Origin: Gammaproteobacteria bacterium
Lineage (GTDB): Bacteria > Pseudomonadota > Gammaproteobacteria > UBA4575
Direction: 5' to 3'
Assembly: GCA_965222615.1 (NCBI GenBank)
Contig: CBDCUI010000007.1
Location: 313,080-377,079 of the forward strand
Length of the DNA stretch: 64,000 nucleotides
The position numbers were made by a program, and so were the translations under genes. Below the pieces are notes generated by a model. That model was not told where the DNA came from, searched no databases, and worked only from the letters and a program-made list of their open reading frames with translations. Shown one piece after another: positions 1 through 64,000 of this stretch (positions are counted from its first letter, which is position 1; the number at the start of each line of letters is the position of its first letter).

Positions 1-1029
1 CATCATTTACTATTGTTATTCCGCAACCCAGTACGTTACGTTCAAGCCTTGTGGAATTTTTTATTAATAAATGAACCATATAAATTAGAAAGCTTTGCTA
101 AGGCAGGAATAATAGCCAACCTTATATTAGAAAATAAAATTGATCATTTACATGCTCATTTTATTGATTTTCCAGCTACTGTTGCAGAACTAGCGTCATC
201 ATTTTCAGGTATACCCTTCAGCATGTCTGCACATGCAAAAGATATCTGGCTTAGCTCTGCAGATTCACTTAAACGAAAATTATTACGGGCGTCCTTCACG
301 GTTACCTGTACAGAATTGAACCAGCAATATCTCGCTAAAATCACAAATAATCATGCCAATATAACACGCGCATATCATGGAATTGATAATAATAAATTTT
401 GCCCACCTCACACGAAAACAGAACTTATTCCTCCACTTATATTAAGCATTGGCAGATATCGCACAAAAAAAGGTTTCCCAACTCTAATTGAGGCATGCCG
501 ACTATTACATAAGGAGAATTATGCGTTCAAATGTAAAATTGTTGGTTATGGCTCTGAACACAGCGTACTACAAAAACAAATTGATGCTGCTCAGTTATCT
601 TCACATATCGAGCTAACAGGCCAACTCGATCATATTGCAATACTAGATTTATATCGTTGTGCATCGGTATTCGTTCTGCCATGTCAGGTAAAAGAAAATG
701 GTGATCGCGATGGAATCCCAAATGTGCTGTTGGAAGCTATGTCGGTAGGCCTGCCAGTAATTACAACCAACATCTCTGCAATTCCTGAGTTAATCCAGCA
801 TCAAGAAAATGGTTTATTGGTAGAACCTAAAAACCCAATACAACTTGCAAATGCCATTAAGACTTTGCTTGACAATCCAACTCTGCAGAAATCACTAAGT
901 AAATCTGCAAGACAAGATGTAAAAAGACGCTTCAATACAGACAACAACATAACGATATTAGCTAACTTACTTAAAAAAACAATTCAAGTTAAGACTACTG
1001 GAAGTATTCTTCGTGAGAGGGCTTTATGA
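1..1029 (+). CDS. Glycosyltransferase family 4 (GT-B), 5'-truncated at the window edge. Paralog of the next gene.
   Basis: The frame is open from position 1. C-terminal motif GIPNVLLEAMSVGLPVITT with the E-x7-E signature of GT4 enzymes. The segment HxHFIDFPATV...SMSAHAKDIW is shared with ORF 1026-2351. Confidence 0.75.
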   Translation, partial: HHLLLLFRNPVRYVQALWNFLLINEPYKLESFAKAGIIANLILENKIDHLHAHFIDFPATVAELASSFSGIPFSMSAHAKDIWLSSADSLKRKLLRASFTVTCTELNQQYLAKITNNHANITRAYHGIDNNKFCPPHTKTELIPPLILSIGRYRTKKGFPTLIEACRLLHKENYAFKCKIVGYGSEHSVLQKQIDAAQLSSHIELTGQLDHIAILDLYRCASVFVLPCQVKENGDRDGIPNVLLEAMSVGLPVITTNISAIPELIQHQENGLLVEPKNPIQLANAIKTLLDNPTLQKSLSKSARQDVKRRFNTDNNITILANLLKKTIQVKTTGSILRERAL

Positions 1030-2351
1030 ATAAAAAGCCCCATGCTGAAGTTGCATACATATTAAAAGGCTTTCCTCGGCTTTCAGAAACCTTCATTAGT
1101 AATGAAATTTTACTCCTTGAGAAAATGAATCTTCCCCTAAGAATTTATTCGATTAAAAAAGGTGATGAAACCAATGTTCAGAATATACATGAACAACTTT
1201 TATCTCCTTTGCGTTATCTTCCAAATACAAGCTCTCTTTCTGCCACAACTTTATGGGTGTGGTTGGTTAAAAACCTCCCTCAATACGTAATGCCAAATTT
1301 AGCATTATGTATGCGACATCCAATTCGTTACTTTAGTACGTTGAAAATTGCTATTACCATGTGCAGCCAGTATCGAAGCATGACTACTGGAGCTATTAAA
1401 AAAGTATTTATAAAAGAGTTTCTACAAGCAGCATACATCGCCGATGACATATTAAAAAATGATAAAAATATTGCCCATATTCACGGTCATTTTTGTCACG
1501 GTGCCACAACAATCACTTGGTTTATCAGCAAATTAACAGCAAAGCCATACAGTTTTACTGCACATGCCAAAGACATTTACCAAGCACACTTAAACCCAGG
1601 CGACTTACTTAAGAGAAAATTAGATTCTGCCAAATTTGTAACGACTTGTACTAGCAGTAACAAAGATTATTTAGATAAAGCGAGTAATTACAAAACACCC
1701 ATCCACAAAGTCTATCATGGTCTAAACACTGCTTTATTCCATCCAAATAATTCAAATTCTAAGTCTAATTCAAAACATTTGATCCTTTCTGTTGGACGAC
1801 TAGTACATAAAAAAGGATTCACACATTTAATAGATGCCTGTGCAGTCCTTAATCAACGTGGCATTACTATTAAGTGTCTTATCATTGGTGAAAAAGGAGA
1901 CGCATATAAGGAAATCATACAGCGCATTGCAGATCAAAAACTCGAGCAGATTGTCGAAATCCGCCCGGCAATTGCACAACACGAACTACGAGAATTTTAT
2001 CAAAAGGCGACTGTTTTTACCCTGCCATGTCAGATTATGGAAGATGGTGATAGAGACGGCATACCTAATGTAATTGTTGAAGCCATGGCCATGGGTTTGC
2101 CAGTAGTGTCCACAAATATCTCCGGCATACCTGAAATCATCAAGCATGAGCAAACGGGCCTTCTAAGTGAAGAAAAAAATGCTATTCCACTAGCTGATAA
2201 TATCGAAAGAGTATTAAAAGATATCAATCTCCAAAAGCATTTATCTAAAAACGCACGACAAGAAGTATGTAAACACTTCGACTCATCGGAAACCACCTAT
2301 TACCTGAAAACCCTTTTCGAAAAGTCGATTTCTGAGACAGCTTTAGCGTGA
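1026..2351 (+). CDS. Glycosyltransferase family 4
   Basis: GIPNVIVEAMAMGLPVVSTNISG and EX7E-like motifs. 4-nt overlap with the upstream stop (ATGA) indicates translational coupling. Confidence 0.8.
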   Translation: MNKKPHAEVAYILKGFPRLSETFISNEILLLEKMNLPLRIYSIKKGDETNVQNIHEQLLSPLRYLPNTSSLSATTLWVWLVKNLPQYVMPNLALCMRHPIRYFSTLKIAITMCSQYRSMTTGAIKKVFIKEFLQAAYIADDILKNDKNIAHIHGHFCHGATTITWFISKLTAKPYSFTAHAKDIYQAHLNPGDLLKRKLDSAKFVTTCTSSNKDYLDKASNYKTPIHKVYHGLNTALFHPNNSNSKSNSKHLILSVGRLVHKKGFTHLIDACAVLNQRGITIKCLIIGEKGDAYKEIIQRIADQKLEQIVEIRPAIAQHELREFYQKATVFTLPCQIMEDGDRDGIPNVIVEAMAMGLPVVSTNISGIPEIIKHEQTGLLSEEKNAIPLADNIERVLKDINLQKHLSKNARQEVCKHFDSSETTYYLKTLFEKSISETALA

Positions 2352-4243
2352 GCAACATAGAACCAATACATGGTGCCATACACGCACTCAAGCCAAACTA
2401 TCAAAGTCTAAGCGACACAGCGTTGCTAGATCATTTCATTAAACGTTCACCTCCTAATTATTTCCCAGTAATTGATAGAGAACTTTGCCGACCAAATAAA
2501 ATAAATCAGATCTTAGATAATAAATTTGAGTTTAATTGTGAAACTCATGTTTTACCTGATCCAATTAATTGGCTGCATAATCCAAGCGAAGACATCGAAT
2601 GGCATATCTTTCTACATAAATTCTATTACGCAGTAGGTCTGGGTCTTGCCCATCGCCGTACTTATGAAAATAAATATCTACAAAAATGGCTGTATCTAAT
2701 AAATACATGGATTGAACAAACCGAACCAGGATTTATAGCAAGTGATGTAACGGGCAGACGTATTCAAAACTGGATTTACTCGTTTTATTTTTTTGTGGAA
2801 TACCCCGAATACCCTTGCGTATCTGCCTCTTTTTTACGTAAATTTCTTGATTCACTATATATACAAGTTAATTACTTAATTAATAACCTTGCACCCAGTC
2901 GCAATCATAGAACAATAGAACTCTATAGTATTTTTCTTGCAGCCGTAGTATTCCCAGAGTTGCAGCAGTCAGACGAATGGCTTAATTTTTCCACACAAGA
3001 ACTAGAGAAAAATATTCATAACGACTTTTTAAATGACGGCGTACATTGTGAGCTTTCTACAGACTATCATCACCTTGCTTTACTAAATCTTCTCAACTTT
3101 CGCAGACTTGCACTGCTAAACAACATAGAAGTAAGTCAAAAAAGCGACCATAAACTTAAAAAAGCCTTAAGGTTTGCTAAACATGCACAAAAACCTGATG
3201 GAATCGTACCATCATTCAGCGATGGTGACGCACGCTGCCACAGTAAAGTACTGCATCGAGGTTACACAATTTACCAAGATGAAGAATTACGTTTTTGTAC
3301 AACGTTAGGCACAATGGGTACACCTCCTAAAACTAAGACTGCCGCATTTCCATCCAGTGGTTACTACATGATGCGAAGCGGTTGGGGTGATAAAAATGCA
3401 CGATTCTTAATGTGTGATTGCGGACCATTAGGAGCAGGTAATCATGGTCATTTAGATGCTTTAAGTTTTGAAGCTGCAGCATATGGGCGTTCGCTAATAG
3501 TAGACCCAGGTCGTTACACATATTTTGAAGAAGGCCAATACAATTGGCGCAAACATTTTAGACAAACTACTGCACATAACACCGTTGTTATTAACAATGA
3601 AAACCAAACCTGTTATCAAACCATACCCGATAAACAACGCCTAAGGATAGTGGGACCATATGCTGAATCTCATTGTGACTGCTTCAAGGAAGCTGACGAT
3701 TATGTGTTTTTTTCTGGACATGTTAAAAGCCCGATGTATGAAGCAATACATACACGTAAAATTATTTTTATTCGTGGTCAATACTGGCTCATTGTTGATA
3801 AGTTAACCGCACATGAATCGCATAATTATGAACTACAATTCCAGCTATCTGAGGCAGCACAAAAATGCACTACTCTAAAATATTATAATCAAACTGTATC
3901 CTATATCTCGCCGAATTTAGTTTTATCTCAAGCCCTCCATAACCAAGACCATCATGCTATTAAGCAAGGTTTTGTTTCTTATACCTATGGAAAAAAATAC
4001 AAAGCACCAATCATAAGTACAACTTGTCATGCCAAAAATAAATGCTTTATAAGTTTAATATATCCATTTAAAAATGATACGCCTGAAATCGAATTGCAAC
4101 TAGAAAACTCAACTAATAACGATGCTCTCACTGTAAAGATACAGATTAAATCATTCGATCATCGATATTGCGATCACATTACATTATCGCAATTGTCTAA
4201 TGATATTAAGTTAATACAGCGATTTGTTAAATCTAGCAAATGA
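2348..4243 (+). CDS. Heparinase II/III-like family protein (polysaccharide lyase/epimerase-like)
   Basis: 631 aa. Its sequence resembles Hepar_II_III-like proteins found in polysaccharide loci. Its start overlaps the upstream stop. Confidence 0.5.
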   Translation: MSNIEPIHGAIHALKPNYQSLSDTALLDHFIKRSPPNYFPVIDRELCRPNKINQILDNKFEFNCETHVLPDPINWLHNPSEDIEWHIFLHKFYYAVGLGLAHRRTYENKYLQKWLYLINTWIEQTEPGFIASDVTGRRIQNWIYSFYFFVEYPEYPCVSASFLRKFLDSLYIQVNYLINNLAPSRNHRTIELYSIFLAAVVFPELQQSDEWLNFSTQELEKNIHNDFLNDGVHCELSTDYHHLALLNLLNFRRLALLNNIEVSQKSDHKLKKALRFAKHAQKPDGIVPSFSDGDARCHSKVLHRGYTIYQDEELRFCTTLGTMGTPPKTKTAAFPSSGYYMMRSGWGDKNARFLMCDCGPLGAGNHGHLDALSFEAAAYGRSLIVDPGRYTYFEEGQYNWRKHFRQTTAHNTVVINNENQTCYQTIPDKQRLRIVGPYAESHCDCFKEADDYVFFSGHVKSPMYEAIHTRKIIFIRGQYWLIVDKLTAHESHNYELQFQLSEAAQKCTTLKYYNQTVSYISPNLVLSQALHNQDHHAIKQGFVSYTYGKKYKAPIISTTCHAKNKCFISLIYPFKNDTPEIELQLENSTNNDALTVKIQIKSFDHRYCDHITLSQLSNDIKLIQRFVKSSK

Positions 4244-4251
4244 GTTGAATC

Positions 4252-5628
4252 ATGAGTACAGCGCGAATTACCCAGCACAGTCGTTATATTCCAAATGACA
4301 CAAGGCTGTTTAATCTTGAATTTGTACTAGATTCAAATTATATGACACCAATATTAAGCAAATACATGAATATTGATACGTCCTCTCATTTCAGTATTGA
4401 ACGTGTTAAATACAAGCCCAAAAAGAATTGCTTAATATGCTATCGACAAAACAATAAAGATAGTTCAAGCAATCTGATTGATATCACTGCAATGGTTTAT
4501 CCACCCGGTGAATCCCAAAAAAGATTTGAAAAAGCCAATCTCGCCATATTTGAAACCAACGCTGTCCAACATATTCCGCATTTAGATATGGTAATCTGGA
4601 AGTTCCCATATGAACGTAAGCTTATACATTTACCCAAATTATTCGACTTAGACTATTTAAACTCACAGGTATTTCCTGATCTCATTACGAAAGCAAAAGG
4701 TACAGAGTGGCGCTTAAGTGACTCTGAAATCCAGCTCGTTCACTATGTACCGGAACACAACTGTACAGTCCGTGCAGATCTAACTTTACGTAATAAACAT
4801 AGCGGCCGCATAACAGACTTAACGGTGTATGGAAAAACGTATTACAACGATCAAGGCACTCACACCTTTCACACTATGGAACAGATATATTCAAAAAATA
4901 ACTCAAGTTTATCTGCCAATCCTTTATTATATCAAGAAAGCTATAAAACCCTCTGGCAAGAAGCTGTACCTGGCACACCCTTAGAGATCAGTTTAAATTC
5001 AAACTACTGTTATCAAAACCTAAAACATGCAGCTAATGCGATTTTACAGCTACATCAAACGACTGTTAATTGTTCTACAATTATCGATGAGACATATTTC
5101 ATAAATCAGCTAAATCGCACTGAAGCGGCGCTTTCCACTTCGTCTACAGATTATCTCGCACAATTTATTCGAATAAAGGATTCGTTATTAAAAAATATTC
5201 CAAAACATTGTTTCGAAAATCTAAACACTCTTCATGGCGACTTACACCCGAACAATATTTTAATCTCAGACAATTCAGTTTACCTAATCGATTTAGATAG
5301 CACCTGTCTTGGGCCTGCATATGCAGACATAGGTAGCTGGTGTGCAGCCATATTGTACCAAGCCCTTCTAAAAAAACATGGCCTTAGTAATGCCAATAAA
5401 AAGCTTTCTTATTTTTTACAAAACTATTTTAAAGGCTCAAGCCTAGTTGAAGATCAAGCGGCTCTAAAATGGTTTACGACAATGGCATTAATTAATGAAC
5501 GCATTTTTCGTTGTGCCACACGCCTGAAAATAGGTCGAAATAATACATTTTTCGAATTGCTCAAACTCGCACAAAAAACATGCCAGAACTTTCAAAAAAA
5601 TTACCTCTCATCGGTTACGGCAAGTTAG
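4252..5628 (+). CDS. Phosphotransferase (APH/choline-kinase-like protein kinase fold)
   Basis: Brenner/catalytic motif LHGDLHPNNIL and the DFG-like motif IDLDSTCLGPAYADIGSW. Confidence 0.65.
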   Translation: MSTARITQHSRYIPNDTRLFNLEFVLDSNYMTPILSKYMNIDTSSHFSIERVKYKPKKNCLICYRQNNKDSSSNLIDITAMVYPPGESQKRFEKANLAIFETNAVQHIPHLDMVIWKFPYERKLIHLPKLFDLDYLNSQVFPDLITKAKGTEWRLSDSEIQLVHYVPEHNCTVRADLTLRNKHSGRITDLTVYGKTYYNDQGTHTFHTMEQIYSKNNSSLSANPLLYQESYKTLWQEAVPGTPLEISLNSNYCYQNLKHAANAILQLHQTTVNCSTIIDETYFINQLNRTEAALSTSSTDYLAQFIRIKDSLLKNIPKHCFENLNTLHGDLHPNNILISDNSVYLIDLDSTCLGPAYADIGSWCAAILYQALLKKHGLSNANKKLSYFLQNYFKGSSLVEDQAALKWFTTMALINERIFRCATRLKIGRNNTFFELLKLAQKTCQNFQKNYLSSVTAS

Positions 5629-5632
5629 TACC

Positions 5633-7444
5633 ATGGACATTCATTTCACAGTTAAGCCTTCCACAGCTCCGACAACTAGACAATCTGTCATAAAACAGTT
5701 TCTACCCTTACTTTGGGATCAGAAGCAGCAATTGTTTCTTGCATATCTATTATCACTTATCGCAGTTGCAGCAATAACCGTTGCGCCTTGGCCACTCAAG
5801 TTCATGATTGACTATGTATTAAGCGACCAGATAGCCCCCGGCTGGTACATGGCATTGCTAGGAAATCAATCTAAGCCCTTACAACTACTGTTTTTGTCAT
5901 TTTCTATTGCATTCATTGCCATGATAGGTGCAGTAAGTTTTACAACTAGCCAGAGATTCAATGCAAAAGTTCGCGAGAGACTTGGTAAAAATATGCGCAG
6001 AGAATTACTCGACAAGATACTTGTAATGGATTTGTTAGTGCGTCGTAGTTTTCCTAAAGGTGAGCTTACATTACATCTTGTAGATGACGTACATCATGTA
6101 ATTCGACTCTTAGCTAAAACTTTTCCTCTTGTCTTACGACATGCGCTTACTGTACTTACTCTAATTATTGTAATGATTTCACTCCAGCCTTTTTTAGGAA
6201 TAGCAGGAGCCATAATACTTAGTACATTTGCATTCATTATTTATTCCTATGCAGGACAATTAAATTCTACAGCTCGAAACAAGAGAAAAAGAGAAGGCAA
6301 TATTGCATCACAATCTCAAGAAATTATGCGAACAATGGATAGCGTACTTGTGACAGGCCGTGAAAGTTGGATCAGGGAACGCTTTAACAAAATTAATATT
6401 GAGAGTTTAAACGCTAGTGTAAAAGAAACTCACATTGCAACTAGCATGGAAAGAACAATGCAAATTGCTAATGGAGTTGCCATGGCAATTTTTGCAGGTA
6501 TTGGTGGATGGTTAGTACTGAAAGGCAGTATCACGATTGGTTCTTTGACGGTGTATCTCAGCTATATGCTTCAGCTTCTAAAGCCAATAGAAAAAATAAA
6601 CGAATTAGCTTCTGCTGTTAGCCGCGGCGTTGCAAGAGGTGAACGACTATTGCCATTGTGGAATATTTATTCGAACGTTAAGGAAGCTAAACCTCTAATC
6701 ACTATCGATCCAAATAAAGTCGGCTCGCTTGAATTACAAAATGTAACCTTCAATTACACAAACTCTTCAAATAATAAACGTTCACTTATCGATGAAACAA
6801 GTATTCTGCACAATGCTAGCCTTTTATTAAAACCCGGCTCTATCACTATTCTGGTTGGCCCAAGCGGAACCGGAAAATCAACTTTATTGCTTTTATTACT
6901 TGGCCTAGTACGACCATCACAGGGATGCCTCTATCTTCATGGGCATTCATACTCGTCATATTCAAATATGCAAATTCGAGGGCAATTTGCAGTCTTGCTG
7001 CAAGACGCTCATCTATTTGCTGAAAGTATAAAAGACAACTTAGCACCCCCCGATCGAGAAATTACTGACGAAGAAATTTGGGCAATATTAGAGAAAGTTG
7101 CGCTCAAGGAAAAAATTGAATCTTTACCAAATAAGTTAAATTCAACACTTGTAGAAGATGGACTCAATTTTTCAGGTGGTCAACGTGCCAGACTGTCATT
7201 GGCACGCGCCCTCCTGCTAAACAGACCTTTTCTGTTACTTGATGAACCCTTAGTGAATATAGACGCTCATTCGCAAAGACTCATTATTTCTACACTTAAA
7301 AAAATTAAGCATGATCACACCTTATTGATTATCACGCACCAACCTTCATTGATGGTCCTTGCTGACCATATCTATGAATTAAAAAGTGGGCAGCTTAAAC
7401 AAGCTGACACCTATAAAAACAAACTTGTAATGAGTGTTGCATGA
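5633..7444 (+). CDS. ABC transporter permease/ATP-binding fusion (MsbA-like exporter)
   Basis: N-terminal 6-TM region. Walker A GPSGTGKST, ABC signature LSGGQRARLSLARAL and Walker B LLLDEP. Confidence 0.85.
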   Translation: MDIHFTVKPSTAPTTRQSVIKQFLPLLWDQKQQLFLAYLLSLIAVAAITVAPWPLKFMIDYVLSDQIAPGWYMALLGNQSKPLQLLFLSFSIAFIAMIGAVSFTTSQRFNAKVRERLGKNMRRELLDKILVMDLLVRRSFPKGELTLHLVDDVHHVIRLLAKTFPLVLRHALTVLTLIIVMISLQPFLGIAGAIILSTFAFIIYSYAGQLNSTARNKRKREGNIASQSQEIMRTMDSVLVTGRESWIRERFNKINIESLNASVKETHIATSMERTMQIANGVAMAIFAGIGGWLVLKGSITIGSLTVYLSYMLQLLKPIEKINELASAVSRGVARGERLLPLWNIYSNVKEAKPLITIDPNKVGSLELQNVTFNYTNSSNNKRSLIDETSILHNASLLLKPGSITILVGPSGTGKSTLLLLLLGLVRPSQGCLYLHGHSYSSYSNMQIRGQFAVLLQDAHLFAESIKDNLAPPDREITDEEIWAILEKVALKEKIESLPNKLNSTLVEDGLNFSGGQRARLSLARALLLNRPFLLLDEPLVNIDAHSQRLIISTLKKIKHDHTLLIITHQPSLMVLADHIYELKSGQLKQADTYKNKLVMSVA

Positions 7445-8670
7445 TAAGCACGGCATTAAATTATCCCATTACACAGCAAAATGACTTAGAACAAGTCATA
7501 AATAATGTTTGTCTATACTCTGATCAAATATTGAAACTAATTTCGTCCTCGGGAAGCAGACAAGGTTGGTGGGCGGATGATTTATCGTGGCAACGAATTT
7601 ACTCACGCTGTGTACCTAGCTCTAATGGAAGTATCTCTGGAAGCATCTCGATGCTCTATGCTGCAAGCCTCGAAGATCGAATACTTTGTTCAGTAAAATT
7701 ATTTTCAGACCCACCGCCCGGAAATTCACAACATACTATATCAATATACAAGGCTTCGTTAGGTTGGCTATCTCTAGAGCCTTTCCCTAACGATTCAAAA
7801 TTAACCAGTTTACCAACCTTAATAGCGGAGCAACCAAACCTTGAAGTAGTGCGGTATCGCCCTGGGAAAAGATGTACTTTCAGAACAGATGATAAAAAAT
7901 ACTTTGTAAAAGTTTTCGCAAACGACAAAGGCAAAAAGGTACATAGTCAAAGTATCAATCTATGGAATGCCTGGTTAAAGAATCGCTTGCAATATAGTGT
8001 AGCGAAGCCAATTGATTGGAATTGCAAAACACGAGCGCTTTGGCAACAAGCAATTGAGGGAGAATCCATCACAGCAGAACTATTTGGGCCTAACGCCGCA
8101 ACTGTAGCCACACAAATGGGTCAAGCATGTGCATCAACTGCAAAAAGTACAATCAATCCAGATTTGATCTTTGATTACACTTGCCAAATGCAACGTACTA
8201 AACGTTATATCCAAAATATAAACGCATGTTTCCCCGAGTTTATTAGCATTACGCAGCCACTAGAGCAACTACTGCAAACAAAAAAATCAATTGCTGATCA
8301 AGTTCAATTAAAACCCATACATGGCGCACCACATATGCATCAATGGTTGCGCACCCCTGATGGAAACCTTGGTTTAGTTGATTTCGATCGGTTCTCAGTC
8401 GGCGCACCAGAACTTGATGTAGCTACATTTATTGCAGAAATGGATTACGAAAATCAAACCGTTATTCCAAAAGAAAAAATTAATAGTAGTTTTATAGGTG
8501 GCTATAAAACAGTCATTGAAGATTTATCTCCTGATGTTGTTCAGATTTATCGCGCACATAAACACATTGCTAAAACTTCGAAGTGTGCCATGGCTTTGCG
8601 CACTGATAATAAAAAAAGAACTATCGATCGATTGCAACGCGCTAAGAAAATCTTGCAAGAGATATCATGA
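7441..8670 (+). CDS. Phosphotransferase-family (APH-like) kinase
   Basis: IHGAPHMHQWL ... LVDFDRFSVGAPELDVATFIAEM (HxDxxxxN / DFD-like motifs). Start overlaps the upstream stop. Confidence 0.55.
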   Translation: MISTALNYPITQQNDLEQVINNVCLYSDQILKLISSSGSRQGWWADDLSWQRIYSRCVPSSNGSISGSISMLYAASLEDRILCSVKLFSDPPPGNSQHTISIYKASLGWLSLEPFPNDSKLTSLPTLIAEQPNLEVVRYRPGKRCTFRTDDKKYFVKVFANDKGKKVHSQSINLWNAWLKNRLQYSVAKPIDWNCKTRALWQQAIEGESITAELFGPNAATVATQMGQACASTAKSTINPDLIFDYTCQMQRTKRYIQNINACFPEFISITQPLEQLLQTKKSIADQVQLKPIHGAPHMHQWLRTPDGNLGLVDFDRFSVGAPELDVATFIAEMDYENQTVIPKEKINSSFIGGYKTVIEDLSPDVVQIYRAHKHIAKTSKCAMALRTDNKKRTIDRLQRAKKILQEIS

Positions 8671-9857
8671 GACAACACAAACCAACAGTATTGTTTTATT
8701 GTCAACATGCTCGTGGTATGGGCCACTTGATTCGTTCTATTGCTATTGCAGAAGCACTTGCAAAAAAATTACACATCATCTTTTTAAACGGTGGGGAATT
8801 CCCTAATGGTATAAACAAACCAAAAAATGTGGAACTTATACAGCTTCCTTCTATGGGACTCGATTCCAACCATAAATTGATTAGTCATTCAAAACTTTAT
8901 TCTACTGAAGCAGCTATCGAAAAACGTAAACAAATCCTACTAGATATATTTAGGAAAATCGTACCAGATTTTCTATTGATCGAGTTATTTCCCTTTGGTA
9001 GAAAAAAATTTGCACCTGAATTAATCCCACTTTTAGAAATTGCTAATAACAGTATAAACCGGCCACAAATAATATGTAGCATTAGAGAGCTTTTAGTTAC
9101 CGGAAGAACTAATCAACAGCAGCACGATGATCGCGCTGCAGACATATTAGAACACTATTTCGATGCCGTGCTGGTACATGGTGACAAACACTTTGCTACA
9201 TTAAATGAAACTTTTTCGCCAAGCAAATCTATAGAGGTGCCGGTTTTTTACACTGGGTTTGTTACCTCACAAAATAAAATGTACCCAAAACAACCGCATA
9301 AACAAGACGTACTAGTAGCTGCGGGCGGCGGACTCGTAGGTGCCCCGTTATTACGGTCTGCAATTTTTACACATTCGATTCTTCAGCATAAATTTTCATT
9401 ATCAATGAAGATTATTGCTGGCCCGTTTCTACCTGAGGATGATTGGGTGCAATTAAATTATTTAGTAAAAAACATTAACAACTTACAACTTGTTCGCTCA
9501 GTGCCGGATATGCAACATGAGTTGTCTCAATCGAGAGTATCTATCAGTCAATGTGGCTATAACACTTCTATGGATTTACTCAGCACAAATATTCCTGCGT
9601 TAGTAGTTCCGTATGGAGATACTTCTGAAAACGAACAATATGAACGTGCTAAACGGTTAGAGCGACTAAGTTTAGTACAGGTGTTATGTGCATCGGAATT
9701 GTCACCGTATTCCTTAGCAACAGCTATTCAAAAATTACTTTCCTTTAACCCAAAGCCACATCGAATCAAGCTAGATGGTGCTGCGAATACATTGAATATT
9801 ATGCTTGAACTAATAAACCACAAACTCAACTCGAAAAAATGTGTAGCGATACAGTGA
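8667..9857 (+). CDS. Glycosyltransferase (GT-B; MurG/UDP-glycosyltransferase-like)
   Basis: N-terminal YCQHARGMGHLIRSIAIAEAL resembles the Gly-rich loop of GT28/GT1 enzymes. The C-terminal half has the GGGLVG donor-binding pattern. Confidence 0.5.
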   Translation: MRQHKPTVLFYCQHARGMGHLIRSIAIAEALAKKLHIIFLNGGEFPNGINKPKNVELIQLPSMGLDSNHKLISHSKLYSTEAAIEKRKQILLDIFRKIVPDFLLIELFPFGRKKFAPELIPLLEIANNSINRPQIICSIRELLVTGRTNQQQHDDRAADILEHYFDAVLVHGDKHFATLNETFSPSKSIEVPVFYTGFVTSQNKMYPKQPHKQDVLVAAGGGLVGAPLLRSAIFTHSILQHKFSLSMKIIAGPFLPEDDWVQLNYLVKNINNLQLVRSVPDMQHELSQSRVSISQCGYNTSMDLLSTNIPALVVPYGDTSENEQYERAKRLERLSLVQVLCASELSPYSLATAIQKLLSFNPKPHRIKLDGAANTLNIMLELINHKLNSKKCVAIQ

Positions 9858-10666
9858 TAGACCAAATTCCTAAAAATCTTGATGGTTTTATTGCGTCCAT
9901 ACATGACGCTTTAAACAACAGTACATATACAAAAAATATTTTCTTTCGAAATGATGATGTAGGGCGGGAAAACGAAAAACTCTACGTATTACTAGATATT
10001 TTTAAAAAAGAAAAAGTTCCATTAGATCTTGCGATTATTCCAGCAAGTTTAAATAACGAACTAGTTGACTTACTTTCAGCAAGATATCAATCCCAAAAAC
10101 TAGGATTACATCAACATGGTTATAAACATCACAATCATGAAATAACGGGTAAAAAATGTGAATTTGGTAATAATAGAAACAAATCTCAACAATTTCTCGA
10201 CATATCCAAAGGAAAAGAAAAGTTATTGGAAACTTTCGGTTCTCAGATTGATCCTGTTTTCACACCACCCTGGAATCGCTGTACTAGTGACACAACGGCT
10301 TGCCTAATAGACTGTGGTTATTGCGTATTATCTAGAGATCGAAACGCTGAACCTATTGAAACTCACAACATAGGTGAACTACCGGTTGACGTAGACTGGT
10401 GCAAATACAGTGATGTGGAATCTTTATTTCAATCTATCCTCCACAATATTTCAAATTTCCAAAATATCGGTGTAATGCTTCACCATGCAGTAATGAATGC
10501 GACTTCTCTTATGATACTAAGACACCTACTTAAACAATTACAAATGAATGAAAAGTGTAATCTTGTATTAATGCGTCAAATTATCAATAGCGACAACGTA
10601 TTTACTATATCAACTTTAAACAGCTGTCATGATTTAGATTTTGTTAGGTCATCATATATAAAATGA
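9839..10666 (+). CDS. Hypothetical protein, possibly polysaccharide deacetylase-like (CE4)
   Basis: FFRNDDVG and HQHGYKHHNHE weakly resemble NodB motifs 1 and 2. 19-nt overlap with the upstream gene. Confidence 0.3.
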   Translation: MCSDTVIDQIPKNLDGFIASIHDALNNSTYTKNIFFRNDDVGRENEKLYVLLDIFKKEKVPLDLAIIPASLNNELVDLLSARYQSQKLGLHQHGYKHHNHEITGKKCEFGNNRNKSQQFLDISKGKEKLLETFGSQIDPVFTPPWNRCTSDTTACLIDCGYCVLSRDRNAEPIETHNIGELPVDVDWCKYSDVESLFQSILHNISNFQNIGVMLHHAVMNATSLMILRHLLKQLQMNEKCNLVLMRQIINSDNVFTISTLNSCHDLDFVRSSYIK

Positions 10667-12300
10667 AAAACACGACATTAGCAACATCAGCCCACACTAT
10701 AGATCCTATAAAAAATGGGCGATGTATCGCTTTATTTCCAGGTGCATTTCGACCACCTCATAAAGCACACATCCTGGCTGTACGATCTTTATGTGAGTGT
10801 GAAGAAATCGATGAGATAGTAATCATTATTTCAAATCGGTGGCGTCACATAACTGGAACAAACATGGTATTAGGACCGCAGAGTTCTAAAGCGATTTGGA
10901 AAATAATTCTTACCGATCAGGCTTATAGCAAAGTACGTGTTGAAGTTGCACATCATACTGCTATTTCTTATGCACTTAGCTATTTTCAAAAACTTACCCC
11001 ACAAGATCAAATTTTATTTTGTTTAGGCAAACAAGATTATCGACATGGTGATGATCGATTTATTGCAATCAAAAAGCTCTCTTCAGAATTTGACATTAAA
11101 GCAGACTTAAGAATCCTGCCTACAGGAAACGAAAATATCCGCTCTAGTGAATTACGCAAGGCGCTACCTAATCCCTTTGTTGCGCGCGCCTTACTCTCAT
11201 CATCACTGCCACCAGAGCTTTCAACACAACAGCGCAATCAAATTCAAAAAATTTGTGAAGATGGACAAAAAGAAATTTCTAAAATTCTCAGCAATAAGTT
11301 AAAGAAGGTACTGCATGATCATGGAATGCTCATGATTAAAGATATACATGTTGCAGGAAATAATATTCTTGATTCTACGTTTAAAATTTCACTAAAAAAT
11401 GGAACACACTACTATGGAAAATATACTGGAGACGCTGTTCACACCTCTAATCATAAACCAAGCAACCGTATTTCTATAGAAAAACGTGCTTTATCACGAA
11501 TCCATCGGATCATTGATAAGGAAATTCAGCTTCCTGAAGTTGTCATATTTGATAAAAAATACCGCACTCTGATCGTAACTGATGCATGCCCGCATGGCGA
11601 GCCGCTTGAGAAACAAATTATAAATGGTATTTGTTCGAAAAAAGCCTTACAAAATATTGTTATTTTTTTAAACAAATGTCACCAAGCTAGAAAAATAAAG
11701 CCAATCCGAAAGGATTTTAAAGAAGATATTACACATTGGCACTCTATGCTTGGTGCAATTGGTAGTAACCATCCAATATTGCCTAGCCACAAGCTATTAA
11801 ATAAAGAGCTATGTTTATTACATAAAAAAAGCTCTAGTTCTGCACTAGAATGTTTTATGTTATTAGATAATTCGCCCTCACATTATCTAATTGATAGTGA
11901 TGGCAAGGTCGCAAGAATTAATTTTGAATATTGTAGTAGCTTTGGCGACCCTGCTTACGATCTCGGAGAATTTCTAGCACATATAATATTAGCAACCATA
12001 ATAAAATATCAATCAAAGTATAACTTTTCAACACTTTCTATTCTCAACTACTACAAGCATTCCACAAATGAAACTTTGTATGAGTTTAATTCTAGAGTTA
12101 TCAATTATATTGGCGCACACATATTAAAGTTATTAGCGGATCGTGGCGAAACATATCTTTCAGAAATACAGAATTTACTCCAATACTGGGCAATAGACTT
12201 ACTAAAGATCAAGCCTAATAAAAATTATTCTATTGTTGGTACATTACAGAGTAGCTTTAAAAATCAACTGCATGCAAAAACAGTAAAGGAATACAATTAA
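10663..12300 (+). CDS. Bifunctional nucleotidyltransferase (cytidylyltransferase-like HxGH) / APH-like kinase fusion
   Basis: N-terminal GRCIALFPGAFRPPHKAHI (HxGH-type nucleotidyltransferase motif). C-terminal LIDSDGKVARINFEYCSSFGDPAYDLGEF (kinase DFG-like motif). Confidence 0.55.
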   Translation: MKNTTLATSAHTIDPIKNGRCIALFPGAFRPPHKAHILAVRSLCECEEIDEIVIIISNRWRHITGTNMVLGPQSSKAIWKIILTDQAYSKVRVEVAHHTAISYALSYFQKLTPQDQILFCLGKQDYRHGDDRFIAIKKLSSEFDIKADLRILPTGNENIRSSELRKALPNPFVARALLSSSLPPELSTQQRNQIQKICEDGQKEISKILSNKLKKVLHDHGMLMIKDIHVAGNNILDSTFKISLKNGTHYYGKYTGDAVHTSNHKPSNRISIEKRALSRIHRIIDKEIQLPEVVIFDKKYRTLIVTDACPHGEPLEKQIINGICSKKALQNIVIFLNKCHQARKIKPIRKDFKEDITHWHSMLGAIGSNHPILPSHKLLNKELCLLHKKSSSSALECFMLLDNSPSHYLIDSDGKVARINFEYCSSFGDPAYDLGEFLAHIILATIIKYQSKYNFSTLSILNYYKHSTNETLYEFNSRVINYIGAHILKLLADRGETYLSEIQNLLQYWAIDLLKIKPNKNYSIVGTLQSSFKNQLHAKTVKEYN

Positions 12301-12318
12301 AAATATAGGGAAATAATT

Positions 12319-13773
12319 ATGAAAATATTACAAATACTATTTGTACTGTTAATATTTACTAACACATTATGCGCAGAGCAAACAGTAACTCAACAAAAAC
12401 AAACTTCAAAAAAAATACCAAAAGAATTGCTACAACGCCAAGATGATAAACGGCCTGATGATCAATATACAATTGATCTATTTGGAAGGCCGCTTGTGAT
12501 TGGAGGTGAATACGAAGCCACATTAACACATGAAGAAGACTACACATTAGACAAACGAGAAAGAGATGATCTTCTAAACTTTAACAATGAACTTCAATTA
12601 GAATTATTCTATATGTTAAGTAATAAAATATTCGCTTTTGCCGAAACAAAAGTTGAAATTAATGATGACTTATATGCTGAAGATGATAAAGAAAAATCTG
12701 AAACAGCATTAGATCGTGGGGAACTATGGTTTTATTTTAGTAGGCTATTTGAAAGTAATTTAAGCTTGCAACTTGGCCGGCAGAACTACCAAAGTATTCG
12801 CGAATGGTGGTGGGATGATGATTTAGATGCAATCCGACTACACTATAATCTTGAATACCTACATGGAGAAATTTCTATTGCTGAAGAGATTGATCGAGTA
12901 TCGACTAGAGAAGATATCGATCCAAATGAAAAAGATATCACGCGTATACTCAGCCAAATAAATTGGCAATGGAATGAAAATCATTATCTAGGTATTTATT
13001 ACTTGTATCACGATGACCACTCAAGCACGCCTGAGATTGGCCGCATTTTCGATGAAGATGAAAGTGATGACGTCGATTCAAAACTCACATGGTTCGGTTT
13101 TGATACTAGGGGAAAATTAAAAACTGAAAATCTAGGAAAAATATATTATTGGTCAAACTTGGCTTTTGTCCGTGGTCAAGATTCTGTGGTCGATTTCGAT
13201 GATTTATCTTCTGAACTAATCATCGTTAATAAAATTAAACGGCAAAATGTAAGAGGATGGGGGATAGACTTAGGTGCCACCTTTCGTACTAAGCTACCTC
13301 TTTCACCCAACTTGACAGTAGCTTATGCCACCACTTCAAAAGATAACAATTTAGAAACGGGTACAGACCGAACATTCCGGCAAACAGGTCTACAAGACAA
13401 CAACTATAAATTTAGAGGTGTAGATCGATTTAGATATTATGGCGAACTGCTACGACCGGAATTATCTAACTTGAGAATTTTTACTGCAGCTGTAGGCATT
13501 CCTATACTTAACAACAGTTCCATTGAACTCATTTATCATAACTACAGACAAGTAGCAAAAGCAGATTTTTTACGTGAAATAGACATTGATGCTGATCCCA
13601 ATGGGCGTAAAAAAGATATTGGGGACGAACTAGATTTAATATTTGGAGTTAAAGAATGGAAACATGTGGAATTAGAATTTATCAGTTCGATTTTTAAACC
13701 TGGCAATGCATTTGATAGCAGCAATAATGATCCTGCACATAAATTTGAATTTAAATTTAGTTATAATTTTTGA
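12319..13773 (+). CDS. Outer-membrane beta-barrel protein (putative polysaccharide or substrate export porin)
   Basis: Signal peptide MKILQILFVLLIFTNTLCAEQ. Alternating amphipathic strands. C-terminal ...FKFSYNF with a terminal Phe. Confidence 0.55.
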   Translation: MKILQILFVLLIFTNTLCAEQTVTQQKQTSKKIPKELLQRQDDKRPDDQYTIDLFGRPLVIGGEYEATLTHEEDYTLDKRERDDLLNFNNELQLELFYMLSNKIFAFAETKVEINDDLYAEDDKEKSETALDRGELWFYFSRLFESNLSLQLGRQNYQSIREWWWDDDLDAIRLHYNLEYLHGEISIAEEIDRVSTREDIDPNEKDITRILSQINWQWNENHYLGIYYLYHDDHSSTPEIGRIFDEDESDDVDSKLTWFGFDTRGKLKTENLGKIYYWSNLAFVRGQDSVVDFDDLSSELIIVNKIKRQNVRGWGIDLGATFRTKLPLSPNLTVAYATTSKDNNLETGTDRTFRQTGLQDNNYKFRGVDRFRYYGELLRPELSNLRIFTAAVGIPILNNSSIELIYHNYRQVAKADFLREIDIDADPNGRKKDIGDELDLIFGVKEWKHVELEFISSIFKPGNAFDSSNNDPAHKFEFKFSYNF

Positions 13774-14341
13774 TATTTCTTAATCTTAGACAAAATCAAC
13801 AACTAAGTGCACCACAATTGACTAAAGTAGCAACATAAATATTTAGGTAGAACACTCCACAGGGTAATCTGATAGTTTAAGGTTTACAACAACTTCAAGA
13901 TCAGGAGACTTTTATGTATTATATCCATCTTGGCGCACGCGGACGTATGCGTATCTTTTATTTAACCTAATATGGCTAAGACTGAGAGACGTTTGAATAG
14001 ATTCGCAGCTGGGCACTCGATTTTTACGTGATAAATTAATTGGGAAATAAAGCTTAGTCATATTTAAAATTATTATTGATTATTCATCTTTTCTAATACT
14101 AATGGTGACAACATCACTCACACAATAACAACGATAAGAATTTATAAGTTTACTTGTTTTGCGCATTATCAAATAAACACTTCTAATCCATTTTAGTTCT
14201 CGACCATTATTTCAACCGCTTTTCCAATAACATCGCTTCTTGATTAATTATTTGATATTTTTCTCGTGTATTGAGATTGAATAGACATATTTTCACTTGA
14301 ATTGTAAATATGATTCACTCTAAATAATTCTTAACAATGTA

Positions 14342-15946
14342 ATGACACAAGCAATAAAATCTTGGATTAGTTGTATAGATAGCTTAGCTCGTCATTCCAT
14401 TTTATCGATTACTGCATTGGCGACATTAGCACTGTTCCTTTGTATCCTGCCTAGTTTCTTTGCCGATCTACCAATTCCTTCCGTTCATGACGAAAGAGGT
14501 TACTGGTTAAGCGCGGAAACATTTGCGCAGGGGCGCCTAACCAACCCAACCCATCCTCATTGGAAACATTTCGAAACAATTCACCAATTGCAAGTGCCTA
14601 GTTACCAGTCTAAATATCCGCCGGCACAGGGATTAATCATGGCTTTGGGTCTCAAACTTGGTCATCCGATTTACGGGGTGTGGCTGAGTATCGCATTTAT
14701 GGTCGGTGCTATCGTTTGGATGATGCAGGCCTGGCTACCACCACGGTGGGCGGTAATTGGTGGCTTTGTCGCCATACTGCAATTTATATTGATAGGAAAG
14801 GCACATTCAACTGGAGACTGGGGATATTGGAGTCAGACCTATTGGGGCGGAGCAATGGCCGCAACGGGAGGCGCACTGCTGTTTGGTGCAGTAAAAAGGT
14901 TAGTCAAAGCGCCCAGCATAAGCGCTACTTTTGCTTTGTGTCTGGGTGCATCGATATTGGCACTGAGCAGACCGAAGGAAGGCTTTTTAGTATTTGCCTT
15001 GGTCGCAGTGTTATTGGCTATATGGTTTTTTCGATTACGTGGCCAAAACTTACGAGATGCCATGGTAAAAGTGATTCTACCTGCAATTGTATTGATATCC
15101 TGCACTTTTGTATTTATTGGTATTTATAACAAAGAAGTAACTGGAAATGCCTGGGAGATGCCGTGGCAAACACATTATAAACAATATGTTGTCTTCCCTA
15201 TTTGGCTTTGGGGTGAACCACGCACCGATGTAGTATGGAATAACAAACAATTGCAGGAATTTCATGGTGGATGGGAGCTAGAACTCTATACACGCCACAG
15301 CGGTTTAAAAGGATTTATAACCACATCATTGCGCAAAATTGCCAGATTCTGGGTATTTTATATCGGGCCAATTTTTTCACTAGCACTGTTAACCTTACCA
15401 TGGATATTAAGAAGTCGTTGGATGCTTTTAATATTTGCCAGCATCGCTTTAATTTTCGTTAATAACCTCGTATCGTTTGCCGCTTTCCCCCACTATTCCG
15501 CACCAATTACGGCGGCTATCGTACTCTTGATAACAGCAGGGTTACGTCATCTTTACCATTTTCGTTGGCGCGAAATTGCTGTCGGACAAAAACTTGTACT
15601 TGCCATGTTTGCGCTAGCCATACTACAACTTTTAATTGCTTTCCCAAATGTAGTTAAAGACATGAACAACACTGGATTACGCGAAAAAATACGAGCTCAA
15701 TTACTTGAGAACTCGCAAAAAGATTTGTTGTTTATCCGCTATGGGCCTAAACGTGGTGTGCACAGTGAATGGGTATTTAATGCAGCTGATATAAATGGAT
15801 CAGAAGTTATATGGGCACGGGAATTAAGCAAAGAGCAAAATGAATCACTAATAAATTACTACCCAGACCGCAAAGTATGGTTAGTAAAAGTGGGTTTTGA
15901 TGAAACGCCACAGTTACTGCCTTATCCAACAACAATTCATAATTAG
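14342..15946 (+). CDS. Polytopic integral membrane protein (possibly glycosyltransferase-C-fold or O-antigen/polymer-related)
   Basis: More than 10 predicted hydrophobic helices and no soluble catalytic motif recognised. Confidence 0.4.
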   Translation: MTQAIKSWISCIDSLARHSILSITALATLALFLCILPSFFADLPIPSVHDERGYWLSAETFAQGRLTNPTHPHWKHFETIHQLQVPSYQSKYPPAQGLIMALGLKLGHPIYGVWLSIAFMVGAIVWMMQAWLPPRWAVIGGFVAILQFILIGKAHSTGDWGYWSQTYWGGAMAATGGALLFGAVKRLVKAPSISATFALCLGASILALSRPKEGFLVFALVAVLLAIWFFRLRGQNLRDAMVKVILPAIVLISCTFVFIGIYNKEVTGNAWEMPWQTHYKQYVVFPIWLWGEPRTDVVWNNKQLQEFHGGWELELYTRHSGLKGFITTSLRKIARFWVFYIGPIFSLALLTLPWILRSRWMLLIFASIALIFVNNLVSFAAFPHYSAPITAAIVLLITAGLRHLYHFRWREIAVGQKLVLAMFALAILQLLIAFPNVVKDMNNTGLREKIRAQLLENSQKDLLFIRYGPKRGVHSEWVFNAADINGSEVIWARELSKEQNESLINYYPDRKVWLVKVGFDETPQLLPYPTTIHN

Positions 15947-16247
15947 TTATTTAACACTTATTTAAAGCCAAAGAAATAGAATATAAAGTCTTACTTGACC
16001 AAGCCACACTTAAGCTACGTGCTTATTCAAAAGAAACTGTTATAGCTGAAAAATGTCATGCCTTAGTAGAGTTTGGCATAACAACTATTTTCTTGAAAGA
16101 CTTTTATGATTTATATGTGATGGTTAGTAAATTTCAAAGGCGGGTCTGGTCGTTAGCACTCTATTTTCAATTAACTAAAGGTGGTACGAGATCCAATGCT
16201 TAAGGTTTGCTTACATGATTAATATACTCAACTAGATAAATTGAGAT

Positions 16248-16814
16248 TTAGTGAAGCAGATGTTCAATTCCGGAAGCAAAATGGCGACCATTAATTAGAT
16301 TCTCAGTCATTGAGCCGAGTTCAATGACTAATTGCTTTTCATCATCAGTGAATTTTCTAGCCCGAGTATCTACTAAGCACAGCGTCCCAATATTCATGCC
16401 CGAATCAGTTTGTAATACATAACTTATATAGAATCGAACCCAAGGCTTACCAACCACTTGTGGGTTACCAAAGGTTCGACTGTCTTCTTTCGTATCATAA
16501 ATTTCGTAAATTCGCTCTTTCGGATTACGGGATGTAACCTCACAAATTGCATGGGCACAAATGGAAATATCTCGTGGCACCTCTGTGGCATCAATCCCCC
16601 AGGCCGACTTAAACCACTGACGATCTACATCCATTAGAGTAACGAGGCAAATTGGTACTTCAAGTTTTTCAGCTGCAAACCGCGTAATGCAGTCAAGCCG
16701 AATATCTGGTGGAGTATCCAGAACATCAAGTGCATGCAGCGCCTGTAACCGGTGTAATTCATTTTCAGGAAATGAAGCAACTATCAAAGATCTACCCTCC
16801 AACCCTCCAACCAT
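16248..16814 (-). CDS. Stand-alone GAF domain protein
   Basis: LQALHALDVLDTPPDIRLDCITRFAAEKLEVPICLVTLMDVDRQWFKS...ICAHAICE matches the consensus of the N-terminal GAF domain of GGDEF/EAL sensor proteins. Confidence 0.7.
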   Translation of the reverse strand: MVGGLEGRSLIVASFPENELHRLQALHALDVLDTPPDIRLDCITRFAAEKLEVPICLVTLMDVDRQWFKSAWGIDATEVPRDISICAHAICEVTSRNPKERIYEIYDTKEDSRTFGNPQVVGKPWVRFYISYVLQTDSGMNIGTLCLVDTRARKFTDDEKQLVIELGSMTENLINGRHFASGIEHLLH

Positions 16815-17047
16815 CCAAAATAAATAAAAATATAGTAACTATATCTCGCATTTATAGATAGAAAGTTTAATTTAATATTATTAATATTATTTATAGTGAA
16901 CACACAGGTGTAACCAATGTAATCAATATCCGTTTAACGACACTGTGCGCTTACACATACATAAAACAAAATTTATTTTTAAATAGAGAAATGAGATTAA
17001 CGTTATTAGTCTCTATTATACTTATTTTCTCAACTATATTTATCTTC

Positions 17048-18103
17048 TCAACAATCACATATAGGATCGCGAATCAGCATAATACCAAAAGGAATATCCC
17101 CTGTTGTCACCGATCTTCCATTCATTGGGATACCATTATCATCCAGATCATAAATACTCGTGAATTCGGACCCGGAATAACTATGAGTCACGAATAATTT
17201 GTGGTTGGTAATAGAAACCATCACATTGTGAGGAAAAGGTAGAGCTGCATCTACTGGGCTACCTTCGACAAAACTAAAGTCTTTTAAGTCAATTGTATAT
17301 AAAGATCCACTACCGTTACCTGATTCAATATCAGTTACATATAGATGGGTTTCTTGCTCATTCGCCCATATTCCATGAGCACCGGGAATATCCAAAGTAC
17401 CTGTCACCCTGAGTTGTCTTGGATTGATTCTTAAAACCTTCCCATTATCTTGAGTGGCCACATATAACTTACTTTTTTTAAATCCCCAAAAGAGAAGATG
17501 AGGATCTCCACCAACCTTTAGCCGCCGCTTTTCTTTAAAAGTTTTACCACTATATTTTATTAACCAGCCTTCTTCTTTTCCTGTTGTAGAAAATAAACTT
17601 ACAATAGCCGAATTTTTAGTTACAGTAATATCATGAGGCTTAAAATCAGCAGCCAAATCTTCCGGAATTGGAACCGTTGCGAGCACTTCTTTTGTTTCAA
17701 GGGAAATAACTGTCATTGTTTTGTCAATATCATTGACCACCCACATTTGACCCAATTCACCGTGGTTCCACATATGGAAGACCCCATTACCAGTGGGAAT
17801 TTCAGCCGTTCTTCGCAAACGCAATGCATCGTAAACTAACACCCGACTATGTCCTCGATCTCCTATCCAGATTTCATCGGAAAAGAAAGGGTTTTGTGCA
17901 TACATTGGCTCAGATCCTTCTTCCAACTCAATCTGAACTTTCCTTTCACTTTCCATATCAATCAAAGTGACAGTTTCAGCATTACGATTGGCTACGGCGA
18001 TTTTTGTCCCCGTGGGAGATGGAGGAGTTCCTGGTCGTGGAGGCAATTCTGCAAATACAGTTTGCGCAAAGAAAAATAAAACGAAAGCAACCCAGTAGTT
18101 CAT
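17048..18103 (-). CDS. Secreted beta-propeller protein (YVTN/YncE-like repeats)
   Basis: Signal peptide MNYWVAFVLFFFAQTVFA. Repeated ...LYVT/YVTD... blades. Confidence 0.5.
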   Translation of the reverse strand: MNYWVAFVLFFFAQTVFAELPPRPGTPPSPTGTKIAVANRNAETVTLIDMESERKVQIELEEGSEPMYAQNPFFSDEIWIGDRGHSRVLVYDALRLRRTAEIPTGNGVFHMWNHGELGQMWVVNDIDKTMTVISLETKEVLATVPIPEDLAADFKPHDITVTKNSAIVSLFSTTGKEEGWLIKYSGKTFKEKRRLKVGGDPHLLFWGFKKSKLYVATQDNGKVLRINPRQLRVTGTLDIPGAHGIWANEQETHLYVTDIESGNGSGSLYTIDLKDFSFVEGSPVDAALPFPHNVMVSITNHKLFVTHSYSGSEFTSIYDLDDNGIPMNGRSVTTGDIPFGIMLIRDPICDC

Positions 18104-18956
18104 GTTGTTGTCCCCTTTTTTAATTATAAATGTAAGAATTAATACGAATTAATACTTAACAATGTATAAATATAAAATAATATGTCTTGTTTAATCAATG
18201 TTTAAATTTTCATTATATTGATAATAACATTGTAAATGGTTTATTTAGATGCAATTTAATAAAAAAAATAAGCCTCCCTATATCTCTCGCCTTGTAATAG
18301 CAAATATGTCAAAATTTTGACGGAGTTTATAAATAGCCGACCTTTATATCTTTTAGGGGTTAAATCTACGTTTTGAACAAACTACCACTACCCTTTATTT
18401 AAAAATTCTAACCTTTATTTATAGTGGCAGAGAACATATGCGCATGGAACACTTGCATGTGAGTACTACATGCAAACTAAGTATCACAAAACGATATAAA
18501 AATTTTCTGCCTTTCACATAAATTAATGGCGACGAAGTCACACTTGGAAACCACGACACGAGGATTTTCAGTGCACCATTATCCAAAAACACTACTAGAT
18601 ATGATCAAACCAGAGCAAATACTAAAATTTGTAACTACTTAATTAATCCAGCACCTTAGATCAATTTGAGTTAATTTGCTGAATTCTAGTAAACGCTAAT
18701 CGCTGTACCTCTATTGTGCCTTTTCTATTAAGTACAAAGTGCCACTAATTTTCGAAGCAACTAACTAAAAGTCCACATTGTAAATGTTTTCAATGCCAAA
18801 AGAATGATGATGCCCATTTTTACAATTGCCCCCAAATATTGAACAAATATTTGATATAGATCCCTATAATTTAACCTTTTAGCATGAAAATGTTGAAACT
18901 TTGTACGCAGGGACATAGTCTAGACATATGAATGTAATAGACACAATAAAGAAAAG

Positions 18957-19382
18957 ATGAGTATTCTTTATAAAATAAGAAAAAACACAGTAATCAGCCA
19001 AGTCCTTTTATTGGCACTGGTATTCGCTCTCTTTTTATTGCCTTTTGCTTCATGGAGTGCGTTCGAACACGCCAAGCAAACTACCTCACAAACTGACAAT
19101 ACGATGGGGAAAAGTGCTAATTTCGGCATGATCAATTGCCATCACCAACCCAGTAGTAACTACGAGGGTGCCTGTACGAAGAGTTGCTGTGACAATCCTG
19201 AAACAAATCAAAATTGTGAAGATTGCACAAATGGCTGCCTATCCACCGTATTTATTTCCATTGACCTTAAGAATATTTATCAGTTGATCAATTATTACAG
19301 GATCGTACAAAACTTCCAGTCAGCGATCTCATCTAGAAAAATTACACCCCCCTTTCGCCCACCAATAATATTTCTTTCATAG
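18957..19382 (+). CDS. Small membrane-anchored Cys/His-rich protein upstream of the cus operon
   Basis: N-terminal hydrophobic anchor. CHHQPSSNYEGACTKSCCDNPETNQNCEDCTNGC cluster. Confidence 0.3.
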   Translation: MSILYKIRKNTVISQVLLLALVFALFLLPFASWSAFEHAKQTTSQTDNTMGKSANFGMINCHHQPSSNYEGACTKSCCDNPETNQNCEDCTNGCLSTVFISIDLKNIYQLINYYRIVQNFQSAISSRKITPPFRPPIIFLS

Positions 19383-19481
19383 AGTTATTCGTACACCGCA
19401 AATAAGCGCCAAAATGAGGTGCTCGACGGACGTGTTTCGAATTTAATCATTAAAGTTTGAACTTATGAAAGGAGCACAGCT

Positions 19482-20825
19482 ATGTGCAAACTGGAATACA
19501 TCACTAACGATTGTTCACATCAATCGTACACATATATTGATAAATATGTCATCACAGTAAAACTGAGATGTAACAAATACATTGTGCAATTGCTACTGGC
19601 TGCACTGATCGTTCAGTTCTTTATCACTTCACCAATATATGCATTAAATTTGCGTGAAGTCGAGCAGATCACAGAACAAAAGGCTTTCATTTCCAAGGCG
19701 CATCAGTTACGAGGCGATGCTCTTGGTGAGTCAGCAATTGCTAATGCACAACTTCCAGATCCACAATTGAATCTTGGACTGTTCAACCTACCTACGGACG
19801 ATTTTGATATAAATAGTGAGCCCAATACTCAATTGAGGTTTGGAATATCACAATCTTTCCCACGTGGAAAAACACTTGCTTTTAAAGAAAAACAAACAAA
19901 ATGGGCAAGTAATGCAGAGTATAAACGTGCATCCGATGAAATTTCAAAATCAATTCGATCGGTACGTGAACATTATTTCAATCTTTATTATCAAATTGGT
20001 GCCCAAGAAATAATTAATGAAAGCCGTCAATATTTTATGCAACTTGTGGACATTGCCGAGTCTTATTACAAAGTTGGACGCGTTAATCAACAAGATGTGT
20101 TGCGAGCGCAACTCGAGCTATCACGATTGGATGATCGTGTTATCGAATTAAAAACTAAGGAGGACTTAGCAAGAGCTGAACTGAGTAAGTGGCTAGATGA
20201 AAAAGCATTTGAACCAATAGAAAAAGAATATCCATCATTGCCTCGCCTAGCTGCACAACAGGAAATTATTGATTCATTAATCAATCACCAGTCTATTCAA
20301 GCAGAAGATGCCATGGTTTCATTTTTCAACGAAAGCGTCGAAATTGCTCGTGAACAATACAAGCCTGGATGGAGTATTGGTGTTGAATATCGAAAACGTT
20401 TTGGCGACAACATTGATAGAACTAACCGTGAAGACCAAGCAGCTGCTATGGTAAAAGTTGATCTACCTATTTTTACCAACAAGCGTCAAGATCGACGTTT
20501 AGTTGCTAGTCAACACCAGGTCTCGGCAGCAAAATTTGTTCGAAGCGATAAATTGCAATCACTTAGACAAGCGGTTCTTAGAGATTATGCAAACTGGGAA
20601 CGGCTATCTGAAAGAAGCAATCTTTATGAAAAAAGGCTTGTGCCCGAGGCAAATGCAAATGCAAATGCCTCATTAACAGCATACCAAAGTGGAGTAACAG
20701 AATTTACAACACTTGCAAGAGCTCGTATTACTCAGCTGAATGTGCGCTTGGAAACATTACGAGCAAAAACGGAACACAGTCGTGCACATTCACGTCTTTT
20801 GTATCTTTCTGAAGGAGCATTGTGA
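19482..20825 (+). CDS. cusC: Outer membrane efflux protein (TolC/CusC family). Start codon uncertain.
   Basis: Two-repeat OEP architecture, coiled-coil segments and a C-terminal periplasmic region. Immediately precedes cusB and cusA with a 4-nt overlap. Confidence 0.7.
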   Translation: MCKLEYITNDCSHQSYTYIDKYVITVKLRCNKYIVQLLLAALIVQFFITSPIYALNLREVEQITEQKAFISKAHQLRGDALGESAIANAQLPDPQLNLGLFNLPTDDFDINSEPNTQLRFGISQSFPRGKTLAFKEKQTKWASNAEYKRASDEISKSIRSVREHYFNLYYQIGAQEIINESRQYFMQLVDIAESYYKVGRVNQQDVLRAQLELSRLDDRVIELKTKEDLARAELSKWLDEKAFEPIEKEYPSLPRLAAQQEIIDSLINHQSIQAEDAMVSFFNESVEIAREQYKPGWSIGVEYRKRFGDNIDRTNREDQAAAMVKVDLPIFTNKRQDRRLVASQHQVSAAKFVRSDKLQSLRQAVLRDYANWERLSERSNLYEKRLVPEANANANASLTAYQSGVTEFTTLARARITQLNVRLETLRAKTEHSRAHSRLLYLSEGAL

Positions 20826-22306
20826 TGGACAAAATAATAAATATTCTAGCGGTCATTATTCTGAATTTATTTGTAGTAGTAGGTAGCAACACAATTCTAG
20901 CGGAAGAGGAAGAGAAAGATAAAGATAAAGATAAAGATAAAGATAAAGAAGTATTGTATTGGGTTGCCCCTATGGATCCAAATTATAAAAGAGACAAACC
21001 AGGGAAATCTCCGATGGGAATGGACTTGATACCCATCTACAAAAATGAACAACAAACTCATGGCAGTGAAGTCATTATTGCACCTGAAGTTGTACAGAAC
21101 TTAGGAGTACGCACTGCCGAAGTAGAACGATCAAAGCTATGGAGAAGAGTAAATACTGTTGGCTTTGTGGATTATGACGAATCCAAGCTAAGTCATATCC
21201 ACTTGCGTACGCAAGGTTGGATAGAAAATTTGACTGTGCAGTCAGAAGGAGACCGTGTTCAGAAAGGTCAACTTCTTTTTAAGCTCTACTCACCCGAGCT
21301 TGTGAATGCACAGGAGGAATATCTACAAGCACTATCGCTTGGCAATAAAACTTTAATTAATGCATCCAAACAACGATTATTAGCATTAGGTATTCCCTCT
21401 TCAGAGATAAAACGTCTTAATAAGAATCGCACAGCTCGACAATTGATTTCTTACTACGCACCGCAAGACGGTGTCGTATCCTCACTTAAAGTAAGAGAAG
21501 GCATGTTTGTGAAACCTGAGAACCAAGTAGCCACACTTGCAAACCTCTCTACAGTATGGGTGATGGCCGAAGTATTTGAGAGACAAAGTAGCTGGGTTGA
21601 AGTTGGACAACCTGCAGAAGTGCGATTCTCTTATTTGCCTGGGGAAAAATTTGAAGGACAAGTCGAATATATTTATCCAGATCTAGATCAAATGACCAGG
21701 GCACTCACTGTTCGTTTGAAATTTGATAATCCAGGCGAAACATTGAAGCCAAACATGTTTGGTGATGTATATATTTATGCTGGTGCAAAAGAAAACATCA
21801 TCGTTGTGCCACGTGAATCCGTGATTCGTACGGGTACCAGTGAACGCGTCATTCTTGCTAAAGGAGAAGGACGCTTTGAACCACGCGAAGTCGTTACTGG
21901 AATCGAGAGTGGTGATTGGATTGAAATTCAAAGTGGTTTGAACGAAGGAGAAGATGTCGTTATTTCAGGTCAGTTCCTCATCGACTCTGAGGCTAGTACT
22001 AAAGCCAGTTTTACCCGAATGACTACTCCACCCAATGCAAAAGAAATGTTGGATAGAGAATCGATGGATGAGGAGATTGTTGCAGTCGGAGTTGTTAAAG
22101 AAATATTTGAAGCAGAACAAAAATTACGAATTACGCATGAACCAATAGAAGCACTTGGCTGGCCACAAATGGAAATGAATTTTCAAGTAAGCAAAGACTA
22201 TTACGTGGATGAATTCAATATAAAACCGGGTGAGCATATTACATTTACGTTAAAAAAAGTTGGAGACCACTATGAAATCTCCTCCATCAAGAAGATGGAA
22301 CATTAA
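20822..22306 (+). CDS. cusB: RND efflux membrane fusion protein CusB with a fused C-terminal CusF-like metallochaperone domain
   Basis: N-terminal metal-binding motif YWVAPMDPNYKRDKPGKSPMGMDLIP and biotinyl/lipoyl and beta-barrel MFP domains. C-terminal ...ALGWPQMEMNFQV...FTLKK resembles CusF. Contains a (KD)6 repeat after the signal sequence. Confidence 0.8.
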   Translation: MMDKIINILAVIILNLFVVVGSNTILAEEEEKDKDKDKDKDKEVLYWVAPMDPNYKRDKPGKSPMGMDLIPIYKNEQQTHGSEVIIAPEVVQNLGVRTAEVERSKLWRRVNTVGFVDYDESKLSHIHLRTQGWIENLTVQSEGDRVQKGQLLFKLYSPELVNAQEEYLQALSLGNKTLINASKQRLLALGIPSSEIKRLNKNRTARQLISYYAPQDGVVSSLKVREGMFVKPENQVATLANLSTVWVMAEVFERQSSWVEVGQPAEVRFSYLPGEKFEGQVEYIYPDLDQMTRALTVRLKFDNPGETLKPNMFGDVYIYAGAKENIIVVPRESVIRTGTSERVILAKGEGRFEPREVVTGIESGDWIEIQSGLNEGEDVVISGQFLIDSEASTKASFTRMTTPPNAKEMLDRESMDEEIVAVGVVKEIFEAEQKLRITHEPIEALGWPQMEMNFQVSKDYYVDEFNIKPGEHITFTLKKVGDHYEISSIKKMEH

Positions 22307-22321
22307 AAAGGAGTATTTCAA

Positions 22322-25300
22322 ATGATTGAAAAAATAATTGACTATTCTATTAAGAATCGCACATTTGTTTTACTAATAACTTTCTTTCTTATTGGTTGGG
22401 GAATTTATGCGATAAAAAATACACCACTTGATGCAATTCCAGATTTATCTGATGTTCAAGTCATCATTAAAACAAGCTATCCTGGACAATCACCACAAGT
22501 AGTTGAAGATCAAGTTACGTATCCCTTGAGTGTTGCGATGTTATCCGTACCCAAGGCAGTTAATGTTCGTGGGTATTCATTTTTTGGTGACTCTTACGTT
22601 TACATCATCTTTGAGGATGACACAGACCTTTATTGGGCACGCACACGTGTCCTGGAATACTTAAGCCAAGTAGCCGGTAATTTACCTACTGCTGCGAAGA
22701 CGCAGCTCGGACCTGATGCTACAGGTGTTGGTTGGGTCTACGAGTACGCATTAGTGGATCGCAGTGGTGGTCACGATCTTGCACAACTGAGAAGTATTCA
22801 AGACTGGTATTTAAAGTACGAACTACAAACTGTGAGCGGTGTATCAGAAGTCGCAACAGTTGGTGGAATGGTCAAACAATACCAAGTTGTAGTAAACCCT
22901 AATAGTTTACGTGCACACGGGATCCCTCTTTCAAAAGTCCGCCAAGCTATTTCAAGAGCAAACCAAGAAACAGGTGGCTCCGTGATCGAAATGGCAGAAG
23001 CAGAATATATGGTGCGAGCAACAGGATATATTGATGATATTCAGGATTTACACAAAATTCCCTTGGCAGTCAACGAGCGAGGAACACCAATATTGCTTGA
23101 GGATGTTGCTGAGATAAGGCTGGGGCCACAATTAAGACGTGGTATCGCAGAGTTAGATGGAGAAGGTGAAGTAGTTGGAGGCGTAATCGTAATGCGATTT
23201 GGTGAAAACGCATTACAAACCATCCAAAATGTAAAAACGAAATTAGAAGAGCTAAAGAAAGGATTACCTGATAGTGTAGAAATTATTGAAACCTACAACC
23301 GCGCTGCACTAATTGAACGTGCTGTCGACACATTAAATGAAAAGCTAATTGAAGAGTTTATTGTTGTAGCACTTGTATGTGCACTATTCTTGTTTCATTT
23401 GCGCTCAGCACTCGTCATTGTTTTGTCTTTACCGGTTGGTATTCTAATTGCGTTTATTGTTATGCAACAAATGGGCATAAATGCCAACATTATGTCTCTT
23501 GGTGGCATTGCCATTGCTATTGGCGCCATGGTAGACGCAGCAGTAGTGATGATTGAAAACACGCATAAACACCTAGAAATGGAAGGCGCCGAACAACGAA
23601 ATCGGTGGGAAATTATCAGTGAATCAACTAAAGAAGTCGGACCACCTTTATTTTTCTCACTGATTATTATCACCTTAAGTTTCTTACCTGTGTTTACACT
23701 CGAAGCACAAGAAGGCCGATTATTTAGTCCACTTGCGTACACCAAAACATTTGCCATGGCGGGAGCCGCTGTATTATCTATTACATTAGTCCCCGTCTTA
23801 ATGGGCTACTTTATCCGTGGACATGTAACTCCAGAAAAAAAGAATCCCATTAATCGATTACTTGTTGCAGGTTACCGACCCCTTATTAGTTTTATTCTAA
23901 GAGCACCAAAGTCGGTTTTATTAATTGCCTTGATTGTAATCATCGCAGGGTTATGGCCTATAACACGTCTTGGTAGTGAATTCATGCCAGATCTCAATGA
24001 AGGAGACTTGTTGTACATGCCTACAACGTATCCTTCTATCTCGATTGGTAAAGCCCAAGAACTATTACAACAAACCGATAAATTAATTCGGACCGTACCC
24101 GAAGTCGAAACCGTGTTTGGGAAAATTGGTCGGGCGGATACCGCAACCGATACTGCTCCTCTCACAATGATAGAAACCACGATAAAACTTAAACCAGAAA
24201 AAGAATGGCGTGAGGGAAAAACGATTGATGATTTAAAACGTGAATTTAACCAACTCGTACAATTTCCAGGACTAACCAATGCATGGGTGATGCCGATAAA
24301 AACTCGTATCGATATGCTTTCTACGGGTATTAAGACACCGGTTGGAATTAAGATTGCAGGAGCCGATTTATCTGTAATTCAAAATATAGGAGAAGAAATT
24401 CAAGATGTCGTGAAACAAGTACCTGGGACGGCAAGTGCTTATTCTGAACGTGTATCGAGCGGACGATACATCATTATTGATATAGATCGCAATGCTGCAG
24501 CTCGATATGCGCTCGATATAATGGAAATTCAAGCGGTTGTGCAAACCGCTATTGGGGGTATGCAAGTTTCAATGTCAACGGAGGGACTTGAGCGCTACCC
24601 AATTAATCTAAGATACCCGCGGGACTGGCGTGATTCACTTGCACGTCTTCGTGATCTTCCTGTAGTTACACCTACAGGTGCGCAAGTAGCACTACAAGAA
24701 GTTGCAGATATTCGGATTGAAGATGGCCCTGCATTGATCAAAACAGAAAATGCAAGACTTAATGGTTGGATTTACGTTGACATAGAAAATCGGGACCTAG
24801 GTTCATATGTACAAGATGCTCAAAAGACTGTTGAAGAAAATGTGAAACTACCTCCTGGTTATACTGTCTCTTGGTCCGGTCAGTACGAATACCTTTTACG
24901 CGCAAAACAACGTTTGTCTGTTGTTATTCCAGTAACGTTAGTAATAATCGTTCTTCTTTTATATATGAACTTTCGTCGCATAACTGAAGTGATCATTATT
25001 ATGGCAACACTGCCAATGGCACTGGTAGGCGGAATTTTATTACTTTATTTACTGGACTATGACATGTCCGTTGCAGTCGGCGTTGGTTTTATTGCACTTG
25101 CAGGCGTGAGTGTTGAAATTGGTGTGGTGATGCTGGTGTATTTAAACCAAGCGCTAAAAAAGTTAAAACAACAAGCAGAAACTAATCAACGTGAATTAAC
25201 AAGAGATGACATTCGAAGTGCAGTGATCTCAGGAGCACTGTTGCGAGTCAGGCCGATTATGATGACCGTTGCAGCAATTATTGCAGGACTATTACCTATC

Positions 25301-25477
25301 ATGATCGGAGGTGGAACGGGATCAGAAGTGATGCGTCGCATTGCCACCCCAATGGTTGGTGGAATGATCAGTGCAACTTTGCTCACTCTTATTGTCATTC
25401 CTGCTGTGTTTCTAGTAATAAATCAATTCAAGCTACCAGCATCAATACATACTGAAGCCACTGTTAATGAGGTTTAA
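22322..25477 (+). CDS. cusA: Heavy-metal efflux RND transporter (CusA/CzcA family)
   Basis: 1051 aa and 12 TM helices. AIPDLSDVQVII start and the overall HME-RND signature. Confidence 0.9.
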   Translation: MIEKIIDYSIKNRTFVLLITFFLIGWGIYAIKNTPLDAIPDLSDVQVIIKTSYPGQSPQVVEDQVTYPLSVAMLSVPKAVNVRGYSFFGDSYVYIIFEDDTDLYWARTRVLEYLSQVAGNLPTAAKTQLGPDATGVGWVYEYALVDRSGGHDLAQLRSIQDWYLKYELQTVSGVSEVATVGGMVKQYQVVVNPNSLRAHGIPLSKVRQAISRANQETGGSVIEMAEAEYMVRATGYIDDIQDLHKIPLAVNERGTPILLEDVAEIRLGPQLRRGIAELDGEGEVVGGVIVMRFGENALQTIQNVKTKLEELKKGLPDSVEIIETYNRAALIERAVDTLNEKLIEEFIVVALVCALFLFHLRSALVIVLSLPVGILIAFIVMQQMGINANIMSLGGIAIAIGAMVDAAVVMIENTHKHLEMEGAEQRNRWEIISESTKEVGPPLFFSLIIITLSFLPVFTLEAQEGRLFSPLAYTKTFAMAGAAVLSITLVPVLMGYFIRGHVTPEKKNPINRLLVAGYRPLISFILRAPKSVLLIALIVIIAGLWPITRLGSEFMPDLNEGDLLYMPTTYPSISIGKAQELLQQTDKLIRTVPEVETVFGKIGRADTATDTAPLTMIETTIKLKPEKEWREGKTIDDLKREFNQLVQFPGLTNAWVMPIKTRIDMLSTGIKTPVGIKIAGADLSVIQNIGEEIQDVVKQVPGTASAYSERVSSGRYIIIDIDRNAAARYALDIMEIQAVVQTAIGGMQVSMSTEGLERYPINLRYPRDWRDSLARLRDLPVVTPTGAQVALQEVADIRIEDGPALIKTENARLNGWIYVDIENRDLGSYVQDAQKTVEENVKLPPGYTVSWSGQYEYLLRAKQRLSVVIPVTLVIIVLLLYMNFRRITEVIIIMATLPMALVGGILLLYLLDYDMSVAVGVGFIALAGVSVEIGVVMLVYLNQALKKLKQQAETNQRELTRDDIRSAVISGALLRVRPIMMTVAAIIAGLLPIMIGGGTGSEVMRRIATPMVGGMISATLLTLIVIPAVFLVINQFKLPASIHTEATVNEV

Positions 25478-25660
25478 TTAAAAGCTATTCAAATAACCGT
25501 AAGAAATACTCCCATTTCGACTTAAGCACTGTGGTCAACAGCGCTTATTAATGTGACACACAATGGCACAGTTCAAATATTAATGTTTTAACCAATGTGT
25601 TGCTTCGATCGGTTGAGCTGGTATCCAATAGCTGTCATTGAATAAAGAGTGTATAGAATA

Positions 25661-26380
25661 TTAATATTTTTTCGCTTCGTAAAATAAGCTTTCAATAAGT
25701 GGACTGTCCATTGGTTCAGCATTTTTAAACGTAAAAGGCAAAGATTGACAACCGTGATACACACCATTGCCACACGCATCAAATGGTGGAGATAACACAT
25801 GTAAATGCAAGTGTGGGAAATCCAATGTGAATCCGCTATTTCCTGATAATGCTACAGGTTGCCCTTGTGTAACCTGATCGTCTAAGTCAACCAATATGCC
25901 ATCCTTTGATAAATGTAAATAAGATGCAACTGTTCCATCTTCATGCATAATAACAAGGATATTTGTTTCCTCTGCTGTCTGGGTGTCATTACCAAATTGC
26001 TCAATAGCTTTAATAACTTTACCTCCGCGTGATGCAACAATTGTGGTACCTACTGGCATAGCAAAATCATAGGAATAGCGTAAATCTCCGCAATCAATTT
26101 CTTCGCCATTGATAGAAAGAACTCTGCACATCGGTTTGTGTGTACTATATTTCCCACAGTTTCCTTGACTGACTCGAAAAGCTTCACCGATCTCATAAGG
26201 CAAGACATACTCTGATGTTTTAGGATCTTGGTAATGCTCTTTGAAACAACCACTAACAGTTTCATTTTCAATGGGGGTTAATGTAGGTTCGTAATTGCCA
26301 GTATCTATTCTGTCGCACCCTACAAAGATTGGACTAAATAAAAGCGTTAAAACGAAATAATTTAATGTACTTTCTCGCAT
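25661..26380 (-). CDS. M23 family metallopeptidase lipoprotein
   Basis: Lipobox ...FVGCD. Motifs HEDGTVASYLHL and NSGFTLDFPHLHLHV (HxxxD ... HxH). Confidence 0.7.
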   Translation of the reverse strand: MRESTLNYFVLTLLFSPIFVGCDRIDTGNYEPTLTPIENETVSGCFKEHYQDPKTSEYVLPYEIGEAFRVSQGNCGKYSTHKPMCRVLSINGEEIDCGDLRYSYDFAMPVGTTIVASRGGKVIKAIEQFGNDTQTAEETNILVIMHEDGTVASYLHLSKDGILVDLDDQVTQGQPVALSGNSGFTLDFPHLHLHVLSPPFDACGNGVYHGCQSLPFTFKNAEPMDSPLIESLFYEAKKY

Positions 26381-26385
26381 TAATA

Positions 26386-27342
26386 TTATTTGAATATGTT
26401 TGGCCGTATTTTTATGTAAAACCGAACTTTATAAAAACCATCTTGGCTATAACTATTTAAATAATGAAGATAGTATGGGGTTTTTTCTGGCACAACTCCA
26501 CGTTCTTCAAACCAAAATGTATGAATGTCTCTATTAGCATTTATTAAATCCGAAACACTACCTGTTAAAATCCCTGTAATATAATATCCTGCATCAATTG
26601 TTTGGGTCATAAAAGGTAAAGATACTTTGATAGAATTAGGTATACGAATCGCAACATCTTGTCGTATAGAATGATGCGGACTAACACTTACAAGGTCGTA
26701 CCAAACTGTAAAGATATTTTCCTTCCAATCTTCTAAGTTATTCTCTCCCCATTCCTTTATTTTTTTCCACATTGGCAGACAGGATGAAAGAGTAAGACCA
26801 TCATTTATAGTTCTGTACAGTAATTTTTGTTCTTTTAGCTTTACTATTGAAACCAGATCATCCAACTCACTAAGTCGTTTATTTCTTTCATGTTCGTCAG
26901 TATATTTATACTTAGAATATAACGAGCAAGGATCTATTTCTTTTCCATACTTGCTTATAATCTCGCCTTCTTTAACTGTATCTATCAAAATTGGATAACG
27001 AAACTCCTTTGCTGTAATCCCAAAATGGTTTTTAAATGACTTCGAAAAATTTGCTGGTGAAGAAAACCCGTGGGTCATTGCAATCTCAGATATTTTCAAA
27101 TTTGGATACCACACTAAACGCCTAGCTGCCAGCTCAAGGCGTTTCCTTGAAATATATGAGCTTAATGTTTCTCCCTGATATTCATGAAAAATGCGGTGGA
27201 AATGAAATTTAGAAACATTGCATGCTCGAGCTATGCCTGCGAGATCTAATGGTCTATGAGGATTATTCCAAATAAGATTTAATGCATTCACTACATTAGC
27301 TGTCTGCCTATGTTCTGTTTTAATATTTTTTGCTCTTAGCAT
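26386..27342 (-). CDS. AraC family transcriptional regulator with GyrI-like effector domain
   Basis: N-terminal AraC HTH (ISEIAMTHGFSSPANFSKSFKNHFGITAKEF) and a C-terminal GyrI-like fold. Confidence 0.75.
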   Translation of the reverse strand: MLRAKNIKTEHRQTANVVNALNLIWNNPHRPLDLAGIARACNVSKFHFHRIFHEYQGETLSSYISRKRLELAARRLVWYPNLKISEIAMTHGFSSPANFSKSFKNHFGITAKEFRYPILIDTVKEGEIISKYGKEIDPCSLYSKYKYTDEHERNKRLSELDDLVSIVKLKEQKLLYRTINDGLTLSSCLPMWKKIKEWGENNLEDWKENIFTVWYDLVSVSPHHSIRQDVAIRIPNSIKVSLPFMTQTIDAGYYITGILTGSVSDLINANRDIHTFWFEERGVVPEKTPYYLHYLNSYSQDGFYKVRFYIKIRPNIFK

Positions 27343-27457
27343 GTAATAAATAGTTTTCCCAGCTTGCTATTTTTTCAATTTAAAACTACCTATTGACATC
27401 AATATTTCTTTTGAATGATAAAATTATATTTAATAAATTATATCCAGAGAACTTTAA

Positions 27458-28258
27458 ATGAACAAACTAATCACATTAGTCACAATTTTCTGCCTAACTT
27501 CTTTTGAAGTTTTAGCAACTGATTTTGATAACACAAACTTATCATCAAATGATGTAGCGCATATCGCGCAGCCTTATTTATATGAAAATAATGAAATTGC
27601 GGTTATAACGATTACATCGAATTCTGAAACTCTTCGAAAACTTGTACCTAAACCCTTGATCCCAAATGCTGGCAATACTATTTATTTCTACATAGGTGAA
27701 TTTAATCTAAATCACCCAGAAAAAATAAACTACCGCGAATCGGGATTACTAATACCCGTTACCTATAAAGATAAAGAAAAAAATAAGACTGAACATGGTA
27801 GCTATTTTCCAGTTTTATACTTGGATCATATTGATGCCATTATTGGTGGAAGGGAGGTATATGGTTACCCGAAATATCTAGCGGATATAACGTTCACACG
27901 AGAAGATAAATCGATTCAAGGAATTGTAAAAATTAATGGAGAATTGCTTATTGAAGTTGAGTTCGATATTACAACAAAAGTAAAAAATCCTTCTCTCCCT
28001 AGTTGGAACATGTACTCACTGAAACGAATTCCAGGACCTGACCTAAAGAATGGAAATGTCATTAAGCAAATTATTTCGGCACCACAAAATGGTATAAAGA
28101 TTCATGAAATGCACTTAGCCACAGCAACATTGAAATTACATTCTGTAGGTAAAAATCCATTAGGTGCTATACCAATTTTAAATATATCAAACCCATTTTT
28201 CAGAGTTGAAAATATGACCATAAACGCTGGTAAAGTCTTGTATGACTACCTAAAATAA
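27458..28258 (+). CDS. Secreted hypothetical protein
   Basis: Signal peptide MNKLITLVTIFCLTSFEVLA. No recognised motif. Confidence 0.4.
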   Translation: MNKLITLVTIFCLTSFEVLATDFDNTNLSSNDVAHIAQPYLYENNEIAVITITSNSETLRKLVPKPLIPNAGNTIYFYIGEFNLNHPEKINYRESGLLIPVTYKDKEKNKTEHGSYFPVLYLDHIDAIIGGREVYGYPKYLADITFTREDKSIQGIVKINGELLIEVEFDITTKVKNPSLPSWNMYSLKRIPGPDLKNGNVIKQIISAPQNGIKIHEMHLATATLKLHSVGKNPLGAIPILNISNPFFRVENMTINAGKVLYDYLK

Positions 28259-28436
28259 CTTCAACTAATATCCGCTATAGTCCGTTAGCAAAATTGCAAA
28301 CTATGCTCTGGTGAGATGTATTCATCAAATCAGCCATATATAAGACAAATAGAAACAGTAATTTACCCTTTTCTAGATTACTGATTGGAATGTATCCACC
28401 AAATTTCTCCAAATTGTCAAGTTGATTTTTGCAGTA

Positions 28437-29633
28437 TCAACCTTTCACGCAAACTACTTGTCTCAATGTATGTTCAACACTTACCAAGTCATTTTGGTTT
28501 TCCATAACCACGTCAATATCTTTGTATGCGCCAGGGATTTCATCTAATACACCTTTGTCTTTACGACATTCAACACCCGCAGTTTGCGCCTCGATATCTT
28601 CTTCATTGAAATGGCGTTTTGCTTTACCACGACTCATACGACGACCTGCGCCGTGCGAACATGAACTAAATGATTCAGGGTTACCTTTACCACGAACAAT
28701 ATAAGATTTAGCACCCATACTTCCTGGAATAATTCCAAGCTCATCCACGCCAGCACGGATCGCTCCTTTTCGCGTAATGTAAACATTTTCACCAAAGTGA
28801 TTTTCCATAGACACATAATTGTGATGACAATTGATGGCTTCTTTAGTGATGCCAAATTTTGGTAAAACTTTTTTTAACGCATCAATGATTAAGCGCATCA
28901 TTTCTTTACGATTTTCCATTGCGTAATCTTGAGCCCAGTTCACTGCATTTACGTAATCATCAAAGTGCTCAGCACCTTCAGTGAAATACGCTAAATCTTT
29001 ATCAGGTAAATTATGAATATGCTTTTGCATATCTTGTTGTGCTAATCGAATAAAGTATTGACCAATAATATTCCCTACTCCACGGCTACCCGAATGAAGC
29101 ATAATCCATACATCATTATTTTCATCCAAACAGATTTCAATAAAATGATTCCCCCCTCCAAGTGTGCCCAATTGGCGCACCCAAGTTTGATAAGGCTTTT
29201 TCTGCATCTTTAAAAGTTTAGGATGTTTATCTAGTAAGCGATCTAAACCGTCAGATAAAGGTCGTATAGTAGAATTCTTAGCTTTATCAGTCTTGTGCAT
29301 ATCAAAACCAACAGGAATTGCGTCTTCAATTGCAGTACGCACTTTACGTAAATTATCTGGAAGATCATCTGCATTGATTGAAAGGCGTAACGCATTCATG
29401 CCACAACCGATGTCTACACCAACTGCAGCTGGAATGATTGCACCTTTACACGGAATTACAGAACCCACAGTCGCACCTTTACCAAAGTGTACATCCGGCA
29501 TCGCCGCTATATGACTATGGATAAAGGGCAACTGTGAAAGGTTGCATAGTTGTTGGTAGGCTTCGTGCTCAATGTCATCTGTATAGATTTTTACGCGCAC
29601 TTTACCTTTGGTAATCACTTTCTTTATTGGCAT
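28437..29633 (-). CDS. rtcB: RNA-splicing ligase RtcB (3'-phosphate/5'-hydroxyl RNA ligase)
   Basis: Near-colinear match to RtcB landmarks: MPDVHFGKGATVGSVIP, AVGVDIGCGMNA, GNHFIE, HNY and CSHGAGR. Confidence 0.9.
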   Translation of the reverse strand: MPIKKVITKGKVRVKIYTDDIEHEAYQQLCNLSQLPFIHSHIAAMPDVHFGKGATVGSVIPCKGAIIPAAVGVDIGCGMNALRLSINADDLPDNLRKVRTAIEDAIPVGFDMHKTDKAKNSTIRPLSDGLDRLLDKHPKLLKMQKKPYQTWVRQLGTLGGGNHFIEICLDENNDVWIMLHSGSRGVGNIIGQYFIRLAQQDMQKHIHNLPDKDLAYFTEGAEHFDDYVNAVNWAQDYAMENRKEMMRLIIDALKKVLPKFGITKEAINCHHNYVSMENHFGENVYITRKGAIRAGVDELGIIPGSMGAKSYIVRGKGNPESFSSCSHGAGRRMSRGKAKRHFNEEDIEAQTAGVECRKDKGVLDEIPGAYKDIDVVMENQNDLVSVEHTLRQVVCVKG

Positions 29634-29670
29634 ATGTCACCCAAATCAGTCCCTATAATATTCATTTCTA

Positions 29671-29847
29671 TTAGAACCATCGTGTCGCTTGTTCTTCAAG
29701 CAACAATTCTTGAAATCTACGCCCTGATCCACATACACACAGATCATTACGGCCGAGCTTCTCGATAAGTTCTTTATTGCCATGAACGACTCTATTTCCT
29801 CGTTTAACGTTTGTTTCTGATGGATATCCCTTGCGACGTTTACTCAT
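29671..29847 (-). CDS. Small SEC-C motif protein (58 aa) immediately upstream of rtcB. Not in the ORF track because it is under 60 aa.
   Basis: Hand translation of the reverse strand gives [58 protein letters not shown]. NDLCxCGSGxxFKxCC is the SecA/YchJ-type zinc ribbon. Confidence 0.5.
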
Positions 29848-29909
29848 ACGCTCAAAAGGATTGGTCCTTATCTTTAAATTTACACATGTTGCACCTCCGT
29901 TTTATTGAG

Positions 29910-31352
29910 CTAAACATAACTCACTATATTTAAGTTTTCTTTCAATGCCCAGCGTTGAAATATATCTTTCTCAGAATCAGTTGGTAAGCGATTATACTTT
30001 CCTCTTGCTTGGCAAATTTGTTTGTTATACATATTTACTTCTATCGTTAACATCTTTGTGATTCCAATCTTATTCTGTAGATCCATGGTGTAAATTGCAC
30101 TTTTCCCCTTGTGGCAAGAATTTGCATAACTTGCAACACAATGACCTTGCTTACGACCTTCAGCAACAAGTTCCTTACTAGATAGTAGCTCTCTTATTGT
30201 CCAAACTTTCATATTTCTATTCTTGCTATTCCCTTCAACGTACCTAAAATCATTAATACCAGACTTTTTCCATTGCAAGTTTCCACCACGGGATTCTCTA
30301 CCGAGTTGTTGATGCCACTGCTCAACTTGTCTTAATAATGTTTCAGCTGTTCTACCTCGCATGGAAAAATTAGGTTGTGCAGGTCCGATTTCTCTAGCCA
30401 CGCCTCGCTCAACAAACTCAACTCTATTTTCATATTTTTGATTCCAAATATAATCCACAATTGGGTTTACATGGCTCAAATCCAACATTGGGTTTTCGAT
30501 AAAAAACTGTATAACTCTTTGCCAAAATTCTTCATCTTTAAATCTTGTATTCAGTCGCGTTCCATTAATTGCATTGGCAATTGCAACATTTCCACCTAAT
30601 GCTTTCACTTGTGCCCAACGAAATGCTCCTAACACACTATATGAAGTAGGCGCCTGTATAAAATGATGGGCCATTTTCTTAGTCAGTCTAATAGGTAAAG
30701 AATGAGCCGTTCTAATATTGTGTCCTTTACCTATATGCATGAACCATTTTTGCTGTTTTTTGTTTCCCTGTAACCAAACATAATCCATAAATTCTGGTAC
30801 ATAATAATTCGCGAACAAGTGTCTAGCTAACGATGAAAACTGGCGAACTGCATTATATGTAGAAGGCTCCCATACATATAAATCACGTAACCACTTGGTT
30901 CGATATAATGTGAAATTTATAATCCCTCGCACAAAATCTACCGAACTAAAAAGCTTTGTTCTTTCCTCCAGGTATAGCAAGGCTTTTAATAGCTGTTTTT
31001 TCTCTTTTGATATACGAAACCCTTCGTATACAATTTGTAGAACTTTACTATTAATTTCATTTAGAGGTAGTTTATTATCAAAAATTAATTCAATCTGATA
31101 TCTTATCTTCCCCTCTTTACTATGCTTCTTAAGCTTTTCTTCCGCTAATATTTCTTTATATTTCTCTATCTCCTTATAACGTTGAGAATATTTCTTATCT
31201 AGTTTTGAACTGAAACCATTCGCTTTACACCATTTTTTATATTCGGCTATGTCTTTCAAATTTAGGGCACGAGCATGCATCAAGACCTCTAACTCTAAGT
31301 CCTGATCAATCGTTTTCAATTTTTTATTTTTTCGTGCCATATCAATATTCAA
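29910..31352 (-). CDS. Hypothetical protein, possibly PcfJ-like
   Basis: Lys/Glu-rich N-terminal coiled coil. C-terminal ...KQGHCVASYANSC... resembles the HCV-containing core of PcfJ-like proteins from memory only. Confidence 0.3.
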   Translation of the reverse strand: MNIDMARKNKKLKTIDQDLELEVLMHARALNLKDIAEYKKWCKANGFSSKLDKKYSQRYKEIEKYKEILAEEKLKKHSKEGKIRYQIELIFDNKLPLNEINSKVLQIVYEGFRISKEKKQLLKALLYLEERTKLFSSVDFVRGIINFTLYRTKWLRDLYVWEPSTYNAVRQFSSLARHLFANYYVPEFMDYVWLQGNKKQQKWFMHIGKGHNIRTAHSLPIRLTKKMAHHFIQAPTSYSVLGAFRWAQVKALGGNVAIANAINGTRLNTRFKDEEFWQRVIQFFIENPMLDLSHVNPIVDYIWNQKYENRVEFVERGVAREIGPAQPNFSMRGRTAETLLRQVEQWHQQLGRESRGGNLQWKKSGINDFRYVEGNSKNRNMKVWTIRELLSSKELVAEGRKQGHCVASYANSCHKGKSAIYTMDLQNKIGITKMLTIEVNMYNKQICQARGKYNRLPTDSEKDIFQRWALKENLNIVSYV

Positions 31353-31426
31353 TTAAATTTAGCTAATTCCATTTAAATGACGCAGGCCCTCTAGTAATAA
31401 AGGACCTTTGTCAGTTTATTTTCACG

Positions 31427-38519: not shown

Positions 38520-38834
38520 TTACTTTATTGCGATAGCTTTAGCGATATCTTTTCTACTCGCACCCAATGCAATGAGTGATTTCATGTAGTGATCGAGGGA
38601 TACAGATGGATCACCGGCTTCTAGTTTTGCAATTCGTGATTGACTCGATTGTATGATTGTAGCCACTTTCGTTTGGCTTAATTTTTTACGTTTGCGTATT
38701 GCTTTAAATGTATTCGCCAAATTAAGTCTCATTTCGACAATCTCAGCCTCTTCCGGAGTCAGATCCAGAAATTCTTGGGCACTACCAAACTTCCAGCCTT
38801 TGGTTTCAAGTTTTTTGCGTTTCGCTTTATTCAC
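38520..38834 (-). CDS. higA: HigA-like antitoxin (XRE-family HTH)
   Basis: HTH ...KLSQTKVATIIQSSQSRIAKLEAG. 8-nt overlap with the upstream toxin gene. Confidence 0.65.
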   Translation of the reverse strand: MNKAKRKKLETKGWKFGSAQEFLDLTPEEAEIVEMRLNLANTFKAIRKRKKLSQTKVATIIQSSQSRIAKLEAGDPSVSLDHYMKSLIALGASRKDIAKAIAIK

Positions 38835-39171
38835 TGTCGTATTCCTTGATTCGCTGCTTACATATTTCTTTTACTGTTTTCGGTGTTCGTCTCGTTTTCT
38901 TTTCAAATACCTCGAGTATGACGATCGCATCTGTATCGATTCTATACATTATTCTCCATGTCAATGTTTCATCCACTATGCGTAACTCATGACAACGCCG
39001 ACCTATGATAGGCATCGGCCTTGAGTGGGGCAATGAGAGTTTTTCACCTTGTTGCAGCTTGCGCAGTAAAAAACCTGCTTCAATACGTGCACTTTGTGAA
39101 AAAGGTGGTGTTTTGATTTCACCACTTAGCCATGCTAGTAGCTTATCTCTCGGCGACATCTTTGACTCCAA
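38827..39171 (-). CDS. higB: HigB-like type II toxin (COG4679/Gp49-like RelE superfamily)
   Basis: ...RCHELRIVDETLTWRIMYRIDTDAIVILEVFEKKTRRTP matches the consensus of HigB/Gp49-like toxins. Confidence 0.65.
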   Translation of the reverse strand: MESKMSPRDKLLAWLSGEIKTPPFSQSARIEAGFLLRKLQQGEKLSLPHSRPMPIIGRRCHELRIVDETLTWRIMYRIDTDAIVILEVFEKKTRRTPKTVKEICKQRIKEYDSE

Positions 39172-39286
39172 GCCTATATCATATTGATGATTATGTCAAT
39201 TCTGACATATTATTATTCGTAACTTACTGTAATTAAATAGGGTTATCAGTGCAATTTCCAACCTAAATATAGCCTTAATCTAATAC

Positions 39287-39691
39287 TCATCTATTACTTA
39301 TATCATTAGCGCTATTAAGACCTATATTTATAAGCGAGCATACAATTTGTTCGTACAATTCCTGACCTTTATTTGTGATCTGTATAACTCTGGCTCGGCG
39401 ATCATTTTCAACAAAGTTATATTCCATTAAATGTAGATCTTCCAAGCAACGCATTGAACGGGTGAGTTGGGGTTTGTTTAGTACCGCTTCTTTTGCGATG
39501 ACCCCAGGCTGAACAAATTTTTGATACAAGTAATGTAGCACTTCAAAATCGATATGCGAGAGCTGGTACACTTTTATACTGTTTTTAATCTGTCTTTGAT
39601 ATGCCCTTACTTTTTTCAAGATTGCGAAATAGTCTTCTAGCTCCAATAGTTCTTCGTCAGCTATAAACTTATTCATAGTCTGTCTACCCAA
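39287..39691 (-). CDS. MarR family transcriptional regulator
   Basis: Winged helix ...LTRSMRCLEDLHLMEYNFVENDRRARVIQITNKGQELY. Confidence 0.7.
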   Translation of the reverse strand: MGRQTMNKFIADEELLELEDYFAILKKVRAYQRQIKNSIKVYQLSHIDFEVLHYLYQKFVQPGVIAKEAVLNKPQLTRSMRCLEDLHLMEYNFVENDRRARVIQITNKGQELYEQIVCSLINIGLNSANDISNR

Positions 39692-39802
39692 GCCAATGCT
39701 TTATTTAAATATTGTGCCCAAAGATGATTATTTACTTCTATCACACATTTATGATCTACAGATCATAACAATATCAGCTCATCTTTACCACAATTACGCT
39801 CT

Positions 39803-40075
39803 ATGGAGCGTATGACTTTAAAGAGGAAAATTCAGCAGGATTTTGGGAAAGCTCTGCTTAAACACAGAAGCAAAGCCAAGATGACATTTGAAACGCTTGC
39901 GGATAGAGCCAATTTGTCTATGCGCTATGTACAAGACTTAGAGGCTGGCAAGAAACTACCATCGATCATCACATTAATGAAACTATGCCATGCTTTGAAA
40001 ATTACACCTGATAAGTTACTGATGCCAATTTTTAGGCAAAATAAGAAACAAATTTTGGAAAAGGATAACGACTGA
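39803..40075 (+). CDS. XRE family HTH transcriptional regulator
   Basis: MTFETLADRANLSMRYVQDLEAGKKLPSIITLMKLCHALKITPDKLL. Confidence 0.7.
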   Translation: MERMTLKRKIQQDFGKALLKHRSKAKMTFETLADRANLSMRYVQDLEAGKKLPSIITLMKLCHALKITPDKLLMPIFRQNKKQILEKDND

Positions 40076-40252
40076 TAAGTAGCCTACAAAAACAAAATAT
40101 ATTCTATTTGAAATTTACAGGCTCAACGAAGTTTATACTCGAACTGACAGTTGTCGATGTGGATTCGTATGACAACCGCTTAAACTTTATCTTAAACAGA
40201 CAAAATAACATGGAATATGAGTCCACGTTTCATTTTTTAATTAATTGGCTGA

Positions 40253-40299
40253 TGGTGGCCAGGGGCGGAATCGAACCACCGACACGAGGATTTTCAGTA
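40253..40299 (-). repeat. attL: 47-nt direct repeat identical to the 3' end of tRNA-Phe (54968-55014), marking the left end of the island
   Basis: tggtggccaggggcggaatcgaaccaccgacacgaggattttcagt is identical at both positions. Only the right copy continues as a full tRNA. Confidence 0.8.
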
Positions 40300-40455
40300 C
40301 CCAAGGTTAAATAACTATCTGAATCCAGATTGTTCTAAATATATATCTACACTCACAATTATATGAAAATAGTTGTCTTTAATTATCTGTATAAATCCTA
40401 GTTATTCATCAATTTTCTTAGCACAAGTACACGAAAATTACACAATAATAATTAT

Positions 40456-43400
40456 CTATACTTGCTCAGCGCTTAATTCAAATTCTGAATTAATTAATTC
40501 AAGTATTTTTTCCAGAAACTGCCCTTCTTGTGGTGATATCGCAAGTCTTAGATATGGTGGTATATATTCTAAGAATTCTGACTTATTAATTGGGCGATAT
40601 TCTAATAATGCCTCAAGCATGGCTGGTCGGAGAAGACGTTTATTTTCAGGTGTGTCCGGTAGTGTTTTACGGATTACTTTTTGGTCAAATTCAATAAGCT
40701 TATCTTTCAATTGCACGCTTTCTGTTACAAATTCATTGCTCTCTTCTTGCCAAATTTCAATTTCATCAATAGTTTCTTCTTCTACAGATTCAGCCGGAAT
40801 TTCGCTAACAACTGGTAGATCAGTTTTTAGTTCATGCAGTTCTCGAATAATTGGTTGAATTTCAGCGCGTGGGTTCCTGAACCAGTCAGTGGACCAAATA
40901 CGTCGTATCCTCCACCCAAGTTGTTCCAATATATCCTGACGAATTCGATCACGATCTCGAACAGACTTTGCAGAGTGATAAGTTGCGCCATCACATTCAA
41001 TACCCATTAAGTATCTTCCAGGATTACCTGGATCTACAATTGCAATGTCGATAAAAAACCCTGCCACACCCACCTGAGGTACACACTCAAAACCTTCGTC
41101 TCGTAATGCATCGGCTACTGCTATTTCAAAATCACTGTCCGGGTCACGACCCGATTTTTCACTGCCTTTCTGAAGAATGCCCGTCTCACAAAAAGCAAGA
41201 AAATCCCTAAGTGCTTTTACTCCGAGTTTTGAACTAGTATCTACAACAATATCGTCAGAACCCATAGAACTAATCACAAGCATCCGCCTTCGAGATCGTG
41301 TAAAGAGTACATTCAACCTACGCCAACCAACGTTTGAATTAATTGGCCCAAATCGCTGAAAAACTTTTCCTCGCGGCTCTTGAGGCCCATATGTCATGGA
41401 TATAATTATTACATCACGTTCATCGCCTTGTACGTTCTCAAGATTCTTTACAAAAAGTGATTCTTGATTAGTTTGATCTTTCTCCAACCATTCTTGAAAA
41501 GAAATATCATCTTTTGCGAGACTTTCTATAGCACTTTCTATTTGGTCTCGTTGCTCCACATTCATAGCAACTACACCTATAGTTTCATCAGATCCTTTAC
41601 TAAAATGCTCACGAACTTTATTAGCTATAACTTTTGCCTCCTCTAGGTTACGTCGGTTTACAAAACATCCACGTCGGACACGTGTAAAACTTATGCCTAA
41701 TCGTTCTAAATCTTTGTGAGGAGAAGGGAACAGAATTAGATTACTGTCGTAGAAATAATGATTAGAAAAAGCAATAAGACTTTCATGCTTCGATCTGTAA
41801 TGCCATCTTAACCTTCGTGCAGAAAACATTGGGCGTGTAGCATCTAAAATGCTTTCAGATTCTTCTATTGCTGAAGGATCTTCATCATCATCTTCAATAA
41901 CTCGGTCAAAAAAACTTGTCGGCGGTAATTGCTTAGGGTCTCCAACAACAACTAGTTGTTTTCCACGAGCAATAGCCCCTAAAGCATCTTCGGGTTTGAT
42001 CTGTGATGCTTCATCCATCACAATCAAATCAAATTCTATTTGGCCAGGTGCTAAATATTGTGCTACTGACATTGGACCCATCATAAAACATGGCTTAAGT
42101 GCAGAAAGTGCTGTCCCTGCACGTCTGAGTAACTGTCTAATAGGTATATGTCTTTTTTGTTTTCCACATTCATGTTCGAGCAATGCAAACTCTGTGTAGT
42201 CACTAACTCGTCCACCAAAACTTCCTTGTGGTACATGGGCTTTATCTGCTTCCCATGCAATATTTTCACTTTGTAATTTCTTAAGACGATCATCGTATTC
42301 TTTAAACTGGCGTTGTAAAGACTCTTGCGCTCGTCCTGAAAATCGGCCAAGTTCTGGTTCTGCCCGTAGAATTTCACGTGCTAATAAATCGAAAATTCCT
42401 GCATAAAAAGCCACCTCCGCCATTGATGCTGAAATTTCCCCTTTTTCAATTGTTTCAGCCAATTTATTGAGACCAATTGGATTGAGTTGTTGACGTATTC
42501 GTACATAATCAAGCCAGTCCTGTAGCGTTACGCGTTGTTCTAGTGCAATGGAGTTGCGCTCTATCAACATTGCTACATCAATTCCACATGTGGACAACCA
42601 TTTGTTTTTATCTAATAACACTAACTCTTCAAATTTAGAGTTTGTTAGATTTAGTGTTTTTAGAATGTCTTTAATCTTTTTGCCTTGCTTACGTAATGAG
42701 TTAATCGTTGACGGTTCAGGTTTTTCATATATCCGATCTACAATAATTTGTTTTTTTATTTTATTTGTTATGCAATTGGCAATATCTAAAGTGTTTTTGG
42801 AAATGCTAAGTGCTGTATTGTTATTTGTATTCGCACCTATTTGTAAACCCAGGCGGCCTCTGAAAAATCGGTTATCATAATCGGCTTTTTCCCATCTACT
42901 GACGGTCCTATGCAGTGAATCAAGGGCCGTAATCTGGTTCATAAATTCTGTAAGCGATATGTTTTCATCTGTAATTAGTGACTTGCATTCTTTAATTGCT
43001 ACAGATATTTTATTTTTTAGTTTGACTAATAGATCACCGTCGCCCACTAGTAGAGTTTTAGAATCTTGCAGTGCCGTAACGGGAGCAAATAGAACTTTTA
43101 ATTGCTTGAGTTCACTTAATATATCGTCTAATTTTTTACAAATTCCTTGTTCTGAAAGAGACCGAATTGCTTTACTTAGATCAGGCGGTAAACCTATTGC
43201 TGCATCACCAAGCGCAATTTTTGGGCCGAATCCTACACCATATGTTTGGCGAACTTGTCTATACCATTCCCTAACTGTTTCTAACGAACCTATATCTGTA
43301 TCCAAACCTCTGGAATGGTCCCCCAAAAGCGATTTGTAAGTTGAATTGTTTTTAAGTTTATGAAGTTGATCTGAATATGTTACAGAGTCATTTAATGCTG

Positions 43401-45924
43401 CGATTAAATCTTTAAACTTGACATCCGTATTTGCTGACTGGCTAATTATTTGTTTTCTTGTCTTTCGCCAAGTAGGTTTAAACCATCGCAAAATACCACT
43501 AGATGATACAATTTGTTGATACTCTTTTTGAGTATCTTTATCTGGTATTCGTTTTACATCATAAACTTTTGACAATTTTTCTTGCTGTTGGTGTAAATTT
43601 TCAATTTCTTTACGAATTTTAGGAAGTGCATCATCAAGTTCATCATTATCAAAAAGTTCATTGCGATTCTTCCATTCTGAAGGGGGTAGTGACGATACAA
43701 GTTCGATAAATGTTTTTATTTCATGCAATCCAGACTCAGATAGATTTAAAAAATCTACTGCTGATTTGCCGATTTTAGTTTGAAGTTCTGAAACAAAGTC
43801 CTGAAGTTGTACTAATTGATCATGTACTCTCGTTAGTCGTTGTGTTGCTTGATCAATTTCACCTAATTTTACAGTACCATCTATAAATTGAACCAAGCTA
43901 CTTCCACCTTTTAAATATTTGCCAACTAATGAAAGGTTTTCAATCGCTTCAGTGCTAACCCTTTTAGACAGAATACGGTAAAGAGTTTGGATACTTTCAA
44001 ATTGTTTTATGTATTTTTTTACCTTGCTCAGCCTTTCTCCTTTAAGTAAATGCAATGTGTCGAGCAGTTCGTTACCTTTTAAATCTGGTAATTGTTCAAG
44101 TTCTAGTGCTATTTCTTCATAATCAGTAATAGTTTTTGGCCCTGACGATGGTTCGCAATTAAGTGTTTCTATTAGTTCAATCTCTAAATTTTTTAATTGA
44201 ATTAATGAACTCTGCCAGTCCTCAAGTGCAATAATTACCTTGTCAATGTCAAAGACTTGCAAGTCAATGTTTCTTACTCCATACCAAGGGTGCTGACTTA
44301 GCGAAATACCGTTACCTAACCGTTCTTCTACAGTTTTAAAAGCATCACTAAATGCTATGACCTGATCTCTTGCTCGTCGCTGCATATCTGCATCAAAGTT
44401 TTCACCTGAATATCCGTCTGGGTGCAAGTATTCTGGGTTGATCTTAAGAAGCTCTCTATATCGAGTTGCAGCCATGAATATTTCATGCTTCGTTTTTCCA
44501 GTTTCTTTCCATGTCTGATTAATGCGTTGAACATGCGTTTTTAGTGAATTTTTTAGATCTTCAAATCGACTTATATCTGCAGCAATTTCTGCCGGTTTTC
44601 GGTAATGGCCCTTTTTATTTATTCTTTCGGAAACATCATTGAGTAATTTTCTTTTTTGAGTTTTATGACTATGTAATTCAAGACAAAATTCACCAAGTCC
44701 CGCAGAATCGAGACGGCGCTTTACTATATTTAGTGCCGCAAGTTTTTCAGCCACAAATAAGACTTTTTTCCCCTGAATTAAAGCCGCACCAATTAGATTA
44801 GTAATAGTTTGTGACTTACCTGTTCCAGGTGGACCTTCTATAACTAAATTTTCACCTTCAACAACATCAATTAATGCACTATGTTGAGAACTGTCTGCAT
44901 CGTAAATTAAAGGATACTTTGTATGAATTTCTGGTAATTCATCAATTGAGTGTTCTTCACCAAAACCAAGATCTATATTTTTATTTTCTGGTAGCTCATC
45001 TACCCCATATCCTGTTAAAAAGCGGGATATTATTGGATGACTTGTGATTCCTTGTTCTTTCGGCCAACGAATAGGATCTAAATCTAGATACATAAGTAAC
45101 TTGCTAAAATTAAGTAATGAAAGAGTTATATACCTTCTTAACTTCCAACGTGGATGACTTTTACAAATTACAGATTCAACTTCTTCAAAGTAAGTTTCTG
45201 GTTGAGTGTTTTCATCGAGTTCAGGCAAAGCTAATGAAAAATCAATCCTCAATTTTTCGCGTAAAGATAAATTCGGGATGATATCTTCATCAGAATAACT
45301 AAGGCTATACTCGTAAGTCCCCAAGACAGCATTTAATTTACCTTTTTGTAACCGAACGGGTACTAAAAATAACGGCGCCAGTCGTGAGTTAGTACTATTG
45401 GGGCTATCGAACCATTCTAAGAATCCAAATACTAAATAGAGCATGTTTGCTCCTGTTTCCTCAATAGCAGTTCTTGAAGTTTGGTGTAATCGTCGTAACC
45501 GTGCTTCTAATTCATAAGGAAATAAAAGTGTTTGAATAGCCATATCAGTATGCTTGCTGACTTCATGGCTATTCTCTGGAACTGGTACATCAAATGATGT
45601 TTCTAGATTTAAATGTTTTGCCCATTCTTCTGCACTTGGGTCTTTTTTGAGACGGTGTTCTTCTCCTGTAACATCATCAATTTCAATATATCCTGCATCA
45701 ACAAGTTCCTGTAGAGTAGGTTCAGAAACAGGTATAAAACGCATTTCTTTATCCGCTAAAAGAGTCTCGACTAATTGGTTTGGTAATTCATCTATTACAC
45801 GTAAACATGAACTCTTAGTGTGGCGGAAATTGATAAGTCTATTGCGTCCCGTAAGATCAAGTAATCGATCTCGAAGATTCTTTAGTACATCAATCGCTGA
45901 ATTATGACTAACTACTTCACCCAT
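40456..45924 (-). CDS. 1822-aa DUF4011 / Upf1-like SF1 helicase (AAA_11/AAA_12) / Vsr-DUF559-like endonuclease / DUF3320 protein (HheA-like defence protein)
   Basis: Walker A VIEGPPGTGKSQT. Walker B and motif III IVMDEASQ...VVGDPKQLPP. Motif VI RLNVLFTRSRRRMLV. C-terminal DGATYHS...RDRDR...LGWRIRRIWSTDW is a Vsr/DUF559 fold. Terminal segment LRPAMLEALLEYRP resembles DUF3320. Confidence 0.75.
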   Translation of the reverse strand: MGEVVSHNSAIDVLKNLRDRLLDLTGRNRLINFRHTKSSCLRVIDELPNQLVETLLADKEMRFIPVSEPTLQELVDAGYIEIDDVTGEEHRLKKDPSAEEWAKHLNLETSFDVPVPENSHEVSKHTDMAIQTLLFPYELEARLRRLHQTSRTAIEETGANMLYLVFGFLEWFDSPNSTNSRLAPLFLVPVRLQKGKLNAVLGTYEYSLSYSDEDIIPNLSLREKLRIDFSLALPELDENTQPETYFEEVESVICKSHPRWKLRRYITLSLLNFSKLLMYLDLDPIRWPKEQGITSHPIISRFLTGYGVDELPENKNIDLGFGEEHSIDELPEIHTKYPLIYDADSSQHSALIDVVEGENLVIEGPPGTGKSQTITNLIGAALIQGKKVLFVAEKLAALNIVKRRLDSAGLGEFCLELHSHKTQKRKLLNDVSERINKKGHYRKPAEIAADISRFEDLKNSLKTHVQRINQTWKETGKTKHEIFMAATRYRELLKINPEYLHPDGYSGENFDADMQRRARDQVIAFSDAFKTVEERLGNGISLSQHPWYGVRNIDLQVFDIDKVIIALEDWQSSLIQLKNLEIELIETLNCEPSSGPKTITDYEEIALELEQLPDLKGNELLDTLHLLKGERLSKVKKYIKQFESIQTLYRILSKRVSTEAIENLSLVGKYLKGGSSLVQFIDGTVKLGEIDQATQRLTRVHDQLVQLQDFVSELQTKIGKSAVDFLNLSESGLHEIKTFIELVSSLPPSEWKNRNELFDNDELDDALPKIRKEIENLHQQQEKLSKVYDVKRIPDKDTQKEYQQIVSSSGILRWFKPTWRKTRKQIISQSANTDVKFKDLIAALNDSVTYSDQLHKLKNNSTYKSLLGDHSRGLDTDIGSLETVREWYRQVRQTYGVGFGPKIALGDAAIGLPPDLSKAIRSLSEQGICKKLDDILSELKQLKVLFAPVTALQDSKTLLVGDGDLLVKLKNKISVAIKECKSLITDENISLTEFMNQITALDSLHRTVSRWEKADYDNRFFRGRLGLQIGANTNNNTALSISKNTLDIANCITNKIKKQIIVDRIYEKPEPSTINSLRKQGKKIKDILKTLNLTNSKFEELVLLDKNKWLSTCGIDVAMLIERNSIALEQRVTLQDWLDYVRIRQQLNPIGLNKLAETIEKGEISASMAEVAFYAGIFDLLAREILRAEPELGRFSGRAQESLQRQFKEYDDRLKKLQSENIAWEADKAHVPQGSFGGRVSDYTEFALLEHECGKQKRHIPIRQLLRRAGTALSALKPCFMMGPMSVAQYLAPGQIEFDLIVMDEASQIKPEDALGAIARGKQLVVVGDPKQLPPTSFFDRVIEDDDEDPSAIEESESILDATRPMFSARRLRWHYRSKHESLIAFSNHYFYDSNLILFPSPHKDLERLGISFTRVRRGCFVNRRNLEEAKVIANKVREHFSKGSDETIGVVAMNVEQRDQIESAIESLAKDDISFQEWLEKDQTNQESLFVKNLENVQGDERDVIIISMTYGPQEPRGKVFQRFGPINSNVGWRRLNVLFTRSRRRMLVISSMGSDDIVVDTSSKLGVKALRDFLAFCETGILQKGSEKSGRDPDSDFEIAVADALRDEGFECVPQVGVAGFFIDIAIVDPGNPGRYLMGIECDGATYHSAKSVRDRDRIRQDILEQLGWRIRRIWSTDWFRNPRAEIQPIIRELHELKTDLPVVSEIPAESVEEETIDEIEIWQEESNEFVTESVQLKDKLIEFDQKVIRKTLPDTPENKRLLRPAMLEALLEYRPINKSEFLEYIPPYLRLAISPQEGQFLEKILELINSEFELSAEQV

Positions 45925-46380
45925 ATAAATTTGGCCTAATTTAGACTGGATGAATTAACATGTTTTTTTGAAGATGTTTAGAATCATCTTCACCCCCCAA
46001 CTGCTAGATAAATTATTATTTAGTTAATTTTCTCTCTATATTTTTCCTTTAAGTGTGAATTGGATCAGACATATTGACATTCCTCAATACACAGACATGA
46101 AAATACTTGGTTACTTTGTTTAATTTTTCGCCACTCCCACTGTTTTACCCTCTCTTTCTCTGGTAACTTCCAAATTCCTGCTCGATTTCCGTTCGCCACG
46201 TGTTCAAATGTATGTAAGCGGCTACTCATTGCATATTTTGGATGACATACTCGTAACCGCAACGAACAAGTACGCCATTGACCCATAACTCACCAAGATA
46301 TACATGTTTTGAGCTTATGATTAGAGAGCTTTTTTGTAAAATTTGCATAAGAAATAAGTCATTTACATTAGATATACACA

Positions 46381-49300
46381 ATGAAGATACGCAATAAGAA
46401 TATATCCCTTGCACCTACAGATCTTAGTAATTTTCATAGCTGCCATCATCTTACCTATCTTGATACAAAAAATGCTAAAGGTCTTATAGAACGCCCTAGT
46501 CGTTATGGACCACTATTAGATGAGCTTAAGGCACGCGGAATTGCTCATGAACAAAAATATTTCGAGCATTTAAAATCACAGGGACTATCGTTTGTTCAGA
46601 TTAACAATTCTGATTCAGATAATTTTTCCAAAGAAACTGCGCTTGAGGAAACAATAGCTGCAATGAGAAATGGTATCGACGTAATATATCAAGCAACTTT
46701 GTTGGACAATACTTGGCTGGGACGGGCAGATTTTCTCCACAAAGTTGAGTCATCTAGTAAATTTGGGAACTGGTCATACGAAGTCGTCGATACTAAGCTC
46801 GCACGTGATACCAAGGCAGGTACTATTCTTCAACTATGTGTTTACTCTTATTTACTTTCCAAGCTTCAGGGAACTCGTCCAGAATTCATGTGCGTTGTTA
46901 CACCGGGGAGTGATTTTATCCCATTGAAGTATCGTGTGGATGATTATGGCGCGTATTTTCGTTTCGCTGAAAATAACATTACCGATTTTATAGAATCTGA
47001 AGAGGATACTTATCCAGAGCTTGTTCCCCACTGTGACCTTTGTACATGGTGGAGTGAATGCGAAAAACGGCGTCGAGGTGATGACCATCTTTGTTACGTA
47101 GCTGGGATTAGGGGTTCTCAAATAAAAAGTCTTCGCTCATTAGGTATAGAACGGCTTGCAGATTTAGCGCATCTAGAAAATATTCCTGAAACGCCTCATG
47201 GATCCAGAGAAGCACTTACACGTGTTCGTGACCAAGCTAAAGTTCAATTTATTGGAAGAGATAAGAGTGGTTCATATTATGAATTTATCGAACCTTTCAA
47301 TAGTGAACATGGACTTGCGATGTTACCGGAACCAACACAAGATGATATTTTCTTGGACTTTGAGGGAAGCCATTTTGTTGAACAAGGAGTTCAGGAATAT
47401 CTAACAGGATTTTTAACTCTCGATCCTGATGGAAATCAAAATTATACGGCGCTATGGGCACGAACTCTTGAAGAGGAATGTCGGTCATTTGAAGAGTTTA
47501 TCGATATTGCGATTGACGCATGTATGCGTAATCAAAATGCACATATTTATCATTTTGCTTCCTATGAACCAACGGCACTAAAAAGATTAATGGGTCGATT
47601 TGCAACTAGAGGGGAAGAGCTAGATGATTTATTAAGAAGAGAAGCATTTGTTGATTTATATACCATTGTCAAACGTACTCTAATAGCAAGCGTTGAACGC
47701 TACTCAATTAAAGATCTAGAGCCCTTCTTTGGTTATTCACGTAGTCAAGATTTAGCAGAAGCAACAATGAGCCGGCGAATTGTTGAGAATATTATCGAAT
47801 CTGGTGATATCGATGATGCTAATCAAAAACATTTTCAAATTGTTGAGAGCTACAACCGTGAGGATTGCGAATCTGCGAAACGTCTTAGGGATTGGCTTGA
47901 GAAGTTGCGTGAAGAAGTGATTTCTAATGGGCACGTACTGCCAAGACCAGATATTAAAACTGGTGATGCTTCGGAAGAGATAAGTGAACTTGATAGTGAA
48001 TTGCAACGACTTCGAGATGGACTTTTGCAAGAAGTTCCAATGGAACCTGAAGACCGTTCTGATGAGCAGCAGGCACGTTTCACTCTCGCGCATATGATGG
48101 AATTTCATCGCCGAGAAGATAAGGCTGCTTGGTGGGAATATTTTCGAGTACTTGATTTAGACCAAAGTGATTACGTGGACGAACGTCGCGCCTTAATAAA
48201 TCTAAAGTTTGAAAAAGTTGTTGATGCAAAGCGCGCACCGCTGCAGCGCTACAGTTTTGTTCCGCAAGAGCTTGATGTACGCAGAAATGATGATGTTTAC
48301 GATAGTGAGGGTAATAAGGTCGGAAAAGTAACTGATGTTAATTATTCAGCGAGAACAATTGATATTAAGAAAATGATTGCCACAGCGGATGAGCACCCTA
48401 ATAGTGTGGTTTTTCATAACCAAGTATCATCAAAAGCACTTCGAGAGTCGCTGATGCGATTTGGTGAATCTGTCTTAGAGCAAGGTTTCAACGGTCAGTT
48501 ACCATATTCGTCTGGTTTAGAACTATTACTTTGTAACTCTTCACCATTGGCTGGGGATAACGGTTCTTTGCAACAAGTCAATGAAAGTACATTAGATGCG
48601 GCGTGTAGATTGGCACTAAATTTAGATCATCATGTACTTGCTATTCAGGGTCCGCCAGGAACCGGCAAAACTTACACTGGAGCACATATTATTTGTGTGC
48701 TGATACAGCAGGGTCTGAAAGTGGGGGTTACAGCTGTTAGTCATAAAGTCATCGAAAATTTGCTTGAAGGTGCAATGGAAGAAGCACATAAACAAGGAAT
48801 TAATCTTCAAGGCGTGCATCGCCAAGACGGAGAGTATCAAGGTAATTGGAATATTGAACGCAAAAAAGATTACAGAACTATAAGACGACAGCTCGACGAT
48901 GGAAGTATAGACGTTCTTGGTGCAACTGCATGGTGCTGGGTAAGAGAAGAATTTGAACAAAGTGTTGATGTTCTAATCGTAGATGAGGCTGGACAAATGT
49001 CATTGAGTAATGTTTTGGCTGCATCGCCGGGAAGTAAAGGTTTAGTGTTGCTAGGTGACCCACAACAACTTGAGCAACCATTGCAGAGTAGTCATCCAGA
49101 GGGAAGTGAAGTATCTGCTCTTTATTACTTGCTTGACGGAGAAGATACAATGCCCGCGGATAAAGGCTTATTTCTAAATGAAACTTTCCGACTTCATCCA
49201 TCCATTTGCCAATTTACATCCGAAGTTTATTATGAGAAGCGCTTGATTGCGCAGCCTGATCTCATTAATCAGGAAATTATCTTTTTGTTAGATAAAACAA

Positions 49301-49818
49301 GTAGGATTTCAGGGTCGGGTCTACGTTATGTGCCTGTAGTACATACAGGAAATCAGGCTCGATCGCTTGAAGAAGTCGCAGTTATTTCCGAAATTGTTAA
49401 GGACCTCCTTGAAGGAGGTTCATGGAAGGATAAGGAGCACAATGTTACAACTTTGACCGAACAAGATATCCTTATTGTTGCACCATATAACTCTCAGGTA
49501 GCAGCATTGATTGAAGCACTTCCTATGTTGCAAAATCGAATTGGAACTGTAGATCGTTTTCAAGGACAGGAAGCAGCTCTTGTATTATATTCAATGACAT
49601 CCTCAAGCGCAGAAGATGCTCCACGAGGAATGGAGTTTCTTTATGATCGGCACCGATTCAATGTTGCGACTTCTCGTGCTAGAGCTTTATGTATATTGGT
49701 CGGTAGTCCTGCTCTATTTGATCCAGACTGCAAAACACCACGCCAAATGCGTAGGGTTAACGGGTTCTGTCGTTACATGGAGATGACTAAAAAAATTAGT
49801 ATGTGTGACAGTTTTTGA
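46381..49818 (+). CDS. 1145-aa Dna2-like nuclease-helicase: Cas4/RecB-like PD-(D/E)xK Fe-S nuclease (TM0106-type), RNaseH-like domain and SF1B Upf1/DNA2-like helicase
   Basis: N-terminal Cys ligands (FHSCHH...CDLCTWWSEC, a CX2CX5C cluster) and the D-x-K motif YEVVDTKLARDTK. Central DIFLDFEG... RNaseH-like segment. Helicase motifs GPPGTGKT, VLIVDEAGQ, GDPQQL, TVDRFQGQE and NVATSRAR. Confidence 0.75.
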   Translation: MKIRNKNISLAPTDLSNFHSCHHLTYLDTKNAKGLIERPSRYGPLLDELKARGIAHEQKYFEHLKSQGLSFVQINNSDSDNFSKETALEETIAAMRNGIDVIYQATLLDNTWLGRADFLHKVESSSKFGNWSYEVVDTKLARDTKAGTILQLCVYSYLLSKLQGTRPEFMCVVTPGSDFIPLKYRVDDYGAYFRFAENNITDFIESEEDTYPELVPHCDLCTWWSECEKRRRGDDHLCYVAGIRGSQIKSLRSLGIERLADLAHLENIPETPHGSREALTRVRDQAKVQFIGRDKSGSYYEFIEPFNSEHGLAMLPEPTQDDIFLDFEGSHFVEQGVQEYLTGFLTLDPDGNQNYTALWARTLEEECRSFEEFIDIAIDACMRNQNAHIYHFASYEPTALKRLMGRFATRGEELDDLLRREAFVDLYTIVKRTLIASVERYSIKDLEPFFGYSRSQDLAEATMSRRIVENIIESGDIDDANQKHFQIVESYNREDCESAKRLRDWLEKLREEVISNGHVLPRPDIKTGDASEEISELDSELQRLRDGLLQEVPMEPEDRSDEQQARFTLAHMMEFHRREDKAAWWEYFRVLDLDQSDYVDERRALINLKFEKVVDAKRAPLQRYSFVPQELDVRRNDDVYDSEGNKVGKVTDVNYSARTIDIKKMIATADEHPNSVVFHNQVSSKALRESLMRFGESVLEQGFNGQLPYSSGLELLLCNSSPLAGDNGSLQQVNESTLDAACRLALNLDHHVLAIQGPPGTGKTYTGAHIICVLIQQGLKVGVTAVSHKVIENLLEGAMEEAHKQGINLQGVHRQDGEYQGNWNIERKKDYRTIRRQLDDGSIDVLGATAWCWVREEFEQSVDVLIVDEAGQMSLSNVLAASPGSKGLVLLGDPQQLEQPLQSSHPEGSEVSALYYLLDGEDTMPADKGLFLNETFRLHPSICQFTSEVYYEKRLIAQPDLINQEIIFLLDKTSRISGSGLRYVPVVHTGNQARSLEEVAVISEIVKDLLEGGSWKDKEHNVTTLTEQDILIVAPYNSQVAALIEALPMLQNRIGTVDRFQGQEAALVLYSMTSSSAEDAPRGMEFLYDRHRFNVATSRARALCILVGSPALFDPDCKTPRQMRRVNGFCRYMEMTKKISMCDSF

Positions 49819-50044
49819 TTATTTTGTTAATTGGACAATGTTTTTAGACACTAAGTTATTAATCATCGCCCCTCGAACAAGCCCATGATAGTTATGTACT
49901 TGGAAGGACCCCCTAAAAATAATCCTTTAAAATAATGAATCGATAATTGTCATTGTTAAACATTGCATTCAGGATTTAGCAAAAATACATAATTCTTTTT
50001 TCATACGCAGTGTATGAGTCCACGGTTCATCTCAAATCTAATAA

Positions 50045-50287
50045 TTAGTCGTAATCATCATCGTAATAACCGAATAAGTCACATCCATTATCAAACATGC
50101 CAGTACAGTGGTTATATATACCGGCTAGATTATTCGCATTGGTACCTCTAATATAATCACGATAATCATCATCACTCATATAAACATTGCGAAAACATGG
50201 TTCGCCCATACCGTCAAATGGATCTGATGTATCAAGCTTAAAAAGCTCTGAAATAAAATCGAAAAGAAAGATTACGATTGTGCGCAT
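50045..50287 (-). CDS. Small hypothetical protein with a hydrophobic N-terminus and Asp/Tyr-rich C-terminus
   Basis: MRTIVIFLFDFIS... then ...DDDYRDY...YYDDDYD. Confidence 0.25.
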   Translation of the reverse strand: MRTIVIFLFDFISELFKLDTSDPFDGMGEPCFRNVYMSDDDYRDYIRGTNANNLAGIYNHCTGMFDNGCDLFGYYDDDYD

Positions 50288-50476
50288 ATAGCAGTGCTGA
50301 ATTTATATTTCTAGATACAATTGTACACCTACTAAAGAAGACCGCGACGGCGCCCCGCCGCGGCTTCTCCCGTTGTCAGCCTTACGGCTGGCCCGTGCCC
50401 TAGGGAATTTTATTTAAACACCAATAATTTTATTTGAGCATATTTAAACACTGCGTATTAGTGGATCGATTAAACC

Positions 50477-51343
50477 TTACCTACCAAGATAAACACTTAT
50501 TATTTGGATGCGTTCGTGGCCTAGCTCTCGACTGATCTGCTGTCTTGCTAATTGGTCTTTTATTAATTGTTTGAGGTTCAACTCTTTAGCTTTTGGCCCA
50601 CCCGCGGCTGGAGACTTCCAGCTTGTTAGCTCAAAATATCGATTTTGTGCATATCGGTGCCTCAACCCATGTACCTTACTAAGCCCTATATATAAGGTAT
50701 GTCGCTCATATGACTTAAGTTGCTGGATATATGATTTGTTTGGAGGTATCAAGGAACCCTTTCCAACCAATTGATGAGAAATGGCAATTGCCATTTTTTG
50801 AGATTCGGTTCGTATAGGAATTGCCCTTTCTTTTCCTCCCTTTGTCCAGCTACTTTTTAGAACGAGTTGATTCTTACGATCGGCCCAATGAGGTTGAATC
50901 TTTATAGCTTCTTCTCTCCTGAGACCAAATTCCCGTTGCAACAAAAGACTAGCCCGCACCCATGGGTCTTTAACTAAATTTAGTTGCTCGTAACTTACAT
51001 TGATTGCTTTTGATTCATTGTTTAGATAGTTTCGGTTCGGGATACTATAGAAAGAATTATCCTTTGCAATTACAGAACCACGATTAACTTTTTCTGCCCA
51101 CCATCTCAGTGCGGCCATCCTATTTTTGATGGTACCTGTACTGATATCTTGTTCTTGCCAGATTTGAATTAGTCTATATACATGTCTTCCTTTTAGTTGT
51201 TGGGCATGTAGTTTTTTATAACCCGCTTCATGGAGCTGGTTGGCAATCAGATTTAAGATCTTTATTCGATTGGCCTGGGTGGCATAACTTCCATCGCGGT
51301 TTCTCCTACAAAGTTGTTTAAGTTCATAATTAAGATCCCTCAT
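50477..51343 (-). CDS. Tyrosine recombinase/integrase-family protein (catalytic domain only)
   Basis: R (FGLRREEA), K (KGGKER), HxxR (HGLRHRYA) and terminal Y (ISVYLGR). Confidence 0.6.
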   Translation of the reverse strand: MRDLNYELKQLCRRNRDGSYATQANRIKILNLIANQLHEAGYKKLHAQQLKGRHVYRLIQIWQEQDISTGTIKNRMAALRWWAEKVNRGSVIAKDNSFYSIPNRNYLNNESKAINVSYEQLNLVKDPWVRASLLLQREFGLRREEAIKIQPHWADRKNQLVLKSSWTKGGKERAIPIRTESQKMAIAISHQLVGKGSLIPPNKSYIQQLKSYERHTLYIGLSKVHGLRHRYAQNRYFELTSWKSPAAGGPKAKELNLKQLIKDQLARQQISRELGHERIQIISVYLGR

Positions 51344-51758
51344 GTATTTAATTGGTAAGTGTTAATGACTCGTCTAGTTGTGCCGTAGCACAAAAGATTT
51401 TTAAAGAGTCGAATTACGGATCATGTCTCTGAATGAAACTTCCATTGCATCATCCTGTTGGCGATTACAATGGAATATGGGTCTTTTTAGTTTGATAGCA
51501 CCTCCTTAGTTAAGTTAAATAGTTAGTGAATAGTGGTTCGCGATTTAGATGGATCACGAACCTTCAGGGCGTTCGTTTATTGTCTGAACAAGACTAGGGT
51601 TCTACTTTGTATAGTAGATATAGGTGCTTGGTTTTGAGTCTAAGCAGGACTCCCATTTAGTTCTGGGCGACAATGAATTCGTTGTGCACTAATAGTTGCA
51701 GATCACCACACCGTCACTCTCGATTTGGCTTTGTAACCCGCACTAGGTATGGGTTGGT

Positions 51759-51797
51759 GCGCATTGTCACTACCGCATTCGCGTAGTGACAATGCGC
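51759..51797. repeat. Perfect 15-bp inverted repeat with a 9-nt loop
   Basis: gcgcattgtcactac-cgcattcgc-gtagtgacaatgcgc, immediately 3' of the minus-strand gene that ends at 51820. Confidence 0.6.
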
Positions 51798-51819
51798 TTG
51801 GCGCAAGTAAATAGAAATG

Positions 51820-52122
51820 CTATTTCAATATTTCAAACTTCATTAGAGCAGTTGGGCCATGCATTTCTACATTAATAGCATTAATTTCTCTAAGTTGTTT
51901 TACATAGGTTCGACATTGTCGATCTGTACGACTTAGTACCTTGCATACTTCAGCAAGGTCAAAACACCCTATTCCATACTGATTAGCACATGCACGAAGA
52001 TATCCATAGGTAAGCTTTGCGCCATGACAAATATCGCGGCGAATTGCGATAGGCAGAGGAATCACCATACACTCATTTCCATTTTTATTACAGGTGCAAT
52101 AGGTTGAGTTAATTTTAGTCAT
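51820..52122 (-). CDS. Hypothetical Cys-rich small protein (island cargo, possible regulator)
   Basis: 100 aa with several Cys residues. No confident motif. Confidence 0.3.
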   Translation of the reverse strand: MTKINSTYCTCNKNGNECMVIPLPIAIRRDICHGAKLTYGYLRACANQYGIGCFDLAEVCKVLSRTDRQCRTYVKQLREINAINVEMHGPTALMKFEILK

Positions 52123-52393
52123 TATTAACCTCCTTTAAGAATGTTTGATATTCATCGTCATTTAATGCAAATACTGCAGCCACATGCGCAGCAGGATAAA
52201 ACACACGACGACCAAAATATCGTTTACTTTTTAGAAGATTTTTTATCTTTAGGCTTTTACTTGTTCGCAAAACATTCCCAAGACTTTCCGGTGATGTATG
52301 TACGATTTCAGCGAGATGCTGCCTTGAAATTGGATCCCCATATCTTTTTACATATGAGTCCAACATTTGTTTATATAACTCGTTTCCAAACAT
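52115..52393 (-). CDS. Hypothetical small protein, putative DNA-binding regulator of the island
   Basis: 92 aa. 8-nt overlap with the downstream gene suggests an operon. Confidence 0.3.
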   Translation of the reverse strand: MFGNELYKQMLDSYVKRYGDPISRQHLAEIVHTSPESLGNVLRTSKSLKIKNLLKSKRYFGRRVFYPAAHVAAVFALNDDEYQTFLKEVNND

Positions 52394-52750
52394 ATTTTCT
52401 CCAAAGTTAGAAAGCTTCTACGCAAATAAAATAACGGAAGATAATTTCGCGCAGAAGCTCTAAAACACGAGAATTTCTCCCAAAATATAAGTTGAGAACA
52501 TTTATAAGTTTGTATAGGAGGAACCACGAAGTTGGTTAACTAGAATGCGCAACTTACTTGCACACTCAGGTAAGGACCTGTTCGTGACTCAAAGTGGAGT
52601 CAGTACAAAGAAGTATTACTTCAAGGCACAGTTGTGTATAAGTAAAGCATCTCTATGGAAGAGATAACTAGGGATGTGGCAGATTTCCCTAGCGGTTCTT
52701 ATGATTATATGATTTGCGTATTTCGTCAATAGTTTGGAAAAAAACTTCCG

Positions 52751-53320
52751 CTAGTTATCATTTTGAGTTGATGTCGTTGGAGGTTTATATTTTTCGGGTC
52801 TTGTTGTTATTAAATATTTAGTCTTCGTATCTTCTATTTTAAATGGCATTCTACAATTTTCTAAATGTGGAATTTTAATAGATCCTGTTTTATGAGCATA
52901 TTGTCCTAATTCCTTACTATGTCTAAACCCAGGTGGACTGATAAGCTTAATTTTTCGTTTTTTACTTAATCCATTGATTACTTGTAGCGCAGGTGCAAAG
53001 TCACTGTCTTGACTAACTATGAATGCTTCATCGAAATTATCGTTATAAGCTTCTCTAATCATAGTAACTGCAATATTTACATCGGTTTGCTTTTCTTCAT
53101 GTGAAATCCATGTAGTTCCGCATGTCTTACAGCCACTTGATTTTTCTTTGAATGACCCCAATATTACTTTTACACCACATGCTTCTTGTGCTCTTATAAA
53201 TTTTTTATGCCTTTTGGCTGGGTTAATTAGCCATTCAGCTATAGCGGTAAAATAGTAGACATCAACAAGTTTATGGTTAGCAGGATTTGTAAAGGTTTCC
53301 ATTAACCTCCACATATCCAC
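52751..53320 (-). CDS. NYN/LabA-like domain protein (PIN-like RNase fold)
   Basis: ...NIAVTMIREAYNDNFDEAFIVSQDSDFAPALQV... matches the NYN domain acidic-residue pattern. Confidence 0.6.
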   Translation of the reverse strand: MDMWRLMETFTNPANHKLVDVYYFTAIAEWLINPAKRHKKFIRAQEACGVKVILGSFKEKSSGCKTCGTTWISHEEKQTDVNIAVTMIREAYNDNFDEAFIVSQDSDFAPALQVINGLSKKRKIKLISPPGFRHSKELGQYAHKTGSIKIPHLENCRMPFKIEDTKTKYLITTRPEKYKPPTTSTQNDN

Positions 53321-53595
53321 CCATTTTAGATCATTGCGATCTAAATTATTGATTGCATGTATAAATTAAAACTATCTATAAAGGCTATAACCCTAGTTGG
53401 ATGAGTGTTGACTACCAAGATAGAGCTCCTTTATAGTGATAGTGATTTTAATCCCGCATGCTAGAGATAGTGTGCGCCTACCGCGGGGCATGCCCCCGCG
53501 GTTCTATTTTCAAATCTGAACTCTTAATCCCCACTATTGTTTTCTTTTGTAGCAGTAAGAGTTTTAGATGTTTGAAAAAAGTCTTCAAATAAAAG

Positions 53596-53829
53596 CTAAG
53601 TTGTATTTGACAGATCATCATCTATAAATTTCCCCTCACGATTATATTGTTTGTATATTTTACGTAGGATACTTGGTCGTTTCTCAGCAATCTTCTTAAT
53701 AGCAGCCGTTAAAATATCTTTTAACTCTTCTTCTGTAAGTGTTTTGTTAGGATCTCCTCCGCCTATCTCAATCAAGGTTTTTTCTAAATTAGTTGTAAGT
53801 TTAGTTTTATTCCCAAGTTGAATTGCCAT
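53596..53829 (-). CDS. Small hypothetical protein downstream of the integrase (possible excisionase/accessory)
   Basis: 77 aa, 10 nt downstream of the integrase stop. No motif. Confidence 0.25.
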   Translation of the reverse strand: MAIQLGNKTKLTTNLEKTLIEIGGGDPNKTLTEEELKDILTAAIKKIAEKRPSILRKIYKQYNREGKFIDDDLSNTT

Positions 53830-53838
53830 AACAGTTAA

Positions 53839-54882
53839 TCACTGAATATTAAGTTGATCTAACTTCGAAACTAAATCTTCAGCTCGAAGGTGTGTATATC
53901 GTTTCAACATCTGCATGCTTTTATGTCCGCTAATGGCAGCGACTTCTTGATCCCCTAATCCGGCTTCAACTAAACGGCTAATTGCTTCATGCCTGAGGTC
54001 ATGAAATCTTAAGTCATGTAATTTAGCTTTTGCTATAGCTTTTCTCCATGCGGGACGATATTGATATGGGCGACGTTTCCCATCTTTACCTGGCTCACCA
54101 TAAAAAACTAAATTTGTATCAAACGGTCTAATTTTTTCGCTTAAAACTTCATTTAAAACAGATACTGCTACTTTATTAAGTGGCACTGTTCTTGAATTAC
54201 CATTCTTTGTATCAGACAACCTAATAACCCTTTTCTTTAAATCAATTTGGTTACGCTCAAGGCTTTGAATTTCACCTGCGCGCATTCCAGTTGATAATGC
54301 TAAACGAGTCATCCAACCAAGTTTTGGATTTCTTTTGTTATTACACACTTCTAGTAGTTTCTTTTCCTCATCAACTGACAGTCGCCGATCTCTTCCTTTA
54401 CTTGGTGAAGGTTTTCTAATGTTAAGAACTGGATTAAATGAAACTCCCAATCCCCATTCTTGTATTGCAACAGTATATAGGTGTGAAAGCAGTGCCAACT
54501 CTAGTCGTACTGTATCTGGTGATTTTCTGAGTTTTAATCGATTATCACGGTATTCAGCAATTTTTTGTGCAGTTAATGATGCAAGAGAATAATTTCCCAA
54601 CTTTTCAATAAGTCTATCTGCTCTTCTTTTTTCTGCTGTTTGCGTAGTTTGCTTTTTTGTAACAGTTACTTCTAAAAGATATCGTTGCAATGCATTCTGT
54701 AAAGTTGTTCGTTCTGCAGGCGCTCGATTTAAATAAACACCTCTCACCATTTCATCTTCGATACTTCGAGACCAGTCTTCAGCATCGCGCTTTGTACGAA
54801 ATGTTTTTGAAGCAGTAGGCCAGCCTTGTTTTCTAACCAAAGCTTTCCACTTATTAGATGAAGTTTTTACGAAGGTTGCCAA
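53839..54882 (-). CDS. int: Tyrosine-type site-specific integrase
   Basis: ...RLSVDEEKKL..., ...HDLRHEAISRLVEAGLGD..., ...GHKSMQMLKRYTHL. Lies adjacent to tRNA-Phe. Confidence 0.85.
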   Translation of the reverse strand: MATFVKTSSNKWKALVRKQGWPTASKTFRTKRDAEDWSRSIEDEMVRGVYLNRAPAERTTLQNALQRYLLEVTVTKKQTTQTAEKRRADRLIEKLGNYSLASLTAQKIAEYRDNRLKLRKSPDTVRLELALLSHLYTVAIQEWGLGVSFNPVLNIRKPSPSKGRDRRLSVDEEKKLLEVCNNKRNPKLGWMTRLALSTGMRAGEIQSLERNQIDLKKRVIRLSDTKNGNSRTVPLNKVAVSVLNEVLSEKIRPFDTNLVFYGEPGKDGKRRPYQYRPAWRKAIAKAKLHDLRFHDLRHEAISRLVEAGLGDQEVAAISGHKSMQMLKRYTHLRAEDLVSKLDQLNIQ

Positions 54883-54967
54883 CCTGGTACAATCCCAAAA
54901 TTTACTGTACCCCTATTGTACCTGAGTCCTGATGAATGGTTAAGCGATTTATAAGTTATTGATTTAA

Positions 54968-55043
54968 TGGTGGCCAGGGGCGGAATCGAACCACCGACAC
55001 GAGGATTTTCAGTCCACTGCTCTACCAACTGAGCTACCTGGCC
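54968..55043 (-). tRNA. tRNA-Phe(GAA), integration target (attR)
   Basis: The reverse complement reads GGCCAGGTAGCTCAGTTGGTAGAGCAGTGGACTGAAAATCCTCGTGTCGGTGGTTCGATTCCGCCCCTGGCCACCA, which closely matches E. coli tRNA-Phe. Confidence 0.9.
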
Positions 55044-55218
55044 AAATTGTAAAAAATGATCTTTCGTTTTGTTTTAGTTTGGACTGAAAATAGGATTTTC
55101 AGCCACTCTCCACCTTGCCGCTACGCGACCCCGCCATCCTGGCCAAATTGGTGAAAGATTTAAAGCGCGCTATTAAACGGCTGTATATATAAGGAGTCAA
55201 TATAAATTTGATGGAAGT

Positions 55219-55497
55219 CTAAGATTGAGCGTTGGGATCAACGAATTCTTTAGGTTTTTCGGAGCCTTCGCCAAAAAAGAATTTCTCCATCTCTTCCTCT
55301 AGGAATTTGCGAGCCTTTGGATCTACCGGAGTTAAACGATATTCGTTCATGAGCATCGTCTGGTGTCCCACCCACATCTGCCAGCCTTCTTTAGACACAT
55401 TGTCATAAATTTTCTGGCCTAGCTCACCTGGATAAGGCATGTACTCTAAGCCTTCAGCTTCTTTATTAAGCTTCACACATTGCACCATGCGCGTCAT
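55219..55497 (-). CDS. yggX: Fe(II)-trafficking / oxidative-damage protection protein YggX
   Basis: [42 protein letters not shown] matches YggX. Lies next to mutY, as in many proteobacteria. Confidence 0.85.
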
Positions 55498-56605
55498 GGG
55501 ATTGTTCCTTTTTATACTGTTGTACTCGTTGCAGGGTTTTTTTGACTGGCGTTGCTAAACCAACTTTTTGCCTAGCACTTTTATACCAAACCCCGAGATC
55601 GTCTTCCATTACACCATTGGGTTTATTCTCAATAGCAACTAATTTGGGCTGCAGTTGCAGCTGAAAATGGGAAAAAGTATGTGAAATTATCGGAAGGGTT
55701 ATCGCTTCTGAGATATTTTTATGCCAAGCTTCATGCAGCCATGTATTTAAGCTGGTTTCATCGGTAAATTCTGGAAAACTATACAGACCTCCCCATATTC
55801 CTACAGGTGGGCGTTTTTCTAACCAAATTGCTCCCTTTGAATCTTGTATCACCGCAACGATGAGTTTGCGTTGCGGTAATTTTCGTGAAGGTTTTGCAGT
55901 AGGCAATTCATGTTGCCGCTGCTGTGCAAAAGCTGCGCAATTTTTTTGAATGGGACAAAGCAAACAACTTGGATTGCTACGCGTACATAAAGTGGCCCCC
56001 AAATCCATCATCGCCTGAGTATACTTTGCCATGCTTTGGGCATTATTTTTTTTGGGCAGTAGTGATTCCGCATGTCCCCAAAGTTGCTGTTCAACTTTAC
56101 GTTCACTCGGCCAACCTTCCACAGCAAAAAAACGAGCCAGTACCCGTTTTACGTTGCCATCTAAAATGGCATGCGATTGATTGAAACTTAAAGCCAGGAT
56201 GGCGGCTGCCGTGGAACGCCCAATACCGGGTAACGCAATCACTTCCTCAAAGGTTTGTGGAAATTCTCCTTGGTGTTTTGTACAAATTTGTTGGGCTGTT
56301 AGATGTAAATTTCGTGCGCGTGCGTAATATCCCAAACCAGTCCATAGATGCAATACTTCATCGATGGGTGCCTTTGCCAGTTGTTTTACATTTGGAAAAC
56401 GTTGCATGAATTTTTCATAGTAGGGAACTACGGTCTCGACCCGCGTTTGTTGCAACATGATTTCTGAAACCCAAATACGATACGGATCTCGATCTTGCTG
56501 CCAAGGCAAATCTTTGCGGCCATGTTGTTGGAACCATGTCAAGATTTGAGTACTAAAGTTCTCATTCATGATTCGTTTTTGAACTGGCGCGCACTTGCTC
56601 AACAC
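55466..56605 (-). CDS. mutY: A/G-specific adenine DNA glycosylase MutY
   Basis: HhH-GPD motif [13 protein letters not shown]. 4Fe-4S loop [18 protein letters not shown]-terminal MutT-like domain. Confidence 0.9.
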
Positions 56606-57113
56606 TTTCGATAACTCGTGCTTTAAATTTTCTTGTTAACACGTAAGAACGAATGATGGGCGGCACCCAAAATTTAGGTTGTACCTTGGCATGATACTCT
56701 ACGGTTGTGCTTGATGGGTTTTGAGTCAGCTCCCAACTTGCATAGCCCGAACGCAAATCACTTAACAAGGGAATCACAATGGCCTCTAGTTTGTTATTTC
56801 CGTCTTGTAGCATATCTTCTACACGGGTAATGTCTTTACAAAAAAATAACACGCAATCATGTACCACGGTGCGTATACGTGTTTTGGTATCATCTGGCGT
56901 TGCTATAATTTCACTAACTTTTATTGCCGGACTAAGATTAGCGATATTTTCATAGTCCGTTAGCACCGCCATCACTCGTACCGGGGAGGCCTCGACATCA
57001 AACTTGGCGGTGAGATAATAGATGCCTTGCTCGTAGCGCACATCAAACTCATCGGCTTGGGCAATGCCCACTACGCAAATCCATACGAGGAATACGTAGT
57101 GGATCGATTTCAT
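56562..57113 (-). CDS. Secreted hypothetical protein (possibly SRPBCC-like lipid-binding fold)
   Basis: Signal peptide [20 protein letters not shown]. No catalytic motif. Confidence 0.3.
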
Positions 57114-59083
57114 TAGAACAATTTGATTTTATCTTTTAGTTTTCCGCCTAACTTTTCTTTCAGCTCTTCAACTTTTTCTTCTTTTTTCTCTTTAAACTCT
57201 TCTTTGAGTTCTTCTTTCTTTTCTTCCACGACGGCAGTTTGCTTAGCTTTGAGTGCAGCCTGCAAATCAACTCCATACTTTAAATTATCAAAAGGACCTT
57301 TAATGGTAATTGGAATGGCATACTTGCCGGGTTCTTCAGATAAGCCAACTGCAATGGTGTAATCGGTTTCCGATTGCGCAATATCCACTTGACCTTCACC
57401 GTTAGCAAAAATCAGCGGGGTGTCTAATTTAAAATCTTTGTTATCCGATAAACCATTGGTGATGTTGAAGGTACCAAATAATTTATCGAACACCAGTTCC
57501 TCTCCAGCCGGTTTCGGTTCACGCCCCTTTAAAAATGCAGCGGCCTTTTCAACATTTGCGGCCAATTTTTTATCGCGCAAGGCGCCATTCCCAGCATCCA
57601 ATTTGGCGTTGCCACTAAGGGCCTTTTTAAGTTCGGCCACACTGTTGCCAGTCGTATTTACATCCAAAGAGAGATTACTAATTCCGCGTATGTAAGCTTT
57701 TTCTTCGCCCATGAAGTCCATGCTTAACTTGTCAATTTGAATACCGGATAAGTCTGTAGCTAATCCATATTTCGGCACTTTATCCCGCACATCTACACTA
57801 GCTTTGCCTTGCATACTACCGTCATAGAGGTTCATTGACATTGGTGTGACTTGTAACAGACCATCTTTCGCCGTAATGGTGGCCTTTACATTGGTCATGG
57901 TCATGCCTGAAATAATGATGGTACCTACCGTGATATCTCCATTCACATCAAGGTCACGCAAGGTTTCAGTGGGGAGTTCAATCGGTTCATTTTCATCAGC
58001 AGGAGTACTTTCTGCTTTTTCCTCGGCACTGGAAGTTGGCAGCAATTTATCCAAATCCAGCAAATCCGATGCCAGAGAAAATTTTACTTTGGGTTGATCA
58101 AAGGATTGCACCGAAGCATTACCGGTTAATTGTGTATCGAGCATAGAAACTACTAATGAGGAAAGACTCAACGCTTCATTAGCTAAATCCGCATCAATTG
58201 CGGTTTGTAGGGTTGCATCAAGTTTACCTTCTGGAAAGGCGTCACCTGTTCCAGAAATTTTAATGGTGGTATCTTGTAAAGAGAATTTTTGGTTTTTTAA
58301 ATCACCACTTACTTCTGAACCTAATCCAAGTTTTAACGCGCCATTGGGAAAGGATTCGCCTGTCGCATCAAGTTGAACATCCAAGCCTGCAAGTTTTAAC
58401 GTTTGTGCTTTTGAATCAAACGTGGCGTTGGTTTTCATTTGCAGTGCTGCATCAAGCACGGGTGCAGCATTTTTCATTTTAAAGTCTAAATTAACATCGG
58501 TGGACTCCCCATCCACCATTTTTCCTGTGGTTAAATTAAATGGCGCAATTTGAATTTTGGATCCCGCCTGATCATCTTGCCAAGATAGCTCCGCATCCGT
58601 GATTTCTACACCATTCACCATAATAACCAATTCACGTTTAGTTGCCTCAGAACTTTCAGATTCCTCTTCTACACTTTCAGATTCACTTACAAGATCATCC
58701 CAATTCGTCACCCCCTGTGCATTTTTATGTAAATTTACTTTTAAACCATTTAATTTTACTTTGGCCGCTTGCACTTGACCTTTAAACAATGGCGTCAGCG
58801 CCACTCGCACATCGACATCTTCCACACTGGCCATCGGCGCGTCGCCAAATCCAGGTGCATTACCAAACTGTGTGCTACCTAAAGAAAACCCCAACCACGG
58901 AAATAAGGAAAGATCAATATCCCCGGCCAAGTTTAAATCACGACCAGTTGCTTCTTTGGTCTTTGCAACAATTTGTTCTTTATATTCATTTGGATCGAAC
59001 GTTGAAACAAAAAAGACCGCAGCACCAATAAATATCACGAAAAGTGCCACAATGGCGATGAGGATATATTTAATTATTTTCAT
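57113..59083 (-). CDS. asmA: AsmA family outer-membrane assembly protein
   Basis: N-terminal TM anchor MKIIKYILIAIVALFVIFIGAAVFF. Long beta-rich repetitive body. Lys/Glu-rich C-terminal tail. Confidence 0.7.
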   Translation of the reverse strand: MKIIKYILIAIVALFVIFIGAAVFFVSTFDPNEYKEQIVAKTKEATGRDLNLAGDIDLSLFPWLGFSLGSTQFGNAPGFGDAPMASVEDVDVRVALTPLFKGQVQAAKVKLNGLKVNLHKNAQGVTNWDDLVSESESVEEESESSEATKRELVIMVNGVEITDAELSWQDDQAGSKIQIAPFNLTTGKMVDGESTDVNLDFKMKNAAPVLDAALQMKTNATFDSKAQTLKLAGLDVQLDATGESFPNGALKLGLGSEVSGDLKNQKFSLQDTTIKISGTGDAFPEGKLDATLQTAIDADLANEALSLSSLVVSMLDTQLTGNASVQSFDQPKVKFSLASDLLDLDKLLPTSSAEEKAESTPADENEPIELPTETLRDLDVNGDITVGTIIISGMTMTNVKATITAKDGLLQVTPMSMNLYDGSMQGKASVDVRDKVPKYGLATDLSGIQIDKLSMDFMGEEKAYIRGISNLSLDVNTTGNSVAELKKALSGNAKLDAGNGALRDKKLAANVEKAAAFLKGREPKPAGEELVFDKLFGTFNITNGLSDNKDFKLDTPLIFANGEGQVDIAQSETDYTIAVGLSEEPGKYAIPITIKGPFDNLKYGVDLQAALKAKQTAVVEEKKEELKEEFKEKKEEKVEELKEKLGGKLKDKIKLF

Positions 59084-59212
59084 CGTCGCGCTCCTAACCT
59101 ACGCTTATTTTTATTTAGATAATGATCTTACTCTTTATATGGACACAAGTTGTGCGAATAAGTTTTTATTTACTTGTGTTCACATTATTTAATCATTCGA
59201 GATTCGTGCAAA

Positions 59213-59692
59213 TTACTTGGGACGTTCCCAGCTACCACTTTTCCCACCTTGCTTACTTAATAAAGCAATATCTTGCAATACCATGCCACGATCCACAGCT
59301 TTACACATGTCATAAATGGTTAATAAAGCAACTTGTACGGCGGTAAGCGCCTCCATTTCCACACCAGTTTGTCCATGTGTTTCTACAGTTGCTTTGCAAT
59401 AAACGGCTGCGGGTGCTTCCTCATAACCAAACTCAATTTCAATGGACGTGAGGGCAAGTGGATGACATAACGGTACTAATTCTGAGGTTTTCTTCGCACC
59501 CATAATTCCCGCGATGCGTGCAATCCCCAACACATCACCTTTTTTATGGCCGCCACTTTGAATCAACTGCAGAGTTTGTGCTTGCATACGAATGCGTCCA
59601 TCAGCTACCGCGGTACGATGACTAATGGGCTTATCCCCAACATCGACCATGTGGGCTTCGCCGGCTTGATTAAAGTGACTTAACTTACTCAT
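59213..59692 (-). CDS. moaC: Cyclic pyranopterin monophosphate synthase MoaC (likely start at MSKLSHF)
   Basis: ...[17 protein letters not shown]...[28 protein letters not shown]...YDMCKA. Confidence 0.85.
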
Positions 59693-59926
59693 TTTTTGTG
59701 CATGAAGCACTGATTTCTCTTGAGACTTTGTTAAAAAATATTTCAAAATGCTCATTTACTGACTTGTAAACTCCGCTTTTTTAATATTTTTTGCCTCGTC
59801 TCAATCGTCCGGTTATATTTCGACTGGACTAATAAATCAGTGCTCCTTTAGCTTGTTAGTTGAAAATAGAATAGTACCATTTAGAGATTCATTGTTGGCA
59901 AAGTTTCAGCGAGTATATGGGTTAAC

Positions 59927-60160
59927 ATGAGCGTGCAAGTTAAATATTTTGCCAGTTTGCGTGAGACGATGGGTCGCGCCAGTGACCAAGTCGCAATCAC
60001 CGATGCAAGCACCGTTGAAAAAATTTGGCAATTAGCTACCAACCACATGGAGCGACCCGAACGCCTGTTGGTCGCCGTCAATCAAGAATATGCCGATTTT
60101 TCTCAAATGGTGAATGATGGTGATGAGGTTGCGTTTTTTCCTCCTGTCACAGGTGGCTGA
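59927..60160 (+). CDS. moaD: Molybdopterin synthase sulfur-carrier subunit MoaD
   Basis: 77 aa ending in ...FFPPVTGG (C-terminal Gly-Gly). Confidence 0.8.
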   Translation: MSVQVKYFASLRETMGRASDQVAITDASTVEKIWQLATNHMERPERLLVAVNQEYADFSQMVNDGDEVAFFPPVTGG

Positions 60161-60342
60161 GCACATGGATGTGCGAATATGATGTCCATCAGGGATGATG
60201 CAACCAATTTAACTCTTAATTTAAAAATGTCGGCTTACGACCCAAAGCAGATATAATCAAGTGTAAAATTAGTTAATGGTGTATATATCATAATGTAAAT
60301 TTGTATATAAACCGGTTAGTTAATTACATGCAGGAATGAAGT

Positions 60343-60678
60343 ATGAGAATAGTATTTTGTTTTATCCTCTTGGTTGTGCTTGTAGCCTGTGGTGTTAATG
60401 CTGGGAATATTAGTACTGAACCCTTGTCAATTGAGGTGGTTGAACCTGTGTACAATGATGATCAGAAAGCGGTAGAGGAATTCGTTACAGCAGTAAAGTC
60501 TTTAGACAATGATGAAATCAGAAGAGTTTGGTCACACATGAACGCAAAGCAAAGAAGGGCAGCGGATGACCACCTAGCCGAATGGTTTCATAGCTTGAGT
60601 GGTAGTGAATACGACAAGTATTTCGAGGTTGAAGAGTTGTTACGTGGTGCAGACTGGGGTGCTATTTTCGCACAATGA
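60343..60678 (+). CDS. Hypothetical lipoprotein
   Basis: Lipobox LVACG. Confidence 0.4.
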   Translation: MRIVFCFILLVVLVACGVNAGNISTEPLSIEVVEPVYNDDQKAVEEFVTAVKSLDNDEIRRVWSHMNAKQRRAADDHLAEWFHSLSGSEYDKYFEVEELLRGADWGAIFAQ

Positions 60679-60694
60679 AAAGTTCTAGTTAATT

Positions 60695-61240
60695 ATGAGA
60701 ATTTATCTTTACACTGCAGCGCTACTGTGCGCAGTTTGGGCTACGCGATTATCAGCAGAAACACTTGTACGATCTACTTCACAGTTAGAATTAATTCCTG
60801 TGCAAGGTATCACCTTGGGTATAACTCCTAGAGAAGCTTTTAAAACTTTACTGTCCGCTGGCTTTAAAGCAGGGAACTTGCGTTCTTATGAAGATTGGGA
60901 AAGTGATGGTGTGGAGTTTGTGCGTGGTGTGTATGGAAGCCCCAACGGTCATTCAAGTGTTAGCTTTAGCCGTAGAGGTGAGCGCATTATTACAATTTCT
61001 GAAACCTTTAATTCACCTGGCAAACCCATCGATGCAATAGCAGCGATTGATTCGGTACGAAAGCAGCTTGGCATTCCTGAAGATAGCAAAAAGTGTAAGA
61101 CAACAGCAGCGCATTTGGGTTTATGTGAAGTACAGGATGCAGATGATTCGGGTCAGGTAACTATCTTATTTAAGTTACAAATTCTATCGACAATGCGTTT
61201 ATACACTATCTCTAGACCCAAAGAGCTTGTAAAACATTAA
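60695..61240 (+). CDS. Secreted hypothetical protein
   Basis: Signal peptide MRIYLYTAALLCAVWATRLSA. Confidence 0.4.
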   Translation: MRIYLYTAALLCAVWATRLSAETLVRSTSQLELIPVQGITLGITPREAFKTLLSAGFKAGNLRSYEDWESDGVEFVRGVYGSPNGHSSVSFSRRGERIITISETFNSPGKPIDAIAAIDSVRKQLGIPEDSKKCKTTAAHLGLCEVQDADDSGQVTILFKLQILSTMRLYTISRPKELVKH

Positions 61241-61426
61241 CACCTGTCAATGGTAGATAGGATTTAAATGTCTTTGTAGATGTCCGCATTGGCCTTGGCC
61301 GACGGGAATTTACTCCTTCAATTTCTGCTCTTCCGCCATCCATGGCGGTCGAAAACTATCATTAATGAAAAAATTTAATCAGAGTGCGTCATCCATGACG
61401 CGACTCATATTCACATATCCCTATGC

Positions 61427-62788
61427 TCACTGAATAAGAATAAATAGACCGCGTGCTTCACGTTGTATATTTAGTAACAAGGCTTTTGGGTTTTTCTTAA
61501 TTGCCGATTTCATTTCACTAATCGTTTTCACGCGCTGCTTATTCACACTGATGATGATATCGCCCTTACGCAAACCAGCCGAGGCAGCATTACTATTTGC
61601 TGAGACGTTGACCACTTCGATTCCCGCCGTAGTCCCACGCGAGGTGTCTTCTAATGTTTCGCTGAATTCTGCTCCGCTTAGTTTGCTGCTCAGAGATTTA
61701 CCACTGACACTATTGGTAACTAGTTCCTCAACCCTTGCATTTAACGTGCGTAGTTTGCCATTACGCAGTACTTCAATTTTGACGCGTGTGCCAATTCGTA
61801 ATAAGCCGATTTCATTGCGTACTTGTGCAGAATTTTCGACTTCACGGCCATTCACCGCGATAATCACATCGCCCACTTTAATCCCCGCTTTGGCCGCGGG
61901 AGACCTCGCTTCCACACGTGCCACCACTACGCCTTTATTACGTGTAGTGCCAAAGGCCTCGGCCAATTCTGGAGTTAGATCTTGCGCAGTAAAGCCCAGC
62001 CGACCGCGTTTGACTTCACCATGTTCAATTAATTGCTGGGTAATATGCTTGGCCATATTTACTGGAATGGCAAAACCAATACCGATGTTGCCACCACTCG
62101 GTCCATAAATTGCAGTATTGATACCAATGAGTTCGCCGCGTAGGTTCACTAAAGCCCCACCAGAATTACCAGGATTAATCGAGGCATCGGTTTGAATGAA
62201 ATCTTCATAGGATTCAATGCCTAAACCACTGCGACCCAATGCACTGACAATTCCCGAGGTCACGGTTTGTCCAAGGCCAAAGGGATTACCAATTGCGACG
62301 ACAAAATCACCTTGGCGTAAATCATCGGAATTCCCTAAAGGAATTTCACTTAGCTGGGTCGCTTCAATTTGGATCACGGCAATGTCTGCACCTGGATCTT
62401 TGCCGATCACCATTGCATTAAATCGCTGTCCGTCTTCCAAGGTCACCACAATGTCTTCGGCTTTATCAATCACATGCGAATTGGTGATGATATAACCATT
62501 ACGTGAATCAAAAATGACTCCAGACCCAAGTCCCGTGGTACGTCGTTCGCGGCGTTGTTCCGGCATATCAAAAAATCGGCGAAAAAAAGGATCATCAAAA
62601 AAGGGATCACGCACGACGACTTTACCGGTGGTAGAAATATTGACTACGGCTGGTGTGGTTCTCTCCAGCATCGGCGCCAACGTAGGCAAGGGTTGATCAT
62701 CTACACTGTTAGGTAGCCCTGCAAATAATGGAATAGATAGACCTAGCAACAGACTAAGCACGACCAATTGGATGAACTTTTGAACCAT
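61427..62788 (-). CDS. degQ: Periplasmic serine endoprotease DegP/DegQ (HtrA family, two PDZ domains)
   Basis: Catalytic GNSGGAL. His and Asp regions. Two PDZ segments. Confidence 0.9.
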   Translation of the reverse strand: MVQKFIQLVVLSLLLGLSIPLFAGLPNSVDDQPLPTLAPMLERTTPAVVNISTTGKVVVRDPFFDDPFFRRFFDMPEQRRERRTTGLGSGVIFDSRNGYIITNSHVIDKAEDIVVTLEDGQRFNAMVIGKDPGADIAVIQIEATQLSEIPLGNSDDLRQGDFVVAIGNPFGLGQTVTSGIVSALGRSGLGIESYEDFIQTDASINPGNSGGALVNLRGELIGINTAIYGPSGGNIGIGFAIPVNMAKHITQQLIEHGEVKRGRLGFTAQDLTPELAEAFGTTRNKGVVVARVEARSPAAKAGIKVGDVIIAVNGREVENSAQVRNEIGLLRIGTRVKIEVLRNGKLRTLNARVEELVTNSVSGKSLSSKLSGAEFSETLEDTSRGTTAGIEVVNVSANSNAASAGLRKGDIIISVNKQRVKTISEMKSAIKKNPKALLLNIQREARGLFILIQ

Positions 62789-62875
62789 CTTTTCTATATT
62801 AGTTATTCTTTATAAAGATTGTGCTTACCTTACTTGTATATTTCTAGAATTATACGTTTCTAAAAAGATTCTTAG

Positions 62876-63817
62876 TTAGAGGTTTTGGCGCGGATTAAAT
62901 TCAAATCGTTCTGCCATTTTTTCATAATATTGCTTATCTTGTTCGCTAACGGCTTTCGGCACCACAATTTGCAATGTCACGATTTGATCACCAGGCGGTG
63001 AACCAGGCAAACCGCGCTGCTTAAGTCGCAACTTTTTCCCGGACTGTGATCCGGCCGGTATTTTGGTTTCCACGCGTCCGGCCAACGTAGGCACTTGAAC
63101 GCGTGCGCCTAATACAGCTTCCCATGGACTAATGGGCAAGTCCAACAAAATATTTTTGCCTTCAGTCTTATATAATCTATGTGGTAAAACTTGTACTTCG
63201 ATATAAAGATCCCCCTTCGGCCCATTCCCCAAGCCTGCCGCCCCTTGGCCTGCCAGACGAATCCGTTTGCCCGAAGTAATACCTGCTGGAATTTTTACTT
63301 CTAAATTACGACCATTATTGACACGAATCATTTTGTTGGCGCCGTGATAAGCTTCTTCTAGTGTGATCGACATGCTTGCATGTTGATCTGCACCCTTGGT
63401 TTGAAATCCCTGGGACTGAAAACCTGAAGTTTGCCCGGCAGAAAAACCACCACCAAACAACGATTCAAAAAAGTCGCTAAAACCTGAACCAGAAAACTCT
63501 GCACCGGTGAAACCACCTTGATTAGCACCCATTCCAGAAAAACCTGTACCAGAAAAAATTTCTTCCCAACCTGGAGGCGGGGTAAAGTTTTGCCCAGCTT
63601 TCCAATTTGCACCAAGCTGATCGTAGGCTTGGCGTTTTTGCGGATCTTTTAGCACCTCATAGGCTTCCCCTACTTCTTTAAACTTCTCTTCAGCATCGAG
63701 TTCTTTACTCACATCAGGATGATATTTGCGCGCAAGGCGGCGGTAGGCAGTTTTAATATCTGCCTCTTTGGCATCACGTTCAACGCCTAGTATTTTGTAG
63801 TAATCTTTATATTCCAT
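62876..63817 (-). CDS. cbpA: Curved-DNA-binding DnaJ homolog CbpA
   Basis: J domain with YHPD. Gly/Phe-rich linker. DnaJ C-terminal domains without the Zn finger. Confidence 0.85.
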
Positions 63818-63931
63818 AGTCCCAAATGCAGAAAATTGATACGCTTACATTGAAACGCCGCGGTGAACCGCGGCGTTTTTGTTTCCGTACAGTTAACAAG
63901 CAATGCTTGTTATTGGTTTATCCGTCAACCG

Positions 63932-64000
63932 TTATTTTTTTGGGCAGTGCTTTTTCCTTTTTAGGAATACGCAGCTTTAAAACGCCATGTTCTGTTTTAG
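63932..64000 (-). CDS. C-terminal fragment of a small heat-shock protein (Hsp20/IbpA family); N-terminus lies beyond the window
   Basis: The reverse-strand translation ends ...KTEHGVLKLRIPKKEKALPKKITVDG*, a typical Hsp20 C-terminus. Confidence 0.4.

Follow-up and report, generated by a model that had tools for sequence, protein, structure and literature searches.

In the window analysed here, a 64-kb stretch of DNA from an uncultured gammaproteobacterial lineage, positions 40299-54966 are bounded by a direct repeat. In all likelihood they form a site-specifically integrated island, a member of a widespread family of small, plasmid-like elements that integrate at tRNA genes. The initial annotation had proposed an element of about 14.8 kb with attL and attR at tRNA-Phe; its length proves to be about 14.7 kb, and homologues of its integrase (Int) share its tRNA spacing, its repeat geometry and an arm-site doublet. 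It is a clear but ordinary, textbook-type tRNA island, the cargo of which is, by predicted gene family, of the defence type.

The direct repeat, the tRNA-Phe target and the integrase

The features that delimit the island are as follows:

40252-40298, distal copy of the 47-nt repeat; serves as attR of the 14.7-kb island and is the middle one of the three att copies
40427-40443, + strand, weak inverted doublet-like GTACAC-N5-TTACAC, putative P arm of the 14.7-kb island (read from the sequence)
53839-54882, - strand, tyrosine integrase Int, 347 aa from a TTG start (PF00589 and PF24624)
54906-54922, - strand, candidate arm-type Int-binding doublet GGTACAATAGGGGTACA, P' arm, 23 nt ahead of the int start
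54967-55013, right copy of the 47-nt direct repeat, on the tRNA side, forming the attL core (exact-match search)
54968-55043, - strand, intact tRNA-Phe(GAA) (ARAGORN; Rfam RF00005, 68 bits, at 54971-55043)

Match extension gives a maximal exact direct repeat of 47 nt, ATGGTGGCC...TTTTCAGT. Alignment of the two copies extended into their flanks, a check that the initial annotation had proposed, finds the 47 nt identical and the identity ending on either side. The repeat reported earlier is thus real and exact; its coordinates were shifted by one base, since the maximal repeat lies at 40252-40298 and 54967-55013, and the string as typed has 46 letters. This 46-letter string occurs exactly twice on the + strand (40253-40298 and 54968-55013), with a chance expectation of 0 matches in shuffles. 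The statement that only the right copy lies in a full tRNA-Phe(GAA) gene is borne out by the ARAGORN call on the - strand and by the Rfam score; at the left, distal copy no tRNA was found by Rfam, and this copy is not a tRNA gene. When the tRNA call is placed against the repeat coordinates, the repeat is seen to comprise one additional base and tRNA positions 31-76, which reach from the anticodon loop to CCA. The tRNA-Phe gene is the integration target, and in attL the island now provides the last 46 nt of this gene at its 3' end.

The start of Int lies 85 nt from the end of tRNA-Phe, in agreement with the earlier placing of a tyrosine integrase directly beside the tRNA. Int matches PF00589 at 2e-34 over profile positions 2-170 of 172, a coverage indicating an intact catalytic domain, as well as PF24624 (Int_N) in Pfam and phrog_1 (1e-66) in PHROGs. 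Its translation shows MRAGE, HDLRH and GHKSMQMLKRY, the R...HxxR...H...Y motifs. Alignments with homologues of 346-347 aa begin at residue 1, and the 333-aa Int annotated in the deposited record is probably too short.

A tRNA on the same strand, 84-129 nt ahead of int, was found in 61 of 83 related loci with integrases 61-67% identical to this one. The tRNAs were Met/Ile2(CAT) in 44 cases, Phe in 13, Thr in three and Lys in one; in the Phe subgroup the gap is 84-100 nt, a range that includes the 85 nt seen here. A repeat running from the anticodon loop to the 3' end of the tRNA was seen in two of the related loci: in L117 a 46-nt repeat covers tRNA positions 32-77 and has its second copy 10.5 kb away, and in L065 the repeat begins at tRNA position 28/31 with a second copy at 11.2 kb. 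The doublet GGYACA-N5-GGTACA occurs once, on the int strand and 18-39 nt ahead of int, in 58 of the 83 related loci and in 0 of 58 unrelated loci. Only two matches of at least 11/12 are present in the 64-kb window, at 54906-54922 and 18704-18720. The inverted GTACAC-N5-TTACAC near the distal end, about 130-145 nt from the repeat, scores below 10/12 in the same scan and may represent a P arm.

These elements would fit a conventional integration. The proposed attP, made up of a P arm, 47 nt copied from the 3' part of tRNA-Phe and a P' arm with the GGTACA doublet, would be carried by a circular form, which would recombine with the chromosomal tRNA-Phe gene. The island's tyrosine integrase would catalyze the reaction, with strand exchange presumably within the anticodon loop or next to it. 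The tRNA would then be completed by the copy that the island brought (attL), and the displaced original 3' part would be left at the far end (attR).

Genome comparison places the left limit of conservation at the same tRNA. The order mutY-yggX-tRNA-Phe is kept in related metagenome-assembled genomes of Gammaproteobacteria and Thiotrichales. In comparison with the closest genomes, none of them conspecific (about 70% MutY identity), synteny extends from 63.8 kb as far as tRNA-Phe and ends there; these genomes have unrelated genes after the tRNA, and no gene of window positions 1-54967 is found within 10 kb. The island proteins are singletons at 90% identity. G+C content gives no clean separation, at 0.377 in the island, 0.427 in the right flank and 0.368 in the far left.

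That the repeat has nothing to do with a mobile element, and is a chance match, a local duplication producing a tRNA pseudogene or an artefact of assembly, has next to no probability. No chance matches are expected, the repeat stops exactly at the anticodon-loop boundary used by related elements, an integrase with the spacing and doublet of the family adjoins the tRNA, and 47 nt is too short to misjoin a contig of 822 kb. A prophage or a phage satellite of the P4 or PICI type is only slightly more credible. Satellites, too, typically have small regulator-like ORFs and an integrase next to a tRNA, and the tRNA array and GOLLD RNA of the neighbouring unit are of a kind frequently associated with phages. 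Against this, Pfam, PHROGs and NCBIfam reveal no capsid, terminase, tail, primase or AlpA-type genes, the PHROGs matches are limited to integrases and one family of unknown function, and among 50,697 phage records none matches the region at the nucleotide level except at the tRNA itself.

Backbone genes and defence-type cargo

Between the repeats the following features were distinguished:

40456-45924, - strand, Hhe anti-phage protein, 1822 aa (NF042953 equivalog, PADLOC, Pfam)
46381-49818, + strand, 1145-aa nuclease-helicase, candidate defence cargo (TIGR03491, PF13482, AAA_11, AAA_12)
50045-50287, - strand, 80-aa ORF with no family match (Pfam, PHROGs)
50477-51343, - strand, second tyrosine-recombinase-family gene, Integrase_1 / Phage_int_SAM_2 (PF12834 2.6e-19, PF12835 3.4e-11)
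51759-51797, conserved hairpin-forming inverted repeat GCGCATTGTCACTAC-N9-GTAGTGACAATGCGC, ahead of the second recombinase gene
51820-52122, - strand, 100-aa ORF with a weak HTH_36 match (PF13730, E 0.011)
52115-52393, - strand, 92-aa conserved integrase partner (homologues in 39 related loci)
52751-53320, - strand, NYN-domain protein of the candidate defence family HEC-09 (PADLOC HEC-09 4.5e-37; PF01936 8e-12)
53596-53829, - strand, 77-aa ORF directly after int (43% identity, E 4e-15, to a plasmid ORF)

The backbone, at 50.0-54.9 kb, comprises int, the 92-aa partner, the short HTH_36-like gene, the hairpin and the plasmid-type second recombinase; judged by sequence, the 92-aa gene, the second recombinase and the hairpin are common to related islands. 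The 92-aa gene lies on the int strand in all 39 related loci that have it, 148-8147 nt past the int stop, and its product, with weak Pfam matches to HTH, is a candidate excisionase or regulator. The 77-aa ORF, which has no match in Pfam or PHROG, resembles a 77-aa ORF directly 3' of an Integrase_1-like gene on the Pseudolysobacter plasmid NZ_CP035703 and possibly encodes a recombinase accessory protein. The 100-aa ORF occupies the position that in related islands belongs to a replication-like protein of the HTH_36 or TrfA type, 250-294 aa in length. A search around this ORF for a frameshifted remnant of a longer replication-like gene found none; because the gene of the relatives is here shrunk to 100 aa, the element may be partly decayed.

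Pfam agrees with the earlier call of 50477-51343 as a second integrase-family gene. Homologues are found inside the related islands L053 and L078 (56% identity) and L065 (32%), in each case on the same strand and 2-4 kb past int, and L053 and L078 keep the order HTH_36-like gene, GTCACTAC hairpin, recombinase gene. Since the gene recurs in related islands, with its order conserved in L053 and L078, it is assigned by homology to the island backbone. It is of plasmid type: homologues occur in 223 plasmid records, many of them of small plasmids. It probably serves multimer resolution or mobilisation. The palindrome GTCACTAC...GTAGTGAC stands in the same place in L053 and L078, and two inverted copies are present on a Pleionea plasmid. 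The 101 nt around the hairpin (51720-51820) fold as DNA at -23.8 kcal/mol (z -5.3), and the hairpin is a candidate cis site, whether oriT, origin or recombination site.

Pfam and NCBIfam detect no relaxase, coupling protein or T4SS genes in 40299-54966. In two plasmids, pSIO1 and that of Pleionea, the recombinase homologue is followed within 225 nt by the gene for a T4 coupling protein, an indirect hint at mobilisation.

Two nuclease-helicases and an NYN protein had been listed as cargo, and the Pfam, PADLOC and NCBIfam matches agree. The Hhe protein scores 2509 bits against NCBIfam NF042953 (Hhe_antiphage; cut-off 2000) over its full length, residues 14-1811, and 1782 bits against PADLOC Hhe; its Pfam domains are DUF4011, an SF1 helicase and an MTES_1575/Vsr-like endonuclease. 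The 1145-aa protein combines a Cas4-like/TM0106 RecB-like nuclease, RNase_H_2 and an SF1 helicase of Upf1/IGHMBP2-like type (TIGR03491 at 1e-69). It has 3153 homologues; gene neighbourhoods are of the defence type, and one metagenome contig repeats the divergent pairing of the nuclease-helicase with an Hhe-like gene. HEC-09 gave no protection in its single published test (bioRxiv 10.1101/2024.01.29.577857). In related islands, too, genes of the defence type occupy the segment from the backbone to the distal repeat: L065 has an FRG protein and an SDH protease there, and L117 a kinase-ORC/CDC6-like protein and a DruA-like protein.

The 17-nt motif and the outer unit

Two further sets of repeats extend beyond the 47-nt repeat:

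18549-18572, partial third att copy, AACCAC-GACACGAGGATTTTCAGT (18 identical nt and, beyond a 1-nt gap, another 6)
18573-40251, putative older, integrase-less island, 'island 2' (boundaries inferred from the att copies)
18704-18720, - strand, the window's other family doublet, GGCACAATAGAGGTACA, 131 nt inward of the third att copy (scan at 11/12 or better)
38459-38475, + strand, 17-nt motif copy M1, outside the island
40216-40232, + strand, 17-nt motif copy M2, 19 nt outside the distal repeat
50013-50029, + strand, 17-nt motif copy M3, TATGAGTCCACGKTTCA (repeat search)

The initial annotation had noted a 17-nt repeat at 50012 and, with the second recombinase, had taken it to suggest two tandem insertions. 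The repeat exists, at 50013-50029, and has additional copies at 38459-38475 and 40216-40232, three in all where 0.06 would be expected by chance. The composite reading, in which an int unit (50030-54966) and a helicase-nuclease unit (40299-50012) meet at the second recombinase and the motif, gains something from this non-chance repeat, from the location of its other copies at module junctions, and from the coincidence of the backbone/cargo boundary with the copy at 50013. Its core, GTGGACTCATA, also differs by one mismatch from the anticodon arm of tRNA(CAT), the target of most Int relatives. The reading is nevertheless quite improbable. A tRNA fragment, tRNA-Phe included, was sought 3' of the motif at 50013 and none was found, the island, as bounded by the 47-nt repeat, contains only one of the three motif copies, and no second Int-type integrase or remnant of one was found in the window. 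Moreover, related single islands repeatedly have the second recombinase gene in their backbone, and L065 likewise has variable cargo between this gene and the distal repeat, in the identical order of backbone, cargo and distal repeat.

The single-island model leaves the 17-nt motif unexplained. The three copies share no conserved hairpin, and no counterpart was present in the related loci or plasmids examined. An integron was considered for the motif beside the recombinase and rejected: the enzyme is of Integrase_1 and not IntI type, and the motif copies lack the common hairpin that attC-type folded sites would have. The integron integrase model TIGR02249 gave a weak match only, and to the other integrase. 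In a more speculative proposal, to which still less credence is given, the motif (TGAAMCGTGGACTCATA in tRNA orientation) would mimic the tRNA(CAT) anticodon arm at each of three module junctions, within the island as well as beyond it, as a recombination site where enzymes of Int-family or Integrase_1 type swap defence and toxin-antitoxin modules between tandem islands. If true, motif recombination would be a cassette-like shuffling layer above ordinary tRNA integration.

The third att copy has the strand of the 47-nt repeat and ends at the same ...CAGT boundary, with 0.00 such matches expected; in alignment, similarity in its acceptor/T-arm part is not significant. The doublet at 18704-18720 has the position and orientation of a P arm; L117 has a comparable pair, with a 6-nt spacer, about 125 nt ahead of its distal repeat. 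The intervening unit contains CusCBA-like efflux genes, an AraC regulator, RtcB, PcfJ-like and SPFH proteins, HigBA, HTH regulators and an array of 25-26 tRNAs with HNH and GOLLD RNA. The third att copy and its doublet suggest that accretion runs outward from the tRNA to an older unit without integrase, and the 14.7-kb island would seem to be the member of this tandem accretion that lies next to the tRNA. With similarity at the third att copy confined to about 24 nt, and with no integrase remnant found next to the middle copy or anywhere else in the 64-kb window, this history can only be inferred.

It could be argued that the true unit of Int is the whole of 18573-54966 (about 36.4 kb), the middle repeat at 40252-40298 being an internal or secondary att site. 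The canonical doublet adjoins the third copy and not the middle one, and left of the middle copy there is neither an integrase nor a P'-arm doublet. This is unlikely, however: the middle repeat is perfect over 47 nt, compared with about 24 nt for the outer copy, outside the middle copy about 15 nt are similar to the beginning of the family P' arm, as would be expected for the head of an older unit, and related islands with both ends known measure 10-11 kb. The repeat-bounded island of 14.7 kb remains the preferred unit. If it is mobile today, Int might excise the 14.7 kb alone or, since the outer unit ends at a third partial att copy with a doublet, up to about 36.5 kb.

Relation to known elements

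The pheV and pheU islands of Enterobacteriaceae are the classical tRNA-linked islands with P4-type tyrosine integrases. The present island shares with them the tRNA-Phe target, an integrase by the tRNA 3' end, a distal repeat of the tRNA 3' end and accessory cargo. It differs in its Int, in which Pfam finds PF24624 and PF00589 only, without the P4-type N-terminal domain, and in its plasmid-like backbone (an Integrase_1-type recombinase and, in relatives, an HTH_36/TrfA-type gene). Its repeat is also long, 47 nt, as would follow from strand exchange at the anticodon loop.

ICESt1 and ICESt3 of Streptococcus thermophilus exemplify an integrative element accreted with an integrase-less, cis-mobilisable element (CIME). 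Three direct att copies, an integrase solely in the tRNA-proximal unit and an outer unit without an Int-type recombinase are features in common; here, in contrast, the outer att copy is about 24 nt, the history is a reconstruction and there is no conjugation module.

Vibrio phage-defence elements and P4-like defence hotspots are integrative carriers of defence genes. Pipolins are also integrative, defence-carrying elements (PMC11551731). Like all of these, the island is small and flanked by direct repeats with a variable defence bay, and related islands swap cargo. Unlike pipolins and P4-like elements it has no PolB and no P4 or PICI genes, its integrase and backbone are different, and its defence function is a prediction. 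The Hhe protein corresponds at full length to the single-gene Hhe system (NF042953; PADLOC/DefenseFinder), with DUF4011, SF1 helicase and Vsr-like nuclease; here it is cargo, divergently paired with a TM0106-type nuclease-helicase, and its anti-phage role is assigned by homology.

In the island, a defence-carrying element of an uncultured gammaproteobacterial lineage is cleanly delimited, and the TM0106-type nuclease-helicase, here paired with Hhe, is nominated as a defence candidate. That the same putative accretion zone also takes in the tRNA array with GOLLD RNA is relevant to the way in which such arrays move. The island also helps to define a large, little-described family of plasmid-like, tRNA-integrating elements, with more than 7000 integrase homologues, the traits of which are the arm-site doublet, the 92-aa partner, sometimes an Integrase_1 recombinase with a conserved hairpin, and defence cargo that is swapped.

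Integration of the island at tRNA-Phe

The island of 14.7 kb (40299-54966) is marked at its ends by the following features.

40252-40298: distal copy of the 47-nt repeat (the middle repeat)
53839-54882, minus strand: tyrosine integrase (Int)
54967-55013: copy of the repeat at the tRNA
54968-55043, minus strand: tRNA-Phe(GAA)

The 47-nt direct repeat described in the initial annotation is real and exact, but the coordinates assigned to it were one base too high, since the maximal exact match begins at 40252 and 54967 and identity ends abruptly on both sides. The string itself was given with 46 letters, which match exactly twice, at 40253-40298 and 54968-55013; shuffled sequences are expected to give no such match. 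A full tRNA-Phe was correctly placed at the right copy only, where both ARAGORN and Rfam (68 bits) identify the gene; Rfam finds no tRNA at the left copy. It follows from this placement that the repeat is made up of tRNA positions 31-76, which run from the anticodon loop to the end of CCA, together with one further base.

The integrase lies directly beside the tRNA, as originally described, and has full-length PF00589 together with PF24624. The alignment of homologues of 346-347 aa begins at residue 1, so that the TTG at 54882, 85 nt past the end of the tRNA, is likely the start of Int. The call in the public record (P0001) is 333 aa long and starts 14 codons downstream of this homologue-supported TTG (54841-54882).

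For comparison, 83 loci encoding integrases 61-67% identical to Int were fetched. A tRNA on the same strand ends 84-129 nt before the integrase gene in 61 of them, and is Met/Ile2(CAT) in 44, Phe in 13, Thr in three and Lys in one; at the Phe-linked loci the gap is 84-100 nt. Most of the 83 loci are too short to reach a distal repeat. In one that extends far enough, L117, a 46-nt repeat corresponds to tRNA positions 32-77 at a distance of 10.5 kb; in another, L065, the repeat begins at tRNA position 28/31 at a distance of 11.2 kb and is truncated where the locus ends. On sequence comparison, the repeat geometry in both is the same as in the window. The doublet GGYACA-N5-GGTACA occurs once, on the integrase strand, 18-39 nt before the integrase gene in 58 of the 83 loci, and in none of 58 unrelated loci. 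It is found in the window at 54906-54922, 23 nt before int, and is predicted to be a pair of arm-type integrase-binding sites. The tRNA-Phe repeat, the adjoining Int and the same geometry in related loci bear out the main reading of the initial annotation, and the island is a further example of a well-known kind of tRNA-integrated element.

To the right of tRNA-Phe are yggX, mutY, an SRPBCC protein gene, asmA and moaC. When species-representative genomes were scanned with MutY, 45 loci were obtained; the nearest belong to uncultured Gammaproteobacteria/Thiotrichales MAGs (66-70% identity). In the closest MAGs synteny with the window extends from 63.8 kb as far as tRNA-Phe and ends there; no gene of window positions 1-54967 was found in the 10 kb past it. 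The content past tRNA-Phe differs from relative to relative, with non-integrase genes in each, and no exact empty tRNA-Phe site was found among the genomes scanned via MutY. The idea that each relative carries a recognizable intact element after tRNA-Phe was dropped, as the genes there are not integrases and only P'-arm-like patterns are left. These patterns consist of a AATCAATAAGTTA-like sequence followed by a differing direct doublet 50-70 nt after tRNA-Phe, with no integrase after it: TCCACCA twice in L001, L003, L004 and L005, and GGTGCTAC twice in L002 and L045. Such patterns might be what remains of other integrated elements. A megablast search of phages and plasmids for the same island matched the tRNA itself and nothing else. 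Exact-protein look-ups with YggX, Int and P0001 gave no match, and the proteins of the window, including those of the island, form singleton clusters at 90% identity; the contig they come from has 822,884 bp.

Backbone, cargo and the 17-nt motif

The segment next to the integrase includes three features with counterparts elsewhere.

50477-51343: second recombinase gene, Integrase_1/Phage_int_SAM_2 type
51759-51797: 39-nt hairpin GCGCATTGTCACTAC-N9-GTAGTGACAATGCGC, upstream of the second recombinase gene
52115-52393: 92-aa ORF, with only weak HTH hints in Pfam

The 92-aa ORF has homologues in 39 related loci, every one on the integrase strand and 148-8147 nt after the integrase gene; its product is the leading excisionase or regulator candidate. 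Next in related islands is a replication-like protein of 250-294 aa, of the HTH_36 or TrfA type. The corresponding ORF in the window is just 100 aa long and matches HTH_36 weakly, and a search of 51343-51820 for what might be left of a longer replication gene was negative. Homologues of the second recombinase lie 2-4 kb after the integrase gene, on the same strand, in L053 and L078 (56%) and in L065 (32%). They also occur in 223 plasmid records, which include many small plasmids. On pSIO1 and a Pleionea plasmid a T4 coupling protein gene follows the Integrase_1-type gene within 225 nt (L129 5995-8680; L130 1934-4819), which hints that this gene may serve mobilization rather than integration. 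The 101-nt stretch around the hairpin has a DNA fold z-score of -5.3; the position of the hairpin is kept in L053 and L078, and the Pleionea plasmid has two inverted copies. The 77-aa ORF directly after int is 43% identical to an ORF directly after the Integrase_1 gene of a Pseudolysobacter plasmid. Thus, from the genes and the hairpin shared with relatives and plasmids, 50.0-54.9 kb forms one coherent, recurrent, plasmid-like backbone.

The cargo includes a protein of 1822 aa identified as Hhe (NCBIfam equivalog NF042953, 2509 bits, cut-off 2000; also PADLOC Hhe) and a 1145-aa nuclease-helicase with a Cas4-like/TM0106 RecB-like nuclease, an RNase_H_2 domain and an SF1 helicase. The family of the latter is large (3153 matches, with 60-70% identity among the best), and the three neighborhoods looked at were all defense-type. 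On one contig (JGI 3300047160) the nuclease-helicase is divergently paired with an Hhe-like AAA_11/12 + MTES_1575 gene, an arrangement also present in the window, and the two genes may form a module. TM0106-type nuclease-helicases recur in defense-type neighborhoods on that contig and at L132 and L134. The NYN protein of the island matches PADLOC HEC-09, a candidate that gave no protection in the sole published test (bioRxiv 10.1101/2024.01.29.577857). Between backbone and distal repeat, related islands also carry defense-type cargo: an FRG protein and an SDH protease in L065, and a kinase-ORC/CDC6-like protein and a DruA-like protein in L117.

It had been suggested that the island is a composite of two insertions joined near 50012, where a 17-nt repeat was noted. 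That repeat, TATGAGTCCACGKTTCA, is real; on the plus strand it lies at three module junctions, with 0.06 occurrences expected by chance.

38459-38475: motif copy M1
40216-40232: motif copy M2, 19 nt outside the distal repeat
50013-50029: motif copy M3

The stretch shared among the copies reaches at most 27 nt and is confined to one side. The motif core, GTGGACTCATA in the tRNA orientation, differs by a single mismatch from the anticodon arm of tRNA(CAT) genes, the target of most relatives of Int. Several observations argue against a joint at M3. The second recombinase is a recurrent backbone gene in related islands, L065 has the identical order of backbone, cargo and repeat, and no tRNA fragment follows M3. 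No second Int-type gene or remnant was found across the window; the search for integrase remnants elsewhere in it was negative, as was that for decayed tRNA fragments after M1 and M3. The motif is absent from the related loci and three plasmids, and its seven matches in IMG/VR are at about chance level on a rough estimate of the size of the collection. The motif was also considered as the site of the second recombinase and rejected, as the conserved element beside that gene is the GTCACTAC hairpin instead. Between M1 and M2 are a HigB(Gp49)/HTH antitoxin pair (38520-39171, minus strand), a SarA/Rot-like gene (39287-39691) and a Cro/C1-type HTH gene (39803-40075).

Gene content to the left of the island

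At the far left a ten-gene polysaccharide cluster (13-13773, plus strand) encodes glycosyltransferases, a heparinase II/III-like protein, an ABC exporter, APH-like kinases and an alginate-export porin. The genes of 18573-40251 include a CusCBA-like efflux operon and those for an AraC regulator, RtcB, PcfJ-like and SPFH proteins, HigBA and HTH regulators. G+C is 0.377 in the island, 0.390 in 18573-40251, 0.427 in the right flank and 0.368 at the far left, and composition is not discriminating.

The same region carries an array of 25-26 tRNAs that also includes an HNH gene and a GOLLD RNA.

32897-37207, minus strand: tRNA array, 25 genes by ARAGORN and a 26th by Rfam (34274-34367), covering 19 amino acids
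35914-36401, minus strand: full-length GOLLD RNA (Rfam RF02032, 155.8 bits, gathering score 150, E 1.6e-42)

The GOLLD RNA lies in the middle of a tRNA array on a gammaproteobacterial chromosome, with tRNA-Leu(tag) embedded in it at 36256-36332. The tRNA-Phe of the array is only ~70% identical to the chromosomal tRNA-Phe, and the array has no match in phage records. An HNH endonuclease gene (33194-33760) lies within it, and RtcB, PcfJ-like and SPFH genes adjoin (28437-33760). A 61-nt repeat containing a GCGAGTAATA...CCACTCGC hairpin precedes some of the tRNAs in three copies (33834-33894, 34057-34117 and 35702-35762; 75-79% identity to the reference copy). A 480-nt non-coding stretch with no Rfam match (37207-37690) separates the array from the first HTH gene; it holds one partner of a 32-nt inverted repeat (33781-33812/37294-37325) that brackets most of the array.

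A third att copy and a putative older unit

When the anticodon-side half of the 47-nt repeat was used as the query, a third, partial att copy was found.

18549-18572, same strand as the repeat: AACCAC-GACACGAGGATTTTCAGT, 18 nt exact and 6 nt after a 1-nt gap
18704-18720, minus strand: second family doublet GGCACAATAGAGGTACA, 131 nt right of the third att copy

The copy sits in a 1.4-kb AT-rich non-coding stretch (18104-19481, G+C 0.31). After it come a region at ~18960-19380 that may encode a putative small Cys-rich protein and, at 19482-25477, a CusC/CusB(-CusF)/CusA-type metal efflux operon.

The third att copy ends at the same ...CAGT boundary as the repeat, and its acceptor/T-arm part has no significant similarity. 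The nearby doublet is the sole other match of at least 11/12 in the 64 kb and is identical to the doublet by int at 15 of 17 positions. At L117 a comparable pair, spaced by 6 nt, precedes the distal repeat by ~125 nt, so that the doublet by the third att copy corresponds to P-arm geometry. In the island's own P arm (40299-40460) there is only a weak, inverted version of the doublet; the first ~15 nt outside the middle repeat are similar to the beginning of the P' arm as seen in the family. We regard 18573-40251, with moderate confidence, as an older unit of the island's kind whose integrase has been lost. The resulting order, integrase-bearing unit, att, integrase-less unit, att, resembles accretion with a cis-mobilizable element.

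Follow-up and report, generated by a model that had tools for sequence, protein, structure and literature searches.

The window, i.e. the whole 64,000-nucleotide stretch that was analysed, contains a 14.7-kb integrase-bounded island inserted in a tRNA-Phe gene, and the two very large genes ORF A and ORF B are both part of its cargo.

An integrase-bounded island with two large divergent genes

The following features were located on the island and at its borders.

40253-40298, minus strand: distal attachment repeat, an exact 46-nt copy of the 3' part of tRNA-Phe
40456-45924, minus strand: ORF A, Hhe, 1822 aa (NF042953, PADLOC Hhe, Pfam domains, motifs)
45925-46380: divergent intergenic region of 456 bp between ORF A and ORF B
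45955-45984: sigma-70-like site facing ORF B, 10/12 matches
46065-46286, minus strand: unsupported 73-aa ORF in the spacer
46381-49818, plus strand: ORF B, TM0106/COG2251-family nuclease-helicase, 1145 aa (TIGR03491, Pfam, AF2/Foldseek)
50477-51343, minus strand: second recombinase-like gene (Pfam Phage_int_SAM_2 2.6e-19, Integrase_1 3.4e-11)
52751-53320, minus strand: NYN-domain protein, 189 aa (PADLOC HEC-09 4.5e-37; Pfam NYN 8e-12)
53839-54882, minus strand: tyrosine integrase adjoining tRNA-Phe (Pfam Phage_integrase 2e-34, and Int_N)
54968-55043, minus strand: tRNA-Phe (GAA), the integration target (ARAGORN; Rfam tRNA, 68 bits)
54968-55013: proximal attachment repeat, the 3' 46 nt of tRNA-Phe, exactly matching 40253-40298

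The borders of the island are given by the two exact 46-bp direct repeats, which together with the tyrosine integrase beside the tRNA bear out the tRNA-Phe island that an earlier note on this DNA had described. The 33-nt repeat pattern used in the search had no copies in 100 shuffles of the window. GC3 was lower in the island genes (0.22-0.28, with the second recombinase-like gene at 0.34) than in those chromosomal genes of the window for which it was measured (0.30-0.36). The second recombinase-like gene gave no match in the PADLOC search. The product of 52751-53320 covers positions 32-201 of the 203 in the PADLOC HEC-09 model, a near-full-length match, and this gene is a HEC-09 candidate and by its sequence a third defence-type cargo gene of the island. 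In published work, HEC-09, a candidate NYN RNase, did not protect when tested (10.1101/2024.01.29.577857).

The two giant divergent genes and their shared spacer of about 450 bp were found exactly at the coordinates claimed before, with a gap of 456 bp, and open reading frames this long that match a family over their full length cannot reasonably arise by chance. Promoter-like sites were not enriched across the island (38 found, 47.8 expected from shuffles), and neither Pfam nor PADLOC gave a match for the 73-aa ORF in the spacer.

ORF A is an Hhe protein

ORF A scored 2509 bits against the NCBIfam equivalog NF042953 (Hhe_antiphage, cut-off 2000), and the alignment runs end to end, from aa 14-1811 of the protein to positions 2-1797 of the 1797 in the model. 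The PADLOC Hhe model gave 1782 bits. The paralogous ProA was considered and rejected, the score of 1151 bits being under the 1500 cut-off of the ProA model. Pfam returned DUF4011 at aa 20-225 (2e-40), AAA_11/AAA_12, and the Vsr-like MTES_1575 restriction-endonuclease fold at aa 1599-1696 (2e-37), so that DUF4011, an SF1 helicase and a Vsr-like endonuclease lie in one chain, in the same order as in Hhe. The helicase is split between Walker A (aa 361) and DEASQ (aa 1304), where about 930 aa are inserted. Its motifs VIEGPPGTGKSQT, DEASQ and RLNVLFTRSRRR start at aa 361, 1304 and 1536, and the endonuclease motifs DGATYHS, RDRDR and WRIRRIW at aa 1645, 1656 and 1671; every motif quoted earlier for ORF A and ORF B was located in the translations. 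The domain order proposed in the earlier note thus stands for DUF4011, the SF1 helicase and the Vsr-like fold, which is MTES_1575. Its DUF559 assignment found only a weak match (Pfam, E 0.005), and no DUF3320 was returned by Pfam at the C-terminus at E <= 0.01.

Judged by these sequence matches, ORF A is a genuine Hhe, as the note had suggested, and belongs to an already described system; the finding of Hhe is in itself nothing new. Its identity to the hhe genes of Klebsiella plasmids is only 44%, and its identity to any of the metagenomic Hhe relatives found is at most 60%. Hhe is a single-gene system, and one gene was reported to be enough for anti-phage defence for homologues (10.1101/2024.10.10.617714).

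Domains and conserved residues of ORF B

ORF B is a full-length member of the TM0106/COG2251/TIGR03491 family, annotated as "RecB-like putative nuclease". The TIGR03491 model gave 235.5 bits (cut-off 97.45) over aa 13-506, and the HMM searches proposed in the earlier note placed both proteins above the cut-offs of their families. The architecture is common to thousands of relatives of about 1140 aa, in more than 3000 sequence clusters from many phyla. No paper on this family was found in the published work, and its function is unassigned.

Four regions were distinguished. A Cas4-like PD-(D/E)xK nuclease with a four-cysteine cluster (Cys21 and C218-x2-C221-x5-C227) occupies about aa 10-240, with weak PADLOC matches to Cas4 models. 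It is followed by a PF13482 3'-5' exonuclease fold (RNase_H_2) at aa 323-506 (Pfam 6e-17), inside the TIGR03491 span, by a helical and beta-barrel linker at about aa 510-740, and by an SF1B Upf1/Dna2-type helicase (AAA_11/AAA_12 in Pfam) at about aa 740-1110, whose motifs are GPPGTGKT (aa 757), DEAGQ (868), GDPQQL (892), QGQE (1061) and ATSRAR (1096). The PF13482 group has been classified with PolB-type 3'-5' exonucleases and not with RNase H proper, and the same survey of the RNase H-like superfamily describes a DUF83-like nuclease joined to a PF13482 exonuclease, often with tandem AAA domains (PMC3985635). The first reading of ORF B was therefore right in the Cas4-like Fe-S nuclease, the SF1B helicase and their order, while its "RNaseH-like" domain is a PolB-type exonuclease fold.

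Among 25 homologs of ORF B, residues C21, C218, C221, C227, D117, K139, Q151 and Y155 were invariant, as were D326, E328, Y491, D495, Walker A and DEAGQ, and D137 was kept in at least 90%. The conservation of the nuclease, exonuclease and four-cysteine residues predicts an active enzyme. The AF2 model is of moderate confidence (pLDDT 76, pTM 0.56), with the Fe-S region poorly modelled.

Comparison of ORF B with known systems

The best full-length Foldseek match of ORF B was Dna2 (5EAN, E 9e-25), which upholds the Dna2-like order of folds that had been proposed, and its helicase is by sequence nearest to Upf1, DNA2, IGHMBP2 and Sen1. ORF B shares with eukaryotic Dna2 the N-terminal Fe-S PD-(D/E)xK nuclease and the C-terminal SF1B helicase, but between the two it carries an additional PolB-like 3'-5' exonuclease domain, and its sequence similarity is limited to the helicase. 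As an accessory gene that moves horizontally, ORF B also differs from Dna2, which has an essential role in replication and repair. An orthologous relationship was rejected, since only the helicase aligns, the TM-score is 0.34 and the exonuclease domain is added; the likeness is architectural only.

Nhi, a staphylococcal single-protein immunity system, has a patchy distribution, is carried on plasmids and occurs close to defence genes (10.1101/776245). ORF B follows the same logic, with an N-terminal PD-(D/E)xK nuclease and an SF1B helicase in one polypeptide, but Nhi has neither the Fe-S Cas4-like domain nor the exonuclease domain of ORF B. Identity with Nhi was rejected, the DUF2075 (now PF09848) helicase scoring 18.3 bits, below the Pfam cut-off of 24. 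No Nhi-named model was among the nine PADLOC matches of ORF B, although PADLOC v2 may not hold one. The best of these matches was MkoA (143 bits, model positions 769-1099 of 1112), and the likeness to Mokosh MkoA/MkoC is confined to the C-terminal half, the Upf1-like helicase. With such a partial helicase match and the PLD nuclease domain absent in Pfam, Mokosh was rejected as well. No full-length defence model for ORF B was found in PADLOC v2 or NCBIfam, nor do these collections name a system pairing Hhe with a protein of the ORF B type, in agreement with the note, which knew of no described system of this kind.

Distribution and gene neighborhoods of ORF B relatives

Relatives at 60-69% identity were found, in a patchy distribution, in Gammaproteobacteria, Binatia, Trueperaceae, Longimicrobiales, Rhodothermaceae and Chloroflexi, and 72 plasmid records carry a relative. 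With a mean column identity of 71% across phyla, the family is unusually conserved for a defence gene.

In the closest clade (65-70% identity), named defence genes were present in 7 of the 9 distinct contexts looked up; one of the other two had defence-type domains only and one had none. The defence names of the scanned neighbor proteins in this clade come from a PADLOC scan. The neighbors of individual ORF B relatives were:

L172: SIR2 and HerA
L173: GajA
L174: Old and TmtA (PADLOC); weak BrxB (Pfam)
L175: HmaC (PADLOC); DUF1156
L169: DrmD-like HEPN-SNF2 (PADLOC); GmrSD_N (Pfam)
L167: retron-type RT and Hhe
L168: Hhe
P0013 contig: SRA-McrA domain protein

The closest relatives of ORF B sit in defence islands. 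Across 80 genome loci, no family was a conserved neighbor in more than five. The most recurrent neighbors were Ku (5/80) and LigD (4/80), all in the 45-53% identity tier. In species-representative genomes the neighborhoods were mixed, with many metabolic genes, and some relatives stand alone amid housekeeping genes.

Since distant relatives lie near Ku and LigD, a role in DNA repair has to be counted as a rival. ORF B would then be an accessory end-resection helicase-nuclease, a bacterial analogue of Dna2 acting with Ku/LigD or in recombination and carried on mobile elements by chance. The Dna2-like order of folds, the high sequence conservation and the relatives isolated among housekeeping genes are also consistent with such a role. 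However, the Ku/LigD loci are confined to that distant tier and to a small number of related groups, namely Eisenbacteria and Woeseiaceae-like gammaproteobacteria, the clade of the window lies beside named defence systems in 7 of its 9 contexts looked up, the family is patchy and crosses phyla, and ORF B travels with Hhe and a HEC-09-like gene in an integrase island. We consider the repair role improbable.

Association of Hhe-type genes with ORF B relatives

The earlier note had suggested that ORF A and ORF B form a two-gene system. The genes of such a system would be expected to co-occur in most genomes with either one. An ORF B relative was found in the flanks of 0 of 80 Hhe loci (metagenomic loci), and 78 of the 80 genome loci of ORF B relatives had no Hhe-like gene. 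The other two had a gene of the Hhe superfamily, in both cases ProA and not Hhe. Among plasmid records bearing Hhe, 348 of 463 are from Klebsiella and Ralstonia, and neither genus is within the ten commonest hosts of the ORF B-bearing plasmids. The Hhe neighbors on plasmid pKP048 include a type I restriction subunit and DUF262 genes, and ORF B is not among them. Co-occurrence is thus not obligate.

A looser association was seen around ORF B relatives. Of about 90 contexts, 6 have an Hhe-superfamily gene within 10 kb, adjacent or nearly so in 4, and in the closest clade about 4 of the 16 contexts have an Hhe-type gene within this distance. The six pairs are:

window: Hhe, divergent, 456-bp gap
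P0013 contig: Hhe-type 1506-aa gene, divergent, 297-bp gap
L168: Hhe, tandem, 73-bp gap
L167: Hhe, 6.9 kb apart
L068: ProA, convergent
L023: ProA, about 7 kb apart

The Hhe of the window is nearest to those of L084-L088 (59-60% identity) and the Hhe of L167 to that of L089 (85%), while for the Hhe of L168 no other copy exceeds 49% identity. The Hhe genes adjoining ORF B relatives are thus, by sequence identity, polyphyletic and not each other's nearest relatives. Since the partners include Hhe, ProA, the 1506-aa variant and different Hhe lineages, the juxtaposition arose more than once, and the divergent pair in the window is one of several cases in which members of the two families came to lie together independently within defence islands. 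Within the closest clade, Hhe-type genes and AAA_15/OLD-type ATPases are each neighbors in 4 contexts. AAA_15/OLD-type ATPases are far commoner in genomes than Hhe-type genes. The data point to a loose association, with Hhe-superfamily genes near ORF B relatives more often than we would expect for so rare a family, on adjacency counts that are small and taken without phylogenetic correction. Layered immunity, which the note had named as an alternative, may apply to such pairs.

An obligate system, with ORF A and ORF B co-regulated from the common spacer and mutually required, would fit the divergent layout in the window, its recurrence with the 1506-aa gene on the P0013 contig and the tight tandem pair at L168. 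The co-occurrence counts, the action of Hhe as a single gene, the variation from divergent to tandem, convergent and 7-kb-apart layouts, and the incongruent phylogenies of the partners all argue against it. We regard an obligate pair as very improbable, and the proposal of a two-gene system was not upheld.

A facultative synergy is the more serious rival, although still rather unlikely in our judgement. Here, separate systems of the two families would be repeatedly co-selected via shared DNA intermediates: Hhe would nick or break phage DNA with its Vsr-like endonuclease, and ORF B would load at the ends and degrade processively, much as restriction cuts feed RecBCD. Druantia III and Zorya II offer a precedent for synergy via shared DNA intermediates (PMC13192584). 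The proximity within 10 kb, the several independent origins from different Hhe lineages and the parity with AAA_15/OLD-type neighbors in the closest clade favor this explanation. But the counts are small and uncorrected for phylogeny, most members of either family occur without the other, orientation and spacing are not conserved, and shared residence in defence islands alone could give the pattern.

Proposed functions and significance

We favor, at roughly 55%, the interpretation that the island holds independent, stacked nucleic-acid-targeting defence genes and not one two-component system, with ORF B a separate, self-contained enzyme. The repeated closeness of Hhe-type genes to ORF B relatives may count against full independence. 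The split SF1 helicase of ORF A would engage intermediates of phage replication or of DNA metabolism, and the Vsr-like MTES_1575 endonuclease of this protein would cut DNA. ORF B is newly proposed as a candidate single-protein defence, an activity that we infer. Its domains and their Dna2-like order suggest that the SF1B motor moves 5'->3' along single-stranded DNA from a free end, while the 5' strand may be degraded by the Fe-S Cas4-like nuclease and the 3' strand by the PolB-like exonuclease. ORF B would then be a single-chain enzyme for the destruction of foreign DNA that is linear or broken, like RecBCD, Dna2 or Nhi.

A bolder proposal, which we consider unlikely, is that the ORF B family represents a new and widespread defence system, one protein acting against phages and plasmids, and is also functionally coupled to the Hhe superfamily (Hhe, ProA, PDC-S37-like). 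The Dna2-like enzyme would destroy DNA ends that the Vsr-like endonuclease produces, which would account for the repeated independent placement of the two families side by side.

ORF B is the useful part of this finding, as it represents a large family on plasmids and islands in many phyla. If ORF B protects alone, it would define a new family of immune proteins that unite nuclease and helicase in one chain, and would represent a Dna2 counterpart that bacteria have recruited for defence. The Ku/LigD neighborhoods of the distant relatives offer a candidate for the exaptation of a repair enzyme into immunity, or of an immune enzyme into repair, and the recurrent, independent adjacency of Hhe-type and ORF B-type genes provides a concrete pair for studying the co-selection of genes that share DNA intermediates.

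The tRNA-Phe island and its surroundings

The earlier note had placed two very large divergent ORFs in an integrase-bounded tRNA-Phe island, and both the gene layout and the island were borne out. The coordinates and lengths of ORF A and ORF B were as claimed, 456 bp separate the two genes, and all motifs quoted for the two proteins were found and their positions defined. The island is bounded by a 46-nt exact repeat of the tRNA-Phe 3' end, with a tyrosine integrase beside the tRNA.

Features of the tRNA-Phe island
40253-40298, distal repeat of the 3' 46 nt of tRNA-Phe, exact copy of 54968-55013
40456-45924, minus strand, ORF A, 1822 aa
46381-49818, plus strand, ORF B, 1145 aa
50477-51343, second recombinase-like gene of the island (Phage_int_SAM_2 and Integrase_1)
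52751-53320, NYN-domain gene, 189 aa, match to PADLOC candidate HEC-09 over nearly its full length (4.5e-37)
53839-54882, tyrosine integrase, abutting tRNA-Phe

ORF A and ORF B make up about 60% of the 14.7 kb island. The HEC-09 candidate gave no protection in published tests (10.1101/2024.01.29.577857). A strong GC-rich hairpin terminator was observed at 50341-50364, after the second recombinase-like gene, and the island may have been assembled from two elements. The GC3 is 0.22-0.28 in the island genes and 0.34 in the second recombinase-like gene, and it is 0.30-0.36 in the chromosomal genes measured within the window. To the right of the island, mutY and a yggX-like gene were called from translated sequences, and this side looks like the chromosomal flank.

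The sole match of the island to plasmids by DNA similarity was the tRNA fragment. Comparison of the other island genes with all fetched loci by tblastn returned distant integrases only, and no cargo swapping on one shared island backbone could be demonstrated from it. No regulatory signal was established for the spacer between ORF A and ORF B: promoter-like sites across the island were not above chance frequency, Rfam matched tRNAs only, and a 73-aa ORF in the spacer had no family match.

Immediately left of the island is a region (28437-37207) in which 25 minus-strand tRNA genes form an array (32897-37207), a nearly full set with a second tRNA-Phe among them. The array encloses an ORF for an HNH endonuclease (33194-33760), and SPFH/Band7, PcfJ-like and RtcB RNA-ligase genes follow downstream on the same strand. 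The region resembles a mobile module for tRNA supply and RNA repair, which perhaps counters anticodon nucleases; the array had no near match in a phage collection. The stretch at 37689-40075, which separates the array from the island, contains a Gp49/HigB-like gene and an HTH gene (38520-39171) resembling a toxin-antitoxin pair, together with two more HTH proteins and a SarA/MarR-like regulator. An unrelated Gp49 and HTH pair also follows the tandem of Hhe and an ORF B relative in locus L168.

ORF A is the anti-phage protein Hhe

The likeness of ORF A to Hhe was confirmed by two models. The NCBIfam equivalog "DUF4011 domain-containing anti-phage protein Hhe" matched ORF A end to end with 2509 bits (cut-off 2000 bits), and the PADLOC Hhe model scored 1782 bits. 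Since the match to the model of the paralogous ProA was also below that model's own cut-off, ORF A was identified as Hhe. Pfam located DUF4011 at residues 20-225, AAA_11/AAA_12, and an MTES_1575 restriction-endonuclease fold at residues 1599-1696. The proposed Vsr/DUF559-type endonuclease held as a Vsr-like MTES_1575 fold, whereas DUF559 itself was weak, and the suggested DUF3320-like C-terminus returned no DUF3320 match. The helicase is split, with Walker A at residue 361 and DEASQ at residue 1304, and no solved structure was closer than generic SF1 helicases.

In the published work hhe is treated as one gene whose product has helicase and nuclease domains; its candidate triggers are T7 class II DNA-metabolism genes, and a Bas63 gene was toxic solely in the presence of hhe (10.1101/2024.10.10.617714). 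As a system, ORF A is already known and has no novelty.

ORF B is a TM0106-family nuclease-helicase

TIGR03491 ("TM0106 family RecB-like putative nuclease") spans residues 13-506 of ORF B with 235 bits (cut-off 97), and Pfam matched RNase_H_2 (PF13482) at residues 323-506 as well as AAA_11/AAA_12. The nuclease, the Fe-S cysteines and the helicase of the earlier domain reading stood, but the "RNaseH-like" domain is PF13482, of the PolB-type exonuclease class. PF13482/COG2251 has been grouped with PolB-type 3'-5' exonucleases, and a DUF83-like nuclease and AAA domains in tandem are often present in its proteins (PMC3985635). Across 25 aligned homologs, drawn from many phyla and with a mean column identity of 71%, the cysteines (C21, C218, C221 and C227), the PD-(D/E)xK and QxxxY residues (D117, K139, Q151 and Y155), the exonuclease signature DxE...YxxxD (D326, E328, Y491 and D495) and all helicase motifs were invariant or nearly so, and D137 was kept in at least 90%. 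The best full-length Foldseek match of the AF2 model (pLDDT 76, pTM 0.56) was Dna2 (5EAN), and Upf1, IGHMBP2 and Sen1 matched the helicase half both by Foldseek and by sequence.

No named defence system could be assigned to ORF B. PADLOC v2 had no full-length model for it and gave partial helicase matches (MkoA, MkoC and DpdJ) and weak Cas4 matches, and TIGR03491 alone was matched in NCBIfam. END nucleases are unrelated. Our literature search found no publication on the TM0106 family, with PF13482/COG2251 covered by superfamily surveys only, and none tying Dna2-like proteins to defence, phage or Cas4.

ORF A and ORF B are not an obligate pair

For ORF B, 80 loci of relatives with 44-69% identity were fetched from species-representative genomes. 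An Hhe-like gene was found in the flanks of only two (L068 and L023), and both genes were ProA, not Hhe. In L068 it is convergent and carries a frameshift, and an IS21 helper fragment separates it from the ORF B relative; in L023 it is about 7 kb away. All-against-all clustering of 1248 flanking ORFs gave no family present in more than five of the 80 loci. For Hhe, 80 metagenomic loci with 41-62% identity were used (644 kb of flank in total; at least 1 kb upstream in 50 loci and at least 1 kb downstream in 55), and none of them had an ORF B relative in its flanks. Hhe was found in 463 plasmid records, including 243 of Klebsiella and 105 of Ralstonia, neither of which was among the ten commonest hosts of the 72 plasmid records with ORF B relatives. 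On pKP048, hhe is flanked by a type I restriction subunit, a pair of DUF262 genes and an IS66 element. Because of these counts, the lack of a shared neighbour and the different plasmid hosts, a conserved, obligate system of ORF A and ORF B is ruled out, and the two-gene system proposed earlier is unsupported.

Genomic context of ORF B relatives

The relatives closest to ORF B (65-70% identity) are usually found among defence genes. Named defence genes were observed beside the relative in seven of nine distinct contexts; one of the others (L165) had defence-type domains only and one (L164) had none.

Neighbours of ORF B relatives in the closest clade (PADLOC names confirmed for scanned proteins; others are precomputed Pfam matches)
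L172: SIR2 and HerA
L173: GajA and an HsdR-N protein
L174: Old and TmtA; weak BrxB and SIR2 Pfam matches
L175: DUF1156 and HmaC
L169-171: GmrSD_N, AAA_15 ATPase, DrmD-like HEPN-SNF2, sacsin-domain protein
L167: retron-type RT and Hhe
P0013 (JGI contig): SRA-McrA domain protein
L165: WYL, 1533-aa DEAD helicase, AAA_15/21 and DUF3644 domain proteins
L164: TonB receptors around the relative; nothing defence-like

Three contexts (L165-L167 and L169-L171) share the order sigma54-type activator, ARPP-1 and ORF B relative, with the first two about 1-3 kb upstream. The cargo after ORF B differs among them: AAA_15/21 and DUF3644; retron-type RT through to Hhe; or HEPN-SNF2, sacsin and Metallophos. The shared upstream order and differing downstream cargo suggest that ORF B is retained next to a hotspot in which the defence cargo varies. 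The plasmid contexts of ORF B relatives, with recombinase genes, an integrase fragment, VapBC, SNF2, HNH and DUF2357, look similar to those of the closest clade.

According to family-count summaries, the species-representative neighbourhoods mix defence-type and metabolic families. The commonest neighbours in the tier of 45-53% identity were Ku (five loci) and LigD (four loci), 1.4-9 kb from the ORF B relatives (L024, L031, L033, L036, L056 and L065), a tentative sign of a connection with non-homologous end joining in this tier. A role in DNA repair is a genuine rival to defence for the family, at least in this tier. DNA methylase with SNF2, DUF2779 and NERD also recur there. DUF2779, which neighbours ORF B relatives in four loci (L014, L020, L032 and L048), is a sister family in which a DUF83-like nuclease is likewise joined to an RNase-H-fold exonuclease (PMC3985635).

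On an Ensifer plasmid (pCTYH.Ch1_3, L081, 1657-11378), genes for a helicase-related protein of 1071 aa, a hypothetical protein of 1034 aa and a TM0106 relative form a tight co-directional trio beside recombinase genes and an integrase fragment. In this distant tier, the family may belong to a system of several genes.

A loose association with Hhe

A loose association of ORF B with Hhe is real. In L168, an Hhe of 1827 aa (PADLOC, 1655 bits) directly precedes the ORF B relative in the same orientation, separated from it by 73 bp; on the P0013 contig, a 1506-aa AAA_11/AAA_12/MTES_1575 gene is divergent from the relative with a 297-bp gap, the same layout as in the window; and in L167, Hhe is 6.9 kb downstream. 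Hhe-type neighbours occurred in about four of 16 distinct closest-clade contexts, counting the window, and in six of about 90 contexts overall. In the closest clade they were as frequent as AAA_15/OLD-type ATPases, which are far commoner in genomes than Hhe-type genes. The enrichment looks real, but the counts are small and uncorrected for phylogeny.

The Hhe of the window is nearest to those of L084-L088 (59-60% identity) and that of L167 to L089 (85% identity), while that of L168 shares no more than 49% identity with any other. No ORF B was present near these nearest relatives in the flanks available. Since the Hhe partners are not mutual relatives, the juxtaposition arose several times, and a single ancestral pair was rejected for this polyphyly. 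Facultative synergy between the two proteins is a less probable alternative. Synergy through shared DNA intermediates has a precedent in Druantia III and Zorya II (PMC13192584).

Proposed mechanism

The SF1 motor of Hhe most likely tracks on DNA, and its Vsr-like domain would cut after phage DNA metabolism makes a trigger. The SF1B motor of ORF B, with a 5'->3' polarity predicted from its family, is combined with a Cas4/Dna2-type Fe-S nuclease and with an exonuclease of 3'-5' type, the parts expected of an end-dependent destroyer. With these parts, ORF B could digest the two DNA strands starting at a free end, a proposed function like those of RecBCD, Dna2 and Nhi (10.1101/776245). If Hhe and ORF B interact at all, the simplest model would be a substrate hand-off, in which DNA ends left by the endonuclease would be the substrate that the Dna2-like enzyme destroys. 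ORF B belongs to an uncharacterised family whose closest clade offers good guilt-by-association evidence, and we rate it as a variant of the known single-protein nuclease-helicase type.
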